Made by a program: the position numbers and the translations under genes | Notes under the pieces: generated by a model | Seen by the model: only the letters and a program-made list of their open reading frames with translations | Told to the model about the DNA's origin: nothing | Databases searched by the model: none | Part shown: piece after piece, positions 1 to 64,000 of the stretch | Layout of the letters: every line of letters starts with the position of its first letter | How positions within the stretch are numbered: position 1 is the first letter of the stretch | NCBI GenBank assembly: GCA_963665815.1 | Contig: OY762463.1 | Coordinates: 2,336,001 to 2,400,000, forward strand | Source of the DNA: Candidatus Cloacimonadales bacterium | Lineage (GTDB): Bacteria; Cloacimonadota; Cloacimonadia; Cloacimonadales; JAIOQZ01 | Direction: 5' to 3' | DNA length: 64,000 bases

Positions 1-41
1 GTGTTAAATTGCGTTAATTAGTTCTTCTAAATGTTTCGATC

Positions 42-296
42 TTATTTTGCAAATATCAGAAGAAGTGCAATCACGAGAGAATAGATACCAGTAGACTCGG
101 AAACTGCCTGACCAACAAGCATTGTACGAGTAATAAGACTTGCATTTTCAGGGGTTCTTGCGATACCTTCACAAGCTTTACCTGCAACAAATCCCTCACC
201 AACTCCTGGTCCTAATGCACCAATTCCCATGCATATTCCCGCACCTAAAAGTGCAGCTGCCTTTTCAATTCCTTGAGCTAATGTAGCTGAATCCAT
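42..296 (-). CDS. atpE: F1Fo ATP synthase subunit c, single hairpin, Na+-binding type
   Basis: GxGxGxG inner helix (GPGVGEG), RTP loop, outer helix ESTGIY (E/S/T/Y Na+-site signature plus E at the position-32 equivalent). ATG at 296 follows GGAGG; the ORF track starts at 308. Confidence 0.95.
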
Positions 297-336
297 GAAT
301 TCCTCCAAGTTTTTTATTATTGTTTATGTTTTTGAT

Positions 337-1092
337 TTATTTTCCAGTAAAAATTAATAAGAATGATATTACTAGTGAATAAATAGCCGTTGATTCTGAA
401 ACTGCTGCTCCGAGAAACATTGTTCTCATGATTGTTGAACGCTCTTCGGGAAATCTGCCAAGCATATCGCAGGCTCTTCCCGCAACGTATCCAATACCGG
501 ATCCGGGACCTAGTGTTCCGAGTCCGATGGATAATCCTGCACCGACAAAAGCAATAGATGTTGAGATAATCTTAGCTAACTCAATACCTGCAGGTTGATT
601 TGGTGTTGAATACACTAAAAGAAGTGATACAACAAGTGCAAATATTGATGAAGTCTGAGCAAGTGCCTGTCCAACAAGCATATTGGTCATAATTGCGTTT
701 CCGTGTTTTGGCATTCTACCAATTGATTTACATGCCTGTCCACCGACGTATCCGGCTCCCATTGCAGGTCCTACTGCTCCAATTCCCACTGCGAGACCGG
801 CAGCCAGTAATGCTGCAGCTTTGAACCATCCGCCTTCCGGTGTATCAAAACCACCGAAAAGGAGAAGCAATGCAATTACAAGAGAGAAGATACCTCCGGT
901 ACCGGTAGCAGCCTGTCCAATCAGCATTGATCTGAATATTGAGTCCTGTGCCTTAGGCTGTTTCATTAATGCATAAGCAGCTTCATCTGCAATCACACCT
1001 GAACCTATACCGGTTGTAACAGATGCAATACCAACAGATAAACCGGCTCCCAAAAAACCAGCCATTCTAATTATTGAAGTTGTAATTTCCAT
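337..1092 (-). CDS. atpE: Triplicated ATP synthase subunit c (three fused hairpins, one conserved Glu)
   Basis: Three c-subunit repeats with loops KQP, RMP, RFP and outer helices QAATGTGGIF, QALAQTSSIF, AAVSESTAIY; lies between atpB and atpE. Confidence 0.9.
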   Translation of the reverse strand: MEITTSIIRMAGFLGAGLSVGIASVTTGIGSGVIADEAAYALMKQPKAQDSIFRSMLIGQAATGTGGIFSLVIALLLLFGGFDTPEGGWFKAAALLAAGLAVGIGAVGPAMGAGYVGGQACKSIGRMPKHGNAIMTNMLVGQALAQTSSIFALVVSLLLVYSTPNQPAGIELAKIISTSIAFVGAGLSIGLGTLGPGSGIGYVAGRACDMLGRFPEERSTIMRTMFLGAAVSESTAIYSLVISFLLIFTGK

Positions 1093-1107
1093 ATATTCTC
1101 CGACAAA

Positions 1108-2043
1108 TTATTCTTCGTTAATTTCAACACCGATATAAGTCAGTGCCAGCATTGTGAAAACAAATGCCTGTACGGTTCCCACGAATACACCAAAAAACAG
1201 TCCAAGTCCAACAGGCAATATAATGAATTTTACAAGTGATGAAACCACAAGTATAATGATTGCTCCACCAAGGATGTTACCGAAAAGACGGAAAGCGATT
1301 GAAACTGCTTTAGCAAGCTCTCCAACAAGATTTAATGGGAATAAAAACCACAATGGTTCTGCATATCCTTTCAAGTAAGCCCCAAAACCTTTTACCTTGA
1401 TTGCCATGAAATGAACGACTCCAACCGCAAGAATACCCATTCCAAGAGGAACGTTCAGGTTTCTTGTAGGTTCCATAAATCCAGGAATAGGAACAAGACC
1501 AATCATGTTACAGCTCCAGATGAAGATGAAAATCGTCACCACATAAGGTGTGAAATGAAGTCTGTCTTTTCCAAGGGTCTCACCTACAAAGTCTTCGAAG
1601 AAAGTATAAATCATTTCGAACAGTATCTGTGGTTTAGACGGTCTGTCAAAAAGACTTTTCTTCACAAGCACTGCTATTAATAATAGTATAATATCAAGAA
1701 TAAGCAGCATTTTCAGAAGCTTGTAAGTACCTATCGGAGTTTTGGTAAATTTCGCAAAGAAATCATAAAGATGTTCGCTGCCGAGTATGACCTTTTCGTG
1801 ACCGTGCTCAATAACGTATTCATCTGTCTGAAAATCCTCCGAAATTCTCTGTTGAAGGTCGAATTCTGTTTGTTGATGTGTGATAACAAACTTGCCTTTT
1901 TCGCCGAACTTGCCTTCTTTATCTACACCAATAACCAGTTCCTTGGTAAAGTTACCGGAAAACCATACCAGTGCAAACTCAATGACAAGAAAAATCAGCA
2001 TCAGAGTCAGCAAGCTGTTCTTTTTCTTTGATTTGTTAGCCAT
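1108..2043 (-). CDS. atpB: F1Fo ATP synthase subunit a, with N-terminal extension
   Basis: PTRNLN, SIAFRLFGN (essential Arg) and QAFVFTMLALTYI motifs. Confidence 0.95.
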   Translation of the reverse strand: MANKSKKKNSLLTLMLIFLVIEFALVWFSGNFTKELVIGVDKEGKFGEKGKFVITHQQTEFDLQQRISEDFQTDEYVIEHGHEKVILGSEHLYDFFAKFTKTPIGTYKLLKMLLILDIILLLIAVLVKKSLFDRPSKPQILFEMIYTFFEDFVGETLGKDRLHFTPYVVTIFIFIWSCNMIGLVPIPGFMEPTRNLNVPLGMGILAVGVVHFMAIKVKGFGAYLKGYAEPLWFLFPLNLVGELAKAVSIAFRLFGNILGGAIIILVVSSLVKFIILPVGLGLFFGVFVGTVQAFVFTMLALTYIGVEINEE

Positions 2044-2431
2044 TTGATCCTCTATAGTATTTATTATTTTTAAACTGACGGTAAAACTCGTAGATGTATA
2101 TAATTATCTGTGAAGATAAAAGCCCGGCTCCAAAAACCATAATATTGGGTTTCATAAATTTAACGATTATTGCCGAGTACACTGCAAGAAACAGAAAGCG
2201 AAGAAAATACCCTTTTGATGATCTTTTCTTCGTACCTGTAATTCCAAGCTGCAGGCTTCTATATACATCGAAAGCTAACCAAAGGAAAAAAATCAGGCTA
2301 CCCAGACTACCAGTAATCCAGGCTAACGACATTTTAATATCGAATGGTATTGCTATTGTCGCAACTATGATTGTCAAGAAATTAATTCCCGCAATTGTAA
2401 TAATGTATTTTTTGTTTCGCGTTGAAAGCAT
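2036..2431 (-). CDS. atpI: ATP synthase protein I
   Basis: 131-aa four-TM basic membrane protein overlapping the atpB start; GYFLRF motif. Confidence 0.75.
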   Translation of the reverse strand: MLSTRNKKYIITIAGINFLTIIVATIAIPFDIKMSLAWITGSLGSLIFFLWLAFDVYRSLQLGITGTKKRSSKGYFLRFLFLAVYSAIIVKFMKPNIMVFGAGLLSSQIIIYIYEFYRQFKNNKYYRGSNG

Positions 2432-2501
2432 TGTTTATCTATCCTGTATATTCGTGTTATCTCATTCTATGTTCTTTCTAAATCCATAATATATAATGAA
2501 G

Positions 2502-3074
2502 TTATCTATTTTGTTTGTCAAACTTTATTAATATTGCAGGATCAATTTTTTCACCTGACTCTATTATCTCAAAGTGAAGATGAGGATCTGTACTCTTTCC
2601 AGTATTGCCTACAAGCGCAATTACGTCATCAATATACACATACTCTTTTAACTTTACAAACACTTTTGACGCATGTGCATATTTTGTTTTATATCCGTTC
2701 AAGTGATCAATTACAAGATAATTTCCATAAATTTCATCATAACCTTTATCAACAACAACCCCCACTGCAGATGGAACTATCTTTGTTCCTGTAACCGCAG
2801 CTAAATCAATTCCTTTATGTATATCGGAGAATCGCTGACTGACGACATACTTCCCGTAAACAGGAACCTGACGGGGAATACTGTCACTATAGTCATTATA
2901 ACGTTTCTTACCTGATCCGGATTTATTCGATACTGTACTTACCTTAAAATTTTCCAACTCTCCTGTAAGTTGAACAATCTCTGCTTTCTGTTTGCCGACA
3001 AGGCTGAACTGAAAATAGACTGCCCCAATCAGTAATACAATAATTAAGAGAAGTCCTGCCAGTATAACTTTCAT
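2502..3074 (-). CDS. M23 family metallopeptidase with N-terminal membrane anchor
   Basis: HKGIDL, YAH and GNTGKSTDPHLHFEI motifs. Confidence 0.92.
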   Translation of the reverse strand: MKVILAGLLLIIVLLIGAVYFQFSLVGKQKAEIVQLTGELENFKVSTVSNKSGSGKKRYNDYSDSIPRQVPVYGKYVVSQRFSDIHKGIDLAAVTGTKIVPSAVGVVVDKGYDEIYGNYLVIDHLNGYKTKYAHASKVFVKLKEYVYIDDVIALVGNTGKSTDPHLHFEIIESGEKIDPAILIKFDKQNR

Positions 3075-3075
3075 A

Positions 3076-3924
3076 TCACTTCAAAAGTTTTTTCAGAAGC
3101 TGTATTCTCTCGTCTTCATTCTTATAGAAGAATGATATTTTGCCTTTGCTGTTCTTGTCAGCAATTTTTACTTTGAATCCAAAGTTCTTCTTAAGTTGAA
3201 GTTCCATCTCACCTAGAACAACTTTTTTCCCTTCAGGTACTTTAGGAAGCTCAGTTTTGTCAGGAGATGCCAGAAATTCTTTTGCTGCTTTCTCGGTTTT
3301 CCTTACAGACAGCTCATTCTTGATAATAAAATCTGAAAATTCAACCTGATTCTCTTCCGGTAACGTAAGTATTGCTCTGGCATGACCTGATGATAGTTTC
3401 TGCCCTCTGACAAGCTCCCTGACCTCAGGATGTAGCTTTAAAAGCCTGAGAGAATTAGTTACAGTCGCTCTGTCTTTACCAATGATTTCCGATATCTGGG
3501 CATGAGTTAAAGAGAATTCCTCATGAAGCTGCATATATGCCTCTGCCTCATCCATAGAGTTCAAATTCTCTCGCTGTATGTTCTCAATAATTGCAAATTG
3601 CAAAAGTTGTTTCTTAGATACACTTCTTATTATCACAGGAATCTCACTGAAGCCTGCCAGCTTGGAAGCTTCCAGTCTTCGTTCTCCCGCAATCAGTTCA
3701 TATTGTGAATTCTCACACTTAGAAACGATTATCGGCTGAATAAGCCCGTTTTCTTTTAATGACTGTGCCAGTTCCTGAAGTTTTACCTGATCGAAAACTT
3801 TTCTCGGCTGATATCTGTTGGGTCTTATTTTACTTACATCAATTGTTGTAATCCCGGTTGTTCTGTCCGTGGATTCCGGCCCCGATTTTATCAGAGCATC
3901 AAGTCCTCTTCCTAATCTACTCAT
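3076..3924 (-). CDS. parB: Chromosome partitioning protein ParB/Spo0J
   Basis: LGRGLDAL N-terminus, QPRKVF, IAGERR, ENIQRENL and HTH. Confidence 0.97.
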   Translation of the reverse strand: MSRLGRGLDALIKSGPESTDRTTGITTIDVSKIRPNRYQPRKVFDQVKLQELAQSLKENGLIQPIIVSKCENSQYELIAGERRLEASKLAGFSEIPVIIRSVSKKQLLQFAIIENIQRENLNSMDEAEAYMQLHEEFSLTHAQISEIIGKDRATVTNSLRLLKLHPEVRELVRGQKLSSGHARAILTLPEENQVEFSDFIIKNELSVRKTEKAAKEFLASPDKTELPKVPEGKKVVLGEMELQLKKNFGFKVKIADKNSKGKISFFYKNEDERIQLLKKLLK

Positions 3925-4679
3925 CTTTTTATCACTTCCGCCGCAAATTGCAAATAATTGCGCGCGCCTTTGGATGTTATATCATAATGAAAAATTGATT
4001 TACCAAAACTCGGTGCTTCACTGAGCTTTACATTTCTATGTATAATTGTGTTAAATACTTTTTCCCTGAAATAGCGTCTTACTTCTTTTGCTACCTGATT
4101 TGAGAGATTTAGTCTTTTATCATACATTGTAAGCAGAACTCCCAGAATATTCAGGTCAGGATTAAGATTTTTCTGAATAAGATTTACAGTATTTAAGAGC
4201 TGACTTACTCCCTCAAGAGCAAAGTACTCACACTGAATAGGTATAAGTACATCTGTACACGCAGTAAGAGCATTAACCGTAAGTAACCCGAGAGAAGGAG
4301 GACAATCAATGATAACATAATCATATTTGTCATTAATGCTCTCTAATGCTTTTTTTAGCTTATGTTCCCTTGAGAATTCTTTTACAAGTTCTATTTCTGC
4401 ACCTGTAAGGTCTATATTGCTTGGCGCTAAGTCAAGATGTTCTATATATGAAGGAACAATAACGTCCTCAATGTTAACTTTTTTAACCAGTGCATCATAA
4501 ATATGTATCTTCAGGTTAGAAGTATCTACACCCAACCCGCTAGATGCATTACCCTGAGGATCAAAATCAATCAACAGGGTTCGTTTTTCATGAATTCCCA
4601 GAGCTGCTGCAAGATTGACTGAGGTAGTAGTTTTACCAACTCCCCCCTTTTGATTCACAACAGTTATGATTTTTTTCAT
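3921..4679 (-). CDS. parA: Chromosome partitioning ATPase ParA/Soj
   Basis: Deviant Walker A NQKGGVGKTT, DPQGN, DCPPSLG, EAPSFG. Confidence 0.97.
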   Translation of the reverse strand: MKKIITVVNQKGGVGKTTTSVNLAAALGIHEKRTLLIDFDPQGNASSGLGVDTSNLKIHIYDALVKKVNIEDVIVPSYIEHLDLAPSNIDLTGAEIELVKEFSREHKLKKALESINDKYDYVIIDCPPSLGLLTVNALTACTDVLIPIQCEYFALEGVSQLLNTVNLIQKNLNPDLNILGVLLTMYDKRLNLSNQVAKEVRRYFREKVFNTIIHRNVKLSEAPSFGKSIFHYDITSKGARNYLQFAAEVIKR

Positions 4680-4680
4680 T

Positions 4681-5292
4681 CTATTTAAATACCTTTATAA
4701 GTTTTCTGGTTCCGATAGCCGGATGGCTGACATCAATAATCTTTTTCTTCTTGAAAATGTCAGTATCATCATGATTCTCTGATTTATATAAAATCATGCA
4801 ACCATTGTTTTTAAGTATCCTCATAAGTACTTTTTTGAACTGTGGAAGGATTCTTACGGATCGACATACAATAACATCAAAAAGACCTTCCCATTCATCA
4901 ACAGGACACTCTTCTAATCTGTACGAAACAGGAAAACATGAATCTAAGTCAAGATTTTTGACAATTTTTTTCAGGCATTCTATCTTCTTCTTTCTGGAAT
5001 CAAGCAATACAACTTCAGAGTCGGGATACATAATACTCAATGGTATACCCGGAAGCCCACCGCCAGTACCGAAATCAAGAATAGTTTTTCCTGCAAAATT
5101 ATAATGATCTACAGAGAGCAGAGAATCCATTATATGAATTGTCCATATTTTATCAGGATTTGTTTTACGTGAAACAAGGTTAACCTTCTGATTTTCCTCA
5201 AGCAGTAATTCATGATATCTCTCTATGAGAGAATATTTTCGTTCGTCAGAAAATCTTTCTGAATAGAATTCAGTAAATACTTTTTTAGACAT
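4681..5292 (-). CDS. rsmG: 16S rRNA m7G527 methyltransferase RsmG (GidB)
   Basis: NLVSR, HIMDSL and DFGTGGGLPGIP motifs; synteny with parAB. Confidence 0.93.
   Translation of the reverse strand: MSKKVFTEFYSERFSDERKYSLIERYHELLLEENQKVNLVSRKTNPDKIWTIHIMDSLLSVDHYNFAGKTILDFGTGGGLPGIPLSIMYPDSEVVLLDSRKKKIECLKKIVKNLDLDSCFPVSYRLEECPVDEWEGLFDVIVCRSVRILPQFKKVLMRILKNNGCMILYKSENHDDTDIFKKKKIIDVSHPAIGTRKLIKVFK
5161..5176. promoter_or_regulatory. parS centromere-like site
   Basis: TGTTTTACGTGAAACA, one mismatch from the palindrome TGTTTCACGTGAAACA, about 0.5 kb from parA. Confidence 0.85.
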
Positions 5293-5613
5293 TTTTACTC
5301 CTGAAAATATTTCAGAAAACTACAGTTGAAATGTCAATCAGAAAATATACCAGAAATTTTAATATCTTCTACTATGCTTTACAAGTCAACAATCCAAAAA
5401 GGATATTTTATATTTCCCTTACATGTTAATTAATTCATTTTTTTTGATTAGATAATTGAAATTATACCCTATACTCTGTTAGCCTTATTCGGCAATTTTC
5501 AACATCAGTAAATATAAGTGAAATCTGGGGCACTGAATAATACACTGTCAGTTCAAATATTTTCCATGAAATATTTGACTTAAAAATAAATATACTATCT
5601 TATTGGTAAAGAG

Positions 5614-8600
5614 GTGACTATGAGATACATTAATATTTTTCTAATTTTTATTTTCTGTTTTCAGCTGCATGCAGTTGTACAGGAATCCGCATCATTAAAA
5701 GACTTTCTATATGGTGAAACCGATCAAACCGCTTATGACAACTTTCAAAGTCATATTATTGAAGGAGTTGATCATAACATTAACGACCACGCTCCTTACG
5801 ATCCGCATACCGATGGATTCGGAACATTCACTGTCCCAACGGATACCGATACTCTGAACTGGGCACAACTTATTCAGTTTTTTCTGGATGAAAACCTGCA
5901 ATCTGCCGATTCATTGATTCAGGAATTAAATCTACCTTATGAAATTGTTGAATTCAATGATACCGATGTAAACAGAAACTACATTATGTTAAGAGAGCTT
6001 GTTGATACAACATATGTTGATACTAACAGCACAGATGGTTATATTGAACGTGGCAGCTTTAACAAAGGCTGGGGACTATACATATATAACCCAAACAGTT
6101 TTTATGATAACATAATTACTACTCCTCACCCAAGCGATGACTTTATCACAATACCGGTTTCCTGCTATGCATTCCAGGAACTCAATGCAAAATACTGGCT
6201 CATAAGCAATGTCAGCCGTGAAGCCGCTCACAGTGGAACAAACTTTACAAATGGTACATCACTATCTGATCCAACCAGAAATTCCTGCCACCCATACAAT
6301 ACTACTTACAAAGCAATTGCCAATAAAGTAAGACAAGAGACAGGCGAAAGAGAATTCTGTGTACAAATTCACTCGTATGACTGGGATAATACCGGTCCCC
6401 ATAGACCTATAGAACTGTCAATGGGACCTTTTAATGATAAAACATCCCTTCCAACCAGAGACTTCAGCAGTCAGCATCGAGATCTGGTTAATTTTACAGA
6501 TGAGATAGTTGTTCCTGCAAATTCGGTGGGAATTCATGACCAGATCAGAGTTGAAGACTACTATTGCATAAATAATGGAACAGAACCAATCTATTTCTAT
6601 GGAGAAAATCAGGACTATGCAATAGATAACCAGATATGGCTTGAAGGGTATCATTATAATGTTCAGATGAGATATACTAATGACAATTATAATGATTATG
6701 AAGTATTCGACCCGTTTTTCCATATTGAAATGCACGAACTTCCTTATGTATATGCGACTAATGATTCGACCTACAGATGGTTTTATGAACAGACCGGTCC
6801 GTCATTTAAATCTAGATTCGATAAAATGTTCGTTTTTTATGCCCCGTGGGTGGATGCCTTAGATGAAGCTATGAGATACTATAACAGGAGAAATGACTAT
6901 CAGACACCTGATGCTCCCCAACTGACCCAGCTGTCAACTCTGCCTGAAATCTCCTGGACACGTGCTGATTGTTATGATTTTGCAACATATCGTATCTTCT
7001 ACTCAGACAGCACAATAACAGATCCGCCGGACAGTACGGTAAGCTATATTGACAGGAACAGCATGGAAACTTTAGCCCAGCCTACATTCAACAGTTATAC
7101 TGATGAAGTAGTTTCCCTTATAGGTAAATATGTCAGAGTTCAAACTGTAGACCAGAACGGGCATGAATCTGACCTGTCCAATGAAATCATTGTAGTATCA
7201 AGCAATGTAAATATCAGTCAATTCAGTATTACTCCCGGAGACAATGGTGTAACAGTATCATGGACAACAACAAGCCAGACAAACAACTCAGGATTTCTGT
7301 TGAAACGAACAGAATATCCATTTGATCAGACTCAGACTCTTTTCAGCTATGTTTCTGATCTGGCAATGCTGGGATACAATCAGGCAGGAACACGAAATTA
7401 TTCAGTAACTGACAATTCTGTTGTAGATGGCGGAATTTATAAGTATTCATTGTACTCTCACAATAGTCAGTTGAATGCTGATGTTCCCCTGTATCTGAAT
7501 CAAGAGCTAAATATTGTACCTTATTATAATCTGGTATTAGATCGAAACGGAGTAACGGAAGAAAGTACATTCGGAATGAATTTCTTTGCTTCGGATGGTT
7601 ACTCAGATGATTTTGATGAGACTACATCCCTGTACAACAGGTCTCAATATGTAGTCTTTACAAGTCCTCCTATGCCAAGATCTTATGAAACAATGATTCA
7701 TGAAGCATTCGATCCAAATGAAGTATGGAAAGAGTGGCCTGTTAAAATAAAGAATCAGTCAGGAGAAAACGGTGAAGTATACATGGATCCTTTACCTGCA
7801 TCAATGCATCAGGGAGGAAGGTTATTCATGACAGACGGTACAAACTGTATCAATCTTCTAACTGATACTTTAGCAGTGCCTAACGGCATCAGTGGGGACT
7901 ATTACACAATGTACTGGGGTAATATTCAGCCAAATATCAGTCAGAACATGGATATTACTAAATACTACCATGCTGGCGATACACTCACATTGAACTGGAG
8001 TTCTGACAGAGAATATATGATTAAAAAACATTATCTGACAGTTATGGACCATTCCGGCACACAAACGCTGGTAGATTCAATCTATTCTACTACTAACAGT
8101 TATGAGATTATTCCGGATGGAACATACTCCGACTCTGTTTTCTTCACTCTTCATACAATACTGTACGACGATGATGAAATTTCAATTGATTTCCCAGTTA
8201 TTCATGTTTATAATAATACACAGAGCTACGCTCTTGAAGAAGGTATTCAGCTACTGAATGTACACAACCTGAACTCAAATATTAATATAAATACAATGCT
8301 GAGCGATCTTGTTCATTTTTACAGTTATGATGACAGTTCTTTCACCCAGCATATTACAATGACCTCTGGGACCTATGCAGTAGAATCTGATCAGACCTAT
8401 CAATTTTCTGAGCAAACTCCTGCATACCCGAATTCCACAAACTCTGTTTTGCTTTCACAAGGATGGAACCTGATAGGATCTCCATTCCCTCATGATTATC
8501 CATTATCTGCAGTCAAAATCATTCAGAATAATCAGGAGACAACTTATAATCAGGCTGTATTAGATGGAATCATTGAGGGTTATGGGCTTGACAATTCCGG

Positions 8601-9441
8601 ATTTATAACTGAAGAAAGAGTTATTGAAAATGGTAAAAGCCTGTGGATTTACAGCTTTGAAGATTCTCTTGAAATGGAATTTACGACTTATCCTGTCAGA
8701 GATTCACTGGAGTTTCAATATCCGGAATACCAGTTTGTTAATGTTGTAGTTTCTGATATGACTGAAGAGAATCAGGATTTATTCACTACAGGTCACTACG
8801 AATATGGTTTTGAAGAGTTTGATATAGGCTTGGACAGAATGTGTCCTCCAGATAACTTCAAGCAGATAAAAGCTTACACATATGACGATGATTATTGTTA
8901 TTTCAGGAATCTGAAGCCTTACATCATCGACATAAACCTTGATACAGAATACAATTTGAGAATACATTCTCCAGCCGGAGACTCAGTTAAACTGTTCATT
9001 GATGATGCTAATTACAGAGTTGAGTATTCATTCTATGTTTTCGTAAACGGACAACAGAGAAGATTGAGATACGGGCAGGATCTGGTTCTCTATAATGAAA
9101 CAGGTACGCTGGATCTGATTTTCAAAATACAGGATTATGTAACATCCAACGATGTGAACACTTATGAATTTGTTCCACTCGCAAACTATCCGAATCCTTT
9201 CAATCCAGAGACAACTCTTAATTTCTCAATCCATAAACCTGAACATGTTGAACTTAAAGTTTATAACTTAAAAGGTCAGCTTGTAAAAACCCTCGTTGAT
9301 GAAAAAATGGAAGCAGGTATTCATAAAGTAGTATGGAAAGGCAGAAACAACAAAGACAGACAAGTCGCATCCGGAGTTTACTTCGTTAAACTGAAAGCCA
9401 GCACAAATAATGATATCAGGAAAATGATATTATTGAAGTAG
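5614..9441 (+). CDS. Large secreted multidomain protein: putative Zn-hydrolase N-terminus, FN3/Ig-like repeats, T9SS/FlgD-Ig C-terminal domain
   Basis: Signal peptide; TPHPSDD...QIHSY...HIEM; C-terminal NYPNPFNPET...WKGRN...ASGVYF...KMILLK. Confidence 0.8.
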   Translation: MTMRYINIFLIFIFCFQLHAVVQESASLKDFLYGETDQTAYDNFQSHIIEGVDHNINDHAPYDPHTDGFGTFTVPTDTDTLNWAQLIQFFLDENLQSADSLIQELNLPYEIVEFNDTDVNRNYIMLRELVDTTYVDTNSTDGYIERGSFNKGWGLYIYNPNSFYDNIITTPHPSDDFITIPVSCYAFQELNAKYWLISNVSREAAHSGTNFTNGTSLSDPTRNSCHPYNTTYKAIANKVRQETGEREFCVQIHSYDWDNTGPHRPIELSMGPFNDKTSLPTRDFSSQHRDLVNFTDEIVVPANSVGIHDQIRVEDYYCINNGTEPIYFYGENQDYAIDNQIWLEGYHYNVQMRYTNDNYNDYEVFDPFFHIEMHELPYVYATNDSTYRWFYEQTGPSFKSRFDKMFVFYAPWVDALDEAMRYYNRRNDYQTPDAPQLTQLSTLPEISWTRADCYDFATYRIFYSDSTITDPPDSTVSYIDRNSMETLAQPTFNSYTDEVVSLIGKYVRVQTVDQNGHESDLSNEIIVVSSNVNISQFSITPGDNGVTVSWTTTSQTNNSGFLLKRTEYPFDQTQTLFSYVSDLAMLGYNQAGTRNYSVTDNSVVDGGIYKYSLYSHNSQLNADVPLYLNQELNIVPYYNLVLDRNGVTEESTFGMNFFASDGYSDDFDETTSLYNRSQYVVFTSPPMPRSYETMIHEAFDPNEVWKEWPVKIKNQSGENGEVYMDPLPASMHQGGRLFMTDGTNCINLLTDTLAVPNGISGDYYTMYWGNIQPNISQNMDITKYYHAGDTLTLNWSSDREYMIKKHYLTVMDHSGTQTLVDSIYSTTNSYEIIPDGTYSDSVFFTLHTILYDDDEISIDFPVIHVYNNTQSYALEEGIQLLNVHNLNSNININTMLSDLVHFYSYDDSSFTQHITMTSGTYAVESDQTYQFSEQTPAYPNSTNSVLLSQGWNLIGSPFPHDYPLSAVKIIQNNQETTYNQAVLDGIIEGYGLDNSGFITEERVIENGKSLWIYSFEDSLEMEFTTYPVRDSLEFQYPEYQFVNVVVSDMTEENQDLFTTGHYEYGFEEFDIGLDRMCPPDNFKQIKAYTYDDDYCYFRNLKPYIIDINLDTEYNLRIHSPAGDSVKLFIDDANYRVEYSFYVFVNGQQRRLRYGQDLVLYNETGTLDLIFKIQDYVTSNDVNTYEFVPLANYPNPFNPETTLNFSIHKPEHVELKVYNLKGQLVKTLVDEKMEAGIHKVVWKGRNNKDRQVASGVYFVKLKASTNNDIRKMILLK

Positions 9442-9464
9442 TTGATAAATTAATATAGTTATAG

Positions 9465-9492
9465 AAAAGCAGGCTTTAAGCCTGCTTTTTTT
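9465..9492 (+). terminator. Rho-independent terminator
   Basis: AAAAGCAGGC-TTTAA-GCCTGCTTTTTTT just after the 9441 stop. Confidence 0.85.
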
Positions 9493-9775
9493 GTCTATAC
9501 TATAAATTGAGAATCACAAGCTTGCCATAGTTTTTACAGAAAAATTGACGTATTTCATTGTGCAAAGATAAAATGCAGGAGAGAAGGGATTCAAATATGT
9601 TAAAGGAATTATTAATAAGAATAATGGGTACTCCCTGAGAATCTGGTAGAAGCACAATGCTCAAATGCGAACACTTAATGACACAAAGCTTGAGATGATC
9701 GTGGACACAACTTTTCACAAAACGAGAGCATAGCAGAATAGCAATTACAGCATAACATTACGAAATGAGTAAAAC

Positions 9776-9802
9776 AAAAACCTGCCGTAGTTACAGCAGG
9801 TT
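9776..9802 (-). terminator. Probable terminator of the lipoprotein gene
   Basis: AACCTGC-N10-GCAGGTT with an A-run on the + strand, i.e. a U-tail on the - strand. Confidence 0.55.
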
Positions 9803-9834
9803 AGTATAGTTAATTTAGTGTTGTGAACCAAAAA

Positions 9835-10488
9835 TTAATAATTTGAAACAAGTGCACCTACTCTTCGAGCAATATATCTTGAATAAGATGTCCTGAATTC
9901 AGAAATAAATTCATCAGTAATATCTTCATCATATTGCATGAAGTAAAATCCACCAAGAAATGGAAGAACACCATATTCAAACCATCCAAGTTCAATCCAT
10001 GTCCTGTCAAACTCAGAATGAGTACACTTATATTTTGTAGGTATTGTCTTAGTAAATTTTGTTTTTTTTGTCTCAAAATCAATCAGTTTTATGTCAGTTA
10101 CTATTTCAAGAGAATAGTTATATCCATGCCAGGCAGGGGTCCAGATAATATACCCCGGAAAACTGATAAGGAAATTAGTCCAGCTTCCTGCGGGTTTCTT
10201 TGTAATTCCTATTTCCATAATATAATCTACAGGATTATTGTCGTCAGGAGCATAGGGATATTCCACTTCAATTTTACCAAGAAGAGACATTTCCAACACA
10301 ATATTATCCATTAATCTGTCGTCGATTGTACCATCGTCAATAATACCGATTTTCAGATTATTTTGCAGATAAGGCATTGAAGCCGTGTAAGCACCATGAT
10401 TCTTAACTCTTAACTGATGAGAGCAACCCGTTGCCAGTAAAACAAAAAACAATAACAATGCAATTTTTGAAGCCATTTTGAAGTTCAT
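9835..10488 (-). CDS. Hypothetical lipoprotein
   Basis: Lipobox LATGC; AGGAG RBS; 217 aa. Confidence 0.75.
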   Translation of the reverse strand: MNFKMASKIALLLFFVLLATGCSHQLRVKNHGAYTASMPYLQNNLKIGIIDDGTIDDRLMDNIVLEMSLLGKIEVEYPYAPDDNNPVDYIMEIGITKKPAGSWTNFLISFPGYIIWTPAWHGYNYSLEIVTDIKLIDFETKKTKFTKTIPTKYKCTHSEFDRTWIELGWFEYGVLPFLGGFYFMQYDEDITDEFISEFRTSYSRYIARRVGALVSNY

Positions 10489-11040
10489 TCTTTCTCCTAA
10501 AAAGTAAAATTAGTATTCACATAAACCTACCGAATATTCATATACAATACTTTAGTTAAGTATTTTGATATTCAATATCTGTATTAAACAAATGTATTTA
10601 GTGTGTTTTAAATATGTCAAGTATAAATCATAATTATTAGTATCCTGTTTTTTGTTGAAAGTCGGCCTTGAAGATACCCGGAAGGATTTTTCAGGAGATA
10701 TTCCATAGAAAATTGCTCTCCTTAAAGACTTATGAAACTCATGAATAATGTTCCATTCTGTACGGAATTCTGGTGTTATTCTGTAAACAGGAACACTATG
10801 GGACGAGATTTGATCTTTATCAAATCGGATGTGTTAATTACTAAATTTTGCATAATATCTATTCATTTTCTTTGAGCCCGAATGAAATGATAATTTTTGC
10901 CAAACAACAATAGTATTGCAAATTTTGTGAGAAATATGAAATATTTGAATCGATATTATATTGCACGGAAATAAAATTATTGACAATTATAAATGAAATA
11001 ATCTATTTCTTGTTATTCTTAACAGGCTGGAGAGTAAATA

Positions 11041-12924
11041 ATGGAATGGCTTTCAAACGATAAAGGAAATCTCGTATCTGCAATTGTATTGTGTGTGATT
11101 GCCTTGTTTTCAAGTTTTACTTTAGCAGTCTTAGTTATGGGTGATAAAACCAATGCAAATTCTTCATTTGTTCTGATGCAGGAAACTCATCTGCTTCGAT
11201 CAGGAATAGACAGAGGTCAGAATTTTCTCCGTCTGAACGACAGTTTTACCGATGTATCTTCATATGATCTGGGAGTCAGGTTGTTTGAAATTGTGAGTGG
11301 AAGATCTCTTGTTACATTTGGTGTTAAAACAAAAGTTTTCTCCGGTGTATCAGAACAGACAAATGAGATTATTGCTGCAAAGCGTGGAGTTAAAGCTCTG
11401 GTAAAAGCATTCAAGAAAAGAAAGCGATATGTTGCATTTTCAAGTCATGACGATAACACTGTTCTCAAATTTCGAAAATATGGTGAAAGGAATGTTAGAA
11501 AACAGACTTTTGCCGGATTTATGTATTTTACAAATACTGATACTTCTGTTAACGATGGTCCGGTGTATTTTGGCGGTCGGGATGAATTATGGGGACGCAT
11601 ACACAGTAATACAGATATTTTGATACTTCGTGGAAGTTATCCGGTTTTCCATGACTTTGTTACTTCCTCAGGAGGAATTCTGACCCAGAATGGACAGTCA
11701 GCACCTTTAAGTAATAGATCAGTGTTTAAAAAAGGAGCAGAAGAATATGTACCGGAAATTGAATATTTCCCTTTCGCAACAACTATCAGACAGTATGGAA
11801 ACCATATTACCGGACAGGATTTACTATATGCACGAGTTGAAGGCGTTAACCATCAAATATATTCTGCAACAATAAATGACTTACCTGCTGATACTCTGAT
11901 TGTATACGATTCTTACCCTCCTTACGGACTTGTTGGTGATTCACTTTTCAGTAATATCATAGTGTTCCGTGATACCTCATGGTCTAATCCAATTTCAGGA
12001 ACTTTGAATGATGGTGCAATATTTGCTCATTCTGATTTATGGATAAAAGGCTGTTTCGGAGGCAAACAAACCTGGGGCTGCGAAGGAGATATGTATCTGC
12101 TTGGTGATATAACTCTGGCTAACACTCCTGTTGGTGAAGCTCCAGATGGATATAACGAAACTCTGGATGATTATTCCGGTCCCATAAACAGAACAGATAT
12201 TGTTGGTCTTGTTTCTGAAAGACGAATTTTTATGAAATATGCTTACAATAGCCCTGAGACAGGAGGCATATATTGGGAAAACTGCGGTAATAGCAGCAAT
12301 GGAGATGATGGAATATTTATATATGCAGCAATGGCAGCAATGGGACAGGGAGATGGCTGGTTAGACGGACATTTTTCCTATGAGTATCAATATCCTCATC
12401 CGTCAACTCCTCATGCGTATGACTGGCGGAACACAGATGAAGATTTCATGTATCCTGATTTGCACCTGGGGAAGTATCCTCCGGTCAACAGTCTTCATTA
12501 CTGGCCCTGGCCGGCAAATACAAATACAGGATTTACTTATCCGCAATCATGGCAGGGAATGTCATGGCGTAGTGCTGGAGCTCCCGATTATCCGTGGTAT
12601 AATCCCGTTTTTCCATCAACAGTGATGTACTTTGAGCGTGGCAATGTTAATATTTTTGGATCTATAGCACAATCAAGAAGAGGTTATATTCACAGGTCCG
12701 GTATGGATTTTAATGACTCCGGCTACTGGGACCTTGATGATCCAGCTCATCCAATGATGGGACCGGGAGTTCTCTCCAACGGATATTGGAAAAACTACCA
12801 CTTTGACAGAAGATTCAATACTGTACCTCCACCATATTATCCGGAGGTTAACACAAGGGGAGGCAGCAGCAGCCTTAATGGATTGATACTTTTCAAAGAA
12901 CCTCCCACAAATGATATTTTCTGA
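11041..12924 (+). CDS. PilX/ComZ-like (DUF4900-type) large minor pilin, paralogue 1
   Basis: Class III signal DKG|NLVSAIVL without Glu5; FMYFTN..GRIHSN, VGLVSE, GSIAQSRRG, GYWKNYHFDRR..PPPYYP motifs. Confidence 0.7.
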   Translation: MEWLSNDKGNLVSAIVLCVIALFSSFTLAVLVMGDKTNANSSFVLMQETHLLRSGIDRGQNFLRLNDSFTDVSSYDLGVRLFEIVSGRSLVTFGVKTKVFSGVSEQTNEIIAAKRGVKALVKAFKKRKRYVAFSSHDDNTVLKFRKYGERNVRKQTFAGFMYFTNTDTSVNDGPVYFGGRDELWGRIHSNTDILILRGSYPVFHDFVTSSGGILTQNGQSAPLSNRSVFKKGAEEYVPEIEYFPFATTIRQYGNHITGQDLLYARVEGVNHQIYSATINDLPADTLIVYDSYPPYGLVGDSLFSNIIVFRDTSWSNPISGTLNDGAIFAHSDLWIKGCFGGKQTWGCEGDMYLLGDITLANTPVGEAPDGYNETLDDYSGPINRTDIVGLVSERRIFMKYAYNSPETGGIYWENCGNSSNGDDGIFIYAAMAAMGQGDGWLDGHFSYEYQYPHPSTPHAYDWRNTDEDFMYPDLHLGKYPPVNSLHYWPWPANTNTGFTYPQSWQGMSWRSAGAPDYPWYNPVFPSTVMYFERGNVNIFGSIAQSRRGYIHRSGMDFNDSGYWDLDDPAHPMMGPGVLSNGYWKNYHFDRRFNTVPPPYYPEVNTRGGSSSLNGLILFKEPPTNDIF

Positions 12925-13121
12925 AATAAACTATTTTACTATTTTTTCAGTTTTGAAAAATGTTAAAATATAATATAACTTACTAATTTACAACGAACTA
13001 AACCCAATTCATTACAAATGTGCTTTTCATATATTATCATAATTGTAAAATACAATATTACGAGAAAAATTTCATATTTGTAACAGCTTGTTAACACACT
13101 CCTTAGACATTTACTCCTGTT

Positions 13122-13137
13122 TGGCATACACATTGTT
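13122..13137 (+). promoter_or_regulatory. Possible sigma54 -24/-12 promoter
   Basis: TGGCAT-ACACA-TTGTT versus consensus TGGCAC-N5-TTGCW, about 70 bp before the start codon. Confidence 0.45.
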
Positions 13138-13206
13138 ATATAATCAGCGAATGTAACTGATGTGGAAATAATGTAGTTTCAAAAATTGATTAAAGAGGAG
13201 AGTCCT

Positions 13207-15090
13207 ATGAAAATTAAACTCAATGAGAATGGGAATTTGGCATCAGCTATTGTGCTGAGTATCATTGCTGTTTTATCAGGTCTGGTTCTTACTGTACTGG
13301 TAATGGGAGATGCCACTCATGCTGAAGCTTCTTTTATCAAAATGCAGGAAACTCATTTTTTGCGAACCGGTATTGATCGTGGTCAGAATTTTATGGCAAA
13401 TGGAGATAACGTGATGGATTTATCCACCGCTGATCTTGGAGTTAGACTTTATGAAATTGAAAGTGGTAATTCAGTGATTACATATGGTGCCAGAACCAAA
13501 ATATCAACAGGTTTACCTGAACAGGAAAATCAGTTAATCATTGCTAAAAGAGGTGTAAAGGCATTAGTAAAAGCATTCAAAAGAAGAAAACGTTATGTTG
13601 TATTTTCCAGTCAGGACTACAATTATACATCACGCTTCAAAAAATATGGAGAACGTAACATAAGAAAGCAGACATTCGCCGGTTTTATGTACTTCACAGA
13701 CACAGATATCTCTGTAAATGATGATCAGGTGAGGTTCTGGGGACGTGATGAGATCTGGGGACGAGTTCACAGTAATACAGATATAATACTTTCGACAATA
13801 AGTCAGCCCTTGTTTCACGATTTTGTTTCTTCTTCCGGTGAAATTGTCATGCAGAACGGTCAACCCGCAAATCTCGAAGACACATCAATTTTCGAAGATG
13901 GTGCTGAAGAACATGTTCCCTATATAGAGTACAATCCTGTTGCCATATCTATTCGGGAAAACGGTAGACATATTGAAGGACAGGACATCTTGTATGTCAG
14001 AGTCGACGGTCCTAATCATGTAATGTGCCGAGGACTGATAAATGATTTACCGGCAGAAACACTTGATGTATATAATTCTTACCCTCCTTACGGACCTGTT
14101 GGCGACTCCCTTATGAGTAACGTAGTTGTTCTTCAGGATACTATCTGGAATGCACCTACAACGAATTCCCTCAGCGATGGAGCTGCTTTTGTTCACTCGG
14201 AACTATGGATTAAGGGAAGTTTTGGAGGTAAGCAGACCTGGGGTAGTGAAGACGATCTGTTTCTTGTAGGAGATGTAACACTTGCAAATACTCCTGTAGG
14301 TGATCCACCTGATGGATATAATGAAGATCAGGATGATTATACCGGACAGGTAAACAGAACAGACTTTGTCGGACTTGTCTCAGAAAAAAGAATATTTATC
14401 AAGTATGCATATTTTAATCCTGAAGATGAAACACTTAGCTGGGAAAACTGCGGAGATGAAACCGATATGGATTCCGGAATATATATTTATGCAGCTCTTG
14501 CTGCTCTTGGTCATGGTGATGGATGGGAAGATGGTTATTTCTCTTACGAATATCACTATCCGCATCCGTCTACCCCACATGCCGAAGATTGGCAGAATAC
14601 GGATGAAGATTTTATGTATCCTGATCTACATTTATGTAAGTATCCACCTGACAATAACTCTAACAGATGGCCATGGCCTGCAAATGGAGGCGGTGGATAT
14701 GTCTACCCTGCTACGTGGCAGGGAATGGCATTGAGAAGTGCCGGTGCACCTGATTATCCCTGGTATAACCCCGTATTCCCTTCAGACGTGATGTTTTATG
14801 AACGTGGGCAGATTCATTTGTTTGGATCCGTTTCTCAAACAAGACGTGGATTTGTACACAGATCAGGAGATGATGTAGATAATGGTTTCTGGAATCTTGA
14901 TGATCCTGCTCATCCAATGCTTGGTCCTACTACTGAATCTACAGGATATGGAAAACAATATCATTTTGATAATAGATTTAATTCAATACCACCACCTTAC
15001 TATCCGGAAGTTAACCTGACAAGTGGTGGAGGCAGTAACTTGAATGGTGTGATTATCTTTAAGAAACCACCTGCAAATGATGTATTTTAA
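13207..15090 (+). CDS. PilX/ComZ-like large minor pilin, paralogue 2
   Basis: ENG|NLASAIVL signal; aligns end to end with paralogue 1. ATG 13207 follows GAGGAG. Confidence 0.7.
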   Translation: MKIKLNENGNLASAIVLSIIAVLSGLVLTVLVMGDATHAEASFIKMQETHFLRTGIDRGQNFMANGDNVMDLSTADLGVRLYEIESGNSVITYGARTKISTGLPEQENQLIIAKRGVKALVKAFKRRKRYVVFSSQDYNYTSRFKKYGERNIRKQTFAGFMYFTDTDISVNDDQVRFWGRDEIWGRVHSNTDIILSTISQPLFHDFVSSSGEIVMQNGQPANLEDTSIFEDGAEEHVPYIEYNPVAISIRENGRHIEGQDILYVRVDGPNHVMCRGLINDLPAETLDVYNSYPPYGPVGDSLMSNVVVLQDTIWNAPTTNSLSDGAAFVHSELWIKGSFGGKQTWGSEDDLFLVGDVTLANTPVGDPPDGYNEDQDDYTGQVNRTDFVGLVSEKRIFIKYAYFNPEDETLSWENCGDETDMDSGIYIYAALAALGHGDGWEDGYFSYEYHYPHPSTPHAEDWQNTDEDFMYPDLHLCKYPPDNNSNRWPWPANGGGGYVYPATWQGMALRSAGAPDYPWYNPVFPSDVMFYERGQIHLFGSVSQTRRGFVHRSGDDVDNGFWNLDDPAHPMLGPTTESTGYGKQYHFDNRFNSIPPPYYPEVNLTSGGGSNLNGVIIFKKPPANDVF

Positions 15091-15099
15091 GGAGTTGAG

Positions 15100-15600
15100 A
15101 TGAAAAATATAATGAATAACAAAGGTGTAACTCTTGTAGAAGTAATTGTGATGGCAATAATAGTATCAGTTGCAATGTTAGGGCTTCATATCAGTCTTCT
15201 TTACGCCGAGACTCAGATGGTAAGAAACTACCATGAAAGAAAAGCTTATCTTCTGGCATCAGGTCAGCTTGAGCTTTGCCAGCAGAAAATGAATAACCAG
15301 AATGTTGATCAAAATGTCCGATCTATTTATCTTATGGCTTCAGGTCTTGGATATCAAAACTGGGATGATGATGATATTTACATTGTTGATAACGGAGAAC
15401 AACAGATAATTCCTACTGTAAAAACTTCATATAAAACTGGTATTGACCAATGTAATGGTACGGCTCTTCAGTTTGTACAGGTTACAGCAACCGTGAAATG
15501 GACTGATCCTACCTATAAATACGGTGCGGCTGAACGAACTAAAACAATAAAAATGCAGGAAGATTTCTACAGCTTCTATAAGAATACAGGAGGGGAATAA
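15100..15600 (+). CDS. Type IV minor pilin, PilV-like
   Basis: Prepilin motif NKG|VTLVEVIV with Glu5, followed by a hydrophobic helix. Confidence 0.8.
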   Translation: MKNIMNNKGVTLVEVIVMAIIVSVAMLGLHISLLYAETQMVRNYHERKAYLLASGQLELCQQKMNNQNVDQNVRSIYLMASGLGYQNWDDDDIYIVDNGEQQIIPTVKTSYKTGIDQCNGTALQFVQVTATVKWTDPTYKYGAAERTKTIKMQEDFYSFYKNTGGE

Positions 15601-16289
15601 TGTTTTTAAGGAATAAATCAGGATTCACATTTACTGATCTTCTTGTAAGTGCATCATTAGTTGGCTTGATAACTGTAATTGCAACTGTTGGAATATCTGC
15701 ATTTATCAATGAGTTTAACGAACTTCGTGCTTTTTCCTTACTTCAGGAGCAGGCAATGCAGCTTATGGAAACAGTTCGTTATGGAGAACTTATCAGAGAT
15801 CCGGAAACCAATTCTTCCGATAAAGCATATATGGGCTTTAACGGAGCATACAAAGTCAGATTGACACATGATCTGGCATCCGGAATAGGTAATTATGGTG
15901 GAGCTCGTATGTCAGTTCCAAGCCGGGACAGTCAGAGCAATGAAAACAGTTCAGAATCCGGTGAATATGTAAAATATTACTGGAATACATCCAACGGTAA
16001 AATATACTGCGATGTATCTTCAGCTATCAGAGTACCCGGTAAAACTTATCCTTACCCAATATTCCCACGTTCTTCAGCAAATGATATTGTAGTAAGAGAA
16101 TTCAAAATTTCTCGTGTAAATGCTACAGATGCCAGTGATCCTATGCAGATGGGTGTATCTGATGCAACAACATATTTCTACAGATTAGATCTGTGGGCAG
16201 AAATATACATAAACAGAGCAAACAATAATAAACGTGAAGTTAAATTCACTACATATGTAAGTCGTCCTTTGGACGCCAGTAATTTTTAA
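15600..16289 (+). CDS. Type IV minor pilin, PilW-like
   Basis: KSG|FTFTDLLV prepilin motif (Asp at position 5); TAATG coupling to the upstream pilin. Confidence 0.75.
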   Translation: MFLRNKSGFTFTDLLVSASLVGLITVIATVGISAFINEFNELRAFSLLQEQAMQLMETVRYGELIRDPETNSSDKAYMGFNGAYKVRLTHDLASGIGNYGGARMSVPSRDSQSNENSSESGEYVKYYWNTSNGKIYCDVSSAIRVPGKTYPYPIFPRSSANDIVVREFKISRVNATDASDPMQMGVSDATTYFYRLDLWAEIYINRANNNKREVKFTTYVSRPLDASNF

Positions 16290-16297
16290 TCTTTGTA

Positions 16298-16350
16298 ATA
16301 CGGAACCGCTTGTTTAAATGGGGGGAGAAATTTAGACTCTGGTTCCGTAT
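16298..16350. other. Intergenic stem-loop with 10-nt purine loop
   Basis: ATACGGAACC/GGTTCCGTAT outer stem, GTTTAAAT/ATTTAGAC inner stem, loop GGGGGGAGAA. Confidence 0.6.
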
Positions 16351-16653
16351 GCATTATCGATTAAAATTTTAATAGTACTTGTAATAATTCTGGAAAATTA
16401 TTATAAAGAATTATTTATAAAGCTTTTAGGAGGGCATCCTATGAAATACATAATGAAATTTGTATCATATTTGAAAATACGGCAGAAAGACATAATAGTG
16501 AAAGAATGTAATTTACTGAAAACTAATTAATTATGAGTTAAAAAACTATTGGTATGAAATATGTTTATAATTTAAATGAAAAATAAACTGATCGAAAATT
16601 TTGTTAAGAAACAAATATCTCTGGTCTTCTATAAAATAGCATGGGAGTGGAAA

Positions 16654-18492
16654 ATGAATAACGAAAAAGGTAATCTGGCAGCAGGAATGGTATTAACAGT
16701 GATAGCTATTCTATCAGGAATGGTGCTTTCAATCCTTGTGATGGGTGACAGAGTTTCTCTTGATAATAATGCAGAATCAATGCAGACTGCCCATTTGTTA
16801 AGAACATCTCTCGACAGAGGATCCATAATACTTAAACATATTGATGATTTTGAAGATGCTGAGGGCATTTTTGAAAGAAAAATTGTTACAAATAAATCCG
16901 AGAACAAAATTTTCACTCTGAAATCAGAAATCAGGCTGACAGGTAACGGCGAGGATACTCCTGATTTCAATATCTGCTCCTTTGTTGAGGCAAACAATGG
17001 CAGAAGAACCAGATATCAAGATATTAATCCTTCAGCAAAATATGCTGAACAAATTTATGAAGTAGAAAATCTGGCAGATTTTTTAATATTCATAGATCAA
17101 AATGTATCACCAAATGATGACCCTATTTACTTTTGGGGAAGAGACGAAATTCACTATGGACATATACATTTGAATACAAATTTATATATCAGGGATCAAA
17201 TTGCCGGATTTCCTCAATTTGGCGGACTGGTTACATGTAGTGGTGAAATATTATACGAAGACGGCAATGCTGTTCCTTTAGACGATCCGGATCTTTTCCC
17301 GGGTGGTGTGTTTGCAAACATTCCTGTTAAAGTATTACCGGAAAGAGCAGAGAAAATCAGAGATAACTCTATCTGGATAGATTGTAACCAAGAACTGACA
17401 TATATAGAGGTACGTGATCATAACTATTACACATGTACAGCTCAGATAAATGATCTCCCTCCCGAGACGTTTACGGTTTACAACTTATACCCCCCTTATG
17501 GTCCTGTTGGAGATTCCCTATTCTCGAATCAGATTGTTTTAAAAGATACAGTATGGACAATTCCATCGCTTCACACAATTAATGATGAATCAGTATTCGT
17601 GAATTCTGATTTATGGATTCGTGGTCATTTCGGAGGAAAGCAAACCTGGGGTTGTTCCGGTGATATGTACCTTGTTGGAGATATTAAACTGGAAAATACT
17701 GTTTTAGGAGAAGCTCCGGATGGATATAGACCGGATGATAATGACTTTAACGGAAATATCAACACTACTGATTATGTTGGTTTAGTCTCAGAACGAAGAA
17801 TCATAATCAAATATGTTTATTCAAATCCAATTGATACAATACTGCACTGGGATAATTGCGGAGATGAAGTCGATATGGATTCCGGAATTTATATATATGC
17901 AGCACTTGCAGCTCTTGGAACAGGTGATTGCTGGGAAGATGGTTATTTCTCGTATGAGTATCAATATCCTCATCCTTCTACTCCTCACACTTATGACTGG
18001 ATGAATACTGATGAACATTTTCTGTATCCTGACCTTCATTTAGGAAGGTACCCGGTGGAAAACAGCACTCATCAATGGCCATGGCCGGCAAATGGAGGTG
18101 GTGGATTCAATTATCCTAATACATGGCAGGGAATGCCCTGGAGAATTGCGGGAGCCCCAGATTACCCGTGGTATAATCCCGCATATCCATCACAAGTAGT
18201 AAAATATGAGAGAGGTTTCATTCATCTATTCGGTTCTCTGGCTCAGAGACGAAGAGGTTTTATACATAGATCAGGTAGTGATATTGATAACGGATATTGG
18301 GATCTTGATGATCCGGCACATCCATTTTTTGGACCATCTACTCCTTCTACAGGATATAACAAAATATATATATATGATTCAAGATTTCTGACTAATCCAC
18401 CTGTTAACTTCCCGGAAGTTAAATCAAAAGCCGGAGGAAGGATATTTAATAAACACAGAGTAAAACATAAACCGGTACCGGGAACTGTATAG
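16654..18492 (+). CDS. PilX/ComZ-like large minor pilin, paralogue 3
   Basis: EKG|NLAAGMVL signal and the same conserved core; ATG 16654 follows GGGAG (ORF track starts at 16576). Confidence 0.7.
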   Translation: MNNEKGNLAAGMVLTVIAILSGMVLSILVMGDRVSLDNNAESMQTAHLLRTSLDRGSIILKHIDDFEDAEGIFERKIVTNKSENKIFTLKSEIRLTGNGEDTPDFNICSFVEANNGRRTRYQDINPSAKYAEQIYEVENLADFLIFIDQNVSPNDDPIYFWGRDEIHYGHIHLNTNLYIRDQIAGFPQFGGLVTCSGEILYEDGNAVPLDDPDLFPGGVFANIPVKVLPERAEKIRDNSIWIDCNQELTYIEVRDHNYYTCTAQINDLPPETFTVYNLYPPYGPVGDSLFSNQIVLKDTVWTIPSLHTINDESVFVNSDLWIRGHFGGKQTWGCSGDMYLVGDIKLENTVLGEAPDGYRPDDNDFNGNINTTDYVGLVSERRIIIKYVYSNPIDTILHWDNCGDEVDMDSGIYIYAALAALGTGDCWEDGYFSYEYQYPHPSTPHTYDWMNTDEHFLYPDLHLGRYPVENSTHQWPWPANGGGGFNYPNTWQGMPWRIAGAPDYPWYNPAYPSQVVKYERGFIHLFGSLAQRRRGFIHRSGSDIDNGYWDLDDPAHPFFGPSTPSTGYNKIYIYDSRFLTNPPVNFPEVKSKAGGRIFNKHRVKHKPVPGTV

Positions 18493-18519
18493 TGTATAGA
18501 TAATTGTACAGGAGGACTT

Positions 18520-20373
18520 ATGATTAACGAAAAAGGTAATATGGCAGCTGGAATAGTATTAGCAGTGATAGCTATTCTATCCGGAATGGTGCTTTCAGTT
18601 CTTGTTATGAGTGACAGAGTTTCACTTGAATACAGTGCAGAATCAATGCAGTCAGCACATTTTTTAAGAACATCTCTCGACAGAGGTTCTGCAATAATGA
18701 ATAACATTAATGATTTAGAAGATTTTGAGGGCATTTTTGAGAGGAAAATCGTTGCAGATAAATCAAAAAATAAGATATTCACATTGAAGTCTGAAATCAA
18801 ACAGGAAAATAAAGATGGGAATCCATCGTCATTTAATCTGTGTTCCTTTGTTGAGGCTAACAACGGCAGAAGAACAGGATTTCAGGATATTAATCCATCC
18901 GCAAAGTATGCTGAGCAGATTTATATGATAGAGAATCTGGCAACAATAGCTCTGTTTCACGACAACGAGATATCTGTGAATGAAGATCAGGTGAGAACCT
19001 GGGTTGGTTTCCAAGGATTCAAGAATGGTGGATATCATGCAAATTCAAGAATTAGAATAAACAATCCTCAACAGCATGCACATGATTATTTTGATGGTTA
19101 TGTAACTTCTGCAGGAAGTATATTATATAATAACGGAAATCCTGCTCCACTGGATGACCAATCTATTTTTCCGTATGGTGCATGTGATCATGTGGCTCAA
19201 AAAGTTCTACCTGAAAGAGCTGAGAAAATCAGAGACAATTCTGACTGGATAGATTTTAATCAGGAATTAACCTATATACAGGTGAATGACCATAATTATG
19301 CTATGTGTACTGCTCAGATAACGGATCTCCCTCCGGAAACGTTTACAGTTTACAACTTATATCCTCCATATGGTCCTGTTGGAGATTCTCTTTTCTCAAA
19401 TCAGATTGTGCTGAAAGACACAATATGGACAAGTCCAACCTTTCATTCAATTAATGATGAATCAATTTTCGTTGACTCTGATTTATGGATTCATGGCAGT
19501 TTCGGAGGAAAACAAACCTGGGGTTGCTCGGGGGACATGTATCTTGTTGGTGATATCATACTGGAAAACACAGTTGTTGGAGAGTCTCCTGATGGCTACA
19601 GAATTGATGAAGACGACTTTAACGGAAGTGTAAATACATCTGATTATGCAGGGCTTGCATCGGAAGGTAGAATTTTGATTAAATATGCTTATAAGAATCC
19701 CGTTGATTCACAGATTCACTGGGATAATTGTGGAGATGATAGTATTGAGGAATCAGGTATTTACATTTATGCAGCACTTGCAGCCCTTGGATCAGGAGAC
19801 GGCTGGGAAGACGGTAATTTTTCCTATGAGTATCAGTATCCTCATCCTTCTACCCCACATGCATATGACTGGATGAATACAGATGAAGATTTCCTGTATC
19901 CCGACCTTCATTTGGGAAGGTTTCCGGTGGATAACAGCTCTCATGGATGGCCCTGGCCGGCAAACTATTCAATTAGTGGAGGTTTCTGCTATCCTACAAC
20001 ATGGCAGGGAATGCCATGGAGAAATGCCGGTGCTCCTGACTATCCATGGTACAATCCGGTATATCCTTCACCTGTTGTTAAGTACGAAAGAGGATGTGTA
20101 CACTTGTTTGGTTCATTAGCACAAAGACGAATAGGTTTTTTACATAGATCCGGGAGTGATCCTATAGATTCCGGTCATTGGGATCTTGATGATCCTGCAC
20201 ATCCATGGTTTGGCCCTGGTACAAACTCTTCCGGATATGGTAAAAGGTACTATTATGACACTCGATTTAAAACAAGTCCACCAATAAATTTTCCTGATGT
20301 CAGATCAGAAACAGGTGATAGAATATTCAATAAACACAGAGTAAAACATAAACCGGTACCGGGGACAACTTAG
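18520..20373 (+). CDS. PilX/ComZ-like large minor pilin, paralogue 4
   Basis: EKG|NMAAGIVL signal; N- and C-termini closely match paralogue 3; GGAGGA RBS. Confidence 0.7.
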   Translation: MINEKGNMAAGIVLAVIAILSGMVLSVLVMSDRVSLEYSAESMQSAHFLRTSLDRGSAIMNNINDLEDFEGIFERKIVADKSKNKIFTLKSEIKQENKDGNPSSFNLCSFVEANNGRRTGFQDINPSAKYAEQIYMIENLATIALFHDNEISVNEDQVRTWVGFQGFKNGGYHANSRIRINNPQQHAHDYFDGYVTSAGSILYNNGNPAPLDDQSIFPYGACDHVAQKVLPERAEKIRDNSDWIDFNQELTYIQVNDHNYAMCTAQITDLPPETFTVYNLYPPYGPVGDSLFSNQIVLKDTIWTSPTFHSINDESIFVDSDLWIHGSFGGKQTWGCSGDMYLVGDIILENTVVGESPDGYRIDEDDFNGSVNTSDYAGLASEGRILIKYAYKNPVDSQIHWDNCGDDSIEESGIYIYAALAALGSGDGWEDGNFSYEYQYPHPSTPHAYDWMNTDEDFLYPDLHLGRFPVDNSSHGWPWPANYSISGGFCYPTTWQGMPWRNAGAPDYPWYNPVYPSPVVKYERGCVHLFGSLAQRRIGFLHRSGSDPIDSGHWDLDDPAHPWFGPGTNSSGYGKRYYYDTRFKTSPPINFPDVRSETGDRIFNKHRVKHKPVPGTT

Positions 20374-20969
20374 ATCTTATAATTTTTTACAATGTTTTGA
20401 AAATCAGCGAAGCTTTTATATTGGAATGTTTTCAGATTAACTTTTTCGGCTGTTTCAATATTTTCCTGTTTGTCATCAATAAACAAAATTTCTTCAGCTT
20501 CATATCCTGATTCTCCGATAAAATAATGATAATATTCAGCATCCGGTTTCATAGAGTGCATTTCATAGGACAGGAAATATTCATCGAAAATCATGATTTC
20601 CGGGAAGTTCTCTTCTATATAGCTGTAATGAAGTTCATTAGTATTAGAAACCATGATAAGCTTAACTTTATCTTTCACAGACAAAAGAAAATCGAAGTAA
20701 TCCGTATTAAGAGTGAATGATCCTGACCAGATATCCATAAAGTCCCTGTATGATATCCGTCCTTGTGCGATACTGCTGACTTCCTTCAGAAATACATCTG
20801 TCGATATTTTACCTGTTTCATATTGCCTTGCCAGACCTGATTTAAGGAACACATCAAGAACTTTTTCCGGAGTAAAATTAAGAATCTCAGCAAATTGTCT
20901 GATCATATTATCGCGATCAAAATCAATTATTACATTTCCTAAATCTGAAGCTATACATTTTATCTTCAT
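20370..20969 (-). CDS. HAD family phosphatase (YihX-like)
   Basis: DLGNVI motif I, SNTN motif II, KP motif III, FIDD motif IV. Confidence 0.9.
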   Translation of the reverse strand: MKIKCIASDLGNVIIDFDRDNMIRQFAEILNFTPEKVLDVFLKSGLARQYETGKISTDVFLKEVSSIAQGRISYRDFMDIWSGSFTLNTDYFDFLLSVKDKVKLIMVSNTNELHYSYIEENFPEIMIFDEYFLSYEMHSMKPDAEYYHYFIGESGYEAEEILFIDDKQENIETAEKVNLKTFQYKSFADFQNIVKNYKI

Positions 20970-21189
20970 ATTACAACCTTTTGCAAATTCATCATAACAA
21001 TGACTTTAGAGTTATCATGAGATTCACCTTGTTTTACTCAGTGCAATAGTACAATAATTCATTGTCATTCAATTATGTATGTAAATGCTTCTCACAATAA
21101 AATTTCAATTGCATAAAAACTCTGAGAGCTTATATTGTAAATGTATTTAATAATTACTTTTAACCGATAAAAAGCAATTTTGAGGAAGA

Positions 21190-22374
21190 ATGGAAAAACT
21201 TGGTTTTGGTGTCATAACTCGCAATATTGATTCAGTATCTCCATATCAGGAGTTTCTACAGAATGCAAATCGTTTTGATCATTCAATAAATACATTGATT
21301 ATCGCATATAACAATTCCTATGACGAGAATGTTCTGAATACTTTACGTAATTATTGCAATGTTTCAATATTGAAGGTGGGAAAGGCTGGCGACCTGCTTG
21401 GCAAGCTTGTCGAATCAGGCTTATCTGAAGAAGAAAGCTATTACTTGCTGGGGACACCGCATTGGAGACAGTATGGAAAAGCTGCATACTGCAAATCAAG
21501 AAATCATGTGTTGCTTCAGGCTTTGTTTGAAGATGTAGATATTTTGTTGAGTTTTGATACGGATGTTTTTCCCTGTATTGTTCAGAACCACATAGAAAAA
21601 GATATATATAAGTTTGATGAAATTGATTTTACAGGTCATCACCTGAATGTACTGTCATCTGAGAAAGATGCTGTTGTTTCTACCGGAGATTATACAGGAT
21701 ATTTCATTATTCCACATATGGATTTCTATCATCTGGACGATCTTCTTTTTGGTGTTCAGAAAGAGAGTTTTGAGCACTATATTCGAGAAGTACACACGCC
21801 TGTGATTCAACCGCATTATGGGGATAATATTTTTGTTACAAACAAAATTATCGGTGGAAACATGGCAATTGATATCAGAAAGTTCCGATATATTCCTCCT
21901 TTCTTCTCAGCTACAATGATTTACGATGATGAGTGTATGCTGGGAAGAGGTGAAGATACATTATTCGGGCCAATAATCAATCATAACGGTGGTAAATGCT
22001 ACAATGCAAATATAAAACTGTTTCACAATACATTTGGGAATTTCCCTGTTGCACCGGATATTCAGGAACCGAAGATAAAGAACAGATTTTACTATGCCTG
22101 TACAGGCTGGTTAATCAGAAATCCTTTTTACAACTGGCTTCACAAAGACTATATGGGAGAGAACCATGAGATTAATGATTCCAGACGATTAAAGAGACTT
22201 GTACTGGGATCAGAAGCTGCAGCAGAATACTTTCAGGATAAACGATTTCTGAATCTGCCGGATGTGTTTATGAAAGCAAGAGACAATCTTAACAATCAGA
22301 TAGAATGTTTTCACAAAGTTATGGATATCTGGGATAAGCTAAAAAGAAAACTTGGAAAACTAAAAACAAAATAA
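21190..22374 (+). CDS. Putative GT-A fold glycosyltransferase
   Basis: SRN..., FDTD (DxD), GGNMAI and RGEDT motifs shared with the next gene. Confidence 0.55.
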   Translation: MEKLGFGVITRNIDSVSPYQEFLQNANRFDHSINTLIIAYNNSYDENVLNTLRNYCNVSILKVGKAGDLLGKLVESGLSEEESYYLLGTPHWRQYGKAAYCKSRNHVLLQALFEDVDILLSFDTDVFPCIVQNHIEKDIYKFDEIDFTGHHLNVLSSEKDAVVSTGDYTGYFIIPHMDFYHLDDLLFGVQKESFEHYIREVHTPVIQPHYGDNIFVTNKIIGGNMAIDIRKFRYIPPFFSATMIYDDECMLGRGEDTLFGPIINHNGGKCYNANIKLFHNTFGNFPVAPDIQEPKIKNRFYYACTGWLIRNPFYNWLHKDYMGENHEINDSRRLKRLVLGSEAAAEYFQDKRFLNLPDVFMKARDNLNNQIECFHKVMDIWDKLKRKLGKLKTK

Positions 22375-22385
22375 ATGGAGAAGTT

Positions 22386-24125
22386 ATGAGAACTTATATG
22401 GTAATACCTACATACTGGTCGGGACCTGACGGAAGCTGGGAACAGGGAGACGCAATCTATGATCATCCTACTCCGGTAAATAAAATGGGTACCCTGAACA
22501 GAACTCTGGAATCTATACATAATCTCAATCATAAAGACTTTACTTTAGTAATACTGGGAGCTGTAACAAATCAGATTTATGAGAAGGCAATGAGAGAAAA
22601 CCTGATTCAAATTATTCGGAAAGCTAATCTACCGGTAGACACAATCCTGTTTACAGATACTTCTCTGAATAAGCTGAAAGAAGTGTTCTATAAAGATCTT
22701 GACGCTCCTGATATCCTACAACTCAGAGGATACTCTAACATAAGAAACATGTGTCTGTTCATTCCATATATTCTTGATGCCGAAGTTGCAATCCTGATCG
22801 ATGATGATGAAGTTTTTGAAGATCCTGATTTCTTGCTGAAATCACGTGAATTTATAGGTAAAAGATACTATGGAAACATGATTGACGGTGTAGCAGGTTA
22901 TTACCTGAATGAAGATAATCAATACTACGATAAAGTAAGTATTGTTCCCTGGATGACATACTGGGATCGTTTCGGGCACAAAAGAGAAGCTTTCGACAAA
23001 ATTATTGGTTCTGAACCAAGACTGAAGCGTACTCCATTTGCATTTGGAGGAGCTATGGTCATACACCGAAACCTTATGAGAACAGTCCCATTTGATCCTC
23101 TTATGACCCGTGGTGAAGATACAGATTATGTAATCAGCTCAAGGATTTTCGGATTCAATTTCTATCTCGACAATAAATTGTCTATTAAGCACCTGCCGCC
23201 CAAAAAGAACCATCCAGTCTGGAGAAGATTCCGGGAGGATATTTACAGGTTCCTTTATAACAAGTCAAAATTCGATAACCAGAAACCGCACAAAAATTTG
23301 CACATGGTAAAAGCTTCTGATTTTGATCCATACCCCGGGGAATTCATGAAGGATGACCTGGAAGACAAGATATTTAAAACGAATATCATGCTTGCTCTGG
23401 ATTATCTTACTGATAATGAGATAGAACATGCCAAAGAGACAATCAGGAACATCTATGTTGCCAAGTATGATGCTATCCCTCATTATGATACATTCGACAA
23501 ATATCTGGAGTTCCAGAAAACATGGAGAAAACATCTGGAGCATACAAAGTTATTCGGTTCAATTCTCAAGGATCTCATTACAATGGAAAAAATCGTCAGC
23601 CATGATGTTTTCGAAAACGAGAAGAAAAGCTTTTTTGAAGATGGTGGACTTGATCATGATTTTGCTATAGAGAACATAGAATTATTCAATGATTTCACCA
23701 AGAAAGAGATACGAAAGTTTTTGAAAACAAAGAATATAATTAAGTATAACAAAGGGGATACTGTCTTCAATTGCGGAGAAGTAAATGATGCTGTATATAT
23801 TATACTTGACGGAGTTGTCCAATTATTTAAAAATAAAGGAGACAATGAACCTGTTCTTATGCTTGAAATGTTCAGAGGTGAGCACTTCAATGAAACATCA
23901 ATTTTTGTTTCCGGAGAAAGAAATGTAACAGTGACAGCGAAAACAGATGCAGTATTGATGAAAATAGATAAAAAAGAGTTGCTGGCAATTTTTGATAAAG
24001 ATAAGACTCTGGCAACAAAAGTTTTGTGGAAGCTTGCCAAGAAACTTGGATCCAGGTTGTCGGAAACAACATCGATGTATGCGATATCAAGAAAACAGGA
24101 CTTTGACGTATCTGATACAATGTAA
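22386..24125 (+). CDS. GT-A (GT2-like) glycosyltransferase fused to a C-terminal cyclic-nucleotide-binding domain
   Basis: VIPTY, IRN, IDDDE, RGEDTDY; C-terminal GDTVF..GE..VYIILDGVV..GEHFNE...RNVTVTA pattern. Confidence 0.75.
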   Translation: MRTYMVIPTYWSGPDGSWEQGDAIYDHPTPVNKMGTLNRTLESIHNLNHKDFTLVILGAVTNQIYEKAMRENLIQIIRKANLPVDTILFTDTSLNKLKEVFYKDLDAPDILQLRGYSNIRNMCLFIPYILDAEVAILIDDDEVFEDPDFLLKSREFIGKRYYGNMIDGVAGYYLNEDNQYYDKVSIVPWMTYWDRFGHKREAFDKIIGSEPRLKRTPFAFGGAMVIHRNLMRTVPFDPLMTRGEDTDYVISSRIFGFNFYLDNKLSIKHLPPKKNHPVWRRFREDIYRFLYNKSKFDNQKPHKNLHMVKASDFDPYPGEFMKDDLEDKIFKTNIMLALDYLTDNEIEHAKETIRNIYVAKYDAIPHYDTFDKYLEFQKTWRKHLEHTKLFGSILKDLITMEKIVSHDVFENEKKSFFEDGGLDHDFAIENIELFNDFTKKEIRKFLKTKNIIKYNKGDTVFNCGEVNDAVYIILDGVVQLFKNKGDNEPVLMLEMFRGEHFNETSIFVSGERNVTVTAKTDAVLMKIDKKELLAIFDKDKTLATKVLWKLAKKLGSRLSETTSMYAISRKQDFDVSDTM

Positions 24126-24191
24126 CATTGTACCTACTTTCAGGTTGTTGTAAATGAGAGAAATGTTAAAATCAGGAATTCATTAAGGGAG

Positions 24192-25394
24192 TTGTATATG
24201 AAAGTATTGCTTGTTAATCACTTCCCACTTCAGGGATCAGGCAGTGGTATTTATACAATGAATATTGCTAAAGAGCTTCTCAATGAAGGACATAAGGTAT
24301 TTGTTATAGATATCGATAACCACATGGAAGTGAATGATAATTACGGATTCCTGAGAGAAACTATCATCTGCGATGCTGAGAAAAATCAGTTCCCGGATTT
24401 GAATTTTAATTTTCCCTGCTTCACTACTCATCCCAGAAGTACAATGACTTATTACGATCTGACTCCTGCGCAGATCAGGACTTATGTCTCAATATACTGC
24501 GAGAAAGTTCAGGCTGTCGTTCAGGATTTTCAGCCGGATATTATACATGCTCAGCACATCTGGGTTGCTCCCTTTGCAGCAGCAACAACCAGACTTCCTT
24601 TTATAATAACCGCTCATGGTACAGACCTGATGGGATTCAAAAAAGATGCACGATACCACCCTTATGCCATGGAAGGTATAAACAGAGCTTTCAAGGTAAT
24701 TACCATTTCCAAGCAGGTACATGAAGATGTGAAAGAACTGTACGGCGTTGGAGAAGATAAGCTTTTCCTGAATCCGAATGGTTTTGATGATTCCATATTC
24801 CATTTCAGACAGACTGACAAAAAAGCTATGATGAAAAAGTTCGGGATTCCGGATAAGTTTACCAAGATCGTCAGTTTTGTCGGAAAGTTTACAGATTTTA
24901 AAGGAATAGATGTCCTGATCAATGCTGCTGATGTTGTGAAAATGAAACACCCGGAAGTTGCTTTTGCTCTTGCCGGAGACGGTGGTCTCAGAAGCGATAT
25001 GGAAGAGCTTGTTCGTGAACTGAAACTGGATAATATTTTCTTCCTGGGGCACCAGAACCAGAACACAATTGCTGATTTATACAGTATTGCTGAACTTTCT
25101 GTAGTGCCATCCAGAGTTGAGCCTTTCGGGCTTGTAGCAATAGAAGCAATGGCTTGCGGAACACCTGTTGTAGCTACTAATGCCGGAGGTTTACCTGATT
25201 TTGTGCATGATAAAGTCGGACGTCTGGTAGAAATGAACGATATGCTCGGGCTGGCGTATGCTATTGTAGATGAACTGGAAGCCGGCACCAAGATAACCAA
25301 AGGAAGAGTAGCAGCTTTATCCGCAATTGAGAATTACTCATGGAGAAAGACACTGCAGAATGTTGTTAAGCTGTATGAAAATGCTTTGAAGTAA
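24192..25394 (+). CDS. Glycosyltransferase family 4 (GT-B)
   Basis: GSG start, TAHGTD, KGID and EPFGLVAIEAMACGTPV motifs. Confidence 0.92.
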   Translation: MYMKVLLVNHFPLQGSGSGIYTMNIAKELLNEGHKVFVIDIDNHMEVNDNYGFLRETIICDAEKNQFPDLNFNFPCFTTHPRSTMTYYDLTPAQIRTYVSIYCEKVQAVVQDFQPDIIHAQHIWVAPFAAATTRLPFIITAHGTDLMGFKKDARYHPYAMEGINRAFKVITISKQVHEDVKELYGVGEDKLFLNPNGFDDSIFHFRQTDKKAMMKKFGIPDKFTKIVSFVGKFTDFKGIDVLINAADVVKMKHPEVAFALAGDGGLRSDMEELVRELKLDNIFFLGHQNQNTIADLYSIAELSVVPSRVEPFGLVAIEAMACGTPVVATNAGGLPDFVHDKVGRLVEMNDMLGLAYAIVDELEAGTKITKGRVAALSAIENYSWRKTLQNVVKLYENALK

Positions 25395-25630
25395 AAAAAA
25401 GCAAAATAAACAATTTAAAATGGTAATACTGAAGAACTTTATTAGTTATATTTAATGAGTACTTATAAAATTAAACTGAGCAGATAAAGAAAATAAGTAC
25501 TGAAGAAAAAAAAATTGACAAAAAATCTTAAAATAATATATTTAACGATATAAAACTGAAATTTTAGAGTAAATCTCAATTATAGTTGAAAGACCCAACT
25601 AGCTCTAATGTCTCAATGTACACCCAACAA

Positions 25631-25657
25631 AAAAGAGCAGGCCCAACCTGCTCTTTT
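25631..25657. terminator. Bidirectional Rho-independent terminator
   Basis: AAAAGAGCAGG-CCCAA-CCTGCTCTTTT between convergent operons. Confidence 0.8.
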
Positions 25658-25979
25658 CTATTTTATACTCTTTCATTTCTTTTGCTTGTACGAGGAAGAT
25701 ATACTTTTACCAAGCAAGAAAAGTCTATTATGTTGTTGATAAGTTATGATAATATAATATCACTTCATTTTCTTTGGTGACAAAGAAAACGAAGCAAAAG
25801 AACAATTGTAATAGTTGATGAAATTGTAAATTTCATCGAAAAGTACTCCTTTTCAAAATGTATTTCCAGCAAGCTGGAACCATAAATCTCCCCTGAAATC
25901 CTTCAAAGGCTTCAGGATTTCTTAACGGGAAAATTCATTATACAGAGAAAAGGAGAAAATACAACAAAACCTGTCATTT

Positions 25980-26927
25980 CTATTCAATAACAAATTTATA
26001 AACAAGTCCTTCATCAATCATGGGAATCCAGGCTGCATTGCCAGTTAAATCCCAATTATAATAGATCAGAGATTTCTTCTCTCCCATATCGAGATACCAC
26101 TTTCTTTGTACTTTGTTGTTTTTGTAATAGTATAAATAGCTGATTTCCCGCTTATTATCCCAATTATATGTTATGGGTTGTACAAATCCTTCTTTATACT
26201 GGTAAGGTTTTCCATAAATCGTGGTTGTGGCATCTTCTATGATTTCTGGGGTTTCTAAACTTTGATTGAGTATTTTCCCTGTGTTATCTATAAGAACCTT
26301 ATATGGAGCAAACCTCATTGCAACCAGAAGATTGTCATCTATTGTATTGAAGCTGTACCATCTGTTAAGCTTATTATTATCTTCGTATTTTAATCCATAG
26401 GTTTCCGAAGCCCACCCATGTACATCAAAAATATCTTTCAACGAATCACCTTCAATAATAAATATTTTTGAACCGGGAGCAACAGGGAACCTTGAACCAT
26501 AGAGTGTATTTATACCACCCTCAATGAAAAAAGCAAGATCAGACTTGAATAATCTTTTATATTCTCCGTCTGTATTGAATACAGATATTCTGCTGTTATA
26601 ATTATCTGCGATATATAGTTGATTTTTAAATACTTCAATATCAGCAAACTTGGCAAATTCACCCGGACCCTTTCCTCTCTTTCCAAATTTGTACCGAAAA
26701 TCAAGACTCTCTTCATCAAAAACAAGTATTTCAAAACTTCCTGCATTTCCGGCAAACAGTTTTCCATCGTGATTTTCAATATTACCAATAAACTTGAAGA
26801 AAAAATCCTCACTTTCCTGCCAACCGAGAGAGTCAACCGGAGAGAGTGTTGTTAGTTTTGAGTTGCTTCTTGAGCAACTGACAGTCAAAAGTAATATTAT
26901 TGTTATTAGTAGTATTGTTTTTTTCAT
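25980..26927 (-). CDS. NHL/6-bladed beta-propeller lipoprotein
   Basis: Lipobox TVSC; FGKRGKGPGEF; LYIADNYNSRISVF NHL-like repeat. Confidence 0.75.
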   Translation of the reverse strand: MKKTILLITIILLLTVSCSRSNSKLTTLSPVDSLGWQESEDFFFKFIGNIENHDGKLFAGNAGSFEILVFDEESLDFRYKFGKRGKGPGEFAKFADIEVFKNQLYIADNYNSRISVFNTDGEYKRLFKSDLAFFIEGGINTLYGSRFPVAPGSKIFIIEGDSLKDIFDVHGWASETYGLKYEDNNKLNRWYSFNTIDDNLLVAMRFAPYKVLIDNTGKILNQSLETPEIIEDATTTIYGKPYQYKEGFVQPITYNWDNKREISYLYYYKNNKVQRKWYLDMGEKKSLIYYNWDLTGNAAWIPMIDEGLVYKFVIE

Positions 26928-27970
26928 AATTCCACCTCCAACAACTCCAGTCCGGATGTAGCCATATCTTCCAGAAGCCGCATCATTATTTTGTTATCTG
27001 AGCAATAAACTGCATTGGCTTTTTCAGAAACCAGGACTGATCCTTTATATTTACCGTTAAGATCAAAGAAATGCAATACGTCGTTTTCTATATTGTAAGG
27101 AGCAAGGACTATAAAGCTGTCCTCAGTAAAATCGACATCTGCAAACCCAAAGAAATATTTGGGAATATCACTGAATCGCCAGTTAGAGTTACCTGATTTG
27201 ACTTGTTTACTCCATTCTTCCAGATCATTAATTGATTTCTCATTCCTGTTAATCTTCTTTATAGGCTGATCAATCACTACCTTCTTTTCACCATCTGTGT
27301 TTACAGAATATATCTTAATTCTGTCATTCTCTTTGTCGGATATATACAGCATCCCGTTAAGTCTGTTAAACTTATAATAATAGTCAGGATAGAACGAGTA
27401 GTAAAACTGATCATAAATCTCATCGTAAATCGTGTAGATATTTTTAACTATATTCAAATCTTTGTCAATTTCGTTGAATTCGGTTTTCTGGTTGTAGTGA
27501 TCCTCTTTTTTATAGAACATGTTTTCCACTGAATACAGATGGTTGTCATACTCAAAGATATCAAATCTGTTAAGAACGGAATCTCGATTTATTTTTACAT
27601 TTCTGAGAAATTCTCCTTTCTTGTTGAATACTACCAGGCATTTCTTCTGTCTGTCTACAATGCAGTATTCATTATCCGTTATACAGAATTTATTGAATAC
27701 TGATATTTCTCCGGGACCTTCTCCTTTTTTGCCAAACTTGCAGATAACATTCCCTTCAGTGTCAAGAACAGTAACATAATTCTCAATGCCATTTGTAACT
27801 ATCAGTTTATCATTATCATAATGACAACTATGAAACAGACCCGAAGTTTCCTCATTCAGATATAGTATTCTCTTAAGGTTAATATTGAATTCAGGCTGCA
27901 GGTCATTTTTTTTACTCGTACAGGAAAGTAAAAGAAGAGAAATAAGTATAAGTATAATAATTTTTTTCAT
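26924..27970 (-). CDS. 6-bladed beta-propeller lipoprotein
   Basis: Lipobox LLSC; FGKKGEGPGEI; repeated VFxxxGxF blades. Confidence 0.75.
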   Translation of the reverse strand: MKKIIILILISLLLLSCTSKKNDLQPEFNINLKRILYLNEETSGLFHSCHYDNDKLIVTNGIENYVTVLDTEGNVICKFGKKGEGPGEISVFNKFCITDNEYCIVDRQKKCLVVFNKKGEFLRNVKINRDSVLNRFDIFEYDNHLYSVENMFYKKEDHYNQKTEFNEIDKDLNIVKNIYTIYDEIYDQFYYSFYPDYYYKFNRLNGMLYISDKENDRIKIYSVNTDGEKKVVIDQPIKKINRNEKSINDLEEWSKQVKSGNSNWRFSDIPKYFFGFADVDFTEDSFIVLAPYNIENDVLHFFDLNGKYKGSVLVSEKANAVYCSDNKIMMRLLEDMATSGLELLEVEL

Positions 27971-27979
27971 AATTCCTCC

Positions 27980-29116
27980 TTACAATCCATCCACGGTAAT
28001 GTCATATATTTTTATATTGTTTAACTCGTAATTATATTCAAAAATCAGGTTATCCTTAACTATAATCTTTGTGTTTTGAACATCCTCCGGAGATGAGTAC
28101 TTTCTCTCAATAGTATTGATATACACTCCATCAGAATAAAGGTTGAGGTATAATGTGGAATACTCATAGCTTCTGGAAACGGAGACAAATAGATTGTACT
28201 TATCAATAAAACCAATTGTTCTCCATACTCTTTTCTCAAACCACAAAGGATTTTCTTTCACCGATTCCTCTCCATTTATATCCACAATGATTTTCTGTTC
28301 TTCCCTGCTTCTGCCGGGAATGAAGCCCTGTCGTTTAAATGTATACTTGAAGTTTAACAGCTTATCATATACGTCAAAGCTCGGTTCATAATTGTTGCTG
28401 ATTCCTATAATCAATTCATTATCATTAATCACTGTCATTTTCTTGAAGTATTCACCGGAAAGCATCAGTTGGTAGGCTTCCAATTCCAGTTTAAGAATAC
28501 CAGAGTCTTCCAGTTCTCCATTCAGTTTTTTAACTGTATACTGCGTTTTGAGACCGTTATCGCTTACAATTAGCTTTTCACCCATGATGAAGATACTGTC
28601 GTCCCCACAGTTATTATAAATCTGGTTCTCAATCTGCCCTAATCTCGTAAAGTCCATGGTGCTTTTAACAAGCTCAAGGTTCTTATCAATAATAACTATT
28701 TTGCCAAGATTATCGAACAAGTAGATATACTCTGAGACATGAATAACCGCATATTCCTCAAATTCCCCCGGACCGGAACCTTTGAAACATTTACTCTTCA
28801 GTAATTTCCCCTTATTATCAAAAATATATAGTTTTAAATCATGGGCATTCCAGACGTAATACTTGTTATCGTTGAATGAGATATCCGTCATTCTGAAAAA
28901 AGTGGTCTCATCGGGGTGTTCTTCAGTATATCCTTGAATTTCAAGAACAGGTTTGAGCTCAACTTTAAGATCGGGTTTAGCAGGTTCTCCTGTATTGGTG
29001 ATTACTTTTCTACCATCAATATTGCTGATCTCGTAAGAAAGAGTCTTTCTGCTGCAGCTTAAGAATGTAATAGCTACTATCAGAATCAGGGATAAAGTAC
29101 AGAGTCCCGATTTCAT
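27980..29116 (-). CDS. 6-bladed beta-propeller lipoprotein
   Basis: Lipobox FLSC; KGSGPGEF motif. Confidence 0.7.
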   Translation of the reverse strand: MKSGLCTLSLILIVAITFLSCSRKTLSYEISNIDGRKVITNTGEPAKPDLKVELKPVLEIQGYTEEHPDETTFFRMTDISFNDNKYYVWNAHDLKLYIFDNKGKLLKSKCFKGSGPGEFEEYAVIHVSEYIYLFDNLGKIVIIDKNLELVKSTMDFTRLGQIENQIYNNCGDDSIFIMGEKLIVSDNGLKTQYTVKKLNGELEDSGILKLELEAYQLMLSGEYFKKMTVINDNELIIGISNNYEPSFDVYDKLLNFKYTFKRQGFIPGRSREEQKIIVDINGEESVKENPLWFEKRVWRTIGFIDKYNLFVSVSRSYEYSTLYLNLYSDGVYINTIERKYSSPEDVQNTKIIVKDNLIFEYNYELNNIKIYDITVDGL

Positions 29117-29482
29117 TGAACCTCTTTTGTCTTAGTTATAAATCACATCTACTGCCCGGTGGAATCATGTATTAATAGTAACTCCACTCCAGCATAAAAA
29201 TCTCATTAACAAAACCAAAGTAAACAAATCATGAGTGAGTCGTCAAAATAAAACTTAAAAAAGCTTTAAATATATTCACTTTGAATTAACAAGAGTTGCT
29301 GGTCTGCTTGGTTTGCTCCACCCTGTGAACCGTTCTCTTTTCCCTCCCGGACTCGGTGAATCATCTTGCCTTTTCTGATTGTTATTCATCAAAAAGGTTC
29401 TAACAGAAATATAACTACAATAGCTATTAGTTTCCTGCTTAGAGATTTCGGCATGTTTTTCCCTGTGTAATGCAATTTTTAG

Positions 29483-30613
29483 CTACATATCCTCATCATC
29501 AAGATCAATATCCGGATAGAGTTTTTTTGCACAATCAGGGCAGATTCCGTGTGTAAGATCAGCATCAGAATTATCTCTGATATAGCGTTCCAGCTGATTC
29601 CAGTACCCATTATCATCACGAATCTTTTTACAGACACTGCAAATAGGGATAATACCCTGTAATCTTTTGATTTTTGAAAATGCATTCTGCAAGTCAGTTT
29701 TGAACTTTTTGATCATCAGCATCAGGATCACTCCTGATATAATCAACAGTACAATATATATTGAGACAATCCAGACATAAAGAACCATCAAATCGCTATA
29801 GTGCGGATTTAAATCGTGTTCTACATACATTGTCCAACCAAGATCTTTCAGCTTATTCTTGTTTATTGAAATTCTGTTGAGACCAAATCTGTTAGTTTCT
29901 TTTAAATCTTTGCTTTCATTCTTGCTGTTATACAGCTTATACCAGGAATGTTTTTCGGCTTCAGTATTGATATACTCATTAGATGATGAAAGAATACACA
30001 CACCTGTCTGATTTACAAAATGAACTGATTCACTGTATTTTTTTTCATACTCCTGCAATGCTTTAACAATATTATTCAGTTCTACGGCAGTCCCAACAAA
30101 AGCAAGGAGTTTACCTGAATCATCATGTACAGCAACATCTGTATATAGAAATGGTTTGTTTTTATCTCCATAGTGATAGCCTACATCAGAAAGAAATGTT
30201 ATTTTATTCTCAAGTAAAATGAAAAACCATTCACCATCCGGAGTTTCTTTTGTGATATTAATACTTGTACTGTCAGAGAAGTAATAATTATGAGTAATTG
30301 CAGATGCAACGAAAAAAGAAAACCCCCAGGATTTTTTCATCCTTCCAAGATAATTGAAAATTAAATCCTTATCATTTTCTCCCTTATCCAGCCAATCCAT
30401 GAGAAATTCATTGTCACTCATTGCTCTAGAAATATGAACTGGCAGCTGTAGCTCATTTATTATATTATTCATACTTTCAAGTTTTTCCAACTCAACTTTA
30501 TTCCTGAAAACAAAGTACTTCTCACCAGAAAAAAAAGCAATGGCAGCACTTATAAATACTACAGAAAACATGATTGCAAACATAGCAATCCAGTATTTCC
30601 TTATGTCTTTCAA
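29483..30613 (-). CDS. Membrane sensor with Cache-like periplasmic domain and C-terminal CxxC...HxxCxxC domain
   Basis: Two TM helices flanking a Cache-like region; C-terminal IPICSVCKKIRDDNGYW...THGICPDC; TTG start after GGAGGAG. Confidence 0.75.
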   Translation of the reverse strand: MKDIRKYWIAMFAIMFSVVFISAAIAFFSGEKYFVFRNKVELEKLESMNNIINELQLPVHISRAMSDNEFLMDWLDKGENDKDLIFNYLGRMKKSWGFSFFVASAITHNYYFSDSTSINITKETPDGEWFFILLENKITFLSDVGYHYGDKNKPFLYTDVAVHDDSGKLLAFVGTAVELNNIVKALQEYEKKYSESVHFVNQTGVCILSSSNEYINTEAEKHSWYKLYNSKNESKDLKETNRFGLNRISINKNKLKDLGWTMYVEHDLNPHYSDLMVLYVWIVSIYIVLLIISGVILMLMIKKFKTDLQNAFSKIKRLQGIIPICSVCKKIRDDNGYWNQLERYIRDNSDADLTHGICPDCAKKLYPDIDLDDEDM

Positions 30614-30732
30614 TTATCTCCTCCGGAAGAAACAAAAGGATTATTGAGTAAATTATGTCACTTCATACTAAATTTATATATACATAATAAGGATGATTGC
30701 GAAAAAAGCTAATAATAGCTTCATAGATTGAG

Positions 30733-30770
30733 AAAAGACTCAGATTACTTTTTCAGCTATCTGAGTCCTT
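30733..30770 (-). terminator. Probable terminator after the S8 protease gene
   Basis: GACTCAGAT/ATCTGAGTC inverted repeat with flanking A-run. Confidence 0.55.
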
Positions 30771-30792
30771 AACATCTTATAATTCATTTTAC

Positions 30793-33700
30793 CTATTTGT
30801 TTATTCTTTTAACTTCATGTTTCTTCAGCTCAGGTTTTTCCTGAACATTTTGAATATCGCTTCGAGTACCGGAGTTATTCACTGCTACAATGCTATAGAA
30901 TTTTTTCTCATCTCCATTCAGTGGAGCATTCCAGATTATCAAATTACCATGATTCGTGATTGTTCCGGTACCTGTAATATTCTGAGTTACATTATCCGGA
31001 CTGTCACCTGCATAAACGTAATATCCGTCAGCTCCGTTATCTGCCCATAAAATATTCACAGAATTGTCCTGAACGGCTATGCCGATAACTTGCGGAGAAT
31101 CAGGAGTAATAATGATTTGCACCTGAGCAGTATTGGATGGACCGGATTCACCTTCAGTATGTACAGCAGTCACATAATATGTGTATGTACCTTCTGTTAA
31201 ACTCTGATCTGTGTAAGTTGTAATGTTATCAACATACTGAATCAGATTGCTGTTTCTGTAAATATTGTATCCTGAAAGAATTCTGTCTGACTGATCTGGA
31301 GCAGGAACCGGATTATCTGCAATTGTCAGATTGTTTAATGGACGAGGAATATCAGCTATAGGGCTATAAGTAATTCTGGATGAAGAGCCCTGCATTGTTG
31401 TATGCCCAATAATATTCCAGTTATAATCCAGAGTCGGATATTCGGTGTGAAGGCTGATCCAGTTTCCTCCCCAGTATACCAGGTCTCCTTTATAATCTAC
31501 AGCCGGACCACTGTCCCTGCCGGCAGGATAATCTCCAGTAGTATTAACTCTGTATCCAATCCAAAGCTCCTGATTATCAGAAATTGTTACAGGTGAATTT
31601 AGCGTAAATCTGTTCCATGTATTATATGTTGCTGGAACGACCTGTTGGTCAACAATCATTGTCCCCGCATCAGGGGTTCCTGAAACAGTTCCACCAACCC
31701 AAACTCTAATATAGTATTCACTACCGTCGTAACGAGGGAAGAAGGAAACTTCATTAAGAGTTGCTCCATTGTGCTGGGCAAGATCAGCCGTTGTGAATCT
31801 GATTGCAACATCAAAGTCCGCTGCAGCACCGCCACTGGCTCCAATTCCTCCACTACTGACACCATTATCATACCTCATTTCTGATTCTGTAATATTTGGG
31901 GCATCCCAGTTAAGCACAACATCAGTATCGCCTGAAACTGTTGCAGTTAAATTTTGCGGTTCAGCCAGACCTCTACGTACAACCAGACTTAACGGAATAG
32001 TAATCAGTCTATGATTGGGGTCATTCGTTGTTATATTTATTGATGCTTCATAAGTGCCATAATCCATTCCGGATGAATCAAATGTCATGTTCACAACACT
32101 GTTTCCGGCTGGAGAGATAGTTCCTGCCAAATTACTCATGCTAAGCCAGTCAACTCCAGGAGGATCAATTAATATCGATTTGCTTCCGGTCAGGTAAGAA
32201 GAATTATACACTATTGGAAGACCATCTAAACCATCAGATGATTCTATCCCGACAGTACAGCTTGACGGGTCTGATGTAAACGATTCGTAGTTAAATTGTA
32301 TCTTACCGTTATGATAGAATACAACCTGCCATGTTCCGCTGCTGGAAGATGGGCTGTAGAAATGCCAGTCTTCAAACTGAACAACAAACGAATCGGTATT
32401 CTGTTTTGTATAAACGCTTCCGCCATTAACACCATTCATGTCATCCCAGAACGGAACAACGATGTTATTAGGATCGGCAGTGTTAGGTATATCACTGTTA
32501 GTCCAGGCATTAACATCTACACCTGCTTGTTCAAAACTTATAATTCCGTTTGAGTTTATGTATATACTATTATACGTGTTTCCATAAAAATTAAAGTCAA
32601 AACCAAGACTGAATGGTCCGGCATAGCCTTCATCAAGAGCATCATAGCTGCCTGTTGCAACCCAGTTTGTTACTTCAGTACCTGTAGTTTGAATATCGTT
32701 CCAGGAGTAAGAAGGTCCTCCCGCTTCAGATTCATCTTTCCAGGTGTATCCATAAGTATCCGGTCCACCGGCTGCTCTTGTTACAGTTCTGGTATGACTT
32801 ACAGGCATTCCGGCAAAACTACCCTGTCTGCTATCTGACTGACCTTTGGGTATTATTGTACTGTCAAATATTGGAGTATAAGCAGATCTTACTGCAACAT
32901 TATCATCCACGACAATTGAATAATCGAGATCAGCATTCCCTGTGTTATATATTGTTAATGTATTTTGAGATGTATTATCAGGTTCAAGGCTTTCCAGGAA
33001 ATAGTCAGGGCTGACAGAAGCTATGGGAGAAATAGTAGTTACTGAAGCACCACTGATAATAAGAGAAAAAGCCTGAGGATTAGTGAGAAAACCTTTATGA
33101 GTCACTCTGAGAGTATATTGTCCACTTGAAGGATTAGGAATATAAACAACTTCCACATTATCAATATCATTATCAGAATTATTGGTTGCAGCAGCTGTCG
33201 GGTTTTGACCATCCAGCTTCCATGGATAATGAGTAGATGTCCCCTGAATTCTCAAGTCAAGATCATTTACAAGCATTTTATCTGTTGGATCAAGTGAAGC
33301 TGATACAGGAGTTCCCGGAATATCAGCCCAGCAGATAGTTGCCTTGAGAGGTTCAGTTCCGTCTGAATTTAAAATAACTTCGTAAGTCTCTCCATTGGCA
33401 AGAGATTGCTCAAATATTCTACCTGATATATTATCTGTTGAAATTAAATCAGCAGCAGTTCTTATATTAACCAGTCCCCAACCATATTTATAGTCAGGAC
33501 CATCATATGATCCTGCTTCATCGGCAGTATGAATTACAAGTCCTTTTAAAGTAGAAGCTTTCATGTATGTATTGTGCAGATCTTCATATAGTTCCTGCAG
33601 CAGCCCAAGTGCTCCCGCAACAGAAGGTGTAGACATGGATGTACCGGAAATAGTAAGATAGTCAGAATCACCTGTGTTATCACATGATGTAAGATTAGAT

Positions 33701-34692
33701 CCATTTGCTACAACATCAGGTTTGATTCTACCATCATCTGCCGGTCCCCATGAGCTGAAAGATGTAGCAGAGACATCAGAAGGTTGAGAATATCCACCAA
33801 TTATATCATAAACAGCACCAACTGTAAGGACATTTTTTGCTACACCTCGCTGACCGATACAATCGTAACCGGTTCCCTGATTCCCATCCTGAGGATAAGA
33901 ACCGTCTCCGGTATCGTTTCTGTCATTTCCCGATGACTTACATATAAGAAAATCAGGAGCATTATAAGCAATCTGATCCCATCCCTGAGATTCACTGTCA
34001 TAAAAACCAAAAAGATAGTCTTCTGTAGAGCTGATAGAGGAGTTTCCATACCAGCTCCATGTGCTTGTTCCCTGATCATATCGCCAGCCTCGAATATATC
34101 CGTAGGAATGGTTAGAAATGATCGCACCGTTTGCTCCTTCGGAAGCAAGTTCACTATCGTCATTATTCCAGTCAAATGCTCTGAGATCAGCATTATAAGA
34201 CATTCCTCTTGCATCGGGATTTAATCCTGTGGCGATCATAGTCCCTGCAACATGAGTTGAGTGATAATGAGTTGATGAAGGGTTGTCCACCTGAACTACT
34301 CTACCGCCAAATTCAATATGAGATGTGAGAACGCCGCCTCCATCCCATTCATTCAGAGTAATACCGGAACCAGTAAGGCTGTATCCGGCTCCACCACCGG
34401 GATAAACAAGATTTGCAGAGATAGTTTCTGCCGCATCTGCATTGTTAGTTGTATAGTATTGAGGTTTACCGTATTTATCAATATACTGAATATCAATAAC
34501 TCCACCCTTGCCGTCTTCTTTTCTGACAGGCAGGTTGTTTTTTATGGCAAACTCAATTGCATCTTTTTTCTGTTTATCTCGTTTTTGTCTGAACTCTTTT
34601 GCAAGTTTATTCAATTCACTTACATTCGGAACTGCAAATAAACTTATACATATTAATGCCAAAATAACCAAAATAACTAATCTCTTACTCAT
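30793..34692 (-). CDS. Secreted S8 (subtilisin-like) serine protease with C-terminal Ig/FN3-like domains
   Basis: Triad WDGG, HSTHVAGT, SGTSMS; FSSWGPADDGRIKPD; signal peptide from MSKR (34692). Confidence 0.92.
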   Translation of the reverse strand: MSKRLVILVILALICISLFAVPNVSELNKLAKEFRQKRDKQKKDAIEFAIKNNLPVRKEDGKGGVIDIQYIDKYGKPQYYTTNNADAAETISANLVYPGGGAGYSLTGSGITLNEWDGGGVLTSHIEFGGRVVQVDNPSSTHYHSTHVAGTMIATGLNPDARGMSYNADLRAFDWNNDDSELASEGANGAIISNHSYGYIRGWRYDQGTSTWSWYGNSSISSTEDYLFGFYDSESQGWDQIAYNAPDFLICKSSGNDRNDTGDGSYPQDGNQGTGYDCIGQRGVAKNVLTVGAVYDIIGGYSQPSDVSATSFSSWGPADDGRIKPDVVANGSNLTSCDNTGDSDYLTISGTSMSTPSVAGALGLLQELYEDLHNTYMKASTLKGLVIHTADEAGSYDGPDYKYGWGLVNIRTAADLISTDNISGRIFEQSLANGETYEVILNSDGTEPLKATICWADIPGTPVSASLDPTDKMLVNDLDLRIQGTSTHYPWKLDGQNPTAAATNNSDNDIDNVEVVYIPNPSSGQYTLRVTHKGFLTNPQAFSLIISGASVTTISPIASVSPDYFLESLEPDNTSQNTLTIYNTGNADLDYSIVVDDNVAVRSAYTPIFDSTIIPKGQSDSRQGSFAGMPVSHTRTVTRAAGGPDTYGYTWKDESEAGGPSYSWNDIQTTGTEVTNWVATGSYDALDEGYAGPFSLGFDFNFYGNTYNSIYINSNGIISFEQAGVDVNAWTNSDIPNTADPNNIVVPFWDDMNGVNGGSVYTKQNTDSFVVQFEDWHFYSPSSSSGTWQVVFYHNGKIQFNYESFTSDPSSCTVGIESSDGLDGLPIVYNSSYLTGSKSILIDPPGVDWLSMSNLAGTISPAGNSVVNMTFDSSGMDYGTYEASINITTNDPNHRLITIPLSLVVRRGLAEPQNLTATVSGDTDVVLNWDAPNITESEMRYDNGVSSGGIGASGGAAADFDVAIRFTTADLAQHNGATLNEVSFFPRYDGSEYYIRVWVGGTVSGTPDAGTMIVDQQVVPATYNTWNRFTLNSPVTISDNQELWIGYRVNTTGDYPAGRDSGPAVDYKGDLVYWGGNWISLHTEYPTLDYNWNIIGHTTMQGSSSRITYSPIADIPRPLNNLTIADNPVPAPDQSDRILSGYNIYRNSNLIQYVDNITTYTDQSLTEGTYTYYVTAVHTEGESGPSNTAQVQIIITPDSPQVIGIAVQDNSVNILWADNGADGYYVYAGDSPDNVTQNITGTGTITNHGNLIIWNAPLNGDEKKFYSIVAVNNSGTRSDIQNVQEKPELKKHEVKRINK

Positions 34693-35016
34693 ATTCTTTC
34701 CTTCTATGCTTTTAAAAATTATTTCCAATTCAAATTGAACAATAATTATAATATAGTGTCAATTTCTTTAGTCAGGAAATTGTGAATCAGATTTTTATCA
34801 GCTATTGGTTGTCTTTTGCTGAGGGGCATTGACGTTGTTTCTTTTGACCTTCTGTCTCATAAACTCACATCTCCCCGTCGTTGTTTAGACAGGAGCACAT
34901 CTTCATTTAATGCATCCTGTTGATTACATTTTCATTTTTTGGTTGACTGTATAACAAGACGATTTACTTTTTCTAAAGTACATTTAATTATTGAAAATTA
35001 TGAAATGGAGTTATAA

Positions 35017-35928
35017 ATGAAAAAACTGTTCCTGAAACAGGTAATGATGAATCGTGTACTATATGCACTGATCCCAATTTCATTGATGGCTGTTTATCTG
35101 TATGGCTTCCGAGTTCTGGGGGTAATTGCTGTGTCTAATCTTGCAGCATTCCTGACAGAATATCTCTTTGCAAGACAGAAAAAAGTCCCGAAAGTGTCAA
35201 TGGCAGTGTTTGTCACCGGTTCTCTGGTTGCTCTTACGTTACCTCCTACAATTCCATTCTGGATTGCTGCGGTAGGTTCTGCTTTCGGAGTAATGTTTGG
35301 AAAAATGGTTTTTGGCGGATTTGGTATGAATGTGTTCAATCCGGCTATTGTTGGTAGAACATTCATCTACATATCATTCCCTAAGTATATGACAGTACAA
35401 TGGCTGAAACCTTTTGAAGGATTCCCCGGCGGATTCCTGCACTGGATGCAGCCAGATAATATTACTGCAGCTTCACCAATTATTACATTCCGTGATACAG
35501 GTGTAATGGAGTCATTCACTAAGATATCACTGGGAACAATCCCGGGGTGTATAGGTGAGACTTCAGCAGTACTGATTCTTGCTGCTGCAATATATCTTAT
35601 TGTTACAAAAACAGCTAAGTGGCAGCCTATGGTTGGCTGTCTGATAGGTTTTGCTGTCAGTACACTCATATTCTATGGAAAAAGCCCTTTGTTCTTCATG
35701 CTGAGCGGTGGATTCATGTTCGGTACAGTATTCATGGTGACTGACCCTGTTTCAATGCCTAAAAATAAAAAAGCTATCTGGATCTACGGAATCCTGGTTG
35801 GATTCTTAACCGTGTTTATTCGCAGATTCTCACTTTTTGCAGAAGGTTTCATGTTCGCCTTATTACTGGCAAATGTAACCATGCCGATTGTTGAGTACGC
35901 AATGAGCTACAAGCCGAAGAAGAAGTAA
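35017..35928 (+). CDS. nqrB: NqrB/RnfD family membrane flavoprotein
   Basis: KMVFGGFGMNVFNPAIVGR, PGCIGETS, FMVTDPVS, EGFMFALL; FMN motif DNITAAS. Confidence 0.85.
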   Translation: MKKLFLKQVMMNRVLYALIPISLMAVYLYGFRVLGVIAVSNLAAFLTEYLFARQKKVPKVSMAVFVTGSLVALTLPPTIPFWIAAVGSAFGVMFGKMVFGGFGMNVFNPAIVGRTFIYISFPKYMTVQWLKPFEGFPGGFLHWMQPDNITAASPIITFRDTGVMESFTKISLGTIPGCIGETSAVLILAAAIYLIVTKTAKWQPMVGCLIGFAVSTLIFYGKSPLFFMLSGGFMFGTVFMVTDPVSMPKNKKAIWIYGILVGFLTVFIRRFSLFAEGFMFALLLANVTMPIVEYAMSYKPKKK

Positions 35929-35938
35929 GGAGATATTC

Positions 35939-36562
35939 GTGGCAGAAAAAACACCTTTCACAGAAACCAGAATATATCCGATCATCTTTATGATGATAGT
36001 GACAATTGTATTTGTCGGACTTCTGGCTTTCTTTTATCATTCATCCAAAGAACGTATTGAAAGTAACGAACAGCTTGCGTTCCAGAAAAAGATTCTGGCT
36101 TTGTTCAGCCTTTCTGCGAAGAATCCTTCCGAAGCATTCGGAAAGTATATAAAAACCGAAACAAAGGATGACCTGACATTTTACAAAGCAGAAAAAGACG
36201 GAGCTATGCTCGGGTATGCTTTTGTAATTAACGGCCCGGGACTCTGGGGATCAATCAACGCTGTTGCTGCTTTCACGACAGATTTGAAGCAGATAATAAA
36301 GTTTGATATTCTCAATCAGAATGAAACACCGGGACTGGGCGGCAGAATTACCGAAGACCAGTTCAAAGATCAATTCAATAATAAAGTACTCGTAAAAGAT
36401 AATAAACTAATAGACTTCAAACTTATTGCTGAAGAAGAAACACCGAAAGCAAACGAAATCTGTCAGATTACCGGAGCAACGTTTTCTTCTCAGTCTGTAA
36501 CCAAGCTTATATACAAAGAAATGATACAAATCAGTAAGAAGATGGGATTTTCTTATGACTAA
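35939..36562 (+). CDS. nqrC: NqrC/RnfG FMN-binding subunit
   Basis: GPGLWGSI (NqrC-like), ETPGLGG and ITGAT flavinylation motif; GTG start after AAGGAG. Confidence 0.88.
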   Translation: MAEKTPFTETRIYPIIFMMIVTIVFVGLLAFFYHSSKERIESNEQLAFQKKILALFSLSAKNPSEAFGKYIKTETKDDLTFYKAEKDGAMLGYAFVINGPGLWGSINAVAAFTTDLKQIIKFDILNQNETPGLGGRITEDQFKDQFNNKVLVKDNKLIDFKLIAEEETPKANEICQITGATFSSQSVTKLIYKEMIQISKKMGFSYD

Positions 36563-37154
36563 AAAAGAAATATTCATTACGTCGGCATTTACAGAGAACT
36601 CTGTCTGGAAACAGATTCTGGGGATTTGCTCTGCACTCGCTGTAACTAACTTGATGATGAACAGTCTGGTAATGGGATTAGGAGTAATATTCACCCTGGC
36701 TCTCTCAGGTTTCACAATTTCACTGATCAGAGACTTTATACCAAGACGTGTTCGTATGATGGCACAAACACTGATAATTGCGTCCTACGTGATTATTGTT
36801 GATATAACACTTAAGGCTTATCTACCGGAAATCAGTAAGAATCTCGGACCATATGTCGGTCTGATTATTACAAACTGTATTATTATGGGTAGAGCAGAAG
36901 CCTTTGCAGGTAAAAACAGCCCGATAGATTCCATGATCGACGGAATAGGTGCAGGTTTCGGATATACATTCGTTCTGCTGCTTATTGCTTTTGTCAGAGA
37001 AATCTTCGGTTTCGGTTCAATCTTCAACATTCAGATACTCGGTGACTGGTGGACAAAATGGTCTATTATGGTTATGGCTCCAAGTGCATTCTTTATACTT
37101 GCTGTTATAATCTGGATCATTAACGGACCTCTGGCAGCTAAGAAAGGGAAATAG
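36555..37154 (+). CDS. nqrD: NqrD/RnfE subunit
   Basis: LGICSALAVT and VGLIITNCIIMGRAEAF with both Fe-ligand cysteines. Confidence 0.9.
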   Translation: MTKKEIFITSAFTENSVWKQILGICSALAVTNLMMNSLVMGLGVIFTLALSGFTISLIRDFIPRRVRMMAQTLIIASYVIIVDITLKAYLPEISKNLGPYVGLIITNCIIMGRAEAFAGKNSPIDSMIDGIGAGFGYTFVLLLIAFVREIFGFGSIFNIQILGDWWTKWSIMVMAPSAFFILAVIIWIINGPLAAKKGK

Positions 37155-37163
37155 GAGATAATT

Positions 37164-37754
37164 ATGGTAGATGTATCATCAATAGTAATATTCTTCGCAG
37201 CAATTTTCACCAGTAATATCCTGCTGACGAATTTTCTCGGAATGTGTTCTTTCCTTTCAGTATCTAAAGAAGTAGAATCATCATTCGGACTTGGTATGGC
37301 AGTTGTGTTTGTCATGACAGTTACATCAGCACTGAATTATGTTGTATACCATTATATACTCGTACCTTTCGATATTGTGTACCTGCAGTACATAGTATTC
37401 ATTATCGTGATCGCCGCTTTTGTACAGCTTACAGAGATCGTGATAGAACGATTCTCACCGGTTCTGTATTATTCTCTCGGAATATTCTTACCTCTGATTA
37501 CCGTGAACTGTGCGATATTCGGGGTAGCTTTATTCATGATTATCCGAAAATACAGCTTTATTCAGGCAGTAGCTTACGGAGCAGGTGGCGGAATCGGTTG
37601 GATGCTGGCAATACTTATGCTTGCAGGTATCAGAAAGAAACTTAAAGACAAGTTCATACCAACAGGTCTGCAGGGAGCAGGAATAAGTCTTATAATTACC
37701 GGAATCATGGCTCTGGCGTTCATCGGGTTCTCCGGTGTTGCGGTTATTCAGTAG
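37164..37754 (+). CDS. nqrE: NqrE/RnfA subunit
   Basis: FLGMCSFL and GIFLPLITVNCAIFG motifs. Confidence 0.9.
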   Translation: MVDVSSIVIFFAAIFTSNILLTNFLGMCSFLSVSKEVESSFGLGMAVVFVMTVTSALNYVVYHYILVPFDIVYLQYIVFIIVIAAFVQLTEIVIERFSPVLYYSLGIFLPLITVNCAIFGVALFMIIRKYSFIQAVAYGAGGGIGWMLAILMLAGIRKKLKDKFIPTGLQGAGISLIITGIMALAFIGFSGVAVIQ

Positions 37755-37767
37755 GGAGGACAAAAAA

Positions 37768-38865
37768 ATGAACGTTATCATACTGAATATACTTATTGCA
37801 ACAGGTATCAGTACTTTTCTGGCAATACTTCTCGTTATAGCCGAAATGCTGTTTGCCAACTACGGTGATTGTGAGATTGAGATAAACGGTAAGAAGAAAG
37901 TTACTGTTAAAGGCGGAGGAACACTGCTTGGTGCTCTTGCAGATAACAAGATATTTGTACCTTCTGCCTGTGGTGGAAGAGGCTCGTGCGGGTTCTGTAA
38001 ATGTAAGGTGGAATCCGGCGGAGGACCTTTACTCCCAACTGAAAAACCGTTTCTGACTGCTGCAGAACAAAAAGACAGTATCAGACTATCCTGTCAGGTT
38101 AAAGTCAAAGAAGACATCAAAATAAACATACCTGAAGAGATTTTCAATATCCAGAAGTTCACTGCTGTTGTAGAAAAGATAGAAGACTATACATATGACA
38201 TTAAAGGTGTAACATTCAAGCTTATTGAGCCAAAGGAAATCAACTTCAAAGCAGGACAATATGTTCAGCTTCACACTAAGAAATACGGCAAAGTAAAACA
38301 GGTGGTTTCCAGAGCATACTCAATATCCAGCTCACCGGATTTAAAAGACAGACTTCAGCTTATTATAAGACGAGTACCTGACGGAATCTGTACAACCTAC
38401 GTGCATGATTTCCTTAAGGAAGGTGATGAAGTGAACTTTACAGGACCATACGGTGATTTCTTTATCAGAGATACAGATGCAGAGATTATTTATATTGCTG
38501 GCGGATCCGGAAAAGCTCCTATCAAATCTATGATGGACTATTTTGCGAATCATCACAGTGACAGAAGAATGGTGTATTTCTTTGGTGCTAGAACAGAACA
38601 CGATCTTTATCTGACCGACTACTTTAACGAGTTCGAGAAGAAGCTGAACTTCACTTATGTACCGGTACTCTCTCAATGTGAGAACAAAGACTGCTGGAAT
38701 GGCAGAATGGGCTATATTCCGGAACATTTCGATGATTTCCTGACTAATCCGAAGAACTCGGAAGCGTATTTATGCGGATCCCCCGGTATGATAGCTGCAG
38801 TTGAGAAAGCTCTCATAAAATCCGGTGTCCCAAAAGATAATATATACTACGACAGTTTTGCTTAA
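37768..38865 (+). CDS. nqrF: NqrF-like NADH-oxidising subunit (TM anchor, 2Fe-2S, FAD, NAD)
   Basis: SACGGRGSCGFC...RLSCQV, RAYS, GPYG, AGGSG, YLCG; ATG 37768 follows GGGAGG. Confidence 0.88.
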   Translation: MNVIILNILIATGISTFLAILLVIAEMLFANYGDCEIEINGKKKVTVKGGGTLLGALADNKIFVPSACGGRGSCGFCKCKVESGGGPLLPTEKPFLTAAEQKDSIRLSCQVKVKEDIKINIPEEIFNIQKFTAVVEKIEDYTYDIKGVTFKLIEPKEINFKAGQYVQLHTKKYGKVKQVVSRAYSISSSPDLKDRLQLIIRRVPDGICTTYVHDFLKEGDEVNFTGPYGDFFIRDTDAEIIYIAGGSGKAPIKSMMDYFANHHSDRRMVYFFGARTEHDLYLTDYFNEFEKKLNFTYVPVLSQCENKDCWNGRMGYIPEHFDDFLTNPKNSEAYLCGSPGMIAAVEKALIKSGVPKDNIYYDSFA

Positions 38866-38877
38866 AGGAGGATTACA

Positions 38878-39330
38878 ATGAAACTTACTCCAAAACAGAT
38901 TAAAATCCAGGAGAGAATGGCAGAAGGAAAAGTAACTATAGACGGATTCCTCGGGAATGATCCTCGACCATACCCTGAGATTATAGAAGATGATTTAAGA
39001 AAGCTGTCAGCTCTGGACAAAACTCAGGAAGAAATAGCTGACAGGCTCCAGTATTTCACGGATAAAGCATTTGAAAGCTATGATGGACCAATTGTTATTG
39101 ATAATATTTATAAGGTAGAATACAAGAGCTACAGGGGGAAAATGATTAGTCCATTCCTGGAAGTCGGGAGATTCTCTAAAGGTGAGATAACTCTGGAAAA
39201 CCTGGAAAATAAGGTGAAAATACATTGGACTCCATTGTCAATCCATATGATTCGAGTGCATGGTTTCTTTGAAGGCAAAGGTTCAGGACATAGAATAGAA
39301 CCCGATCAAGTCGTAAAAGCTTTGTTTTAG
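38878..39330 (+). CDS. Hypothetical protein co-transcribed with the nqr-like operon
   Basis: 150-aa ORF with AGGAGG RBS, 12 bp after nqrF. Confidence 0.75.
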   Translation: MKLTPKQIKIQERMAEGKVTIDGFLGNDPRPYPEIIEDDLRKLSALDKTQEEIADRLQYFTDKAFESYDGPIVIDNIYKVEYKSYRGKMISPFLEVGRFSKGEITLENLENKVKIHWTPLSIHMIRVHGFFEGKGSGHRIEPDQVVKALF

Positions 39331-39342
39331 GGGGAGGATTAT

Positions 39343-39855
39343 ATGAAATCGCTTAAGGAACAAAAAGCTATAGCTGCGGTATGCGGTTTATATTGTGGAG
39401 CATGTTCAGCCTATATTGCAACAAAGGAAGATCCGGCAAGACTGACTCAACTGGCAGGCATGTTCGGTTGCAGTGAAGAAGATGTAAAATGCCATGGCTG
39501 TCGTGGAGATATAAGAGGCTCATACTGTTCTCAGTGCCGTATGGTGCAATGTGCCGAGGAACGCGGAATAGATTTTTGCTCGCAATGCAGTGAATACCCC
39601 TGCGATGTGATTAAGGAATTTCAGGCGCAGGCACCACACAGAAATGAGTTGTGGGAAGATCTGGCAAGGATCAGAGAAGTCGGCTATGAAAAATGGCTGG
39701 AAGAAGTTAAAGAGAAGTACACCTGTAGTGATTGCGGAACTGTTAACTCTGCGTATGATCTTGTCTGCAGGAAATGCGGAGCTGATCCATCCTCGGAATA
39801 CACAAAAAAGCACAAAGACAGTATTATCTCAGCTTTGACGATGTTTGGGAAGTAG
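39343..39855 (+). CDS. Cys-rich DUF3795-like protein with C-terminal zinc ribbon
   Basis: CGLYCGAC, CHGCR, C..C..EYPC and C-terminal CSDC...CRKC. Confidence 0.8.
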   Translation: MKSLKEQKAIAAVCGLYCGACSAYIATKEDPARLTQLAGMFGCSEEDVKCHGCRGDIRGSYCSQCRMVQCAEERGIDFCSQCSEYPCDVIKEFQAQAPHRNELWEDLARIREVGYEKWLEEVKEKYTCSDCGTVNSAYDLVCRKCGADPSSEYTKKHKDSIISALTMFGK

Positions 39856-39872
39856 AAAATACTGAGGGTGCG

Positions 39873-42056
39873 ATGAAAATTAAAACAGGATTATGGTTAC
39901 TTCTGATAGTAATTATCTTGAATACGGGTTGCAAGCCTGATTCACCCAAACTTAAAGAGGATAGGCATTTTGAGATTCAGGTTAATGATTATAGCATTTT
40001 GAATCATTCAAAGTATAAGGATAAAAAGAAATTTGATAATATCATTGAATTAAAAGAATCTCCCTACTCAGTGAAACATGGAAATAAAAATGATCATAAT
40101 GGTACGTTGAACTCTTACTCTAAATTATCTATTTCCCTTGATGGAAAAATATATCTTCTTTCAAGTTATGGACATCTATATAAAACAAGTGGAATTGACT
40201 CAGTCTGGACTTCTCTTAATTCCCTCCCTCGACAAAATCCCAATAGTGATCAAAGATATAACCAAACTTATTGTACTGATATAACGTTTTGTACTGATAA
40301 TATTGCTCTGGTGACCGGAAGATTAGCTGTAAATGAAGGGTTTGGTATATACCGAACTGAAGATAATTGTAAATCCTGGGAATATTTGGAGTTGTCAGGA
40401 GAAGAAGAGCTCTTTGCAATACATATTACGGAGAACCGTAGAATCTGGTTGGGTGGTTCTTCCGGTAAGATATACTATTCTGATGATCTAGGTGAAACAT
40501 TTGATATAATAGAAAACAAAACAATAGCTGATCAGTGGGTAATGAGTATCTATATGACAGATAAATCAAATGGTGTTCTTGCAACTACAGAAAACTTTTA
40601 CTCAACTACTGACAACTGGAAAACAGCAGAATTAATATCTCCAAGACCTTACGGTCAAAGAAAAAATGAACTGAAAACGAATTTACTATATCCAGGTAAC
40701 TATAAAATTGCTGTTTGGAAAGATTATGTTATTGCAAGAACAGCAAAGGGAATCTTAAGCAAAACAATCAATACAATAACTGGTGATTGTACATGGGAAG
40801 AATTCCCTGAAAAGATAGAGGATTTTAGTATTTGTGATAATTCTGGAAAGTTGTACGGGATATGTAGAGACGAAGGCTTATTCAGGTTTCCAGATCAGAT
40901 TTATATAGTCGAATATTCATCTCCAACTGAATGCAATAGCATCAAGAAAATAGTTGATTCAGAATACATCAAAGATATTGAAGTTTGTAGTGATGAGTTA
41001 TATATTCTGGATAATTCAGGTTTAATGGAAATTACTTCCGAAAAAAAAATACCTTCTCAGATGATTCTTAAAGGTAAAACTATTGATCCATATAATAGAA
41101 ATATTCGAATATCAGATGCCGGCATAAAGTATGGATCTGACCACAATAATCTGTATTGTTTCGATGAAGCTGTAAATGACTGGTACAGAGTATGTGCAAC
41201 AACCTTTAATATCAATAGCTTCAAAATCCTCTCAGACAAGCAGATTGCACTTTCTGATGGCAGTAATTATTATCTTTATTCTCCGGATAAGGATTATCTA
41301 GAGGACTACACCTACGAAAAACCTTTAACAGATTTCCTGAAATTTCCGGTAACATCTATGAAAATTAAAGGTGAATATCATGGTTGCTGGGATGAAATTA
41401 TATCTTACATTGAATTCAAGAGAGAAGATGGAAAACTTATTTCTGTGAAATACACGAATAATAAACATAAAAGCGATTCAATAATTGAATTCAAACACCA
41501 GATAGAAACAGAAACACTGAATAATGTTTTACACTCAATCAATAAGGAACCAGACAATATCTCAGAGCCCAGAGATTTCAATTTCACACAAGAGCATATT
41601 GATTGTTATCTGAAATTTGTTAGAGAAAATGATTATATGTGTATTCCAGAAGACTTCTATTGTAAAGTCCCTTCAATACTTGATACGGTTAACTCGGATC
41701 TTTTTAAACATATTTTGTCATACTTTAGAGAATCACCTGTCAATAATCATCCACTTAATCTAAAAATAGTAATTTTTAATCAGGTAGATGACTCAATTGA
41801 GATAAAAGCTGCAATCAATGATTCAGATATAGCCTGGGGCTTCCCCTGGTCTATTGAGTACAATAGCATGAGGTTTCTGAATCTAGACATTGAACTTTCC
41901 AGATTTATTAATAGCTGTTTGCCCGATGATTTTCCAAGTAAACAATTTGCTGAATTCAATTACCTTTTTAAAGAAATAGGGGATTACTTTAATTGGGTAA
42001 ATGGTGTAAGTGAAAAATATTTCAAAAAATTGAAAGATGAGGAAGCTAACAGGTAA
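39873..42056 (+). CDS. Putative lipoprotein with BNR/Asp-box (YCF48-like) beta-propeller
   Basis: Lipobox NTGC; YRTEDNCKSW, YSDDLGETF and STTDNWKT Asp-box repeats. Confidence 0.65.
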   Translation: MKIKTGLWLLLIVIILNTGCKPDSPKLKEDRHFEIQVNDYSILNHSKYKDKKKFDNIIELKESPYSVKHGNKNDHNGTLNSYSKLSISLDGKIYLLSSYGHLYKTSGIDSVWTSLNSLPRQNPNSDQRYNQTYCTDITFCTDNIALVTGRLAVNEGFGIYRTEDNCKSWEYLELSGEEELFAIHITENRRIWLGGSSGKIYYSDDLGETFDIIENKTIADQWVMSIYMTDKSNGVLATTENFYSTTDNWKTAELISPRPYGQRKNELKTNLLYPGNYKIAVWKDYVIARTAKGILSKTINTITGDCTWEEFPEKIEDFSICDNSGKLYGICRDEGLFRFPDQIYIVEYSSPTECNSIKKIVDSEYIKDIEVCSDELYILDNSGLMEITSEKKIPSQMILKGKTIDPYNRNIRISDAGIKYGSDHNNLYCFDEAVNDWYRVCATTFNINSFKILSDKQIALSDGSNYYLYSPDKDYLEDYTYEKPLTDFLKFPVTSMKIKGEYHGCWDEIISYIEFKREDGKLISVKYTNNKHKSDSIIEFKHQIETETLNNVLHSINKEPDNISEPRDFNFTQEHIDCYLKFVRENDYMCIPEDFYCKVPSILDTVNSDLFKHILSYFRESPVNNHPLNLKIVIFNQVDDSIEIKAAINDSDIAWGFPWSIEYNSMRFLNLDIELSRFINSCLPDDFPSKQFAEFNYLFKEIGDYFNWVNGVSEKYFKKLKDEEANR

Positions 42057-42081
42057 TATTTTCTTCAGTAGAATAATATTC

Positions 42082-42432
42082 CTACAACTTCACTCCAAAA
42101 TGACCTAGAACTGCAATAAGGATAAAATAGAGAACTACAGTCCCTGCAGAAGCGATCAGCATGGACAGATAGAAGTTGATGTTCAGTTTCAGCATCAGGG
42201 GCAGGATAACAAAGAATGCCAGAGACGGCAGCACCATCCAGAAAACACCGATCGATAACTGACTGACCTGTTTAACATCTTTTGTGTCATGATACAACCA
42301 TAATATTGCCAGAACAGACACTAATGGCAGGGATGCCAGTATTGCACCCAGCAGGGAGCTGCGTTTGGATATCTCGGATATTGCTACAATCAATACTGAG
42401 GAAATCAGTAATTTTATTATATAATACCACAT
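42082..42432 (-). CDS. DUF3147 family small membrane protein
   Basis: SEISKRSSLLGAILASLPLVS and FWMVLPSL; ATG 42432 follows AAGGAG. Confidence 0.8.
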   Translation of the reverse strand: MWYYIIKLLISSVLIVAISEISKRSSLLGAILASLPLVSVLAILWLYHDTKDVKQVSQLSIGVFWMVLPSLAFFVILPLMLKLNINFYLSMLIASAGTVVLYFILIAVLGHFGVKL

Positions 42433-42844
42433 TGTTGTCTCCTTCGGAATATAAGTCATTCTATTTACATCAATTGACAAAGCTTATTTATTGAGTATTG
42501 GACAAAACAGATGTACAAAATGTCAAGAAGAGAGAAAAAAAGACAAGATAATTAAAGTTAGTTTTTCTTATAATTCTGATCATACTCTGCCTATTACAAA
42601 CAGGCTTCTTTACTCAATTCAATGGAAAATGGAAAGAAATCATAATTTCTGACTACACAATAAAACAAATATTAAGAACTAAAAGAAGTCATATTTATTC
42701 TATGAAGGTCTTATCTTCATTTGCAAGGTCTTTTTGTGTTTCAGGAAAGGGCTGAATAGATTTTCTGATTTATTTTCTTGACTGGAAACAGATTGCATAT
42801 TCTCATTTACTTAATCTTTATTATTGAACATTATAGGAGAAGCT

Positions 42845-43402
42845 ATGAATAAGGTGGTATTAGCACTTTTAGGGGCGATAGTGTTGTTATTGGGAGGATG
42901 TGCAGGAAAGAATGATTCCTTTTTAAGTCCCAGCAATGAAGCCAATATATGTTATTTCATGGAGTTTCATGATGATGAAGGATATACAACATCATATCTC
43001 GGTGTTCCTCCGAACGACTGGGAACCGAATTATAAAGAAGAAACCAGATCAACAGCATATTACGATTTCACAAAGATTGTGATCAATCTCAACAATGATA
43101 AATTGAGAGCAATAAAACCAAGTGAGACAACAATAGTAATAGAGAATGCTTACCCAAGCGAATACATTAATATGCAGCTTGGGAATTTCTTTGACCTGTC
43201 GAATATGACAAGATATGTTGTAAAAACCTTGAAGTCTACGGGTCATCAGCTTGTCTGGAACGGATGTAATGAAGAAGGAGAAATCTGCCCTACCGGATTT
43301 TACAAATATACAATATATTATGATGATCGTTCCAGTTCAGATTTTGCATTGCTGATTGATCAGGATGGAATACCGGGCTGGGATCCGGAACAACAGAAAT
43401 AG
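42845..43402 (+). CDS. Lipoprotein with FlgD-Ig-like domain
   Basis: Lipobox LGGC; VKTL...WNGCNEEG...GFY pattern; ATG follows AGGAG. Confidence 0.65.
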   Translation: MNKVVLALLGAIVLLLGGCAGKNDSFLSPSNEANICYFMEFHDDEGYTTSYLGVPPNDWEPNYKEETRSTAYYDFTKIVINLNNDKLRAIKPSETTIVIENAYPSEYINMQLGNFFDLSNMTRYVVKTLKSTGHQLVWNGCNEEGEICPTGFYKYTIYYDDRSSSDFALLIDQDGIPGWDPEQQK

Positions 43403-43516
43403 GTTCTGTGATCCAGAAAACAGTGCTGATTTATAATATATAATCTTTTTAACACAGTTAAGAGTGCATTTTGTGTTACATTATAAAGTACAACTCGTTA
43501 TTATCAAAGGAATAAC

Positions 43517-44461
43517 ATGAAAAAACTATATCTATTTGTAATCTTTTTGAAAATCACGATTCTGATAAGTGCTCAAAATTCTCTATTTGTGCTGGGAGGT
43601 AAAGAATACAGGATTGAAGAATTTCCTGTTGTTCTGGACAGTTTGGCAAAAGTTATAATAGATAGTAAAGAGTCTGACAATCTGATCCTTTTTATTCATG
43701 GTCATGGCAATCAGCCTGACAAAGCTGTAAACAGAAGACTGCCTGTGATGGAAAAAGATTATTCTGCAAAAGTTATTGTGTTTCATTGGCCAAGCTGGGA
43801 TGAAAACTTCGTATATCCTGAGAAACAGGCAATTCTGGCAGGCAGAGATCTGGAAAAAGTTTTCAGGAATCTTAAGGAATTTAAAACCAGAAATCCTGAA
43901 GTATACAAAAAAATCAATCCGGTACTGCTTACCCACAGCATGGGAGGATATGTTCTGAAGGCTTGCATTGAGGCCACTGACAGAAAAGCTTATTCCAATA
44001 TCTTCAATAACATTCTGATTAATTCTCCTGATGTTGATACACAGGATCATTATGTCTGGGTAGATGCAATATCTGAAAGCAAAAATGTATATATTACTTA
44101 CAATAAATATGATCCTGTGCTTCAGAGTTCAGCAAGAACATTCAACAATAAAATTAGACTTGGTCAGAAGTTGGAATCAATATTCAATGGGAAATACAGG
44201 CTTTCTGAAAAAGCAGTGTATCTGAATCTTTCCGAACTTGGATTTGTTCATAAAAGCTATATGCCGGAAAGCCAACAGGGCAATAAATATCTTGAACAGT
44301 TCTATTGTAAAGCTCTCAATGGTGATTATATAAAGCTTAAAGAGAAATACGGATTTTTGAAAACCGAAGATAAGCAGGTCTACCTTATAAAAAGCGATAG
44401 AAAACCAATCTTCTCATTTATGGATGATAATAAAGATGAGGAAAAGAAAAAAGTTAACTAG
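43517..44461 (+). CDS. Secreted alpha/beta hydrolase (DUF900-like)
   Basis: LFIHGH, FHWPS, THSMG nucleophile elbow, PDVD, RLGQ. Confidence 0.8.
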   Translation: MKKLYLFVIFLKITILISAQNSLFVLGGKEYRIEEFPVVLDSLAKVIIDSKESDNLILFIHGHGNQPDKAVNRRLPVMEKDYSAKVIVFHWPSWDENFVYPEKQAILAGRDLEKVFRNLKEFKTRNPEVYKKINPVLLTHSMGGYVLKACIEATDRKAYSNIFNNILINSPDVDTQDHYVWVDAISESKNVYITYNKYDPVLQSSARTFNNKIRLGQKLESIFNGKYRLSEKAVYLNLSELGFVHKSYMPESQQGNKYLEQFYCKALNGDYIKLKEKYGFLKTEDKQVYLIKSDRKPIFSFMDDNKDEEKKKVN

Positions 44462-44616
44462 GATAAAACAAATCCAGACTTGACATTATAAATAAACTTG
44501 AAATTTTAGAGTATGCTGAAATCTATTTGGGGATAGATAAAAGCATGCTAAATCTTTTTCACTATATTTTTTAGAAGTTGTAGTGAATAAGAAATGTTAT
44601 TTGTTTAGGGGAACAA

Positions 44617-45555
44617 ATGAGAAATTTTATACTATTAGTACTATTGAGCTTTATTCTTTTTTCATGCATTAAAGAATCAGCTGACAGCAATCCTTTACAA
44701 TCTGAAATTTCCAGAAATTATCTTAATGACGCATTGAAGTTAAATATCAGCAATATTGATTCACTTGTTAATGCATATAAAGAAAAAGATTATCCTTTTG
44801 TCATTTATAATGGAGTGCCGGTTGAAACAGTTTTTGCTGATTCAATTGCATTCCTGAGTCGCAATGACACTCTTGTTTTCCATCCTTTACTGACTGCAAT
44901 CTGCGTTATCACTTTATATACGAGATATCATGAAGATGGTGATGAAAATGATAGAAAAGTGTTGCTTAAGAATCTTCAGTATCTGGAGGAAAATCTTACT
45001 GAAGAATTCTATTGTGAGTACAATTTCCCTATCTGGGAAACACATTGTGCAAATGCTCCATGGATAAGTGGATTGGCTCAGGGGGAAATATGTACAGCTT
45101 TTTGCAGGGGATACCTTCTTACAGGTGATGAACGTTATCTGGAAATTGCGAAAAAAATCCTTCGAACATTGATTACGAATAGCGAAGAGTATTGGTGCGT
45201 TTATACAGATCCGAATAATTATTACTGGATTGAGGAATACCCTAATCCTGACAAATGTCATGTTTTAAATGGAATGATGTTTGCACTTTGGGGAGTATGG
45301 GAATATTACACAATAACTGAAGATAATGATGCAAAGGATATTCTTCTGGCAGGATTACGATCAATTGCTGATCATTGTTGTACTTTCTGGATTGATGATA
45401 ATCTCAGATATTCAAAATACTGTAAACATGGAGAAGCTTCTGCTGCATACCACAGGCTTCATTTCAAGCTGTTCAAAGCTTTTTACGATCAATTCAAAAT
45501 ACCTGAGTTCAATACAGCTTATGAATTATACTACAATATGTATTATCATCCTTGA
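44617..45555 (+). CDS. D-glucuronyl C5-epimerase-like lipoprotein
   Basis: Lipobox LFSC; PWISGLAQG, WIEEYP..HVLNGMMFALWG and YHRLH motifs. Confidence 0.8.
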   Translation: MRNFILLVLLSFILFSCIKESADSNPLQSEISRNYLNDALKLNISNIDSLVNAYKEKDYPFVIYNGVPVETVFADSIAFLSRNDTLVFHPLLTAICVITLYTRYHEDGDENDRKVLLKNLQYLEENLTEEFYCEYNFPIWETHCANAPWISGLAQGEICTAFCRGYLLTGDERYLEIAKKILRTLITNSEEYWCVYTDPNNYYWIEEYPNPDKCHVLNGMMFALWGVWEYYTITEDNDAKDILLAGLRSIADHCCTFWIDDNLRYSKYCKHGEASAAYHRLHFKLFKAFYDQFKIPEFNTAYELYYNMYYHP

Positions 45556-45673
45556 AATTAAGTCGATGTGTTCATTATATTTCTTGTATGATGTGGCTTC
45601 AATTGCAGTTTCGCTTGACTGAATTAACGAATTTTCATCAACTATATCAAAGTAATTATCGAGGACATAATTT

Positions 45674-45841
45674 ATGAATGATAAAGAATATCTAAAAATG
45701 TTAATGAATGGAATATTTCAGGATGCAGGTCGTGACTCCTGGGGATGCCTGAAAAAGCTCATTGAATGGATTGCTTTTATTATACTGTGCATTATTGTAT
45801 TCGCAGCTTATGTGTGGATAAGGTTCGGTCGCCTAATTTGA
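45674..45841 (+). CDS. Small membrane protein (55 aa), absent from the ORF track
   Basis: GAGGA RBS; MNDKEYLKMLMNGIFQDAGRDSWGCLKKLIEWIAFIILCIIVFAAYVWIRFGRLI with one TM helix; fills the gap up to the fucosidase stop. Confidence 0.6.
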   Translation: MNDKEYLKMLMNGIFQDAGRDSWGCLKKLIEWIAFIILCIIVFAAYVWIRFGRLI

Positions 45842-47623
45842 TTACCTGTGTAAATCTATCTCTCCCTTCAACTGAACTGCAATAACGGTCACATATTCAT
45901 CAAGTGTGTCTTCAGGTACATCAATATAGACTATGCCGGGGACTTCACTCCAGTACAGCTTGTTAAAGACTTTATGCTGAAGTTTTACTCCTGTTCCTAC
46001 GACACGTATTCTGTTGATTGAATTTTTGATTCCCTTAAGTACTACAGGTCCATTGGGTTTACCATTAAGATATAAATACAGAATATCCCGGTTTTCAGAT
46101 AAGGATGTTCTACCGTTAAAATGACCCTCAGGAATACCTTTTTCAGGATTCATCAAGACCTCAAAGTGCTTCTCTTTCCATTCTCCGAAACCTTTTTCAG
46201 AATAATCACCATATTCTTCGGAAGTTCCTGATGTTAATTTATCTACAAGCTGGTTTACATATACATCATTAATATCAACGTCATTGTTTGTAAAAGATGT
46301 GAGATAATAATCTTCATTAACTGATAAATCCTCTATTAGTTTGATTTCCTCGTTCAATTCAATACATACAACAGTAATCTGTGAATCATAACAATCTTCA
46401 GGAAGTTTCATGTATAATGTTTTATTAGCAGTTTCACCTTCTTTTTCCCATTTTACACCGGAAGAGTTACCTACAACATACACATCTTTCACGTTATTGT
46501 CTAAGCCTTTCACTCTCAGAAGCCCATCAGAGGAATCATGTACAAAAAGATAGAGTTTCTTTCTGTCCTTTGACAATGTGGAGGGATAACAGGTGTGATT
46601 TGTGTTTATTCCTTCAGTGCTTTCAAAAACTGCTTCATGGTGCTTGGTATTCCATCTGGCGAGTTCTTTAAGTATTTCTAACTGCTCATCCGGAATAGTT
46701 CCATCTTCCTTGGGGCCTATATCAAGAAGAAGGTTCCCCCCCATTGATATACAATCCACAAAAATCCTCAATATCTGATATGGTGTTTTATAATTTGTGT
46801 CATGGTGTTGAAATCCCCAGGAATCATTCATTGTCATACACAATTCCCAGTAGCGATTATCCGGTTTAACAACAGGAACACCCTGTTCCGGAGTATCATA
46901 ATCACCATAACCGGCAAGACGGGAATTCACGATCACATCAGGGTTCCACTTAAGCAGTTTTACTTTGAGATCTTTTGCTTTCCAGGCTTCTGCACTCTGT
47001 TCCCAGTCACCGTCAAACCAGAACAGATCCGGCTTGAAATTCTTTGACAGTTCTTCGATCTGTCCCTGATAGAAATCAACAAATTTATTCCATCTGACCG
47101 GATCATATTTATAGCGTTTCTCCGTTATGGTAAAATTGGGATAGTTTTCATCAGACCAGTCTATAAGTGAGTAATACAGCCCTATTTTGATTCCCTGCTT
47201 TCTCATTGCATTGCAGAACGGAGTCACAAGGTCTTTACCTGCAAGAGTTCTGTCTTTAGTGTTAAGATCACTGAGTTTCGTATCCCATAAAGCTACACCG
47301 TCATGATGCTTAGTGGTTAACACAGCATATCCTGCACCGGTAGACTTTATCAGTTTTGCCCAATCCTCGGGATTATAGTTTGCAGCTGTAAATCTGATAG
47401 ATTGATTCATATATCTGTTGTACGAGATATAGTTATTATAAAAAGACCAGGATTCATCAATGCCGTCAACAGCGTAAATCCCCCAGTGTATAAATATCCC
47501 CAGCTTTGCATTTTCAAACCATTCCATTCTTTTCATATAGCTTTCCTCTTCAGATTGCTTTTCTGCACACAGACAATTTGCAGAAATTGTTAAAATTATC
47601 AGACTTATATATAGTACTTTCAT
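45842..47623 (-). CDS. Alpha-L-fucosidase (GH29) with duplicated C-terminal module
   Basis: WFENAKLGIFIHWG, TTKHHDG, WFDG nucleophile, WELCMTMNDSWG, NLLLDIGP. Confidence 0.92.
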   Translation of the reverse strand: MKVLYISLIILTISANCLCAEKQSEEESYMKRMEWFENAKLGIFIHWGIYAVDGIDESWSFYNNYISYNRYMNQSIRFTAANYNPEDWAKLIKSTGAGYAVLTTKHHDGVALWDTKLSDLNTKDRTLAGKDLVTPFCNAMRKQGIKIGLYYSLIDWSDENYPNFTITEKRYKYDPVRWNKFVDFYQGQIEELSKNFKPDLFWFDGDWEQSAEAWKAKDLKVKLLKWNPDVIVNSRLAGYGDYDTPEQGVPVVKPDNRYWELCMTMNDSWGFQHHDTNYKTPYQILRIFVDCISMGGNLLLDIGPKEDGTIPDEQLEILKELARWNTKHHEAVFESTEGINTNHTCYPSTLSKDRKKLYLFVHDSSDGLLRVKGLDNNVKDVYVVGNSSGVKWEKEGETANKTLYMKLPEDCYDSQITVVCIELNEEIKLIEDLSVNEDYYLTSFTNNDVDINDVYVNQLVDKLTSGTSEEYGDYSEKGFGEWKEKHFEVLMNPEKGIPEGHFNGRTSLSENRDILYLYLNGKPNGPVVLKGIKNSINRIRVVGTGVKLQHKVFNKLYWSEVPGIVYIDVPEDTLDEYVTVIAVQLKGEIDLHR

Positions 47624-47705
47624 AGATATCCCCTGAATCTGTATTTAGTAATTTATATTATTGATAGTTGTTGTATGTCAAAGAAAAACTTATTTGATTA
47701 CATAA

Positions 47706-48584
47706 CTACTTGCTTCTCCTCTGTGAGAGAATCATGGCACACAGCATTAAAGAACAGCCTGCAATCTTTTTTACAGATATTCCTTCGCTGAGAATCAGAA
47801 TTCCACCAATAAGAGCGAAAACACTTTCCAGACTAAGGATTATTGCTGCATGGGCGGGATGAGTTTTCTTTTGAGCCACAACCTGCAGAGTATAAGCTAT
47901 TCCTACAGACATGAGACCTCCATATAGAATTGGTATTCCGGCTGGAATAATGCTAGAAAGATAAATATCTTCCCAAATAAAAGATCCTGTCAAACTTAGT
48001 AGAGAACATACTGCAAACTGAATCATTGCAAGCTTTATACTGTCCTGATACTTTGTGAAATAATTAATCAACTGAACGTGTACAGCCCAGAATACAGCCG
48101 AGAGTAGTACAAGTAGATCGCCTCTGTTGATTGTCAGTCCGGAATTACCAGAAATCAGATATAGTCCTGAAACAGCAAGAATAGAACTGACCCAAATATG
48201 TTTTCCGGTTTTTTGCTTGAAAAAAATACCAATCATCGGAACAATTATAACGTATAAACCTGTGATAAAACCTGCATTACCCGCAGATGTATATACTATC
48301 CCGACCTGTTGCAGAGATGCTCCAAGAAACAAGGCACATCCAGCCAGAAGTCCATTTAAAATAAGAGATCTGGATATAAGTGGATCGGTTGTTTTCGGGG
48401 AAAGAAGAAAAACCGGGATGAGGGAAGCACTTCCAAGAGCGAATCGCAATCCATTGAACAGGAATGGTCCCATGTGTTCCATTCCGGCTCGTTGAGCAAC
48501 AAAGGCAAATCCCCAGATAATTGCAGTAAGCAGGAGCAGAATATCAGATTTAATTGTGTCAGAATTTATCATATTAGTATGCAA
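47706..48584 (-). CDS. DMT/EamA family transporter
   Basis: About ten TM helices; IWGFAF, RF, NAGFITG, ESVFA. Start may be 48572. Confidence 0.9.
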   Translation of the reverse strand: MHTNMINSDTIKSDILLLLTAIIWGFAFVAQRAGMEHMGPFLFNGLRFALGSASLIPVFLLSPKTTDPLISRSLILNGLLAGCALFLGASLQQVGIVYTSAGNAGFITGLYVIIVPMIGIFFKQKTGKHIWVSSILAVSGLYLISGNSGLTINRGDLLVLLSAVFWAVHVQLINYFTKYQDSIKLAMIQFAVCSLLSLTGSFIWEDIYLSSIIPAGIPILYGGLMSVGIAYTLQVVAQKKTHPAHAAIILSLESVFALIGGILILSEGISVKKIAGCSLMLCAMILSQRRSK

Positions 48585-48632
48585 TTGTTTGTATATCTTT
48601 GAAAGTTATATTTTATTGATTACGGAACTATA

Positions 48633-49028
48633 TTAGCCAATAAGTTCAGGTATCACATCCTTGAATTTTTTAATACCAATCATCTTGTATATTACTGCAT
48701 CAAATTGGTCGAAATATTCTACCATTGAAGGATAATGTTCTTCATAAAAATCTCTTCCAGTGTAGACAGTATACAGAATGGATGGAATATCTCTGAATCT
48801 CTCATCAGATTTCATCAGCTTAAGAGTTTCAAGAGCATTCAATGTTTTCTTCCTGAACATATTCTGGATGACAAGGTCTATCTTCTCATCTTTCATTATA
48901 AAAAAAGCTTCCAGCAAGCTTGGAGTAATTATAAAGTTGTACTTCTCATTAAAACCCCAATCATCACAAAACTGTACAACAAATTCCATTGCATCGGGCA
49001 TTTCATCAATCATTAGAATGTTTTTCAT
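48633..49028 (-). CDS. Stand-alone atypical receiver-domain protein
   Basis: ILMIDE, DLVIQN (Asn at the phospho-Asp position), RDIPSILYT and final K. Confidence 0.65.
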   Translation of the reverse strand: MKNILMIDEMPDAMEFVVQFCDDWGFNEKYNFIITPSLLEAFFIMKDEKIDLVIQNMFRKKTLNALETLKLMKSDERFRDIPSILYTVYTGRDFYEEHYPSMVEYFDQFDAVIYKMIGIKKFKDVIPELIG

Positions 49029-49109
49029 ATATACCTCAGAAAATACTTAGAGAGCATTACATAGTAGTAAAACCAAGCCGCTTCGGACAATGAAACAGAA
49101 ACGTTTTAA

Positions 49110-49574
49110 TTATTTGAAAAAAGGAATAAGTTTATCGCAAATCTTGTTAAGGAATACTTTATCGTGATCGGAGAATGGAGCAAGATTATGTGAATCAATA
49201 TCCAGTTGTCCCAGATATATATCATTTTTTATGATAGGAATCACTATTTCTGATTTCACTTTAAGGCTGCATGAAAGGTAATTAGTTTCTTTTGCAACAT
49301 CCTGAATAAGATATACATCTTTTGTTTCCGCTGATTGACCGCAAATACCTTTGCCGAAAGGAATCTTAACATGTTCCGTTGGTTCTCCGCAGAATGGACC
49401 AAGCTCAAGTATCTTTTGGTTATTATCTGCAATATAGAATCCTGCCCAGTGATAATGATCAATGTTAAGAACGAGATAGTCACAGACATCCTGCATAACA
49501 TCTTCAAATGGTCTTCCCGGGAGTATCAATCCGTCAATATCAGGAAGTAAGAAGTCATATTTTGATCTTGGCAT
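49110..49574 (-). CDS. GAF domain protein, free methionine-R-sulfoxide reductase-like
   Basis: WAGFY, LGPF, IPFGKGICG, YLSCS..SEIVIP and LDIDS motifs. Confidence 0.85.
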   Translation of the reverse strand: MPRSKYDFLLPDIDGLILPGRPFEDVMQDVCDYLVLNIDHYHWAGFYIADNNQKILELGPFCGEPTEHVKIPFGKGICGQSAETKDVYLIQDVAKETNYLSCSLKVKSEIVIPIIKNDIYLGQLDIDSHNLAPFSDHDKVFLNKICDKLIPFFK

Positions 49575-49577
49575 AGT

Positions 49578-49919
49578 TCATTCCTTTTCTGTTTGGAGTT
49601 CCTGCCATACCTGTTCAGCAAACCTTAGATGAGGAATCACAATTGATCCTCCCACAACAAGTGCAATAGATACAGCTTCATGAAATTCATCTGATGTTAC
49701 ATTATGTTTCACGCATTGCTCAATATGATACTGAATACAGTCATTACAGCGAAGAACCATGGAAGCAACAAGTCCCATCAGTTCTTTAGTACTAACAGAT
49801 AAAGCCCCTTCCTGATACGCATTTGTATCAAGATTAAAAAAACGCTTCGTTGTTTTTGTAGCATTATCAAGTACAAGCTTGTTTAGCTGCTCTCTCTTCT
49901 TTTGAAATTCAGTTGCCAT
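49578..49919 (-). CDS. Carboxymuconolactone decarboxylase/AhpD family protein
   Basis: GALSVSTKEL and RCNDCIQYH (CxxC..H). Confidence 0.88.
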   Translation of the reverse strand: MATEFQKKREQLNKLVLDNATKTTKRFFNLDTNAYQEGALSVSTKELMGLVASMVLRCNDCIQYHIEQCVKHNVTSDEFHEAVSIALVVGGSIVIPHLRFAEQVWQELQTEKE

Positions 49920-50110
49920 ATTATCTCCTGATTAATCTAAAGCAAAATTAGTATCATTTACAATTTTTGACAATAAAAAAGGGTAAAATTTATTTAATCC
50001 AGACTGATAACAAAAGTAAGTATGCAATATGCAATCTTTGTAAATATAATTCAGTTAATGTACTTAATAGAGAGCTTTGCACAACCGAAGTAGTTATCTC
50101 GATATTCCTA

Positions 50111-51040
50111 TTATGAATACAATACTTTCAATCTTTGACTAAGAAGAGTATTGTATCTATCTTTCATGTTTTCAGAAAGAAAACTGATTGATATCAACTT
50201 CTGCCATATAGGAATACAACTTTCAATTTCTGCGAGAACCGCACTGATTCTTTTTCGCTGTATCTTCATTATATCATTTGCCAGATATTCAGTAAAATCT
50301 GCTCTTCTGAGCTTACTCTTTTTACCTGCAATGGGAAGTGCAATTTCTTCTGCTGGATTGCTTATTGCAATGGAAGTATTCAGTAAGTCATAAGAAGGAC
50401 TAAGCTCAGTTTTATTGTTTCTTGTTATTAAAGAGAAGTTTTTCAAGTGCATGTCTTCATTCCCGGAAAGGTAATTAAACAATGCAATTCTGAATAGTTT
50501 TATCATTTCCAGAACAGGAAAAGTTGTGTAATCTGCAATTATCGATACAATTTTCTCCATACTGGAATCATACTTTGTCTTTCTTTTTTTCTGAGAAATT
50601 TGAGAGAAATCTTCGACTGCAAACTTCGTACTGTGCCCTTTACGATCAAATCTTTTAACTATATAACATAATTCATCGTTTTTTGAGTAAATCAATCCAT
50701 GCCATGGAACTTCAATACCTGCTGCACTTGCCATCTTCATTGTCAAATCTTCATTCTCCGGTAACTCCGGATAGTTCATGTTCTGTGGCTTTGCAATGAA
50801 TTTCCCTTTAATGTCAACAATCTCAAACCTTTGCTTTGCTGCATTCAGTTTCATGCTCAATTTAGGTTGAACTCCCTGAATAGACATTTTCCCGGCTCTG
50901 TTAATGTATTCAAGATAAAACTCTTCTGACGAATACGGAAGAATTTCAAGATCGCTCAACTTTGGAGATAACTGCCGCAATCCCCTTTCTGAATACCTAC
51001 CCCCTGCTATTTCTTCGTAAGTAATTGGACACCTTGTCAT
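50111..51040 (-). CDS. HipT-like Ser/Thr kinase toxin (HipA core without the N-terminal subdomain)
   Basis: MSIQGVQPK Gly-rich loop, RFDR, EDF, GNEDMHLKNFS and LSPSYD. Confidence 0.9.
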   Translation of the reverse strand: MTRCPITYEEIAGGRYSERGLRQLSPKLSDLEILPYSSEEFYLEYINRAGKMSIQGVQPKLSMKLNAAKQRFEIVDIKGKFIAKPQNMNYPELPENEDLTMKMASAAGIEVPWHGLIYSKNDELCYIVKRFDRKGHSTKFAVEDFSQISQKKRKTKYDSSMEKIVSIIADYTTFPVLEMIKLFRIALFNYLSGNEDMHLKNFSLITRNNKTELSPSYDLLNTSIAISNPAEEIALPIAGKKSKLRRADFTEYLANDIMKIQRKRISAVLAEIESCIPIWQKLISISFLSENMKDRYNTLLSQRLKVLYS

Positions 51041-51342
51041 TCTGCTTCCTCAACTGTTATTGCCCCAACAAGATCTCTTCCTACAATAACTATCTGAGAG
51101 AAATAGTCTTCTTCATCTATTTTGAACTTCCTTAAAAGAGCTTCCAATTGATATCCCTCCGGTAAAAGCCCGTCAAGAAAGGGTGGAAACTCTGAAAACT
51201 CGAAACTTCTTTTCACCACCGGTAAAGCAAGCGAAACAGGTTGACCAAAATAATCAGGCAAGTATTCAAGCTTGTACCCGTTCTCAGATTCTACCATTAT
51301 AGCAGCAGCTTTATCATGCATCCTCAGTATTAGCTTTCGCAT
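51037..51342 (-). CDS. HipS-like antitoxin (HipA N-terminal/Couple_hipA domain)
   Basis: PVSLALP, PPFLDGLLPEG and DLVGAITV; ATGA overlap with the kinase. Confidence 0.88.
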   Translation of the reverse strand: MRKLILRMHDKAAAIMVESENGYKLEYLPDYFGQPVSLALPVVKRSFEFSEFPPFLDGLLPEGYQLEALLRKFKIDEEDYFSQIVIVGRDLVGAITVEEAE

Positions 51343-51562
51343 ATTGTTTTCTCCATAAATTCATCAGTTGACTGCTGAAATCAATCCTGATATTTAAAAC
51401 ATTTAGTATATTGAGAAATGTATCTATACGAAAATTACTCCTACCTTTCTCAATATCAAACACGACTGTTTTCCCAACTTCTGCAAGATCTGCCAGTTCC
51501 TTTTGACTTAGCCCCGCCTGCTTACGGTGAAAACGGACTATGTCTCCGATCATTAGCTTCAT
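51314..51562 (-). CDS. HipB-like XRE HTH regulator
   Basis: RKQAGLSQKELADLAEVGKTVVFDIEKG HTH; first gene of the operon. Confidence 0.9.
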   Translation of the reverse strand: MKLMIGDIVRFHRKQAGLSQKELADLAEVGKTVVFDIEKGRSNFRIDTFLNILNVLNIRIDFSSQLMNLWRKQYAKANTEDA

Positions 51563-51602
51563 TATTTCTCCCGAAATTCCTTTTTCTGCAATAAACTAAT
51601 AT

Positions 51603-51741
51603 TTACTGTCATAGCGGTAATATCAGAGATGATTATCAACAAGCCATAGTATTTGTCAAGTTTTTACTGCTATATTGGTAATTCTTATTGAAATAGGATT
51701 ATCTATATACAAACTAACCCTAATTACCGTAATATTGGCAA
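51603..51741. promoter_or_regulatory. Three palindromic operators and the promoter of the hipBST-like operon
   Basis: TTACTGTCATAGCGGTAA (51603), TTACTGCTATATTGGTAA (51664), TTACCGTAATATTGGCAA (51724); minus-strand TTGACA at 51654-51659. Confidence 0.7.
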
Positions 51742-51930
51742 TAATCACAATATTTGTTTCTATCAGCGAAGCGTTCTAATCTTTTATAAGATCAACATGA
51801 TAAACTAAACATTTTACTCACACCGGGAACTGACCATTGGAAAATTTCATTTTCATAGGAAAAAGAACCTGAGCCAATGCCTTTAATTCCCTGCAGCCCA
51901 AGTTCTCATTCCATAGTAAATATTGATTAC

Positions 51931-54348
51931 TTACTCATATAAAAGTGAATCTGCCGGATTTGTGTTAGATGCCTTGACTGCATGAAACAGAATAGTCAGG
52001 ACTGCAATAGCCATTGAGATCAGAATTCCGAGTAAAAATACATAAAATGGGATTTTTACGCTGTATATGAAACTTTCCAACCACTTATACATCAGGAAGT
52101 AACTGATAACAACAGCTAAGATGCAGCCTATTGAAACAAGCTGAATAAAGTTTTTTACAAGAGTAACTATGATATTACCGTTTGTTGCTCCAAATACCTT
52201 TCTGATTCCTATTTCCTTAGTTCTCTGAGCAATTATGTATGAAGAGAGCCCAAGTAAGCCCAAACAGGATATAAGGATTGACAATGCCGAAAGATATGTG
52301 AACATTATTGATAGATTCTTCTCAGTTCGGTAATATTTATCCAGCTTCTGATCCATAAAGAAATAATCCATTGGTCTGGGACTGATCGATTCCCAGATTG
52401 AATTCATAAAATTTATTGTTTCGTTAACATTTCTGCCTTTAAGCTTTACGGCAATTCTGTTTCCCATATCAACAGGAATCAGCAGAATTGGTTCAACCTT
52501 ATTGTGCAGAGACTGATAGTTAAAGTCTTTTACAACACCAATCACCCTGCCATCACGCATTGGTCTTTGTCCACCAATACCAAACTGTATTCTCTTTTCC
52601 AAAGCATTATCACCCCAGCCAAAAGTTTTTGCTGCCGTCTCATTGATTATGAAAGCCGTAGAGTCATCAGACTGTATGTTTTTATCAAATTGTCTTCCGT
52701 AGAGCAGCTCTATTCCAAGCAGATCCATGCAATTGTAGTCAATATAGTAGAAATTTAGAGGACGCTCTGTAAAACCGTCATCTGTCTCCAGCTTCATTAC
52801 CAGTTTTCCTGCTCCTCCTGTACCAGGGAGCATGTACGCTGTGGCAACATCTTCAATATCAGGATGTTTTCTAAACTCATCCAGGACAAAGTCTATTCTG
52901 TTTATAATGAGTGTGTCACGTACTGAAGTAACCACAATATTTTCTTTCTCGAAACCAAGATCTTTTGTTCGGAGATAATTAAGTTGTAATGCCACAATCA
53001 GTGTTGCTATTATCATAGATGTAGATATTGTAAACTGCACAACCACAAGCAGCTTTCTCAAAAAACCGCCTTTCCCTTTCATGTTACCTGATTTAAGCAC
53101 GGAAATCGGGTCAAAAGCAGATAGATAAAATGCCGGATACGATCCCGATACCAGTCCGGTCAATACAACTATTGCAAGCATGAGTCCCAGAAAATACGGA
53201 GTCAGTATTTCAGAGAACTCGAAGCTCTTTGCTGTCAGGAAGTTGAATTCAGGTAAAAGCAGTTCCACAAAAACCAGTGATAAAACTAAGGCGGAAAGGG
53301 CAGTCAGGAATGCTTCAACCATAAACTGGGCTGCTATCTGCCCTTTCACAGCGCCTACAACTTTTCTCATGCCGATCTCTTTTGCCCGTTTAACAGATCT
53401 GGCTGTTGCCATATTCATATAGTTGATACAGGCTATGAAAATAAGAAAAAAAGCAATCGCAATAAAAATTATTATATAGGACAGATTACCTGTTTCCAGA
53501 TCCCAGTCCAATTTTGAATGAAAATGAATTTCAGATAGAGGAGTTGTTAACAGTTCGAACGAGATATTCAGTGCTTTGCCGGTTGCTTCCATTACATCTT
53601 TATAGAATACCTGAAACTTATCATGCACCGCTTTGATATAAGTTCCTTCTCTCAACATAATGTAAGAGTATACTTGTACATTCCATAATGCATTAGGATG
53701 ATTGTTCCTGATGGCAAAATTCTGATCTGACAACAGGGTTTCCATTGACAATGCACACTTGAACTGTAAGTGCATATTTTCCGGTAAGTCTTTTATTACA
53801 CCTGTGACTTCATAGTCATTACGGTTTTCCATTTTTACGGATTTACCTATCGGATCTTCATCTCCGAACAGCCTGTCTGACAATTCCTCTGTTATGACCA
53901 TCGTAAACGGTCTGCTGAGTGCGTGTTCCGGATTTCCCTTAACAAATTCGTGTGTAAACATTGTAAAAAGCGTAGAGTCAGCATAAAATGTTTCGTTTTC
54001 CTGAAACTTCTTCCCATTGTATTCATAAAGGATATCCGATCCTCGGGATATATTCATAAAACGGCAGTATGATTCTATTTCCGGTATTTCTTCTGCCAAC
54101 ATTGATGCCAGAGGAAAAGGTGTCAGGGCAAAATAATCTTCCTGTTCTTTGACCAGAAAATGCGATTCCAGCCTGTGTATTCTATCGTGATTTTTATGGA
54201 CTTTATCATAAGACAACTCATCAGCAACATACATAGAAATAAGGATAACACATGTTATACCGATTGCCAGGCTAAGAATATTGAGGAAACTGTAAAACCA
54301 GTTTCTACTGAAATTTCGGAATGCTGTATATATGTAATTTTTGAACAT
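51931..54348 (-). CDS. MacB/FtsX-like ABC transporter permease (duplicated architecture)
   Basis: ACINYMN..RAKEIGMRKVVGA and RTKEIGIRKVFGA; two periplasmic domains. Confidence 0.93.
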   Translation of the reverse strand: MFKNYIYTAFRNFSRNWFYSFLNILSLAIGITCVILISMYVADELSYDKVHKNHDRIHRLESHFLVKEQEDYFALTPFPLASMLAEEIPEIESYCRFMNISRGSDILYEYNGKKFQENETFYADSTLFTMFTHEFVKGNPEHALSRPFTMVITEELSDRLFGDEDPIGKSVKMENRNDYEVTGVIKDLPENMHLQFKCALSMETLLSDQNFAIRNNHPNALWNVQVYSYIMLREGTYIKAVHDKFQVFYKDVMEATGKALNISFELLTTPLSEIHFHSKLDWDLETGNLSYIIIFIAIAFFLIFIACINYMNMATARSVKRAKEIGMRKVVGAVKGQIAAQFMVEAFLTALSALVLSLVFVELLLPEFNFLTAKSFEFSEILTPYFLGLMLAIVVLTGLVSGSYPAFYLSAFDPISVLKSGNMKGKGGFLRKLLVVVQFTISTSMIIATLIVALQLNYLRTKDLGFEKENIVVTSVRDTLIINRIDFVLDEFRKHPDIEDVATAYMLPGTGGAGKLVMKLETDDGFTERPLNFYYIDYNCMDLLGIELLYGRQFDKNIQSDDSTAFIINETAAKTFGWGDNALEKRIQFGIGGQRPMRDGRVIGVVKDFNYQSLHNKVEPILLIPVDMGNRIAVKLKGRNVNETINFMNSIWESISPRPMDYFFMDQKLDKYYRTEKNLSIMFTYLSALSILISCLGLLGLSSYIIAQRTKEIGIRKVFGATNGNIIVTLVKNFIQLVSIGCILAVVISYFLMYKWLESFIYSVKIPFYVFLLGILISMAIAVLTILFHAVKASNTNPADSLLYE

Positions 54349-54363
54349 GTTTCCTCTTTTAAG

Positions 54364-54404
54364 CAGTGCCGGACCAATGAGGGAGGAAAATCAATCCGGC
54401 ACTG
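54364..54404. other. Intergenic stem-loop with 10-nt purine loop
   Basis: CAGTGCCGGA/TCCGGCACTG stem, TGA/TCA inner stem, loop GGGAGGAAAA, next to the permease RBS. Confidence 0.6.
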
Positions 54405-54438
54405 TTTTGGTTACAGAAATGTATGAATAGTCTATAAA

Positions 54439-55128
54439 TTATAACTGAAATTCTTCTTTAATATTTTCGGTGACAATATGACCGTCAAAAAGCTGAATTA
54501 TTCTTTGTGAGTATTCAGCGTGAGAAGGAGAGTGAGTAACCATTACAATGGTTGTACCATCATTATTGAGCTGAGTCAGAAGGTTCATTACTTCTTCACC
54601 ATGGGATGAGTCCAGATTACCCGTAGGCTCATCTGCAAGAATAAGTTTAGGCTTTGTTATCACAGCTCTTGCAACAGCTACTCGCTGCTGCTGACCACCG
54701 GAAAGCTGCTGCGGAAAGTGGTTCTTTCGGTGGATAATATTCATCTTTTCCAGAATCTCTTCCACTCGTTTTTTTCGTTCACGAGGAGGAACTTTCATAT
54801 ATAGTAATGGAAGCTCTGTGTTTTCATAAACAGTCAGTTCATCTATAAGATTAAAACTCTGAAATATGAAACCAATATTGGATTTTCTCAGCTTTGTTCT
54901 CTGTTTCTCTGAGTATCCGGACACTTCCTTTCCAAGAAAATTCATCTTTCCCTCGGAAGGATTGTCCAACAGACCAAGAAGGTTAAGCAATGTTGATTTC
55001 CCACAACCGGAGGGTCCCATGATAGCTACAAATTCACCATCTGAAATCTCCAGGTTAATATTGTTCAAAGCAGTTGTTTCAATTTCATCTGTTCGATAAA
55101 TCTTTTTCAGATTGCGGGTTGTTATCAT
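54439..55128 (-). CDS. ABC transporter ATP-binding protein (LolD/MacB type)
   Basis: [26 protein letters not shown] and VTH motifs. Confidence 0.96.
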
Positions 55129-55156
55129 TTTTCCTCCGTGATCAATTTTTCTTTAA

Positions 55157-56410
55157 TTACTTTTTTAATACTAATTTTTCGGCATCATTAAAACTGTCAT
55201 AGCTTGATATAATTACTTTTTCATTTATACTGAGCCCTTCCAGAATTTCAAAAGCTACAGGGTTCATTTTGCCTATTTTTATATTTCTCTTTTCTGCATA
55301 AGTACCATCTTCCGATACAACATATACCCAGTTTCCACCGGTTGAATTATAGAATCCGCCTCTCTGGATCTGAAGTGCATGTTTTGATTCACTTAACTGC
55401 AGTCTTACGTGAAAAGTCTGACCTATTCTCATTTTCTCAGGTACTTCACCCGAAAATACCATTTCGATCCTGAACTTTCCGTCTTTTACTTCACTGAATA
55501 CTTTCTTAACTCTTATGTCATAAGACTCATTGTTAAATTTAAACTGCCCTGCCAATCCACGTGTTATTCGGGATATGTAATGCTCATCGACATCTGCCAT
55601 GATTTTGTAGCTGTCCAGAACATTAATCCAACCAACTCGCTGACCCTGATTCTTTGCTTCACCAATATCACCGTCTAAACGGGCTAGTTCACCTGTTACA
55701 GGGGCTTTAACAACCAGATTATCCAGTTTCTGCTTAATAATATCCAGATTTGCCTGCATTCTATCAACTGAGCTTTCCAACTGACTGATCTGTACTGACC
55801 TGAAAACCGAGTCCTGCTTCTGACTCTCAATAATAATATCTTTCTTCTGAAGATAATATTCGTAAGTTTCTTTGGATGAATCGTATTCTTCCTTTGATAT
55901 AAAACTCTTTTCATACAGATTTTTTGCCTGATTGAATGAACGCTTCTGTTTGTTGATGAGATGATTTATTTCTACAATATCCTGCTTTAAACGCAGTTTA
56001 TTCTGTTCCATGGAAAGTCTGGTATTACGCAGATTGTTCATCTGTTCTGCCAGATTCGCTTCTCTCGTCATGATGTTCAAGTGCAGATCCGTGTTGCTCA
56101 TTCTGAAAAGCTTATCGCCTTTATTAACATGAACCCCTTCCTCGAGATATATCTCTTCAATTCGACCACCCGAAAGCAGGTCCAGATAAATTGTGCTGAT
56201 TGGAGCAACAACACCTGAAACATTAATGAAGTCTGAGAATTCTTTCTTCTCAACAGTGCTGTAGAACAGCTTGTTTTTCTCAACATCAACAGTACTTCTG
56301 TTATCACTGAATGTGCATTTATAAAGAACAAGTATCGCAAGGATAAGAATAATTGATGTATAAGTGATTCTTTTCAAACTCCACTTCTTTTTTTCAATTT
56401 TTCTATCCAT
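55157..56410 (-). CDS. Periplasmic adaptor (HlyD/MacA-like)
   Basis: N-terminal TM, lipoyl halves (GGRIEEI..EG / VKAPVTG) and a long coiled-coil hairpin. Confidence 0.9.
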   Translation of the reverse strand: MDRKIEKKKWSLKRITYTSIILILAILVLYKCTFSDNRSTVDVEKNKLFYSTVEKKEFSDFINVSGVVAPISTIYLDLLSGGRIEEIYLEEGVHVNKGDKLFRMSNTDLHLNIMTREANLAEQMNNLRNTRLSMEQNKLRLKQDIVEINHLINKQKRSFNQAKNLYEKSFISKEEYDSSKETYEYYLQKKDIIIESQKQDSVFRSVQISQLESSVDRMQANLDIIKQKLDNLVVKAPVTGELARLDGDIGEAKNQGQRVGWINVLDSYKIMADVDEHYISRITRGLAGQFKFNNESYDIRVKKVFSEVKDGKFRIEMVFSGEVPEKMRIGQTFHVRLQLSESKHALQIQRGGFYNSTGGNWVYVVSEDGTYAEKRNIKIGKMNPVAFEILEGLSINEKVIISSYDSFNDAEKLVLKK

Positions 56411-56434
56411 ATTAATTCCTTTCGCTCTTTATAA

Positions 56435-56450
56435 TGCAATCACTGTGCCA
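56435..56450 (-). promoter_or_regulatory. sigma54 -24/-12 promoter
   Basis: Minus strand TGGCAC-AGTGA-TTGCA, an exact consensus match about 25 bp before the start codon. Confidence 0.85.
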
Positions 56451-56505
56451 ACAAGCTTTCTCTTTTAATAACAGTCATTTAATATCTTGAAGTCATGTTC
56501 ATATA

Positions 56506-56542
56506 TGTACGCTATCGGGCTGAAGATGTACGTATTCGGACG
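56506..56542. promoter_or_regulatory. Tandem candidate enhancer (UAS) sites
   Basis: TGTACGCTATCGGGCT (56506) and TGTACGTATTCGGACG (56527), 21 bp apart. Confidence 0.55.
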
Positions 56543-56629
56543 GCTACAGGCTACTGAAATTATTGTGGAAACATATTGACTGTTACTTAGTTTATATTGT
56601 ATAATGCCATTATATTGGAGGAAAATGTA

Positions 56630-57211
56630 ATGCAGATATTAAAAGCATTGATAATAGTGACTATGTCTCTCATAATTATCTTCTGTACAAGTGGATGCGG
56701 ATGCACATGTGCATACGGTTTTGCTGAAGATTCTCCAGATTACTTTAAGGTTCTGAATTACCTTAAAGAAGATATCAGACGACTTTCTCCAGATGCTGAA
56801 ATAGATACAAAAGATTTTACTGTGCTGCAGGATATGTTAACATCTCTTAGAATGAAGATTATTGAAAACGAAGCATCAGACAAATATAAATATGATACTC
56901 CTCCGTTATTGGTAAGTAGTTTCTTCTTTAGTGCTCCCCAGCAACGAGATTTACCGCCGGGAAACTGTGTTATGGAACTTGATATTCAAGTTCTTGAGAA
57001 TGGAGATGTTGGAGCTGTTACGGTGATGAAATCAGTTGAAAAAGGCAAATATGGGTTAGATATAAGGGCATATAATACTGCCAAGAAATGGGGATTCAAG
57101 CCTGCTGAGAAAAATGGAAAAACTGTTGAATCATGGATCAGAGTTAATATAAACTTCAGGCGTGAAATAGGCGAAAAGATGATAATTGCTGAAACAGGTC
57201 ATTATGGTTGA
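56630..57211 (+). CDS. Exported protein with TonB C-terminal-like domain
   Basis: V..NGDV..V.V.KS...LD..A...AKKWGFKPAEKNGK.V pattern; hydrophobic N-terminus; ATG 56630 follows GGAGG. Confidence 0.75.
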   Translation: MQILKALIIVTMSLIIIFCTSGCGCTCAYGFAEDSPDYFKVLNYLKEDIRRLSPDAEIDTKDFTVLQDMLTSLRMKIIENEASDKYKYDTPPLLVSSFFFSAPQQRDLPPGNCVMELDIQVLENGDVGAVTVMKSVEKGKYGLDIRAYNTAKKWGFKPAEKNGKTVESWIRVNINFRREIGEKMIIAETGHYG

Positions 57212-57484
57212 TTACCGGTTGACCTGCAAGTTGTATTATCATCATTTATTCATCAATTATTCAAAAGTAGAAATATTGAAACCCGAACATAGAAAAGCTC
57301 TATACATGGCTGCAATATTGTGCGCAGTTCTGGTAAAAGGATTTCCCAGACCTTTATGAAATGGATGCATGCTATGGAACATCAAGAGAAGTAAATCGCC
57401 ATAGACCATTTGATCAATATAGATTGAAGTACATATATGATAATCAATATAACAACTAGTTAAAGTGAAAAATAGGAGAACGTT

Positions 57485-59227
57485 ATGAAAAAAATAAATG
57501 CTGTATTGTTTATTGTAATGTACCTTATATTCTTTTCAGTTTATGCAAGAAATATTGATTCAAGAACTTTAAGGTTAGATTACTTGAATATATCAAATGA
57601 AGCTGACAGCTTATCTGTAAATTGTGCAAATATTTCGAACATTTCTAAAATATCGAAATTTGTAAATCTGAAATATATTGATTTGAGAGGTAACAACATT
57701 ACGGATTTAACTCCGTTAAGTAAACTGAAGCTACTAGAAGAGCTTTATCTGGATGATAATCTTATAGAAGATATTTCTCCTTTGCTGAAACTGAAAAATC
57801 TGAGAATACTAAGTTTAAATCACAACAAAATAAAGAAAATCGATACAAAAATGAAGAACAGGAAGCTTGAAAAATTCAGTGCAGCTTTTAATGATATTGA
57901 AAGCATTTCAGGGATTACAGGTTTACCGAAACTAATTGATATTAATCTACAGAACAATAACATTAAGGACATCTCAACTCTTGGTAGTAATCCTGAAATA
58001 CTTTATGTATGGTTGGATAATAATAGAATAAATAGTATTAAGCCATTACTAACATGCAATAAACTGCGTGAAGTATGGATAAATAACAATCCTGTTGAAG
58101 ATATGAAGTCACTTTCATCATTAGACTCACTTGAATGGATATGGTTTGACAATAAATCAATTGTCCTCTGGGAGAAAGAGAAGCCAATAAGGTTCGATGA
58201 TCTAGTGTTTGAGAATTTTGTTCGAGATTTAGTTGATATACATGATCGTGATCTTTATCCTTCTGACTTGCAGAATATAAATGAAGTGAACTTTGTCGAG
58301 CATGAGGGTTATATTGAGTATAGGCAAAATAGAATAAGCGAATCAAAAGGAACAATATCAATTATTCTGGAAGCAGGATTTTCAGATAAATTATTTTTTA
58401 TAGAAGAAGATATACCTGAAAAATATGTTGCACTACCTATAAATCGTTGTAAAAGCTTAAAGTGTATTAAATATTTCAATAACCTAAGGGAAGTTCGTTA
58501 TCCTGCGAGATTAAATTGTAGAGGTGGAAATTTAGAGGTTACATCTATACAAAAAAACTATGCAATTAAAGAATTAAGAGAGATTATTGCTCTTCAAAAA
58601 ATTGAGATTTTTGACATTCGAAACACTGGGATAAGCTATATTCCTGATTTATCTGATCTAAAAGAACTGAAAACATTGATATTTGAAAATTGTCATATCT
58701 TCAATATTGATAATATGTCAGGTATTACCAACCTTGAAAGATTGAGCCTACAAAATAATCTAATAAGGAAGTTACCAGATTTTTGTGATTACAATGATAT
58801 TACTTCAATAGATATTTCTGACAACAACCTCCCCAGTATTGATTTGAGTTCCTTCGATAGACTGAAGTATTTGAACTGTTCAAAAAACAAAATTGCTTAC
58901 GTTAATTCAGATATTTACTTGCATAAACTAACAAATTTGAATATTAGCTTTAATGATTTAGAAAGCTTAGATTTTATAATTAAATGTAGAATGATAAGTG
59001 ATTTAGATATTTCAGCAACAAATATTAGTGATTTAATCCCATTAGAGTATACTCCACTTATTCGCAATTTAAAACTTGAACACCTTAATTGTAATATTAT
59101 GTCTATTTTGGATAGGAAGTTTGCTAGTAAACAAGATTTTAAAATATCTCTTTTCAACTCAAAAATTCCCAAAAATGAACGGGATGATTTCCTAAAGAAG
59201 CTTAAGAAATTGCAAGAAAAAGAATAA
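57485..59227 (+). CDS. Secreted internalin-like leucine-rich repeat protein
   Basis: Signal peptide; two blocks of 22-aa LxxLxLxxNxIxDIxxL repeats separated by an FDDLVFENFVR cap-like segment. Confidence 0.9.
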   Translation: MKKINAVLFIVMYLIFFSVYARNIDSRTLRLDYLNISNEADSLSVNCANISNISKISKFVNLKYIDLRGNNITDLTPLSKLKLLEELYLDDNLIEDISPLLKLKNLRILSLNHNKIKKIDTKMKNRKLEKFSAAFNDIESISGITGLPKLIDINLQNNNIKDISTLGSNPEILYVWLDNNRINSIKPLLTCNKLREVWINNNPVEDMKSLSSLDSLEWIWFDNKSIVLWEKEKPIRFDDLVFENFVRDLVDIHDRDLYPSDLQNINEVNFVEHEGYIEYRQNRISESKGTISIILEAGFSDKLFFIEEDIPEKYVALPINRCKSLKCIKYFNNLREVRYPARLNCRGGNLEVTSIQKNYAIKELREIIALQKIEIFDIRNTGISYIPDLSDLKELKTLIFENCHIFNIDNMSGITNLERLSLQNNLIRKLPDFCDYNDITSIDISDNNLPSIDLSSFDRLKYLNCSKNKIAYVNSDIYLHKLTNLNISFNDLESLDFIIKCRMISDLDISATNISDLIPLEYTPLIRNLKLEHLNCNIMSILDRKFASKQDFKISLFNSKIPKNERDDFLKKLKKLQEKE

Positions 59228-59332
59228 ATCCAAACCTACCTCGTGCAGGCTTTTCTTTTAGATAAGTGTATTGCATAGAAATTATTGACGAACACGGCTT
59301 GAACTGGATATATTGGGGAAAACGGTTCCTTG
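59228..59332 (+). repeat. Direct repeat copy 1: degenerate terminator plus Rhs-core fragment
   Basis: Matches 61837-61942; 59277-59332 is identical (56 bp) to 61887-61942 and encodes EIIDEHGLNWIYWGKRFL. Confidence 0.92.
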
Positions 59333-60598
59333 CCCGTAAATAGGTTTTGGGAGACTCTCGCCTAAGGCTCCGAGCTCTTTGTTGGCATTCTCTTGATCCG
59401 GCAGAGCAGTTTGACAGTCCGTATGTATATTGCGGTAACAATCCTGCTAATAAACAAGGTGTCTCCTATGGTCTTCGAACTTACGTTCTACAGACTTCAG
59501 AGACGAGACTCTCGGACTTAGTCCTGCGAGCTCATAGCTTGACGGAGCACTCTCATTATCATATCGTCAGGAGCAGTATGCTAAATTACAAAGTTTGTAC
59601 CGGGGATTCAGGGGAATGTCATTAAATGCTGAGGATGATTGGAATTATGCACAAAATTTTGAATTGCAGATGCTGAATTTTGAAATTGATGCCTGTGGTG
59701 GGTATGAAGCGTGGGCAGATTACCCGACTAAGAAAAGGAAGAAAGCTGAGGAGGAAGGAGCTCAAGGGGTTGATGGCGTAGCCCTGAATGATTATAATAC
59801 AAATGATCATGAGGTTGGTTCTCAGTATGTTAATCAATTAACACTTCATCTTGATAATTCAATACAAGACGAGATTGAGTTTAGATTACAAGGAAAAAAA
59901 GATCTGATGGGACAGAAATTGTTTTTGGTGAAGGGGGTTTGAATATCCAAAACATATATGCCGTTGCGATTGATGGTTATGACACTCCAACCGATTATAT
60001 TGATTCCTTGATCGACCAAATTGTTGATACGGTTTGTAATGGATCAGACAGTGATTATGAATCATTATGCATTGCATCAAATGCCACTGAAGGTGGACAA
60101 TTAGTACCCCTTACGTACTGTCCATTTGATAAACTTCACAACGATTCTGGAGATTTAAACAATGGTTATGCGCACTCACATACAAGAATTGATGGAAGAA
60201 GTTCAAACTTGATTTTTTGGGATCATAATACTACATATGTAAAAAAGGAAAAAGGTGGTGGTATACTATGCAAAATACCATTTATTGGAAAATATCTACC
60301 TCCGAAACAGGAAGTCTATCTTACGCCATATCATAATTTTCAGCATGAGACTTTTCATGCAAGACAAAGAACAGAATTGGGAGAACAAGGATATCGTGAT
60401 CTATCCAGAAAAAAAAGGGAAAATGATACAATGGCGGCAAAAAGATACTCAAAACATATCTGGCTTGAAAATCATTCAGACTTTCTTTCAAGTGTATTTC
60501 AATCTTCATATCCATATGGTGTCTTTACAAATTACAGGAATAAATACTCAAATACTGATTATACATATGAGAGCGATAGACATGGAAAATCATGGTAG
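59277..60598 (+). pseudogene. Disrupted orphan Rhs core plus C-terminal toxin with HExxH metallopeptidase motif
   Basis: EIIDEHGLNWIYWGKRFL ... WHSLDPAEQFDSPYVYCGNNP (59383-59445); ORFs 59595-59942 and 59939-60598 can be joined at an A7 run (59894-59900); HETFH near the C-terminus. Confidence 0.7.
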
Positions 60599-60613
60599 AT
60601 AAAAGGAGGCAAT

Positions 60614-61825
60614 ATGAGTAAGATTTCAATATTATTGATAATGTCTGTATTAATTTTGAGCAGTTATTTGGAATGCGAAGAAATTTCTCGAAGTGAGATC
60701 AATGTAACAAGTTTTCTTCCTTCAAGTGCTCGCCTATATGATTTCGAGATTGATTCTAAGGGAAATTATATAGTTTCAGGATTCAAATTTGTTTATGATG
60801 CAAAAGAGAAGTTCAATAAATCAGTATGGTTTGTCATTAAATTCAATTCTGATTTTGAAGAAAGCTGGTCTAAAACGTTTAAAGATAATCAAACCGAGAT
60901 AAAGGTAATTCTTGATAGTAAAGATAATATAATAGTATTGGGAAATGAAAGCAGAATCAGCAACTATCTAAAGTATGGTTTTTTGACGAAATCAACGTTT
61001 TTCAAAAAGTATAATGCTAATGGAAAGAAGATTTGGTCTGAGATGATAAAATCTGATTATAAATGTGAAATCAATAGCATTGTGCTGGATTCCCTTGATA
61101 ACATGTTTGTTGCAGGTTATCTTGTTGATTCAGCAAAATTTAATTGGAGAATTAAATACAAGTATGATGGAGGTAGTAATAATAGCTTTATTGCAAAGCT
61201 AAGTTCTGATGGTAAATGGCAAGAAGCTCGTGTGTATAGATCAGAATGGCAAGATTCTGTAACAAATTTACTTCTTATAGAAGACGAGTTATACGTAATT
61301 GGTATCTACTCAGGGGATTTCAAAACAGAGAAAAATGTTATTAATCATCATGGTGAAGGTAGCTACTATATGTTGAAACTTGATATGAACTTTAATGAAA
61401 TTGATATTATCGATTTCGACTATGTTGATCCAAGAATCTTTTCTGTGAATGATATGTTTAATCCTCTGAGTTTGTACAGGATTGTTGATGTGCAAAACAA
61501 CATTGATTTCATTGGTCCTTTATATGACAGCCTTGATCAAAAGAGTATATTTATTGTTGATCGTAATCTCAATACTACCGAGAAGAAAATTGCTGTAAAT
61601 GAGTTTTCTGCTGGCTCTTTCAATGATTATAAGTATATATATGATGACAGTTACATTTATGCAATTCCTACTGTACTTAACAACATAATATACTCAATTA
61701 AACTAAAGCAGAATATGAGGACAAAAAAAATCTTTCAGCAAAATAACCATTTATATGTACTACAGGAAGCCATCTACTACAAAAATAATCAACCTGAATA
61801 TATTCTGAGTATATACAGTCCATAG
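60614..61825 (+). CDS. Exported beta-propeller protein (SBBP-like repeats), candidate immunity protein
   Basis: Signal peptide; IDSKGNYIVSG, LDSKDNIIVLG and LDSLDNMFVAG repeats; AGGAGG RBS immediately after the toxin stop. Confidence 0.7.
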   Translation: MSKISILLIMSVLILSSYLECEEISRSEINVTSFLPSSARLYDFEIDSKGNYIVSGFKFVYDAKEKFNKSVWFVIKFNSDFEESWSKTFKDNQTEIKVILDSKDNIIVLGNESRISNYLKYGFLTKSTFFKKYNANGKKIWSEMIKSDYKCEINSIVLDSLDNMFVAGYLVDSAKFNWRIKYKYDGGSNNSFIAKLSSDGKWQEARVYRSEWQDSVTNLLLIEDELYVIGIYSGDFKTEKNVINHHGEGSYYMLKLDMNFNEIDIIDFDYVDPRIFSVNDMFNPLSLYRIVDVQNNIDFIGPLYDSLDQKSIFIVDRNLNTTEKKIAVNEFSAGSFNDYKYIYDDSYIYAIPTVLNNIIYSIKLKQNMRTKKIFQQNNHLYVLQEAIYYKNNQPEYILSIYSP

Positions 61826-61836
61826 TTAACACTCAT

Positions 61837-61942
61837 ATCCAAAGCCTGCCCCGTGCAGGCTTTTCTTTTACACAGAGGCAATGCAAAGAAATTATTGACG
61901 AACACGGCTTGAACTGGATATATTGGGGAAAACGGTTCCTTG
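61837..61942 (+). repeat. Direct repeat copy 2: intact terminator plus Rhs-core fragment
   Basis: AAAGCCTGC-CCCGT-GCAGGCTTTTCTTTT followed by sequence coding KEIIDEHGLNWIYWGKRFL. Confidence 0.92.
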
Positions 61943-62270
61943 GGGTCATACCTTCAATAAGACCACCTTTCCGGATTTCATCCGTAATAATCAAATCCGA
62001 GTAGAGAGACGTCGAGTTTCGAGACAGAGGGTTTAGAAAAGGGAACTGATGATTATTCTTGCCTAAATCTAATTAACACACAATCAGGCTTCATTATTGC
62101 TACTCTGAATAAATCTGCTATTAAATTCCATATATTTAATTTCCTGTTCCTGTGTTATTCTGTATATTCAGTGGTTTAAAACAACCAATTTTGCTTGACT
62201 TTGATTCAGCATTTTCATTTTTATTAAAAACTCAATAGGGGTTGAGTAGAAAAGGAAAAGGGGAACCAAT

Positions 62271-63230
62271 ATGAAAAAACTAATATCATTAAGTATCATT
62301 ATTTTTATTGTACTAACTATTATGGGGTGTAAGAACATCTTTGAGAGTTCATCTTCGGAAGATGAGATTTCTTCAGATTACATTGATTTCAGTAACTTGA
62401 AGAAAATTGACATTCCTGACTTTGAAGCAATAGCAGATGAATATAAGAATGGAGAATTCAAATTTATTCATTATGCCAGAAGTGATGAGTCTGCACTAAA
62501 TGAAGACTCTCTTATAATATATCCTGATCATAATCCTCCTGTATTCCATCCAGTTTTCTCAGCGATTGTAATATGTTCAATGCATGCAAGGTACAAAGAT
62601 ACAAATAATGAATGGTATAGAAAAGTAATTCTAAAAAACCTTGATTATTTACTTTCTCGTATGACCGAAGAGTATTATATTGAATATTGCTTTCCAGTCA
62701 ATCATGGTAATAATTTTCTGGGAGAAAAATGGGTTAGTGGATTAGCTCAGGGAGAAATGGTTTCTGCATTCCTCAGAGGTTATTTCCTTACAGATGATGA
62801 AAAATATCTTAATGCTGCACATGGGTTTCTGAAAACATTGATGACAAAACAGGGAGTTGATCAATACTGGTGCACATGTGTTGATAGTAATAATTATTAC
62901 TGGATAGAAGAATATCCAAGTCCGGACAAATGCCATGTTCTGAATGGGATGATGTATGCTCTTTGGGGATCATGGGAATATTACACTATAACAAAAGATG
63001 AGAATGCAAAGCAAATTTTCCAGTCCGGTTTGAAATCAATCCTTGATAACTTTAAAGAATACTGGATTGATCCCACACCTATAAAATCCATGTATTGCAG
63101 GCACTATCTTGCAAGTGAAGAGTATCATGATATGCACATGAGAATCTTTCGCGATTTCTTAGTATATTTTGACCTTCCGGAATTGAAGGAAGCGTTACTC
63201 CTTCTTGAAAACCAACCTGTTTCTGAATAG
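62271..63230 (+). CDS. D-glucuronyl C5-epimerase-like lipoprotein, paralogue of 44617-45555
   Basis: Lipobox IMGC; WVSGLAQG, NNYYWIEEYPSPDKCHVLNGMMYALWG and YHDMH. Confidence 0.8.
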   Translation: MKKLISLSIIIFIVLTIMGCKNIFESSSSEDEISSDYIDFSNLKKIDIPDFEAIADEYKNGEFKFIHYARSDESALNEDSLIIYPDHNPPVFHPVFSAIVICSMHARYKDTNNEWYRKVILKNLDYLLSRMTEEYYIEYCFPVNHGNNFLGEKWVSGLAQGEMVSAFLRGYFLTDDEKYLNAAHGFLKTLMTKQGVDQYWCTCVDSNNYYWIEEYPSPDKCHVLNGMMYALWGSWEYYTITKDENAKQIFQSGLKSILDNFKEYWIDPTPIKSMYCRHYLASEEYHDMHMRIFRDFLVYFDLPELKEALLLLENQPVSE

Positions 63231-63439
63231 TATTTCAGGATTATCATCCAGTTAACCTGACCAGACAGTCCAGAGATATAGCAGGTATTGCTTTGATAAT
63301 AAATCTTCCCTGAAGAATTTTCTGGATGAAATCATCAATATCGTTGATACTTTTCTTCAAAGCTGTTTGATTTTGCTGTAATGCATAGCTCTAACAGAAA
63401 TTTAATGATAGATGCTGTTATTTAAACGCTGCTGAATAT

Positions 63440-63474
63440 AAAAAAAAGCAGAGGCTCAATCGTCTCTGCTTTTT
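63440..63474. terminator. Bidirectional Rho-independent terminator
   Basis: AAAAAAAAGCAGAGGC-TCAATC-GTCTCTGCTTTTT between convergent genes. Confidence 0.8.
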
Positions 63475-63490
63475 CTCTATAAATTTTCTA

Positions 63491-64000
63491 TTAGAATTGA
63501 TATCCTACACTGATATGGTGTGTTCCATTTAGATTACTGTGAGTATTGTAGGCATAGTCAACCAATACGCTTTTTGTATCAATTCCCAGACCAAAGCTGA
63601 GGCTATATGGGTTATTCCTGATTCCTGCTCGTAGAGCAAGAGCATCAAACAACACAACTTCAAGTCCACTGTGAATTTCAGTTTTATCGTACTCGGAACT
63701 GAACTCGGAATTAATCTCTTTTTTCAGTTCTATAGATGTTTTAACTCCATCATATGGTACATAAGTAACACCTATAGCCATTTTTTGAGGAAGTTCTTCG
63801 TGTGATTTACCAATTTCAGGTTTATTCAGATTTGTAATTGCAAAACCAATCTTAGTTCTTTTATAGAGAACACCAAGCATTCCAAGATTTAAGCCAAATG
63901 TTGAAGCATTGGAATTGTTTTTCATATCAAGAGTATACATATTAGCTGTATATCCGAAATAAAGCTCACTGCTGTAGTCTTTGAGCAACTTGAATGAATG
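63491..64000 (-). CDS. PorV/PorQ-like outer-membrane beta-barrel, 5' end outside the window
   Basis: Amphipathic beta strands, LRAG, DYAY...GTHHISVGYQF with terminal Phe. Confidence 0.65.
   Translation of the reverse strand, partial: HSFKLLKDYSSELYFGYTANMYTLDMKNNSNASTFGLNLGMLGVLYKRTKIGFAITNLNKPEIGKSHEELPQKMAIGVTYVPYDGVKTSIELKKEINSEFSSEYDKTEIHSGLEVVLFDALALRAGIRNNPYSLSFGLGIDTKSVLVDYAYNTHSNLNGTHHISVGYQF

Follow-up and report, generated by a model that had tools for sequence, protein, structure and literature searches.

A fused three-hairpin F-type c subunit encoded beside a Na+-type c subunit in the ATP synthase operon of a Cloacimonadota bacterium

[quoted passage not shown] To our knowledge, the sole characterised exception among bacterial F-type enzymes is the hybrid ring of Acetobacterium woodii, in which one position in eleven is empty; in this organism, the gene of the multi-hairpin subunit c1 is located ahead of those encoding one-hairpin Na+ c subunits. 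Fused hairpins also occur in the triplicated proteolipid of Methanocaldococcus jannaschii, an A-type subunit which belongs to an A1Ao operon and assembles into a homomeric ring. In the structures of I. tartaricus and E. hirae, Ser/Thr residues of the outer helix complete the Na+ site of the neighbouring hairpin. According to PMC9171764, the A. woodii ring is composed of nine one-hairpin c subunits and one V-type c (c1), and archaeal c subunits with 1, 2, 3 or 13 hairpins exist. The ring of Fusobacterium nucleatum is described in PMC3692424 as a homomeric c11 with 11 full sites.

A different arrangement was found in a Candidatus Cloacimonadales bacterium, within a 64,000-nucleotide stretch of contig OY762463.1 (hereafter, the window). 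Features are listed in Table 1. The operon has the order atpI-a-c3-c-b-delta-alpha-gamma-beta-epsilon and encodes a complete F1Fo enzyme in which c3, a gene for a three-hairpin c subunit, lies between those of subunit a and of a normal c. The atpI-like gene occurs ahead of atpB, the same placement as in E. coli, and subunit a has an N-terminal extension of ca. 100 residues ahead of its ATP-synt_A domain. Since the operon runs past the window edge, it was read further in locus L005 (G000:C1:2324001-2338500, G000 being the closed genome of this organism), where c is followed by b, delta, alpha, gamma, beta and epsilon (Pfam ATP-synt_B, OSCP, ATP-synt_ab twice, ATP-synt and ATP-synt_DE). A terminator-like hairpin (17-bp stem and T-run, L005 6738-6701) is located just past epsilon. 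The promoter/terminator scan detected no terminator-like site and no regulatory element between c3 and c; its promoter-like matches were outnumbered by those in shuffles (17 versus a mean of 23.9) and give no sign of internal regulation. In G000 (3.96 Mb, 1 contig), all four PF00137 matches fall in c3 and c and a single alpha/beta pair occurs: this operon is the only rotary ATPase operon of the organism. The genome further encodes Rnf/Nqr-type complexes, a Na+-decarboxylase beta subunit and a membrane pyrophosphatase.

Table 1. Coordinates of the ATP synthase genes and of the c3 hairpins, as positions of the window
Feature	Position	Strand	Remarks
atpI-like gene at the head of the operon, small membrane protein of 131 aa	2036..2431	-	PF03899 25.0 bits vs cut-off 25.1, borderline
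atpB, Fo subunit a, 311 aa	1108..2043	-	PF00119 155.1 bits, residues 112-304
c3, atpE1-like, three-hairpin c subunit	337..1092	-	ORF, 251 aa, six predicted transmembrane helices
c3 hairpin 1, ca. residues 1-84	841..1092	-	Gly64 (codon 901-903) in carboxylate column, Ser31 in inner-helix ligand column, loop KQP
c3 hairpin 2, ca. residues 85-170	583..840	-	Gln146 (codon 655-657) in carboxylate column, Ala113 in inner column, loop RMP
c3 hairpin 3, ca. residues 171-251	340..582	-	Glu233 (codon 394-396), Ile200 (codon 493-495), outer helix ESTAIY, loop RFP
atpE2-like normal one-hairpin c subunit	42..296	-	84 aa from ATG at 296; 88 aa (42..308) if TTG at 308
Start of the remaining operon (b to epsilon in L005)	1..41, runs past left end of window	-	ORFs and Pfam in locus L005

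The first-pass annotation had read the c3 ORF as three c hairpins and had proposed a scan for three ATP-synt_C domains; the scan did find three stretches of PF00137 (140.4 bits for a cut-off of 24). With 251 aa, three hairpins and six helices, the product departs from the one-hairpin norm for c subunits, ca. 70-90 residues per polypeptide. When the three hairpins were aligned (MAFFT and hmmalign) to the small c and E. coli c, G64, Q146 and E233 fell in the column that holds D61 in E. coli and the Glu of the small c, and S31, A113 and I200 in that of E. coli I28 and the small-c inner Glu, exactly as first read. The codons agree, being the reverse complements of acc (Gly), ctg (Gln), ttc (Glu) and aat (Ile) at the positions given in Table 1. 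Glu233 of hairpin 3 is therefore the sole carboxylate of c3 at the ion position, hairpins 1 and 2 having none in the column of the essential E. coli D61, and it has no polar inner-helix ligand: Ile200 sits at the column where Na+ rings carry Gln or Glu and E. coli c carries Ile28. All motifs on which this reading had been based (ATGTGGIF, LAQTSSIF and VSESTAIY in c3, GPGVGEG...ESTGIY in the next gene) were located.

A complete Na+ signature was taken as an inner-helix Q/E together with an outer-helix E-[STQ]-[STQ]-x-x-Y in the same hairpin (bioRxiv 10.64898/2026.10.01.756066). By this rule, which considers the sequence alone, hairpin 3 of c3 has the outer-helix part (ESTAIY) but an Ile in the inner helix, and hairpins 1 and 2 have neither part. 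The full signature previously attributed to the next gene was recovered: the 84-aa c, in which Pfam detects one ATP-synt_C stretch (65.7 bits), has both parts in the two-carboxylate motif GPGVGEG...SESTGIY. Its top single-hairpin PDB matches are the c subunits of F. nucleatum (3zk1, 6e-21), which has the same GPGxGEG...ESTGIY motif, and of I. tartaricus (1yce, 1.1e-20). This motif is kept in 9 of 10 aligned c genes (that of G000 and 8 of those in nine relatives' loci), the inner E being replaced by Q in one genome (G016). For the c gene, the ATG preceded by GGAGG is a likelier start than the upstream TTG. The assignment of c3 to the bacterial F-type was likewise borne out by NCBIfam, with 127-157 bits for F0F1 c models (NF009999, 156.7 bits for a cut-off of 124). 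The same scores rule out an A/V-type origin or an archaeal triplicated A-type proteolipid, the V-type K model NF004913 reaching 63.4 bits for a cut-off of 211; the Pfam scan of the operon and the closed genome revealed no accompanying V/A-type genes.

A taxonomic survey of the three-hairpin architecture, also suggested by the first-pass annotation, showed that, of 232 genomes in the phylum Cloacimonadota, 123 have a full-length c3 (E<=1e-30), G000 included, or 123 of 131 when families f2, f3 and f4 are excluded, so that a chance arrangement is ruled out; the c3-less families that were checked have a V-type operon with a V-type K gene instead. These c3 genes are currently annotated as "ATP synthase F0 subunit C" or "hypothetical protein". 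Relatives with four or five hairpins were observed in Desulfobacterota, Dependentiae and Hydrogenedentota. Among 40 relatives of G000, 31 have c3, and a one-hairpin c directly adjoins it in 30 of the 32 c3-bearing genomes (the 31 relatives and G000). In G016, c3 and c are found on separate contigs and the genes 3' of c3 are unrelated, indicating that strict adjacency is not required.

In an independent sediment assembly, one contig covers positions 1-2453 of the window with 142 substitutions and no gaps; in c3, 30 of the 35 differences listed fall in third codon positions. The dN/dS of c3 is 0.04 with a genome of the same genus (0.11, 0 and 0.04 for hairpins 1, 2 and 3) and 0.10-0.13 with other genomes for which dS was computable, values indicating that all three hairpins are under purifying selection. 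Relative to c, the gene evolves at roughly double the rate (dN 0.22-0.30 versus 0.07-0.17). A search of sequencing runs retrieved no RNA run with this stretch. That the fusion arose as an artefact of assembly, a concern raised at the outset, or of annotation, or that c3 is a decaying and functionless paralogue, has next to no probability: all are ruled out by the closed genome, the occurrence in 123 of 232 genomes, the gapless sediment contig and the dN/dS range of 0.04-0.13, and the fusion is genuine.

Comparison of 115 c3 members revealed that carboxylates at the ion position vary, with none in 10 proteins, one in 55, two in 49 and three in a single one, corresponding to at least 14 changes in number on the tree. 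Position 64 of hairpin 1 is E in 61 members, Q in 42 and G in 12, and position 233 of hairpin 3 is E in 94, Q in 20 and S in one, with at least 10 Glu/Gln swaps at the latter; position 146 of hairpin 2 is Q in all members but one (114/115). An inner-helix Glu also occurs in hairpin 1 of 50 members, 41 of which keep the Glu of hairpin 3 as well. Ile200 is kept in 110 of the 115 and Ser234 is invariant, even where residue 233 is Gln. In the loops, P46, R126 and P128 are invariant and P215 is kept in at least 90% of the sequences. Ring-type features, namely the K/R-x-P loop motifs and the outer-helix Ser/Thr, are thus conserved in hairpins that have no carboxylate.

The AlphaFold2 model of c3 (pLDDT 94.9, pTM 0.89) has six helices (residues 5-44, 46-79, 85-126, 128-162, 172-213 and 215-248). 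Its best structural match is A. woodii c1 (4bem_J; E 3.7e-8, rmsd 1.4 A over 162 columns, 41% identity). c1 is also the best match at the sequence level (2.2e-27), where residues 8-164 of c3 pair with residues 24-180 of c1 and the Gln146 hairpin aligns with the Gln hairpin. V-type K/c subunits come second, with a TM-score of 0.80-0.85 on the target and 22-26% identity. Co-folding of c3 with c gave a median score of 0.55, the best of three controls reaching 0.00, with at least 95% of contacts agreeing between runs and a partner pLDDT of at least 84. Of 80 solved complexes, 58 reach the pass mark, as do 2 of 110 mismatched pairs, and scores of 0.60 or less comprise just 7 of these 80 complexes together with both passing mismatches. 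The co-folding lends weak support to a c3-c association and, since 4BEM is already solved, the pass may reflect likeness only.

Like c3, c1 of A. woodii (AtpE1; PDB 4BEM chain J) is a multi-hairpin c of an F-type operon with Gln for Glu in one hairpin. The parallel drawn by the first-pass annotation holds in that c1 is the closest solved relative and that c3 lies in an F1Fo operon directly ahead of a normal c with the Na+ motif. The context of c3 is accordingly of the c1 type: a multi-hairpin c gene with a Gln-for-Glu hairpin, whose neighbour in the F1Fo operon encodes a one-hairpin Na+ c. Differences are nevertheless marked. Whereas c1 has two hairpins and one site, c3 has three, with consecutive ion-blind Gly and Gln hairpins, and the Glu of its third hairpin is opposite an Ile, with no polar inner-helix ligand. 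The site count is exactly one in c1 but 0-2, rarely 3, in the c3 family, which spans the phylum Cloacimonadota, the c1 type being known from few acetogens. Finally, c1 has been seen in a mixed ring (4BEM and PMC9171764), while ring membership of c3 is predicted. The M. jannaschii triplicated proteolipid (subunit K/c) resembles c3 in its three fused hairpins, which outnumber its carboxylates; c3 differs in having F-type hairpins, an F1Fo operon (delta, epsilon and b) and a normal c encoded beside it. V-type K/c subunits (Enterococcus hirae NtpK, 2BL2; eukaryotic Vo c) also have one carboxylate for more than one hairpin, but with two hairpins and in V/A-type operons.

The likely explanation is that c3 is a ring-forming spacer subunit which extends the A. 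woodii type of hybrid rotor and assembles with the one-hairpin c in a mixed ring. As a head-to-tail fusion of three F-type c hairpins, it would then be a rotor subunit of the organism's rotary ATPase, side by side with the Na+-binding c of the neighbouring gene, as c1 is with c2/c3 in A. woodii. Such a subunit would occupy three ring positions and offer at most one ion-carrying carboxylate (Glu233), so that each turn of the ring would move less Na+ than expected from its size, and c3 probably lowers the number of Na+ moved per ATP. In an 11-hairpin ring, one copy of c3 would leave 9 sites and a ratio of 3.0 Na+/ATP, versus 3.67 for c11; if Glu233 were silent, there would be 8 sites and 2.7 Na+/ATP. 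For the possibly tunable ratio of the first-pass annotation, no regulatory element was found between c3 and c. The data establish the sequence features, operon setting, conservation, purifying selection and fold of c3, while we infer that it enters the ring, in how many copies, and how it alters the ion/ATP ratio. Two or three consecutive ion-blind hairpins would leave ca. 65-98 degrees of an 11-hairpin ring with no torque-generating step. We know of no characterised synthase that tolerates a gap of this size, and this counts against the mixed ring, as do the separate contigs of c3 and c in G016 and the faster evolution of c3 relative to c. A variant of the mixed ring, which we regard as unlikely, is that c3 is a fully ion-blind three-hairpin spacer within an otherwise Na+-type ring. 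Glu233, facing Ile200 as D61 faces I28 in E. coli, might stay protonated or carry H+ rather than Na+, which would explain the Glu/Gln swaps at position 233 as well as the 10 of 115 members with no carboxylate.

Alternatively, c3 may form its own homomeric ring (e.g. four copies with 12 hairpins and 4 sites) as an alternative to a c-only ring, giving the cell two "gears" in place of one mixed ring. Every feature required for lateral packing of hairpins is present in c3, the two genes occupy separate loci in G016, and archaeal multi-hairpin c subunits form homomeric rings (PMC9171764). This is nonetheless improbable given that 30 of 32 genomes have c3 and c as neighbours in a single operon with no terminator-like site in between, that the closest solved relative, c1, belongs to a mixed ring (4BEM; PMC9171764), and that 10 of 115 members lack any carboxylate, in which case their homomeric ring could move no ions. 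A role outside the rotor, c3 being a c-derived accessory membrane protein such as a c-ring assembly scaffold or a stator-side element, would fit ion sites that are evolutionarily dispensable (0 to 2 carboxylates, at least 14 changes), and the AtpI-like assembly factor indicates that such operons do carry accessory membrane proteins. The conservation of three cytoplasmic K/R-x-P loop motifs and of the outer-helix Ser/Thr, a fold superposing on a ring subunit at 1.4 A and the weak co-folding pass (0.55 versus 0.00) all argue against this role, which we consider very improbable.

A literature search, which did not extend to Brandt & Müller 2015 or to the 4BEM paper, found no published description of a three-hairpin F-type c. 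Because c3 genes are annotated as plain subunit C or as hypothetical, metabolic models assume a standard ratio. A lower ratio would yield more ATP per ion in synthesis, but with a higher threshold, and in pumping a steeper Na+ gradient per ATP. Were c3 fully ion-blind, a sector of ca. 98 degrees, nearly one whole 120-degree F1 step, would have no coupling ion, and the design should favour ATP-driven Na+ pumping or synthesis at very low Na+/ATP; together with the four- and five-hairpin relatives, it would represent a widespread and undescribed bacterial way to set the F-type gear ratio. Purifying selection on c3 persists while its carboxylate number shifts between 0 and 2. This bears on the old question of how many consecutive inactive positions the a/c interface can pass while still making ATP, which the natural 0-, 1- and 2-site variants make directly testable. 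If c3 does insert two or three consecutive ion-blind hairpins, Cloacimonadota would possess, phylum-wide, a second and more radical route to a low Na+/ATP ratio, which is relevant to anaerobes living on small energy margins.

The first 2.4 kb of the window are occupied on the minus strand by four consecutive genes, as indicated by ORF listing and Pfam matches (see table), and the row continues past the left edge of the window with genes for b, delta, alpha, gamma, beta and epsilon, each with a strong Pfam match, up to a terminator-like hairpin whose stem is 17 bp long. In subunit a, the ATP-synt_A domain begins only at residue 112, and the ca. 100 N-terminal residues, which comprise one hydrophobic stretch and a charged segment, have no family match. 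On the 5' side of the operon lie a gene for an M23 peptidase, detected by Pfam, and parB-, parA- and rsmG-like genes recognized by eye, the parA-like product having the Walker-A motif KGGVGKTT. The rsmG-atpI neighbourhood resembles that of E. coli, which suggests that the operon is located near the replication origin. On both sides of the operon are genes for very large secreted proteins ending in type IX secretion sorting domains: two ORFs on the left have Por_Secre_tail and FlgD_ig matches, while a 1275-aa ORF in the window displays by eye a similar tail (NYPNPFNPETT...VYNLKGQLV).

Features in and around the atp operon and related loci
Feature	Location	Strand	Evidence or content
AtpI-like protein	window 2036..2431	-	Pfam ATP-synt_I, 25.0 bits (cut-off 25.1)
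Fo subunit a, 311 aa	window 1108..2043	-	ATP-synt_A, 155 bits
Three-hairpin c3, 251 aa	window 337..1092	-	ATP-synt_C matched three times, 140.4 bits
One-hairpin small c, 84 aa	window 42..296 from ATG	-	one ATP-synt_C match; ORF listed from TTG 308; GGAGG ahead of the ATG at 296
M23 peptidase, parB-, parA- and rsmG-like genes	window 2502-5292	-	Pfam and by eye
Large secreted protein	window 5614-9441	+	sorting-domain-like tail, by eye
Large secreted proteins, left of window	L005 778-5822	-	sorting domains
nqrBCDEF-like cluster	window 35017-38865	+	NQR2_RnfD, FMN_bind, two Rnf-Nqr membrane subunits, NqrF-like Fer2-FAD-NAD protein
Second Rnf/Nqr-type pair, same genome	G000:C1:1988876-1990068		
V-type locus of a relative (G009)	L022 59-1935		subunit I gene, then 171-aa two-hairpin K with one Glu
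Five-hairpin c locus, Desulfarculus MAG	L027 3319-6567		a, 405-aa c, normal two-carboxylate c, b', b

The third gene of this row encodes c3, in which the HMM scan identified three c hairpins as proposed by the first-pass annotation. When these were aligned with small c and with E. coli c (from NC_000913), Gly64, Gln146 and Glu233 of hairpins 1 to 3 fell in the column of the E. coli D61, and Ser31, Ala113 and Ile200 in that of I28, where small c has an inner-helix Glu. The Ile200/Glu233 pair is thus as in the H+-type E. coli c, whereas the outer helix (ESTAIY) is of the Na+ type. The adjoining small c has the full Na+ signature (GPGVGEG...SESTGIY), and its top single-hairpin matches in solved structures are both Na+ rings, those of F. 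nucleatum (3zk1, 6e-21) and I. tartaricus (1yce, 1.1e-20). Every detail observed earlier in these two genes, from the Gly/Gln/Glu series and its S/A/I inner-helix counterparts to the signature of small c, proved correct.

An AlphaFold2 model of c3, based on a 115-row alignment, consists of six long helices forming three hairpins (pLDDT 94.9, pTM 0.89). The top Foldseek match of this model in the PDB was c1, the two-hairpin subunit of the Acetobacterium woodii hybrid ring (4bem_J; E 3.7e-8, rmsd 1.4 A over 162 columns, 41% identity), with V-type K/c subunits ranking behind it; no PDB chain spanning all three hairpins was found, the best TM-score on the query being 0.61. Co-folding of c3 with small c gave a weak pass (median 0.55, best control 0.00), with contact agreement of at least 95% and partner pLDDT of at least 84. 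In calibration, 58 of 80 solved complexes reached the mark, as did 2 of 110 mismatched pairs, scores of 0.60 or less comprising only 7 of the 80 solved complexes and both passing mismatches; as 4BEM is itself solved, this pass may reflect likeness only.

The first-pass annotation had also raised the possibility that the fusion is an assembly artefact. Against this, an independent contig from a sediment study spans window positions 1-2453 without a gap, differing by 142 substitutions, and, among the best-supported 40 of 140 differences, 30 of the 35 located in c3 are at third codon positions. c3 has full-length homologues in 31 of 40 relatives and, at E<=1e-30, in 123 of the 232 genomes of the phylum, this one included. 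The dN/dS of c3 relative to a same-genus genome is 0.04 (0.11, 0 and 0.04 for the successive hairpins; Nei-Gojobori), and 0.10-0.13 in six more distant pairs with unsaturated dS, protein-level change being about twofold faster in c3 than in c (dN 0.22-0.30 versus 0.07-0.17). Of the 32 genomes with c3 in the relatives set, this one included, 30 have a one-hairpin c directly adjoining it, the exceptions being G002, whose contig stops within c3, and G016, in which the two genes are on separate contigs. In G016 the operon seems split, one contig (L033) having atpI-a-c3 and then an unrelated gene, and the other (L034) unrelated genes and then c (with Gln for Glu at the inner position), b, delta and alpha; mis-binning is possible, this genome having ca. 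5% contamination. These data indicate that the c3 gene is real, conserved and under selection.

Genomes devoid of a c3 match cluster in three families, f3 (0/98 positive), f2 (0/2) and f4 (0/1), while the other families are positive in 123 of 131 cases. Among five such genomes searched, the three from f3 and the one from f2 each encode a single two-hairpin ORF of 166-183 aa, which in G009 (f3) comes after a V_ATPase_I gene, and the fifth (f4, 90% complete) gave no match. Because the K subunit of families without c3 has one Glu for two hairpins, carboxylates are fewer than hairpins in the rotary ATPase of every Cloacimonadota genome inspected. A preprint (bioRxiv 10.1101/2021.10.08.463351) assigns a V/A-type enzyme to the "engineered" Clade I and an F-type to the "environmental" Clade II, a split with which our c3-bearing and V-type-bearing families agree; its passages on this split do not mention the three-hairpin gene.

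Site variation was assessed in 115 sequences, i.e. c3 and 114 proteins of 235-262 aa from the best 120 matches; the other six, three with 404-406 aa, one with 321 aa and two fragments (208 and 222 aa), were left out. The carboxylate position is E in 61, Q in 42 and G in 12 for hairpin 1, Q in 114 and E in one for hairpin 2, and E in 94, Q in 20 and S in one for hairpin 3, whose inner position is Ile in 110. Carboxylates per protein thus number none in 10, one in 55, two in 49 and three in one; Ser234 and the loop residues P46, R126 and P128 are invariant (115/115). On a quick maximum-likelihood tree built with the six trait columns masked and rooted at midpoint, the carboxylate count changed at least 14 times (hairpin 1 at least 6, hairpin 3 at least 10). 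All 35 proteins of a basal clade have E/E, Q and I/E in hairpins 1 to 3, and the pair formed by c3 and a twin of 98% identity (S/G, Q, I/E) is the sister group of a large clade with S/Q, Q, I/E. Because the root is a midpoint one, we can only infer that the direction of change is loss.

A search of representative proteins with c3 returned 1573 matches at E<=1e-3, of which 73 reached E<=1e-30. When the best 150 and the query were divided into hairpins by a small HMM, 27 proteins had two, 51 three, 65 four and 4 five hairpins, with one protein each having 7, 8, 12 and 14; in many of these multi-hairpin proteins, middle hairpins have Gln. The five-hairpin c of a Desulfarculus MAG (E,Q,Q,Q,E) has relatives at 51-67% identity in other Desulfobacterota records (L028-L032). 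A four-hairpin family of ca. 318 aa from Dependentiae/Babeliales (30 loci, L035-L064), with carboxylate positions mostly E,Q,E,D, accounts for 28 of the 65 four-hairpin representatives, and one four-hairpin cluster is named Hydrogenedentota. A full-text literature search of main texts found no description of a three-hairpin F-type c subunit, although an earlier mention is possible.

The host genome is closed (3.96 Mb, 98.7% completeness), its closest named records being Cloacimonadales/Cloacimonadota MAGs that are 98% and 68-69% identical. Its four PF00137 matches all fall within c3 and small c, and ATP-synt_ab matches the alpha/beta pair and two other ORFs, of 443 aa and, weakly, 430 aa, which we take to be FliI- and Rho-like. 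With no PF00137 match elsewhere and a single alpha/beta pair, this operon is the organism's sole rotary ATPase. Two Rnf/Nqr-type clusters, one Na+-decarboxylase beta subunit and one membrane pyrophosphatase are also encoded, in line with the reliance on sodium that Williams et al. (PMC8542988) inferred for the energy metabolism of environmental Cloacimonadota. Just upstream of the nqrBCDEF-like cluster no NqrA-sized ORF was found, the preceding ORF being a subtilase gene (1311 aa) on the opposite strand.

In the structures of I. tartaricus and E. hirae, a Na+ ring site consists of the Glu and inner Gln/Glu of one hairpin, to which the outer helix next to it adds its Ser/Thr and a backbone carbonyl. 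Applied to the residues of c3, this scheme would make it a ring segment of three positions with one atypical site: the positions of hairpins 1 and 2 would be empty, the Gln-Thr-Ser of hairpin 2 would flank Glu233, and the invariant Ser-Thr of hairpin 3 would complete the site of the next normal c. All Na+ F-type rings characterized up to 2013 have 11 hairpins (PMC3692424). Assuming that number here, rings of one c3 and eight c, two c3 and five c, or three c3 and two c would carry 9, 7 or 5 sites, i.e. 3.0, 2.3 or 1.7 Na+/ATP, compared with 3.67 for c11. As argued by Litty & Müller (PMC9171764), V-type c subunits lower the ratio by site deletion at constant ring size, with ATP synthesis still possible. 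Overall, c3 extends the known hybrid-rotor principle in a new form, and we infer that it acts as a segment of a mixed ring.

Follow-up and report, generated by a model that had tools for sequence, protein, structure and literature searches.

The window (the whole 64,000-nucleotide stretch of DNA that was analysed) contains five nqr-like genes, B, C, D, E and F (35017-38865), with no NqrA or RnfC gene adjoining. In agreement with the original prediction the operon begins at B, since the preceding gene (30793-34728) is a minus-strand gene for an S8 peptidase. A sixth open reading frame, here termed X150, opens 12 bp past the end of F, as had been described, and is followed after a further 12 bp on the same strand by a gene for a cysteine-rich DUF3795 protein carrying a CxxC...CxxC zinc ribbon at its C-terminus. 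The genes are as follows.

35017..35928, plus strand: B subunit (NqrB/RnfD homologue, 303 aa); PF03116, 1.8e-84
35939..36562, plus strand: C subunit (NqrC/RnfG homologue, 207 aa, GTG start); FMN_bind PF04205, 4.6e-12
36555..37154, plus strand: D subunit (NqrD/RnfE homologue, 199 aa); PF02508, 1.7e-58
37164..37754, plus strand: E subunit (NqrE/RnfA homologue, 196 aa); PF02508, 6.1e-55
37768..38865, plus strand: F subunit (NqrF-type reductase, 365 aa); Fer2, FAD_binding_6 and NAD_binding_1
38878..39330, plus strand: X150 (sixth gene, 150 aa); no Pfam or NCBIfam match, conserved after F
39343..39855, plus strand: DUF3795 Cys-rich protein (170 aa); PF12675, 8.5e-17, and Zn_ribbon_3, 8.6e-4

A search with an alignment of F produced 569 relatives, and the best 80 loci were analysed as a class. 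At least 12 named phyla are represented among these best 80 of 569, many of the carriers being spirochaetes, clostridia and Thermotogae, and the loci are uniform in the gene order B-C-D-E-F, with neither an RnfC nor an NqrA gene upstream of B at any of the 80. An X150 HMM identifies the sixth gene in 74 of the 80, giving the arrangement B-C-D-E-F-X150; in three of the six misses the contig stops within ~150 bp past F, and in the others (L065, L091 and L096) X150 is absent despite sequence downstream of F. X150 is also present in 108 of 151 Cloacimonadota genomes. The original prediction treated X150 as a mere neighbour and proposed a co-occurrence check, which reveals a conserved partner. The DUF3795 gene is probably cotranscribed with the operon in this window but does not belong to the conserved cluster: it was found beside X150 in none of 11 other Cloacimonadota loci, a genome of the same genus included, and near only one of the 80 class loci, at a distance of ~6 kb.

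The B subunit is of the short RnfD type that had been predicted. With 210.1 bits it clears the rnfD subfamily model TIGR01946 (cut-off 207), whereas it fails the nqrB models (200 bits versus 414), and it lacks the N-terminal extension of NqrB. Its alignment with Vibrio cholerae NqrB starts only at about residue 139 of 415, and it aligns with RnfD chains in the PDB along the entire length. The median number of residues ahead of the conserved core is 29 in 29 related B proteins compared with ~71 in ten canonical NqrB and ~36 in 20 RnfD proteins, as counted from uncurated start codons. The flavinylation motif of B (D-N-I-T-A-A-S-P) is retained in 30 of 30 class proteins examined. C combines an N-terminal hydrophobic stretch with an FMN-binding domain carrying the motif ITGAT; its top NCBIfam matches are rnfG models, none reaching its cut-off, and a [ST]G[AS][TS] motif is present in 74 of 74 class C subunits. 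D narrowly reaches the NqrD model NF006777 (235.3 bits, cut-off 235), and E lies under the cut-offs of both nqrE (224.9 bits) and rnfA (218.9 bits). Each has two cysteines, in ILGICSALAV and ITNCIIMG in D and in FLGMCSFLSV and ITVNCAIFG in E, so that the motifs read earlier from the letters (ICSALAV, MCSFL and ITVNC, together with GLWG in C) are all found in the translations.

The F subunit has 365 residues from the ATG at 37768, or 376 from an alternative GTG at 37735. Its N-terminal helix is hydrophobic and is joined by a ferredoxin domain of the 2Fe-2S type (C-x5-C-x2-C ... C) and a module for FAD and NAD(P)H. F scores 292.2 bits with the nqrF model TIGR01941 (cut-off 295; runner-up BenC, 184 bits). 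Alignment with canonical NqrF bears out its description as a short reductase-type version, two inserts of ~31 and ~20 residues being absent.

The host genome is a single contig and is 98.66% complete. No match to the NQRA_N domain occurs anywhere in it, and its sole rnfC lies within a separate, complete rnfCDGEAB operon (G000:C1:1987968-1993011) ~380 kb from the B-F-X150 cluster. Two ApbE genes are present. A search for quinone biosynthesis found no MenA/UbiA-type prenyltransferase in this genome: the single UbiA-family gene matches geranylgeranylglycerol-phosphate transferase models best, with only 30 bits for ubiA. For MenG/UbiE the top match reaches 61 bits where the cut-off is 158. The canonical nqrA and quinone pathway that the original prediction named as its refutation were thus not found, and, with the extension of B also missing, a quinone is unlikely as the partner in this host.

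Trees rooted on the D/E paralogs (86 rows in the careful tree) unite NQR, the B-C-D-E-F-X150 class and a hybrid RnfC-B-C-D-E-F cluster with support of 100/99 in both halves. Within this clade, NQR groups with the class (95/72 in the D half and 97/86 in the E half), and the class alone is supported at 92/93 and 88/90; the topology is unchanged in quick trees built from 124 and 118 rows. The class is the sister family of canonical NQR in a joint clade that excludes Rnf, and the earlier view of it as an Rnf-to-NQR intermediate does not hold. The class B proteins also form one clade (SH-aLRT 97), apart from RnfD. NqrA is homologous to RnfC, so the common ancestor had such a subunit and its absence here is a loss in the B-C-D-E-F-X150 family, not a state predating it. 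It is the hybrid cluster, with a full RnfC and an NqrF-type reductase, that does look like an Rnf-NQR intermediate. It is scarce, occurring in one of the 151 Cloacimonadota genomes (G121, locus L230) and in metagenome loci L240-L243. Like the class it combines homologous B-E subunits with an NqrF-type F of the short form, but it retains an RnfC-like subunit (515 aa, with RnfC_N, Nuo51-type FMN and 4Fe-4S domains) and lacks X150.

Compared with NQR (NqrABCDEF; V. cholerae, PDB entries 7xk3 and 8a1t, and Segatella bryantii), subunits B-F are homologous and identical in gene order, with the membrane helix, 2Fe-2S domain and FAD/NADH module of F, the flavinylation motifs of B and C and the cysteine pairs of D and E all retained. 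The class nevertheless lies outside the sampled canonical NQR clade, has the additional X150 gene and lacks the ~70-residue extension of NqrB. The membrane core is likewise homologous to D/G/E/A of Rnf (RnfCDGEAB; Acetobacterium woodii, 9eri, Clostridium tetanomorphum, 7zc6, and the host operon), and B is of RnfD length, but the cluster in the window has neither RnfC nor RnfB, its input module is an NqrF-type NADH reductase and its D, E and B subunits fall outside the Rnf groups. The analysis supports a complex that differs from both the standard NQR and Rnf and whose acceptor is not the usual one.

NqrA-less nqrBCDEF clusters with the same five-gene arrangement as in the window are described for Pseudothermotoga thermarum and P. 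lettingae (PMC4148951, 2014) and for Clostridium ultunense and Alkaliphilus metalliredigens (PMC5924567, 2018), the other reaction partner being called unknown in the passages concerned. We infer that these clusters belong to the B-C-D-E-F-X150 family; a sixth gene and a rubredoxin connection are both absent from the same passages. In PMC5924567 a rubrerythrin gene (CUESP_0386) stands seven locus tags past the cluster CUESP_0375-0379, with no connection drawn in that part of the paper.

The AlphaFold2 model of X150 is confident (pLDDT 94.1), and neither its fold nor its sequence matches any PDB structure. No signal peptide or hydrophobic stretch was detected, suggesting that X150 is cytoplasmic. 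Neither an invariant cluster of cysteines nor a recognised cofactor motif occurs in the family, and a mostly conserved cysteine preceding Pro92 is a serine in this window. Among 17 longer X150-family proteins scanned, three contain a rubredoxin domain, one a rubrerythrin, one a nitroreductase and one an AhpC/TSA piece, the last in a truncated-looking protein that may be a chimeric gene call. In L231 an unbroken X150-rubredoxin reading frame (213 aa, PF00301 7e-21) immediately follows F.

Gene neighbourhoods provide a further link to rubredoxin. Of the 80 class loci (1.07 Mb), 19, from at least seven named phyla, have a gene for rubredoxin, rubrerythrin, desulfoferrodoxin or peroxiredoxin in their flanks, compared with none of 80 Rnf loci (0.93 Mb) or 29 NQR loci (0.41 Mb). 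This contrast is overstated because the class loci themselves supplied the sequences for the desulfoferrodoxin, rubrerythrin and peroxiredoxin HMMs, the controls come largely from other taxa and related genomes are not independent. A rubredoxin gene stands immediately after X150 in L053, L066, L080 and L086 and immediately before B in L055 and L060, and in L048 a rubredoxin gene and B are divergent. The other 61 class loci have no such neighbour within the flanks, and none adjoins the operon in this window; the host has one rubredoxin and several rubrerythrin genes ~237 kb downstream (G000:C1:2.611-2.614 Mb).

Several other readings bear on where the electrons leave. X150 could itself act as a soluble carrier or enzyme, such as a metal-binding terminal oxidant reductase, either fed by the pump or merely co-regulated with it, with fused rubredoxin serving as an electron-input domain as in rubrerythrin and desulfoferrodoxin. 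The invariant or nearly invariant polar residues Asp28, Arg30, Asp39, Lys101, His123, His128 and Arg139 could build an active or metal site, the fusion partners are typical of terminal detoxifying enzymes and some proteins hold X150 in multiple copies (three in P0052, two visible in P0133 and three matched stretches in P0157). Six Cloacimonadota genomes also have X150 but no F. Five of these belong to a single genus, and the sixth, G148, is an 82%-complete draft in which X150 lies at a contig start; in G003, a complete genome, X150 is solitary among unrelated genes. A role outside the pump therefore exists or is possible. However, the position after F in 74 of 80 loci fits a subunit better, X150 has no known catalytic fold or motif, and His123 and the cysteine vary across phyla; we regard this reading as unlikely, though not negligible. 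In Vibrio, NqrM or ApbE is encoded after nqrF, and X150, which lies in that position, has no cofactor motif and can occur without the pump, might similarly be a maturation or assembly factor, the true acceptor being something else that is not encoded nearby. Fusions to rubredoxin, rubrerythrin and nitroreductase would be unexpected for such a factor, and ApbE genes are present separately in the genome, making this role rather improbable.

An ordinary NADH:quinone (menaquinone) reductase working without NqrA would accord with the sister relationship to NQR and with the quinone site of NQR, which lies in NqrB. Such a function is very improbable given the host's lack of the prenyltransferase and of MenG/UbiE above the cut-off, the short B subunit and the many carriers from groups that are not known to contain quinones (spirochaetes, clostridia and Thermotogae). 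In its favour, at least one carrier genome (G154) additionally has a canonical nqrA operon and may therefore make quinone, and a 2025 review, in its treatment of NQR, has electrons pass straight on to ubiquinone within the membrane. The known exit being gone with the cytoplasmic A/C subunit, the FMN of C might instead reduce an extracytoplasmic acceptor, leaving B as an ion path or flavin relay only, after the manner of the flavinylated extracytosolic systems of Meheust et al. 2021; partial NQR/RNF-like one-way systems are on record (PMC8238504). This outward route appears highly improbable, as B keeps its flavinylation motif, X150 carries no export signal and no conserved exported partner occurs in the class neighbourhoods. 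Least plausible is the earlier suggestion that RnfC supplied in trans docks to give a Na+-coupled NAD(P)H transhydrogenase-like enzyme: the hybrid family makes the combination viable in principle, but the only host rnfC belongs to a complete rnf operon, RnfC and NqrA genes are missing upstream of B in all 80 class loci, class B proteins form a clade separate from RnfD and the conserved partner is X150.

We consider the chances about even that the B-C-D-E-F-X150 complex is an ion-pumping NADH:rubredoxin oxidoreductase, with X150 proposed as a putative output or rubredoxin-docking subunit. By analogy with the known NQR and RNF pathways, electrons from NADH would enter the FAD and 2Fe-2S centre of F, pass to the intramembrane cluster of D/E, reach C's FMN on the outer side and come back by way of the B flavins to the cytoplasmic side of the membrane, powering the export of Na+ (or H+). 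On that cytoplasmic side, as the neighbourhoods and fusions suggest, soluble X150 may take the place of RnfC in Rnf, or of NqrA and quinone in NQR, and the complex would pass single electrons to rubredoxin. In clostridia and Pyrococcus a soluble NADH:rubredoxin oxidoreductase, a flavoprotein unrelated to Nqr/Rnf, lets NAD(P)H reduce rubredoxin and so feeds oxygen-defence enzymes, with no energy conserved. The overall reaction proposed here is the same, but in the window it would fall to a membrane-bound complex that has the core of an ion pump. Reduced rubredoxin would in turn supply rubrerythrin, superoxide reductase and similar enzymes that remove oxygen and peroxide.

Calling of open reading frames found a tight series of seven plus-strand ORFs beginning at position 35017 of the window, one of them a DUF3795 gene. 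In family scans, the first five correspond to homologues of NqrB/RnfD (B), NqrC/RnfG (C), NqrD/RnfE (D) and NqrE/RnfA (E) and an NqrF-type reductase (F), followed by a sixth gene encoding a protein of 150 residues (X150), the intergenic distances within B-C-D-E-F-X150 being −8 to 13 bp.

Genes of the operon (35017-39330) and its surroundings
30793-34728, minus strand, divergent from the operon: S8 subtilase, 1311 aa, with fibronectin/Ig-like repeats
B, plus strand: 303 aa, PF03116 (1.8e-84)
C, plus strand: 207 aa, FMN_bind
D, plus strand: 199 aa, PF02508
E, plus strand: 196 aa, PF02508
F, plus strand: 365 aa from the ATG at 37768, Fer2 + FAD_binding_6 + NAD_binding_1
X150, plus strand: 150 aa, unannotated
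39343-39855, 12 bp 3' of X150: DUF3795 Cys-rich protein with a C-terminal CxxC...CxxC zinc ribbon
39873-42056, downstream of the operon: 727-aa protein, weak sortilin/BNR-like match

The ORFs and family scans confirm the arrangement described in the original prediction, namely a B-C-D-E-F set without NqrA that has a short B and is followed by a 150-residue gene, and the motifs quoted there are present in the translations. Genes for RnfC and RnfB are also absent from the operon by the same scans. A promoter and terminator scan of 34600-40100 gave 21 and 5 consensus matches against 14.9 and 3.7 expected after shuffling, which is near chance. The DUF3795 protein holds the slot that is taken by rubredoxin in some other phyla; it was rejected as a conserved seventh subunit, being absent beside X150 in all 11 other fetched loci, one from the same genus among them.

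Judged by the NCBIfam models, the set falls between Rnf and NQR. For B, the score on the rnfD subfamily model exceeds the cut-off (210.1 bits, cut-off 207) and the scores on both nqrB equivalog models fall short of theirs (NF003756, 200 against 414 bits; TIGR01937, 174 against 350 bits). D is barely over the cut-off of the NqrD model NF006777 (235.3 against 235 bits), E lies below that of nqrE (224.9 against 247.55 bits; 218.9 bits on rnfA) and F scores 292.2 bits on nqrF (TIGR01941, cut-off 295), the next model being BenC at 184 bits.

A search of a species-genome collection with an alignment of F proteins produced 569 relatives, of which the best 80 were taken as loci of the NqrA-less class. 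These best 80 of 569 come from Spirochaetota (30), Bacillota (12), Planctomycetota (10) and Cloacimonadota (8), and from Lentisphaerota, Kiritimatiellota, Thermodesulfobacteriota, Verrucomicrobiota, Fibrobacterota, Fidelibacterota, WOR-3, TA06 and others. Isolates of Sphaerochaeta and Pleomorphochaeta are represented among the loci. The order B-C-D-E-F is kept in all 80 of this best-80 sample, in none of which is B preceded by an RnfC or NqrA gene, and an X150 HMM matches 74 of the 80, so that the 150-residue gene noted in the original prediction is a conserved partner. Among the other six loci, three (L042, L055 and L078) lie on contigs that stop within ∼150 bp past F, where X150 is not judgeable, and three (L065, L091 and L096) give no HMM match despite the presence of sequence downstream of F. 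When 1162 flanking ORFs were clustered, no family beyond the six genes was present in more than 10 of the 80 class loci, and the two families that reach 10 loci each are antisense shadow ORFs. Within Cloacimonadota, X150 occurs in 108 of 151 sampled genomes and lies directly 3' of the F homologue in all 11 other fetched loci. The window fits this family definition, with B-C-D-E-F followed by an X150 homologue. In L096, a deltaproteobacterial class locus (9385-17101), the genes after the cluster encode a GltD/NfnB-like Fe-S flavoprotein, a pyridine-nucleotide-disulphide oxidoreductase, 2-oxoacid:ferredoxin oxidoreductase subunits and aconitase. A Neomarinimicrobiota genome (G154; L103/L109) carries a canonical nqrA-(326-aa ORF)-nqrBCDEF operon as well as a NqrA-less six-gene cluster; canonical NQR and the NqrA-less system can therefore coexist.

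Several features of the complex are those of Na+-NQR. The D/E pair has two cysteines in each member, which we take to be ligands of the intramembrane cluster. The motifs DNITAASP in B and ITGAT in C, presumably the sites of covalent FMN attachment, and two ApbE genes in the genome predict flavinylation as in Na+-NQR. The B motif, D-x-x-[ST]-x-A-[TS]-P, is kept in the class, the acceptor being serine in the window's B and likewise in two further class members and an RnfD, and the C motif, [ST]G[AS][TS], is found in 74 of 74 class C proteins. A 2025 review (PMC12174285) likewise assigns the D/E cysteines to the intramembrane cluster. The differences from NQR lie in the absence of NqrA and in B, which lacks the long N-terminal extension and aligns to Vibrio cholerae NqrB only from about residue 139. 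The picture for F is mixed, in that all three reductase domains (2Fe-2S, FAD and NADH) are present, the nqrF score is just below its cut-off and two FAD-domain inserts (∼31 and ∼20 residues) common to all sampled canonical NqrF are missing. Compared with Rnf, the complex has neither RnfC nor RnfB, and the genome's copies of these are in a separate operon.

The genome consists of one 3.96-Mb contig (completeness 98.66%), of which the window occupies 2336001-2400000 and throughout which no match to PF05896 (NQRA_N) was found. At 1.99 Mb, its sole rnfC is located with one further RnfD-family gene in a complete rnfC-D-G-E-A-B operon, which answers the question of a separate Rnf system raised in the original prediction. 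The sole UbiA-family gene (G000:C1:1591469-1593204; L219 542-2277) scores best on geranylgeranylglycerol-phosphate transferase models and reaches 30 bits on ubiA. It is archaeal-type GGGP geranylgeranyltransferase-like and directly 3' of a farnesyl/geranylgeranyl-diphosphate synthase gene, and this pairing hints at ether-lipid rather than quinone synthesis. For MenG/UbiE, the highest score in the genome is 61 bits (cut-off 158). Given the missing NQRA_N match, the GGGP-like UbiA-family gene and the subthreshold MenG/UbiE score, the genome did not show the canonical nqrA and quinone pathway that the original prediction had named as counter-evidence.

X150 has no hydrophobic stretch in its translation, and no cofactor motif was found in it. 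Its AlphaFold2 model is of high confidence (pLDDT 94.1, pTM 0.88). A Foldseek search of the PDB with this model had no hit at E <= 0.001, the highest Z among 48,161 chains compared by VIA-align was 3.6, which is not convincing, and a profile search of PDB sequences gave no meaningful match. None of 27 family members has a meaningful match in Pfam, and in the ESM Atlas the family falls only into 'hypothetical protein' clusters, one with DUF7919 on 13% of its members. The family is nevertheless large (1724 cluster representatives at E <= 0.001 in a profile search), with nearly invariant residues Asp28, Arg30, Asp39, Gly135 and Arg139 and further residues conserved across phyla that include Gly87, Pro92, Lys101, His128, Phe130, Gly133 and Pro142. 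A B-X150 complex prediction run without controls (score 0.00, mark 0.32) counts neither for nor against binding.

Among 17 longer X150-family proteins that were scanned, three contain rubredoxin and one each rubrerythrin, nitroreductase and a partial AhpC/TSA domain; two have weak DUF matches and nine no extra domain. In L231 (genome G156; 4883-6642), an uninterrupted ORF of 213 residues that joins X150 to rubredoxin follows F. The operon of this genome is split, B-C-D-E being on another contig (G156:C219; L236/L237) with no F within 1.5 kb past E. Three family members (P0052, P0133 and P0157; 885, 385 and 2506 aa) contain X150 in two or three tandem copies and match no Pfam family; in P0052 the N-terminus is hydrophobic and there are long linkers of low complexity. 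In L045, from WOR-3, F is followed by a 418-residue ORF (9114-10367) with a weak X150-like stretch (46.6 bits) and FlgD_ig and type IX secretion C-terminal sorting domains, which is odd for a cytoplasmic partner and may represent a fusion or a misread frame.

X150 also occurs without F (E <= 1e-60) in six Cloacimonadota genomes, five of them in one genus and the sixth a draft of 82% completeness in which a contig begins with X150. In the complete 2.2-Mb genome G003, one of the five, which has no F homologue, an X150 homologue (45% identity) stands alone on the minus strand (L229, G003:C1:1069000-1087000; 8453-8908), and X150 may therefore act on its own. The neighbours of this copy are unrelated genes, with a PASTA-domain gene, rsmB and ruvAC at one end and glycosyltransferase genes at the other.

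For the phylogeny, 80 canonical rnf loci and 29 canonical nqrABCDEF loci were fetched, the latter with NqrA from a genome carrying both systems as bait. The paralogy of D and E makes a root available for D/E-family trees. The 86 rows of the most careful tree (D and E from 20 class, eight NQR, 14 Rnf and one hybrid locus) were hand-picked for phylum spread. L048, L086, L147 and L198 were left out of the later trees owing to long branches or over-long ORFs. The hybrid is an F homologue without X150 in one Cloacimonadota genome (G121), in a cluster with the following content.

L230 (G121:C143:8000-20000), about 55-8562: ApbE, FMN_bind protein, RnfC-like protein, B, C, D, E, short F, UbiA-family gene

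Its RnfC-like protein (515 aa) contains RnfC_N, a Nuo51-type FMN domain and a 4Fe-4S dicluster, and the cluster lacks both RnfB and X150. There is an NADH-type site at both ends of this hybrid. The order recurs in four metagenome contigs (L240-L243; RnfC-like identity 95, 59, 56 and 49%), one of which stops in C and one of which has only a partial F match; within Cloacimonadota the hybrid is restricted to one of 151 genomes.

Support for groupings in the 86-row D/E tree (ultrafast bootstrap/SH-aLRT)
Hybrid + NQR + class: D half 100/99, E half 100/99
NQR + class: D half 95/72, E half 97/86
NQR alone: D half 100/100, E half 100/99
Class alone: D half 92/93, E half 88/90

In the D/E trees, the window's D and E branch with NQR, outside the Rnf rows, and the class is the sister group of the sampled canonical NQR rather than part of the NQR clade, the NQR sample being 8-10 operons from Bacteroidota, Lentisphaerota and Fidelibacterota with no proteobacterial NQR. 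The hybrid branches at the base of the NQR and NqrA-less clade. Two quick D/E trees (124 and 118 rows) agree, and in a B tree the three classes are each monophyletic (support 97, 100 and 100), class B forming its own clade. The clade of hybrid, NQR and class is solid. The order among the three is favoured and not settled, since an AU test did not reject placement of the hybrid D with the class D (p-AU 0.395, lnL difference 1.75).

The original prediction regarded the complex as an intermediate between Rnf and NQR, and this part of its interpretation does not survive the sister-group position of the class, while the lack of nqrA and of a detectable quinone pathway stands. NqrA is homologous to RnfC, and the ancestor of NQR and the class therefore had such a subunit. 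The class has thus lost its NqrA/RnfC-type subunit and is a sister lineage rather than an intermediate. It is the hybrid, not the NqrA-less class, whose architecture resembles a step from Rnf towards NQR. According to the 2025 review (PMC12174285), NQR arose from a duplicated rnf operon in which RnfB was replaced by an FNR-type reductase; the portion available to us makes no reference to an NqrA-less form.

A quinone would be the acceptor by analogy with NQR, and no gene in support of it was found in the genome in searches for UbiA-family and MenG/UbiE genes. The commonest neighbours beyond the six genes are those of oxygen defence, namely desulfoferrodoxin, rubrerythrin and peroxiredoxin. In a count that used HMMs built from class-locus neighbours together with the rubredoxin of the genome as a query, one or more such families were present in the flanks of 19 of the best 80 of 569 class loci (1.07 Mb), compared with none of 80 Rnf loci (0.93 Mb) and none of 29 NQR loci (0.41 Mb), a contrast in which the class loci supplied the training sequences for three of the HMMs, the control taxa are partly different and related loci are not independent. 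Within the same best 80 of 569, rubredoxin was counted at 14 loci, desulfoferrodoxin at 12, rubrerythrin at nine and eight (two models) and peroxiredoxin at seven. The 19 loci are from Cloacimonadota, Spirochaetota, Lentisphaerota, Kiritimatiellota, WOR-3, Bacillota, Planctomycetota and Delongbacteria, and the rubredoxin gene is directly after X150 in four loci, directly before B in two and divergent from B in one. The other 61 of the best 80 of 569 have no such neighbour within their flanks, and none lies beside the operon in the window; the genome's single rubredoxin gene and several rubrerythrin genes are at 2.611-2.614 Mb, outside the window. On gene neighbourhoods and fusions, rubredoxin appears to be the most likely acceptor of the class complex, a proposal that we give an even chance.

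NqrA-less nqrBCDEF clusters have been listed in genome papers since 2014 with the acceptor called unknown (PMC4148951, PMC5924567), the former giving such a cluster in Pseudothermotoga lettingae and P. thermarum and the latter in Clostridium ultunense and Alkaliphilus metalliredigens. Meheust et al. define NQR by the presence of NqrF (PMC8238504), and NqrA-less clusters may therefore count as NQR there. No paper linking NqrA-less Nqr clusters to rubredoxin or describing the sixth gene was found in the open literature; entries of this kind may be present in the cluster tables of PMC8238504 and in Table S1 of PMC4014512.

These results describe a six-gene, NqrA-less sister family of NQR. The phylogeny and the hybrid of RnfC with an NqrF-type reductase provide living examples for steps from Rnf to NQR, and the conserved sixth gene, the fusion to and adjacency of rubredoxin and the oxygen-defence neighbours in several phyla make the acceptor question of NqrA-less clusters testable. 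More tentatively, and with somewhat less than an even chance, strict anaerobes of many phyla might possess a third type of Rnf/NQR pump, a sodium-pumping NADH:rubredoxin oxidoreductase in which X150, with a new fold, replaces RnfC/NqrA as the electron exit. If so, the Rnf/NQR family would have a third functional type, and the removal of oxygen, superoxide and peroxide via rubredoxin-dependent enzymes would conserve energy. This would amount to a quinone-free and cytochrome-free respiration on oxygen species, and would tie oxygen defence to energy conservation in many fermenters, syntrophs and spirochaetes.
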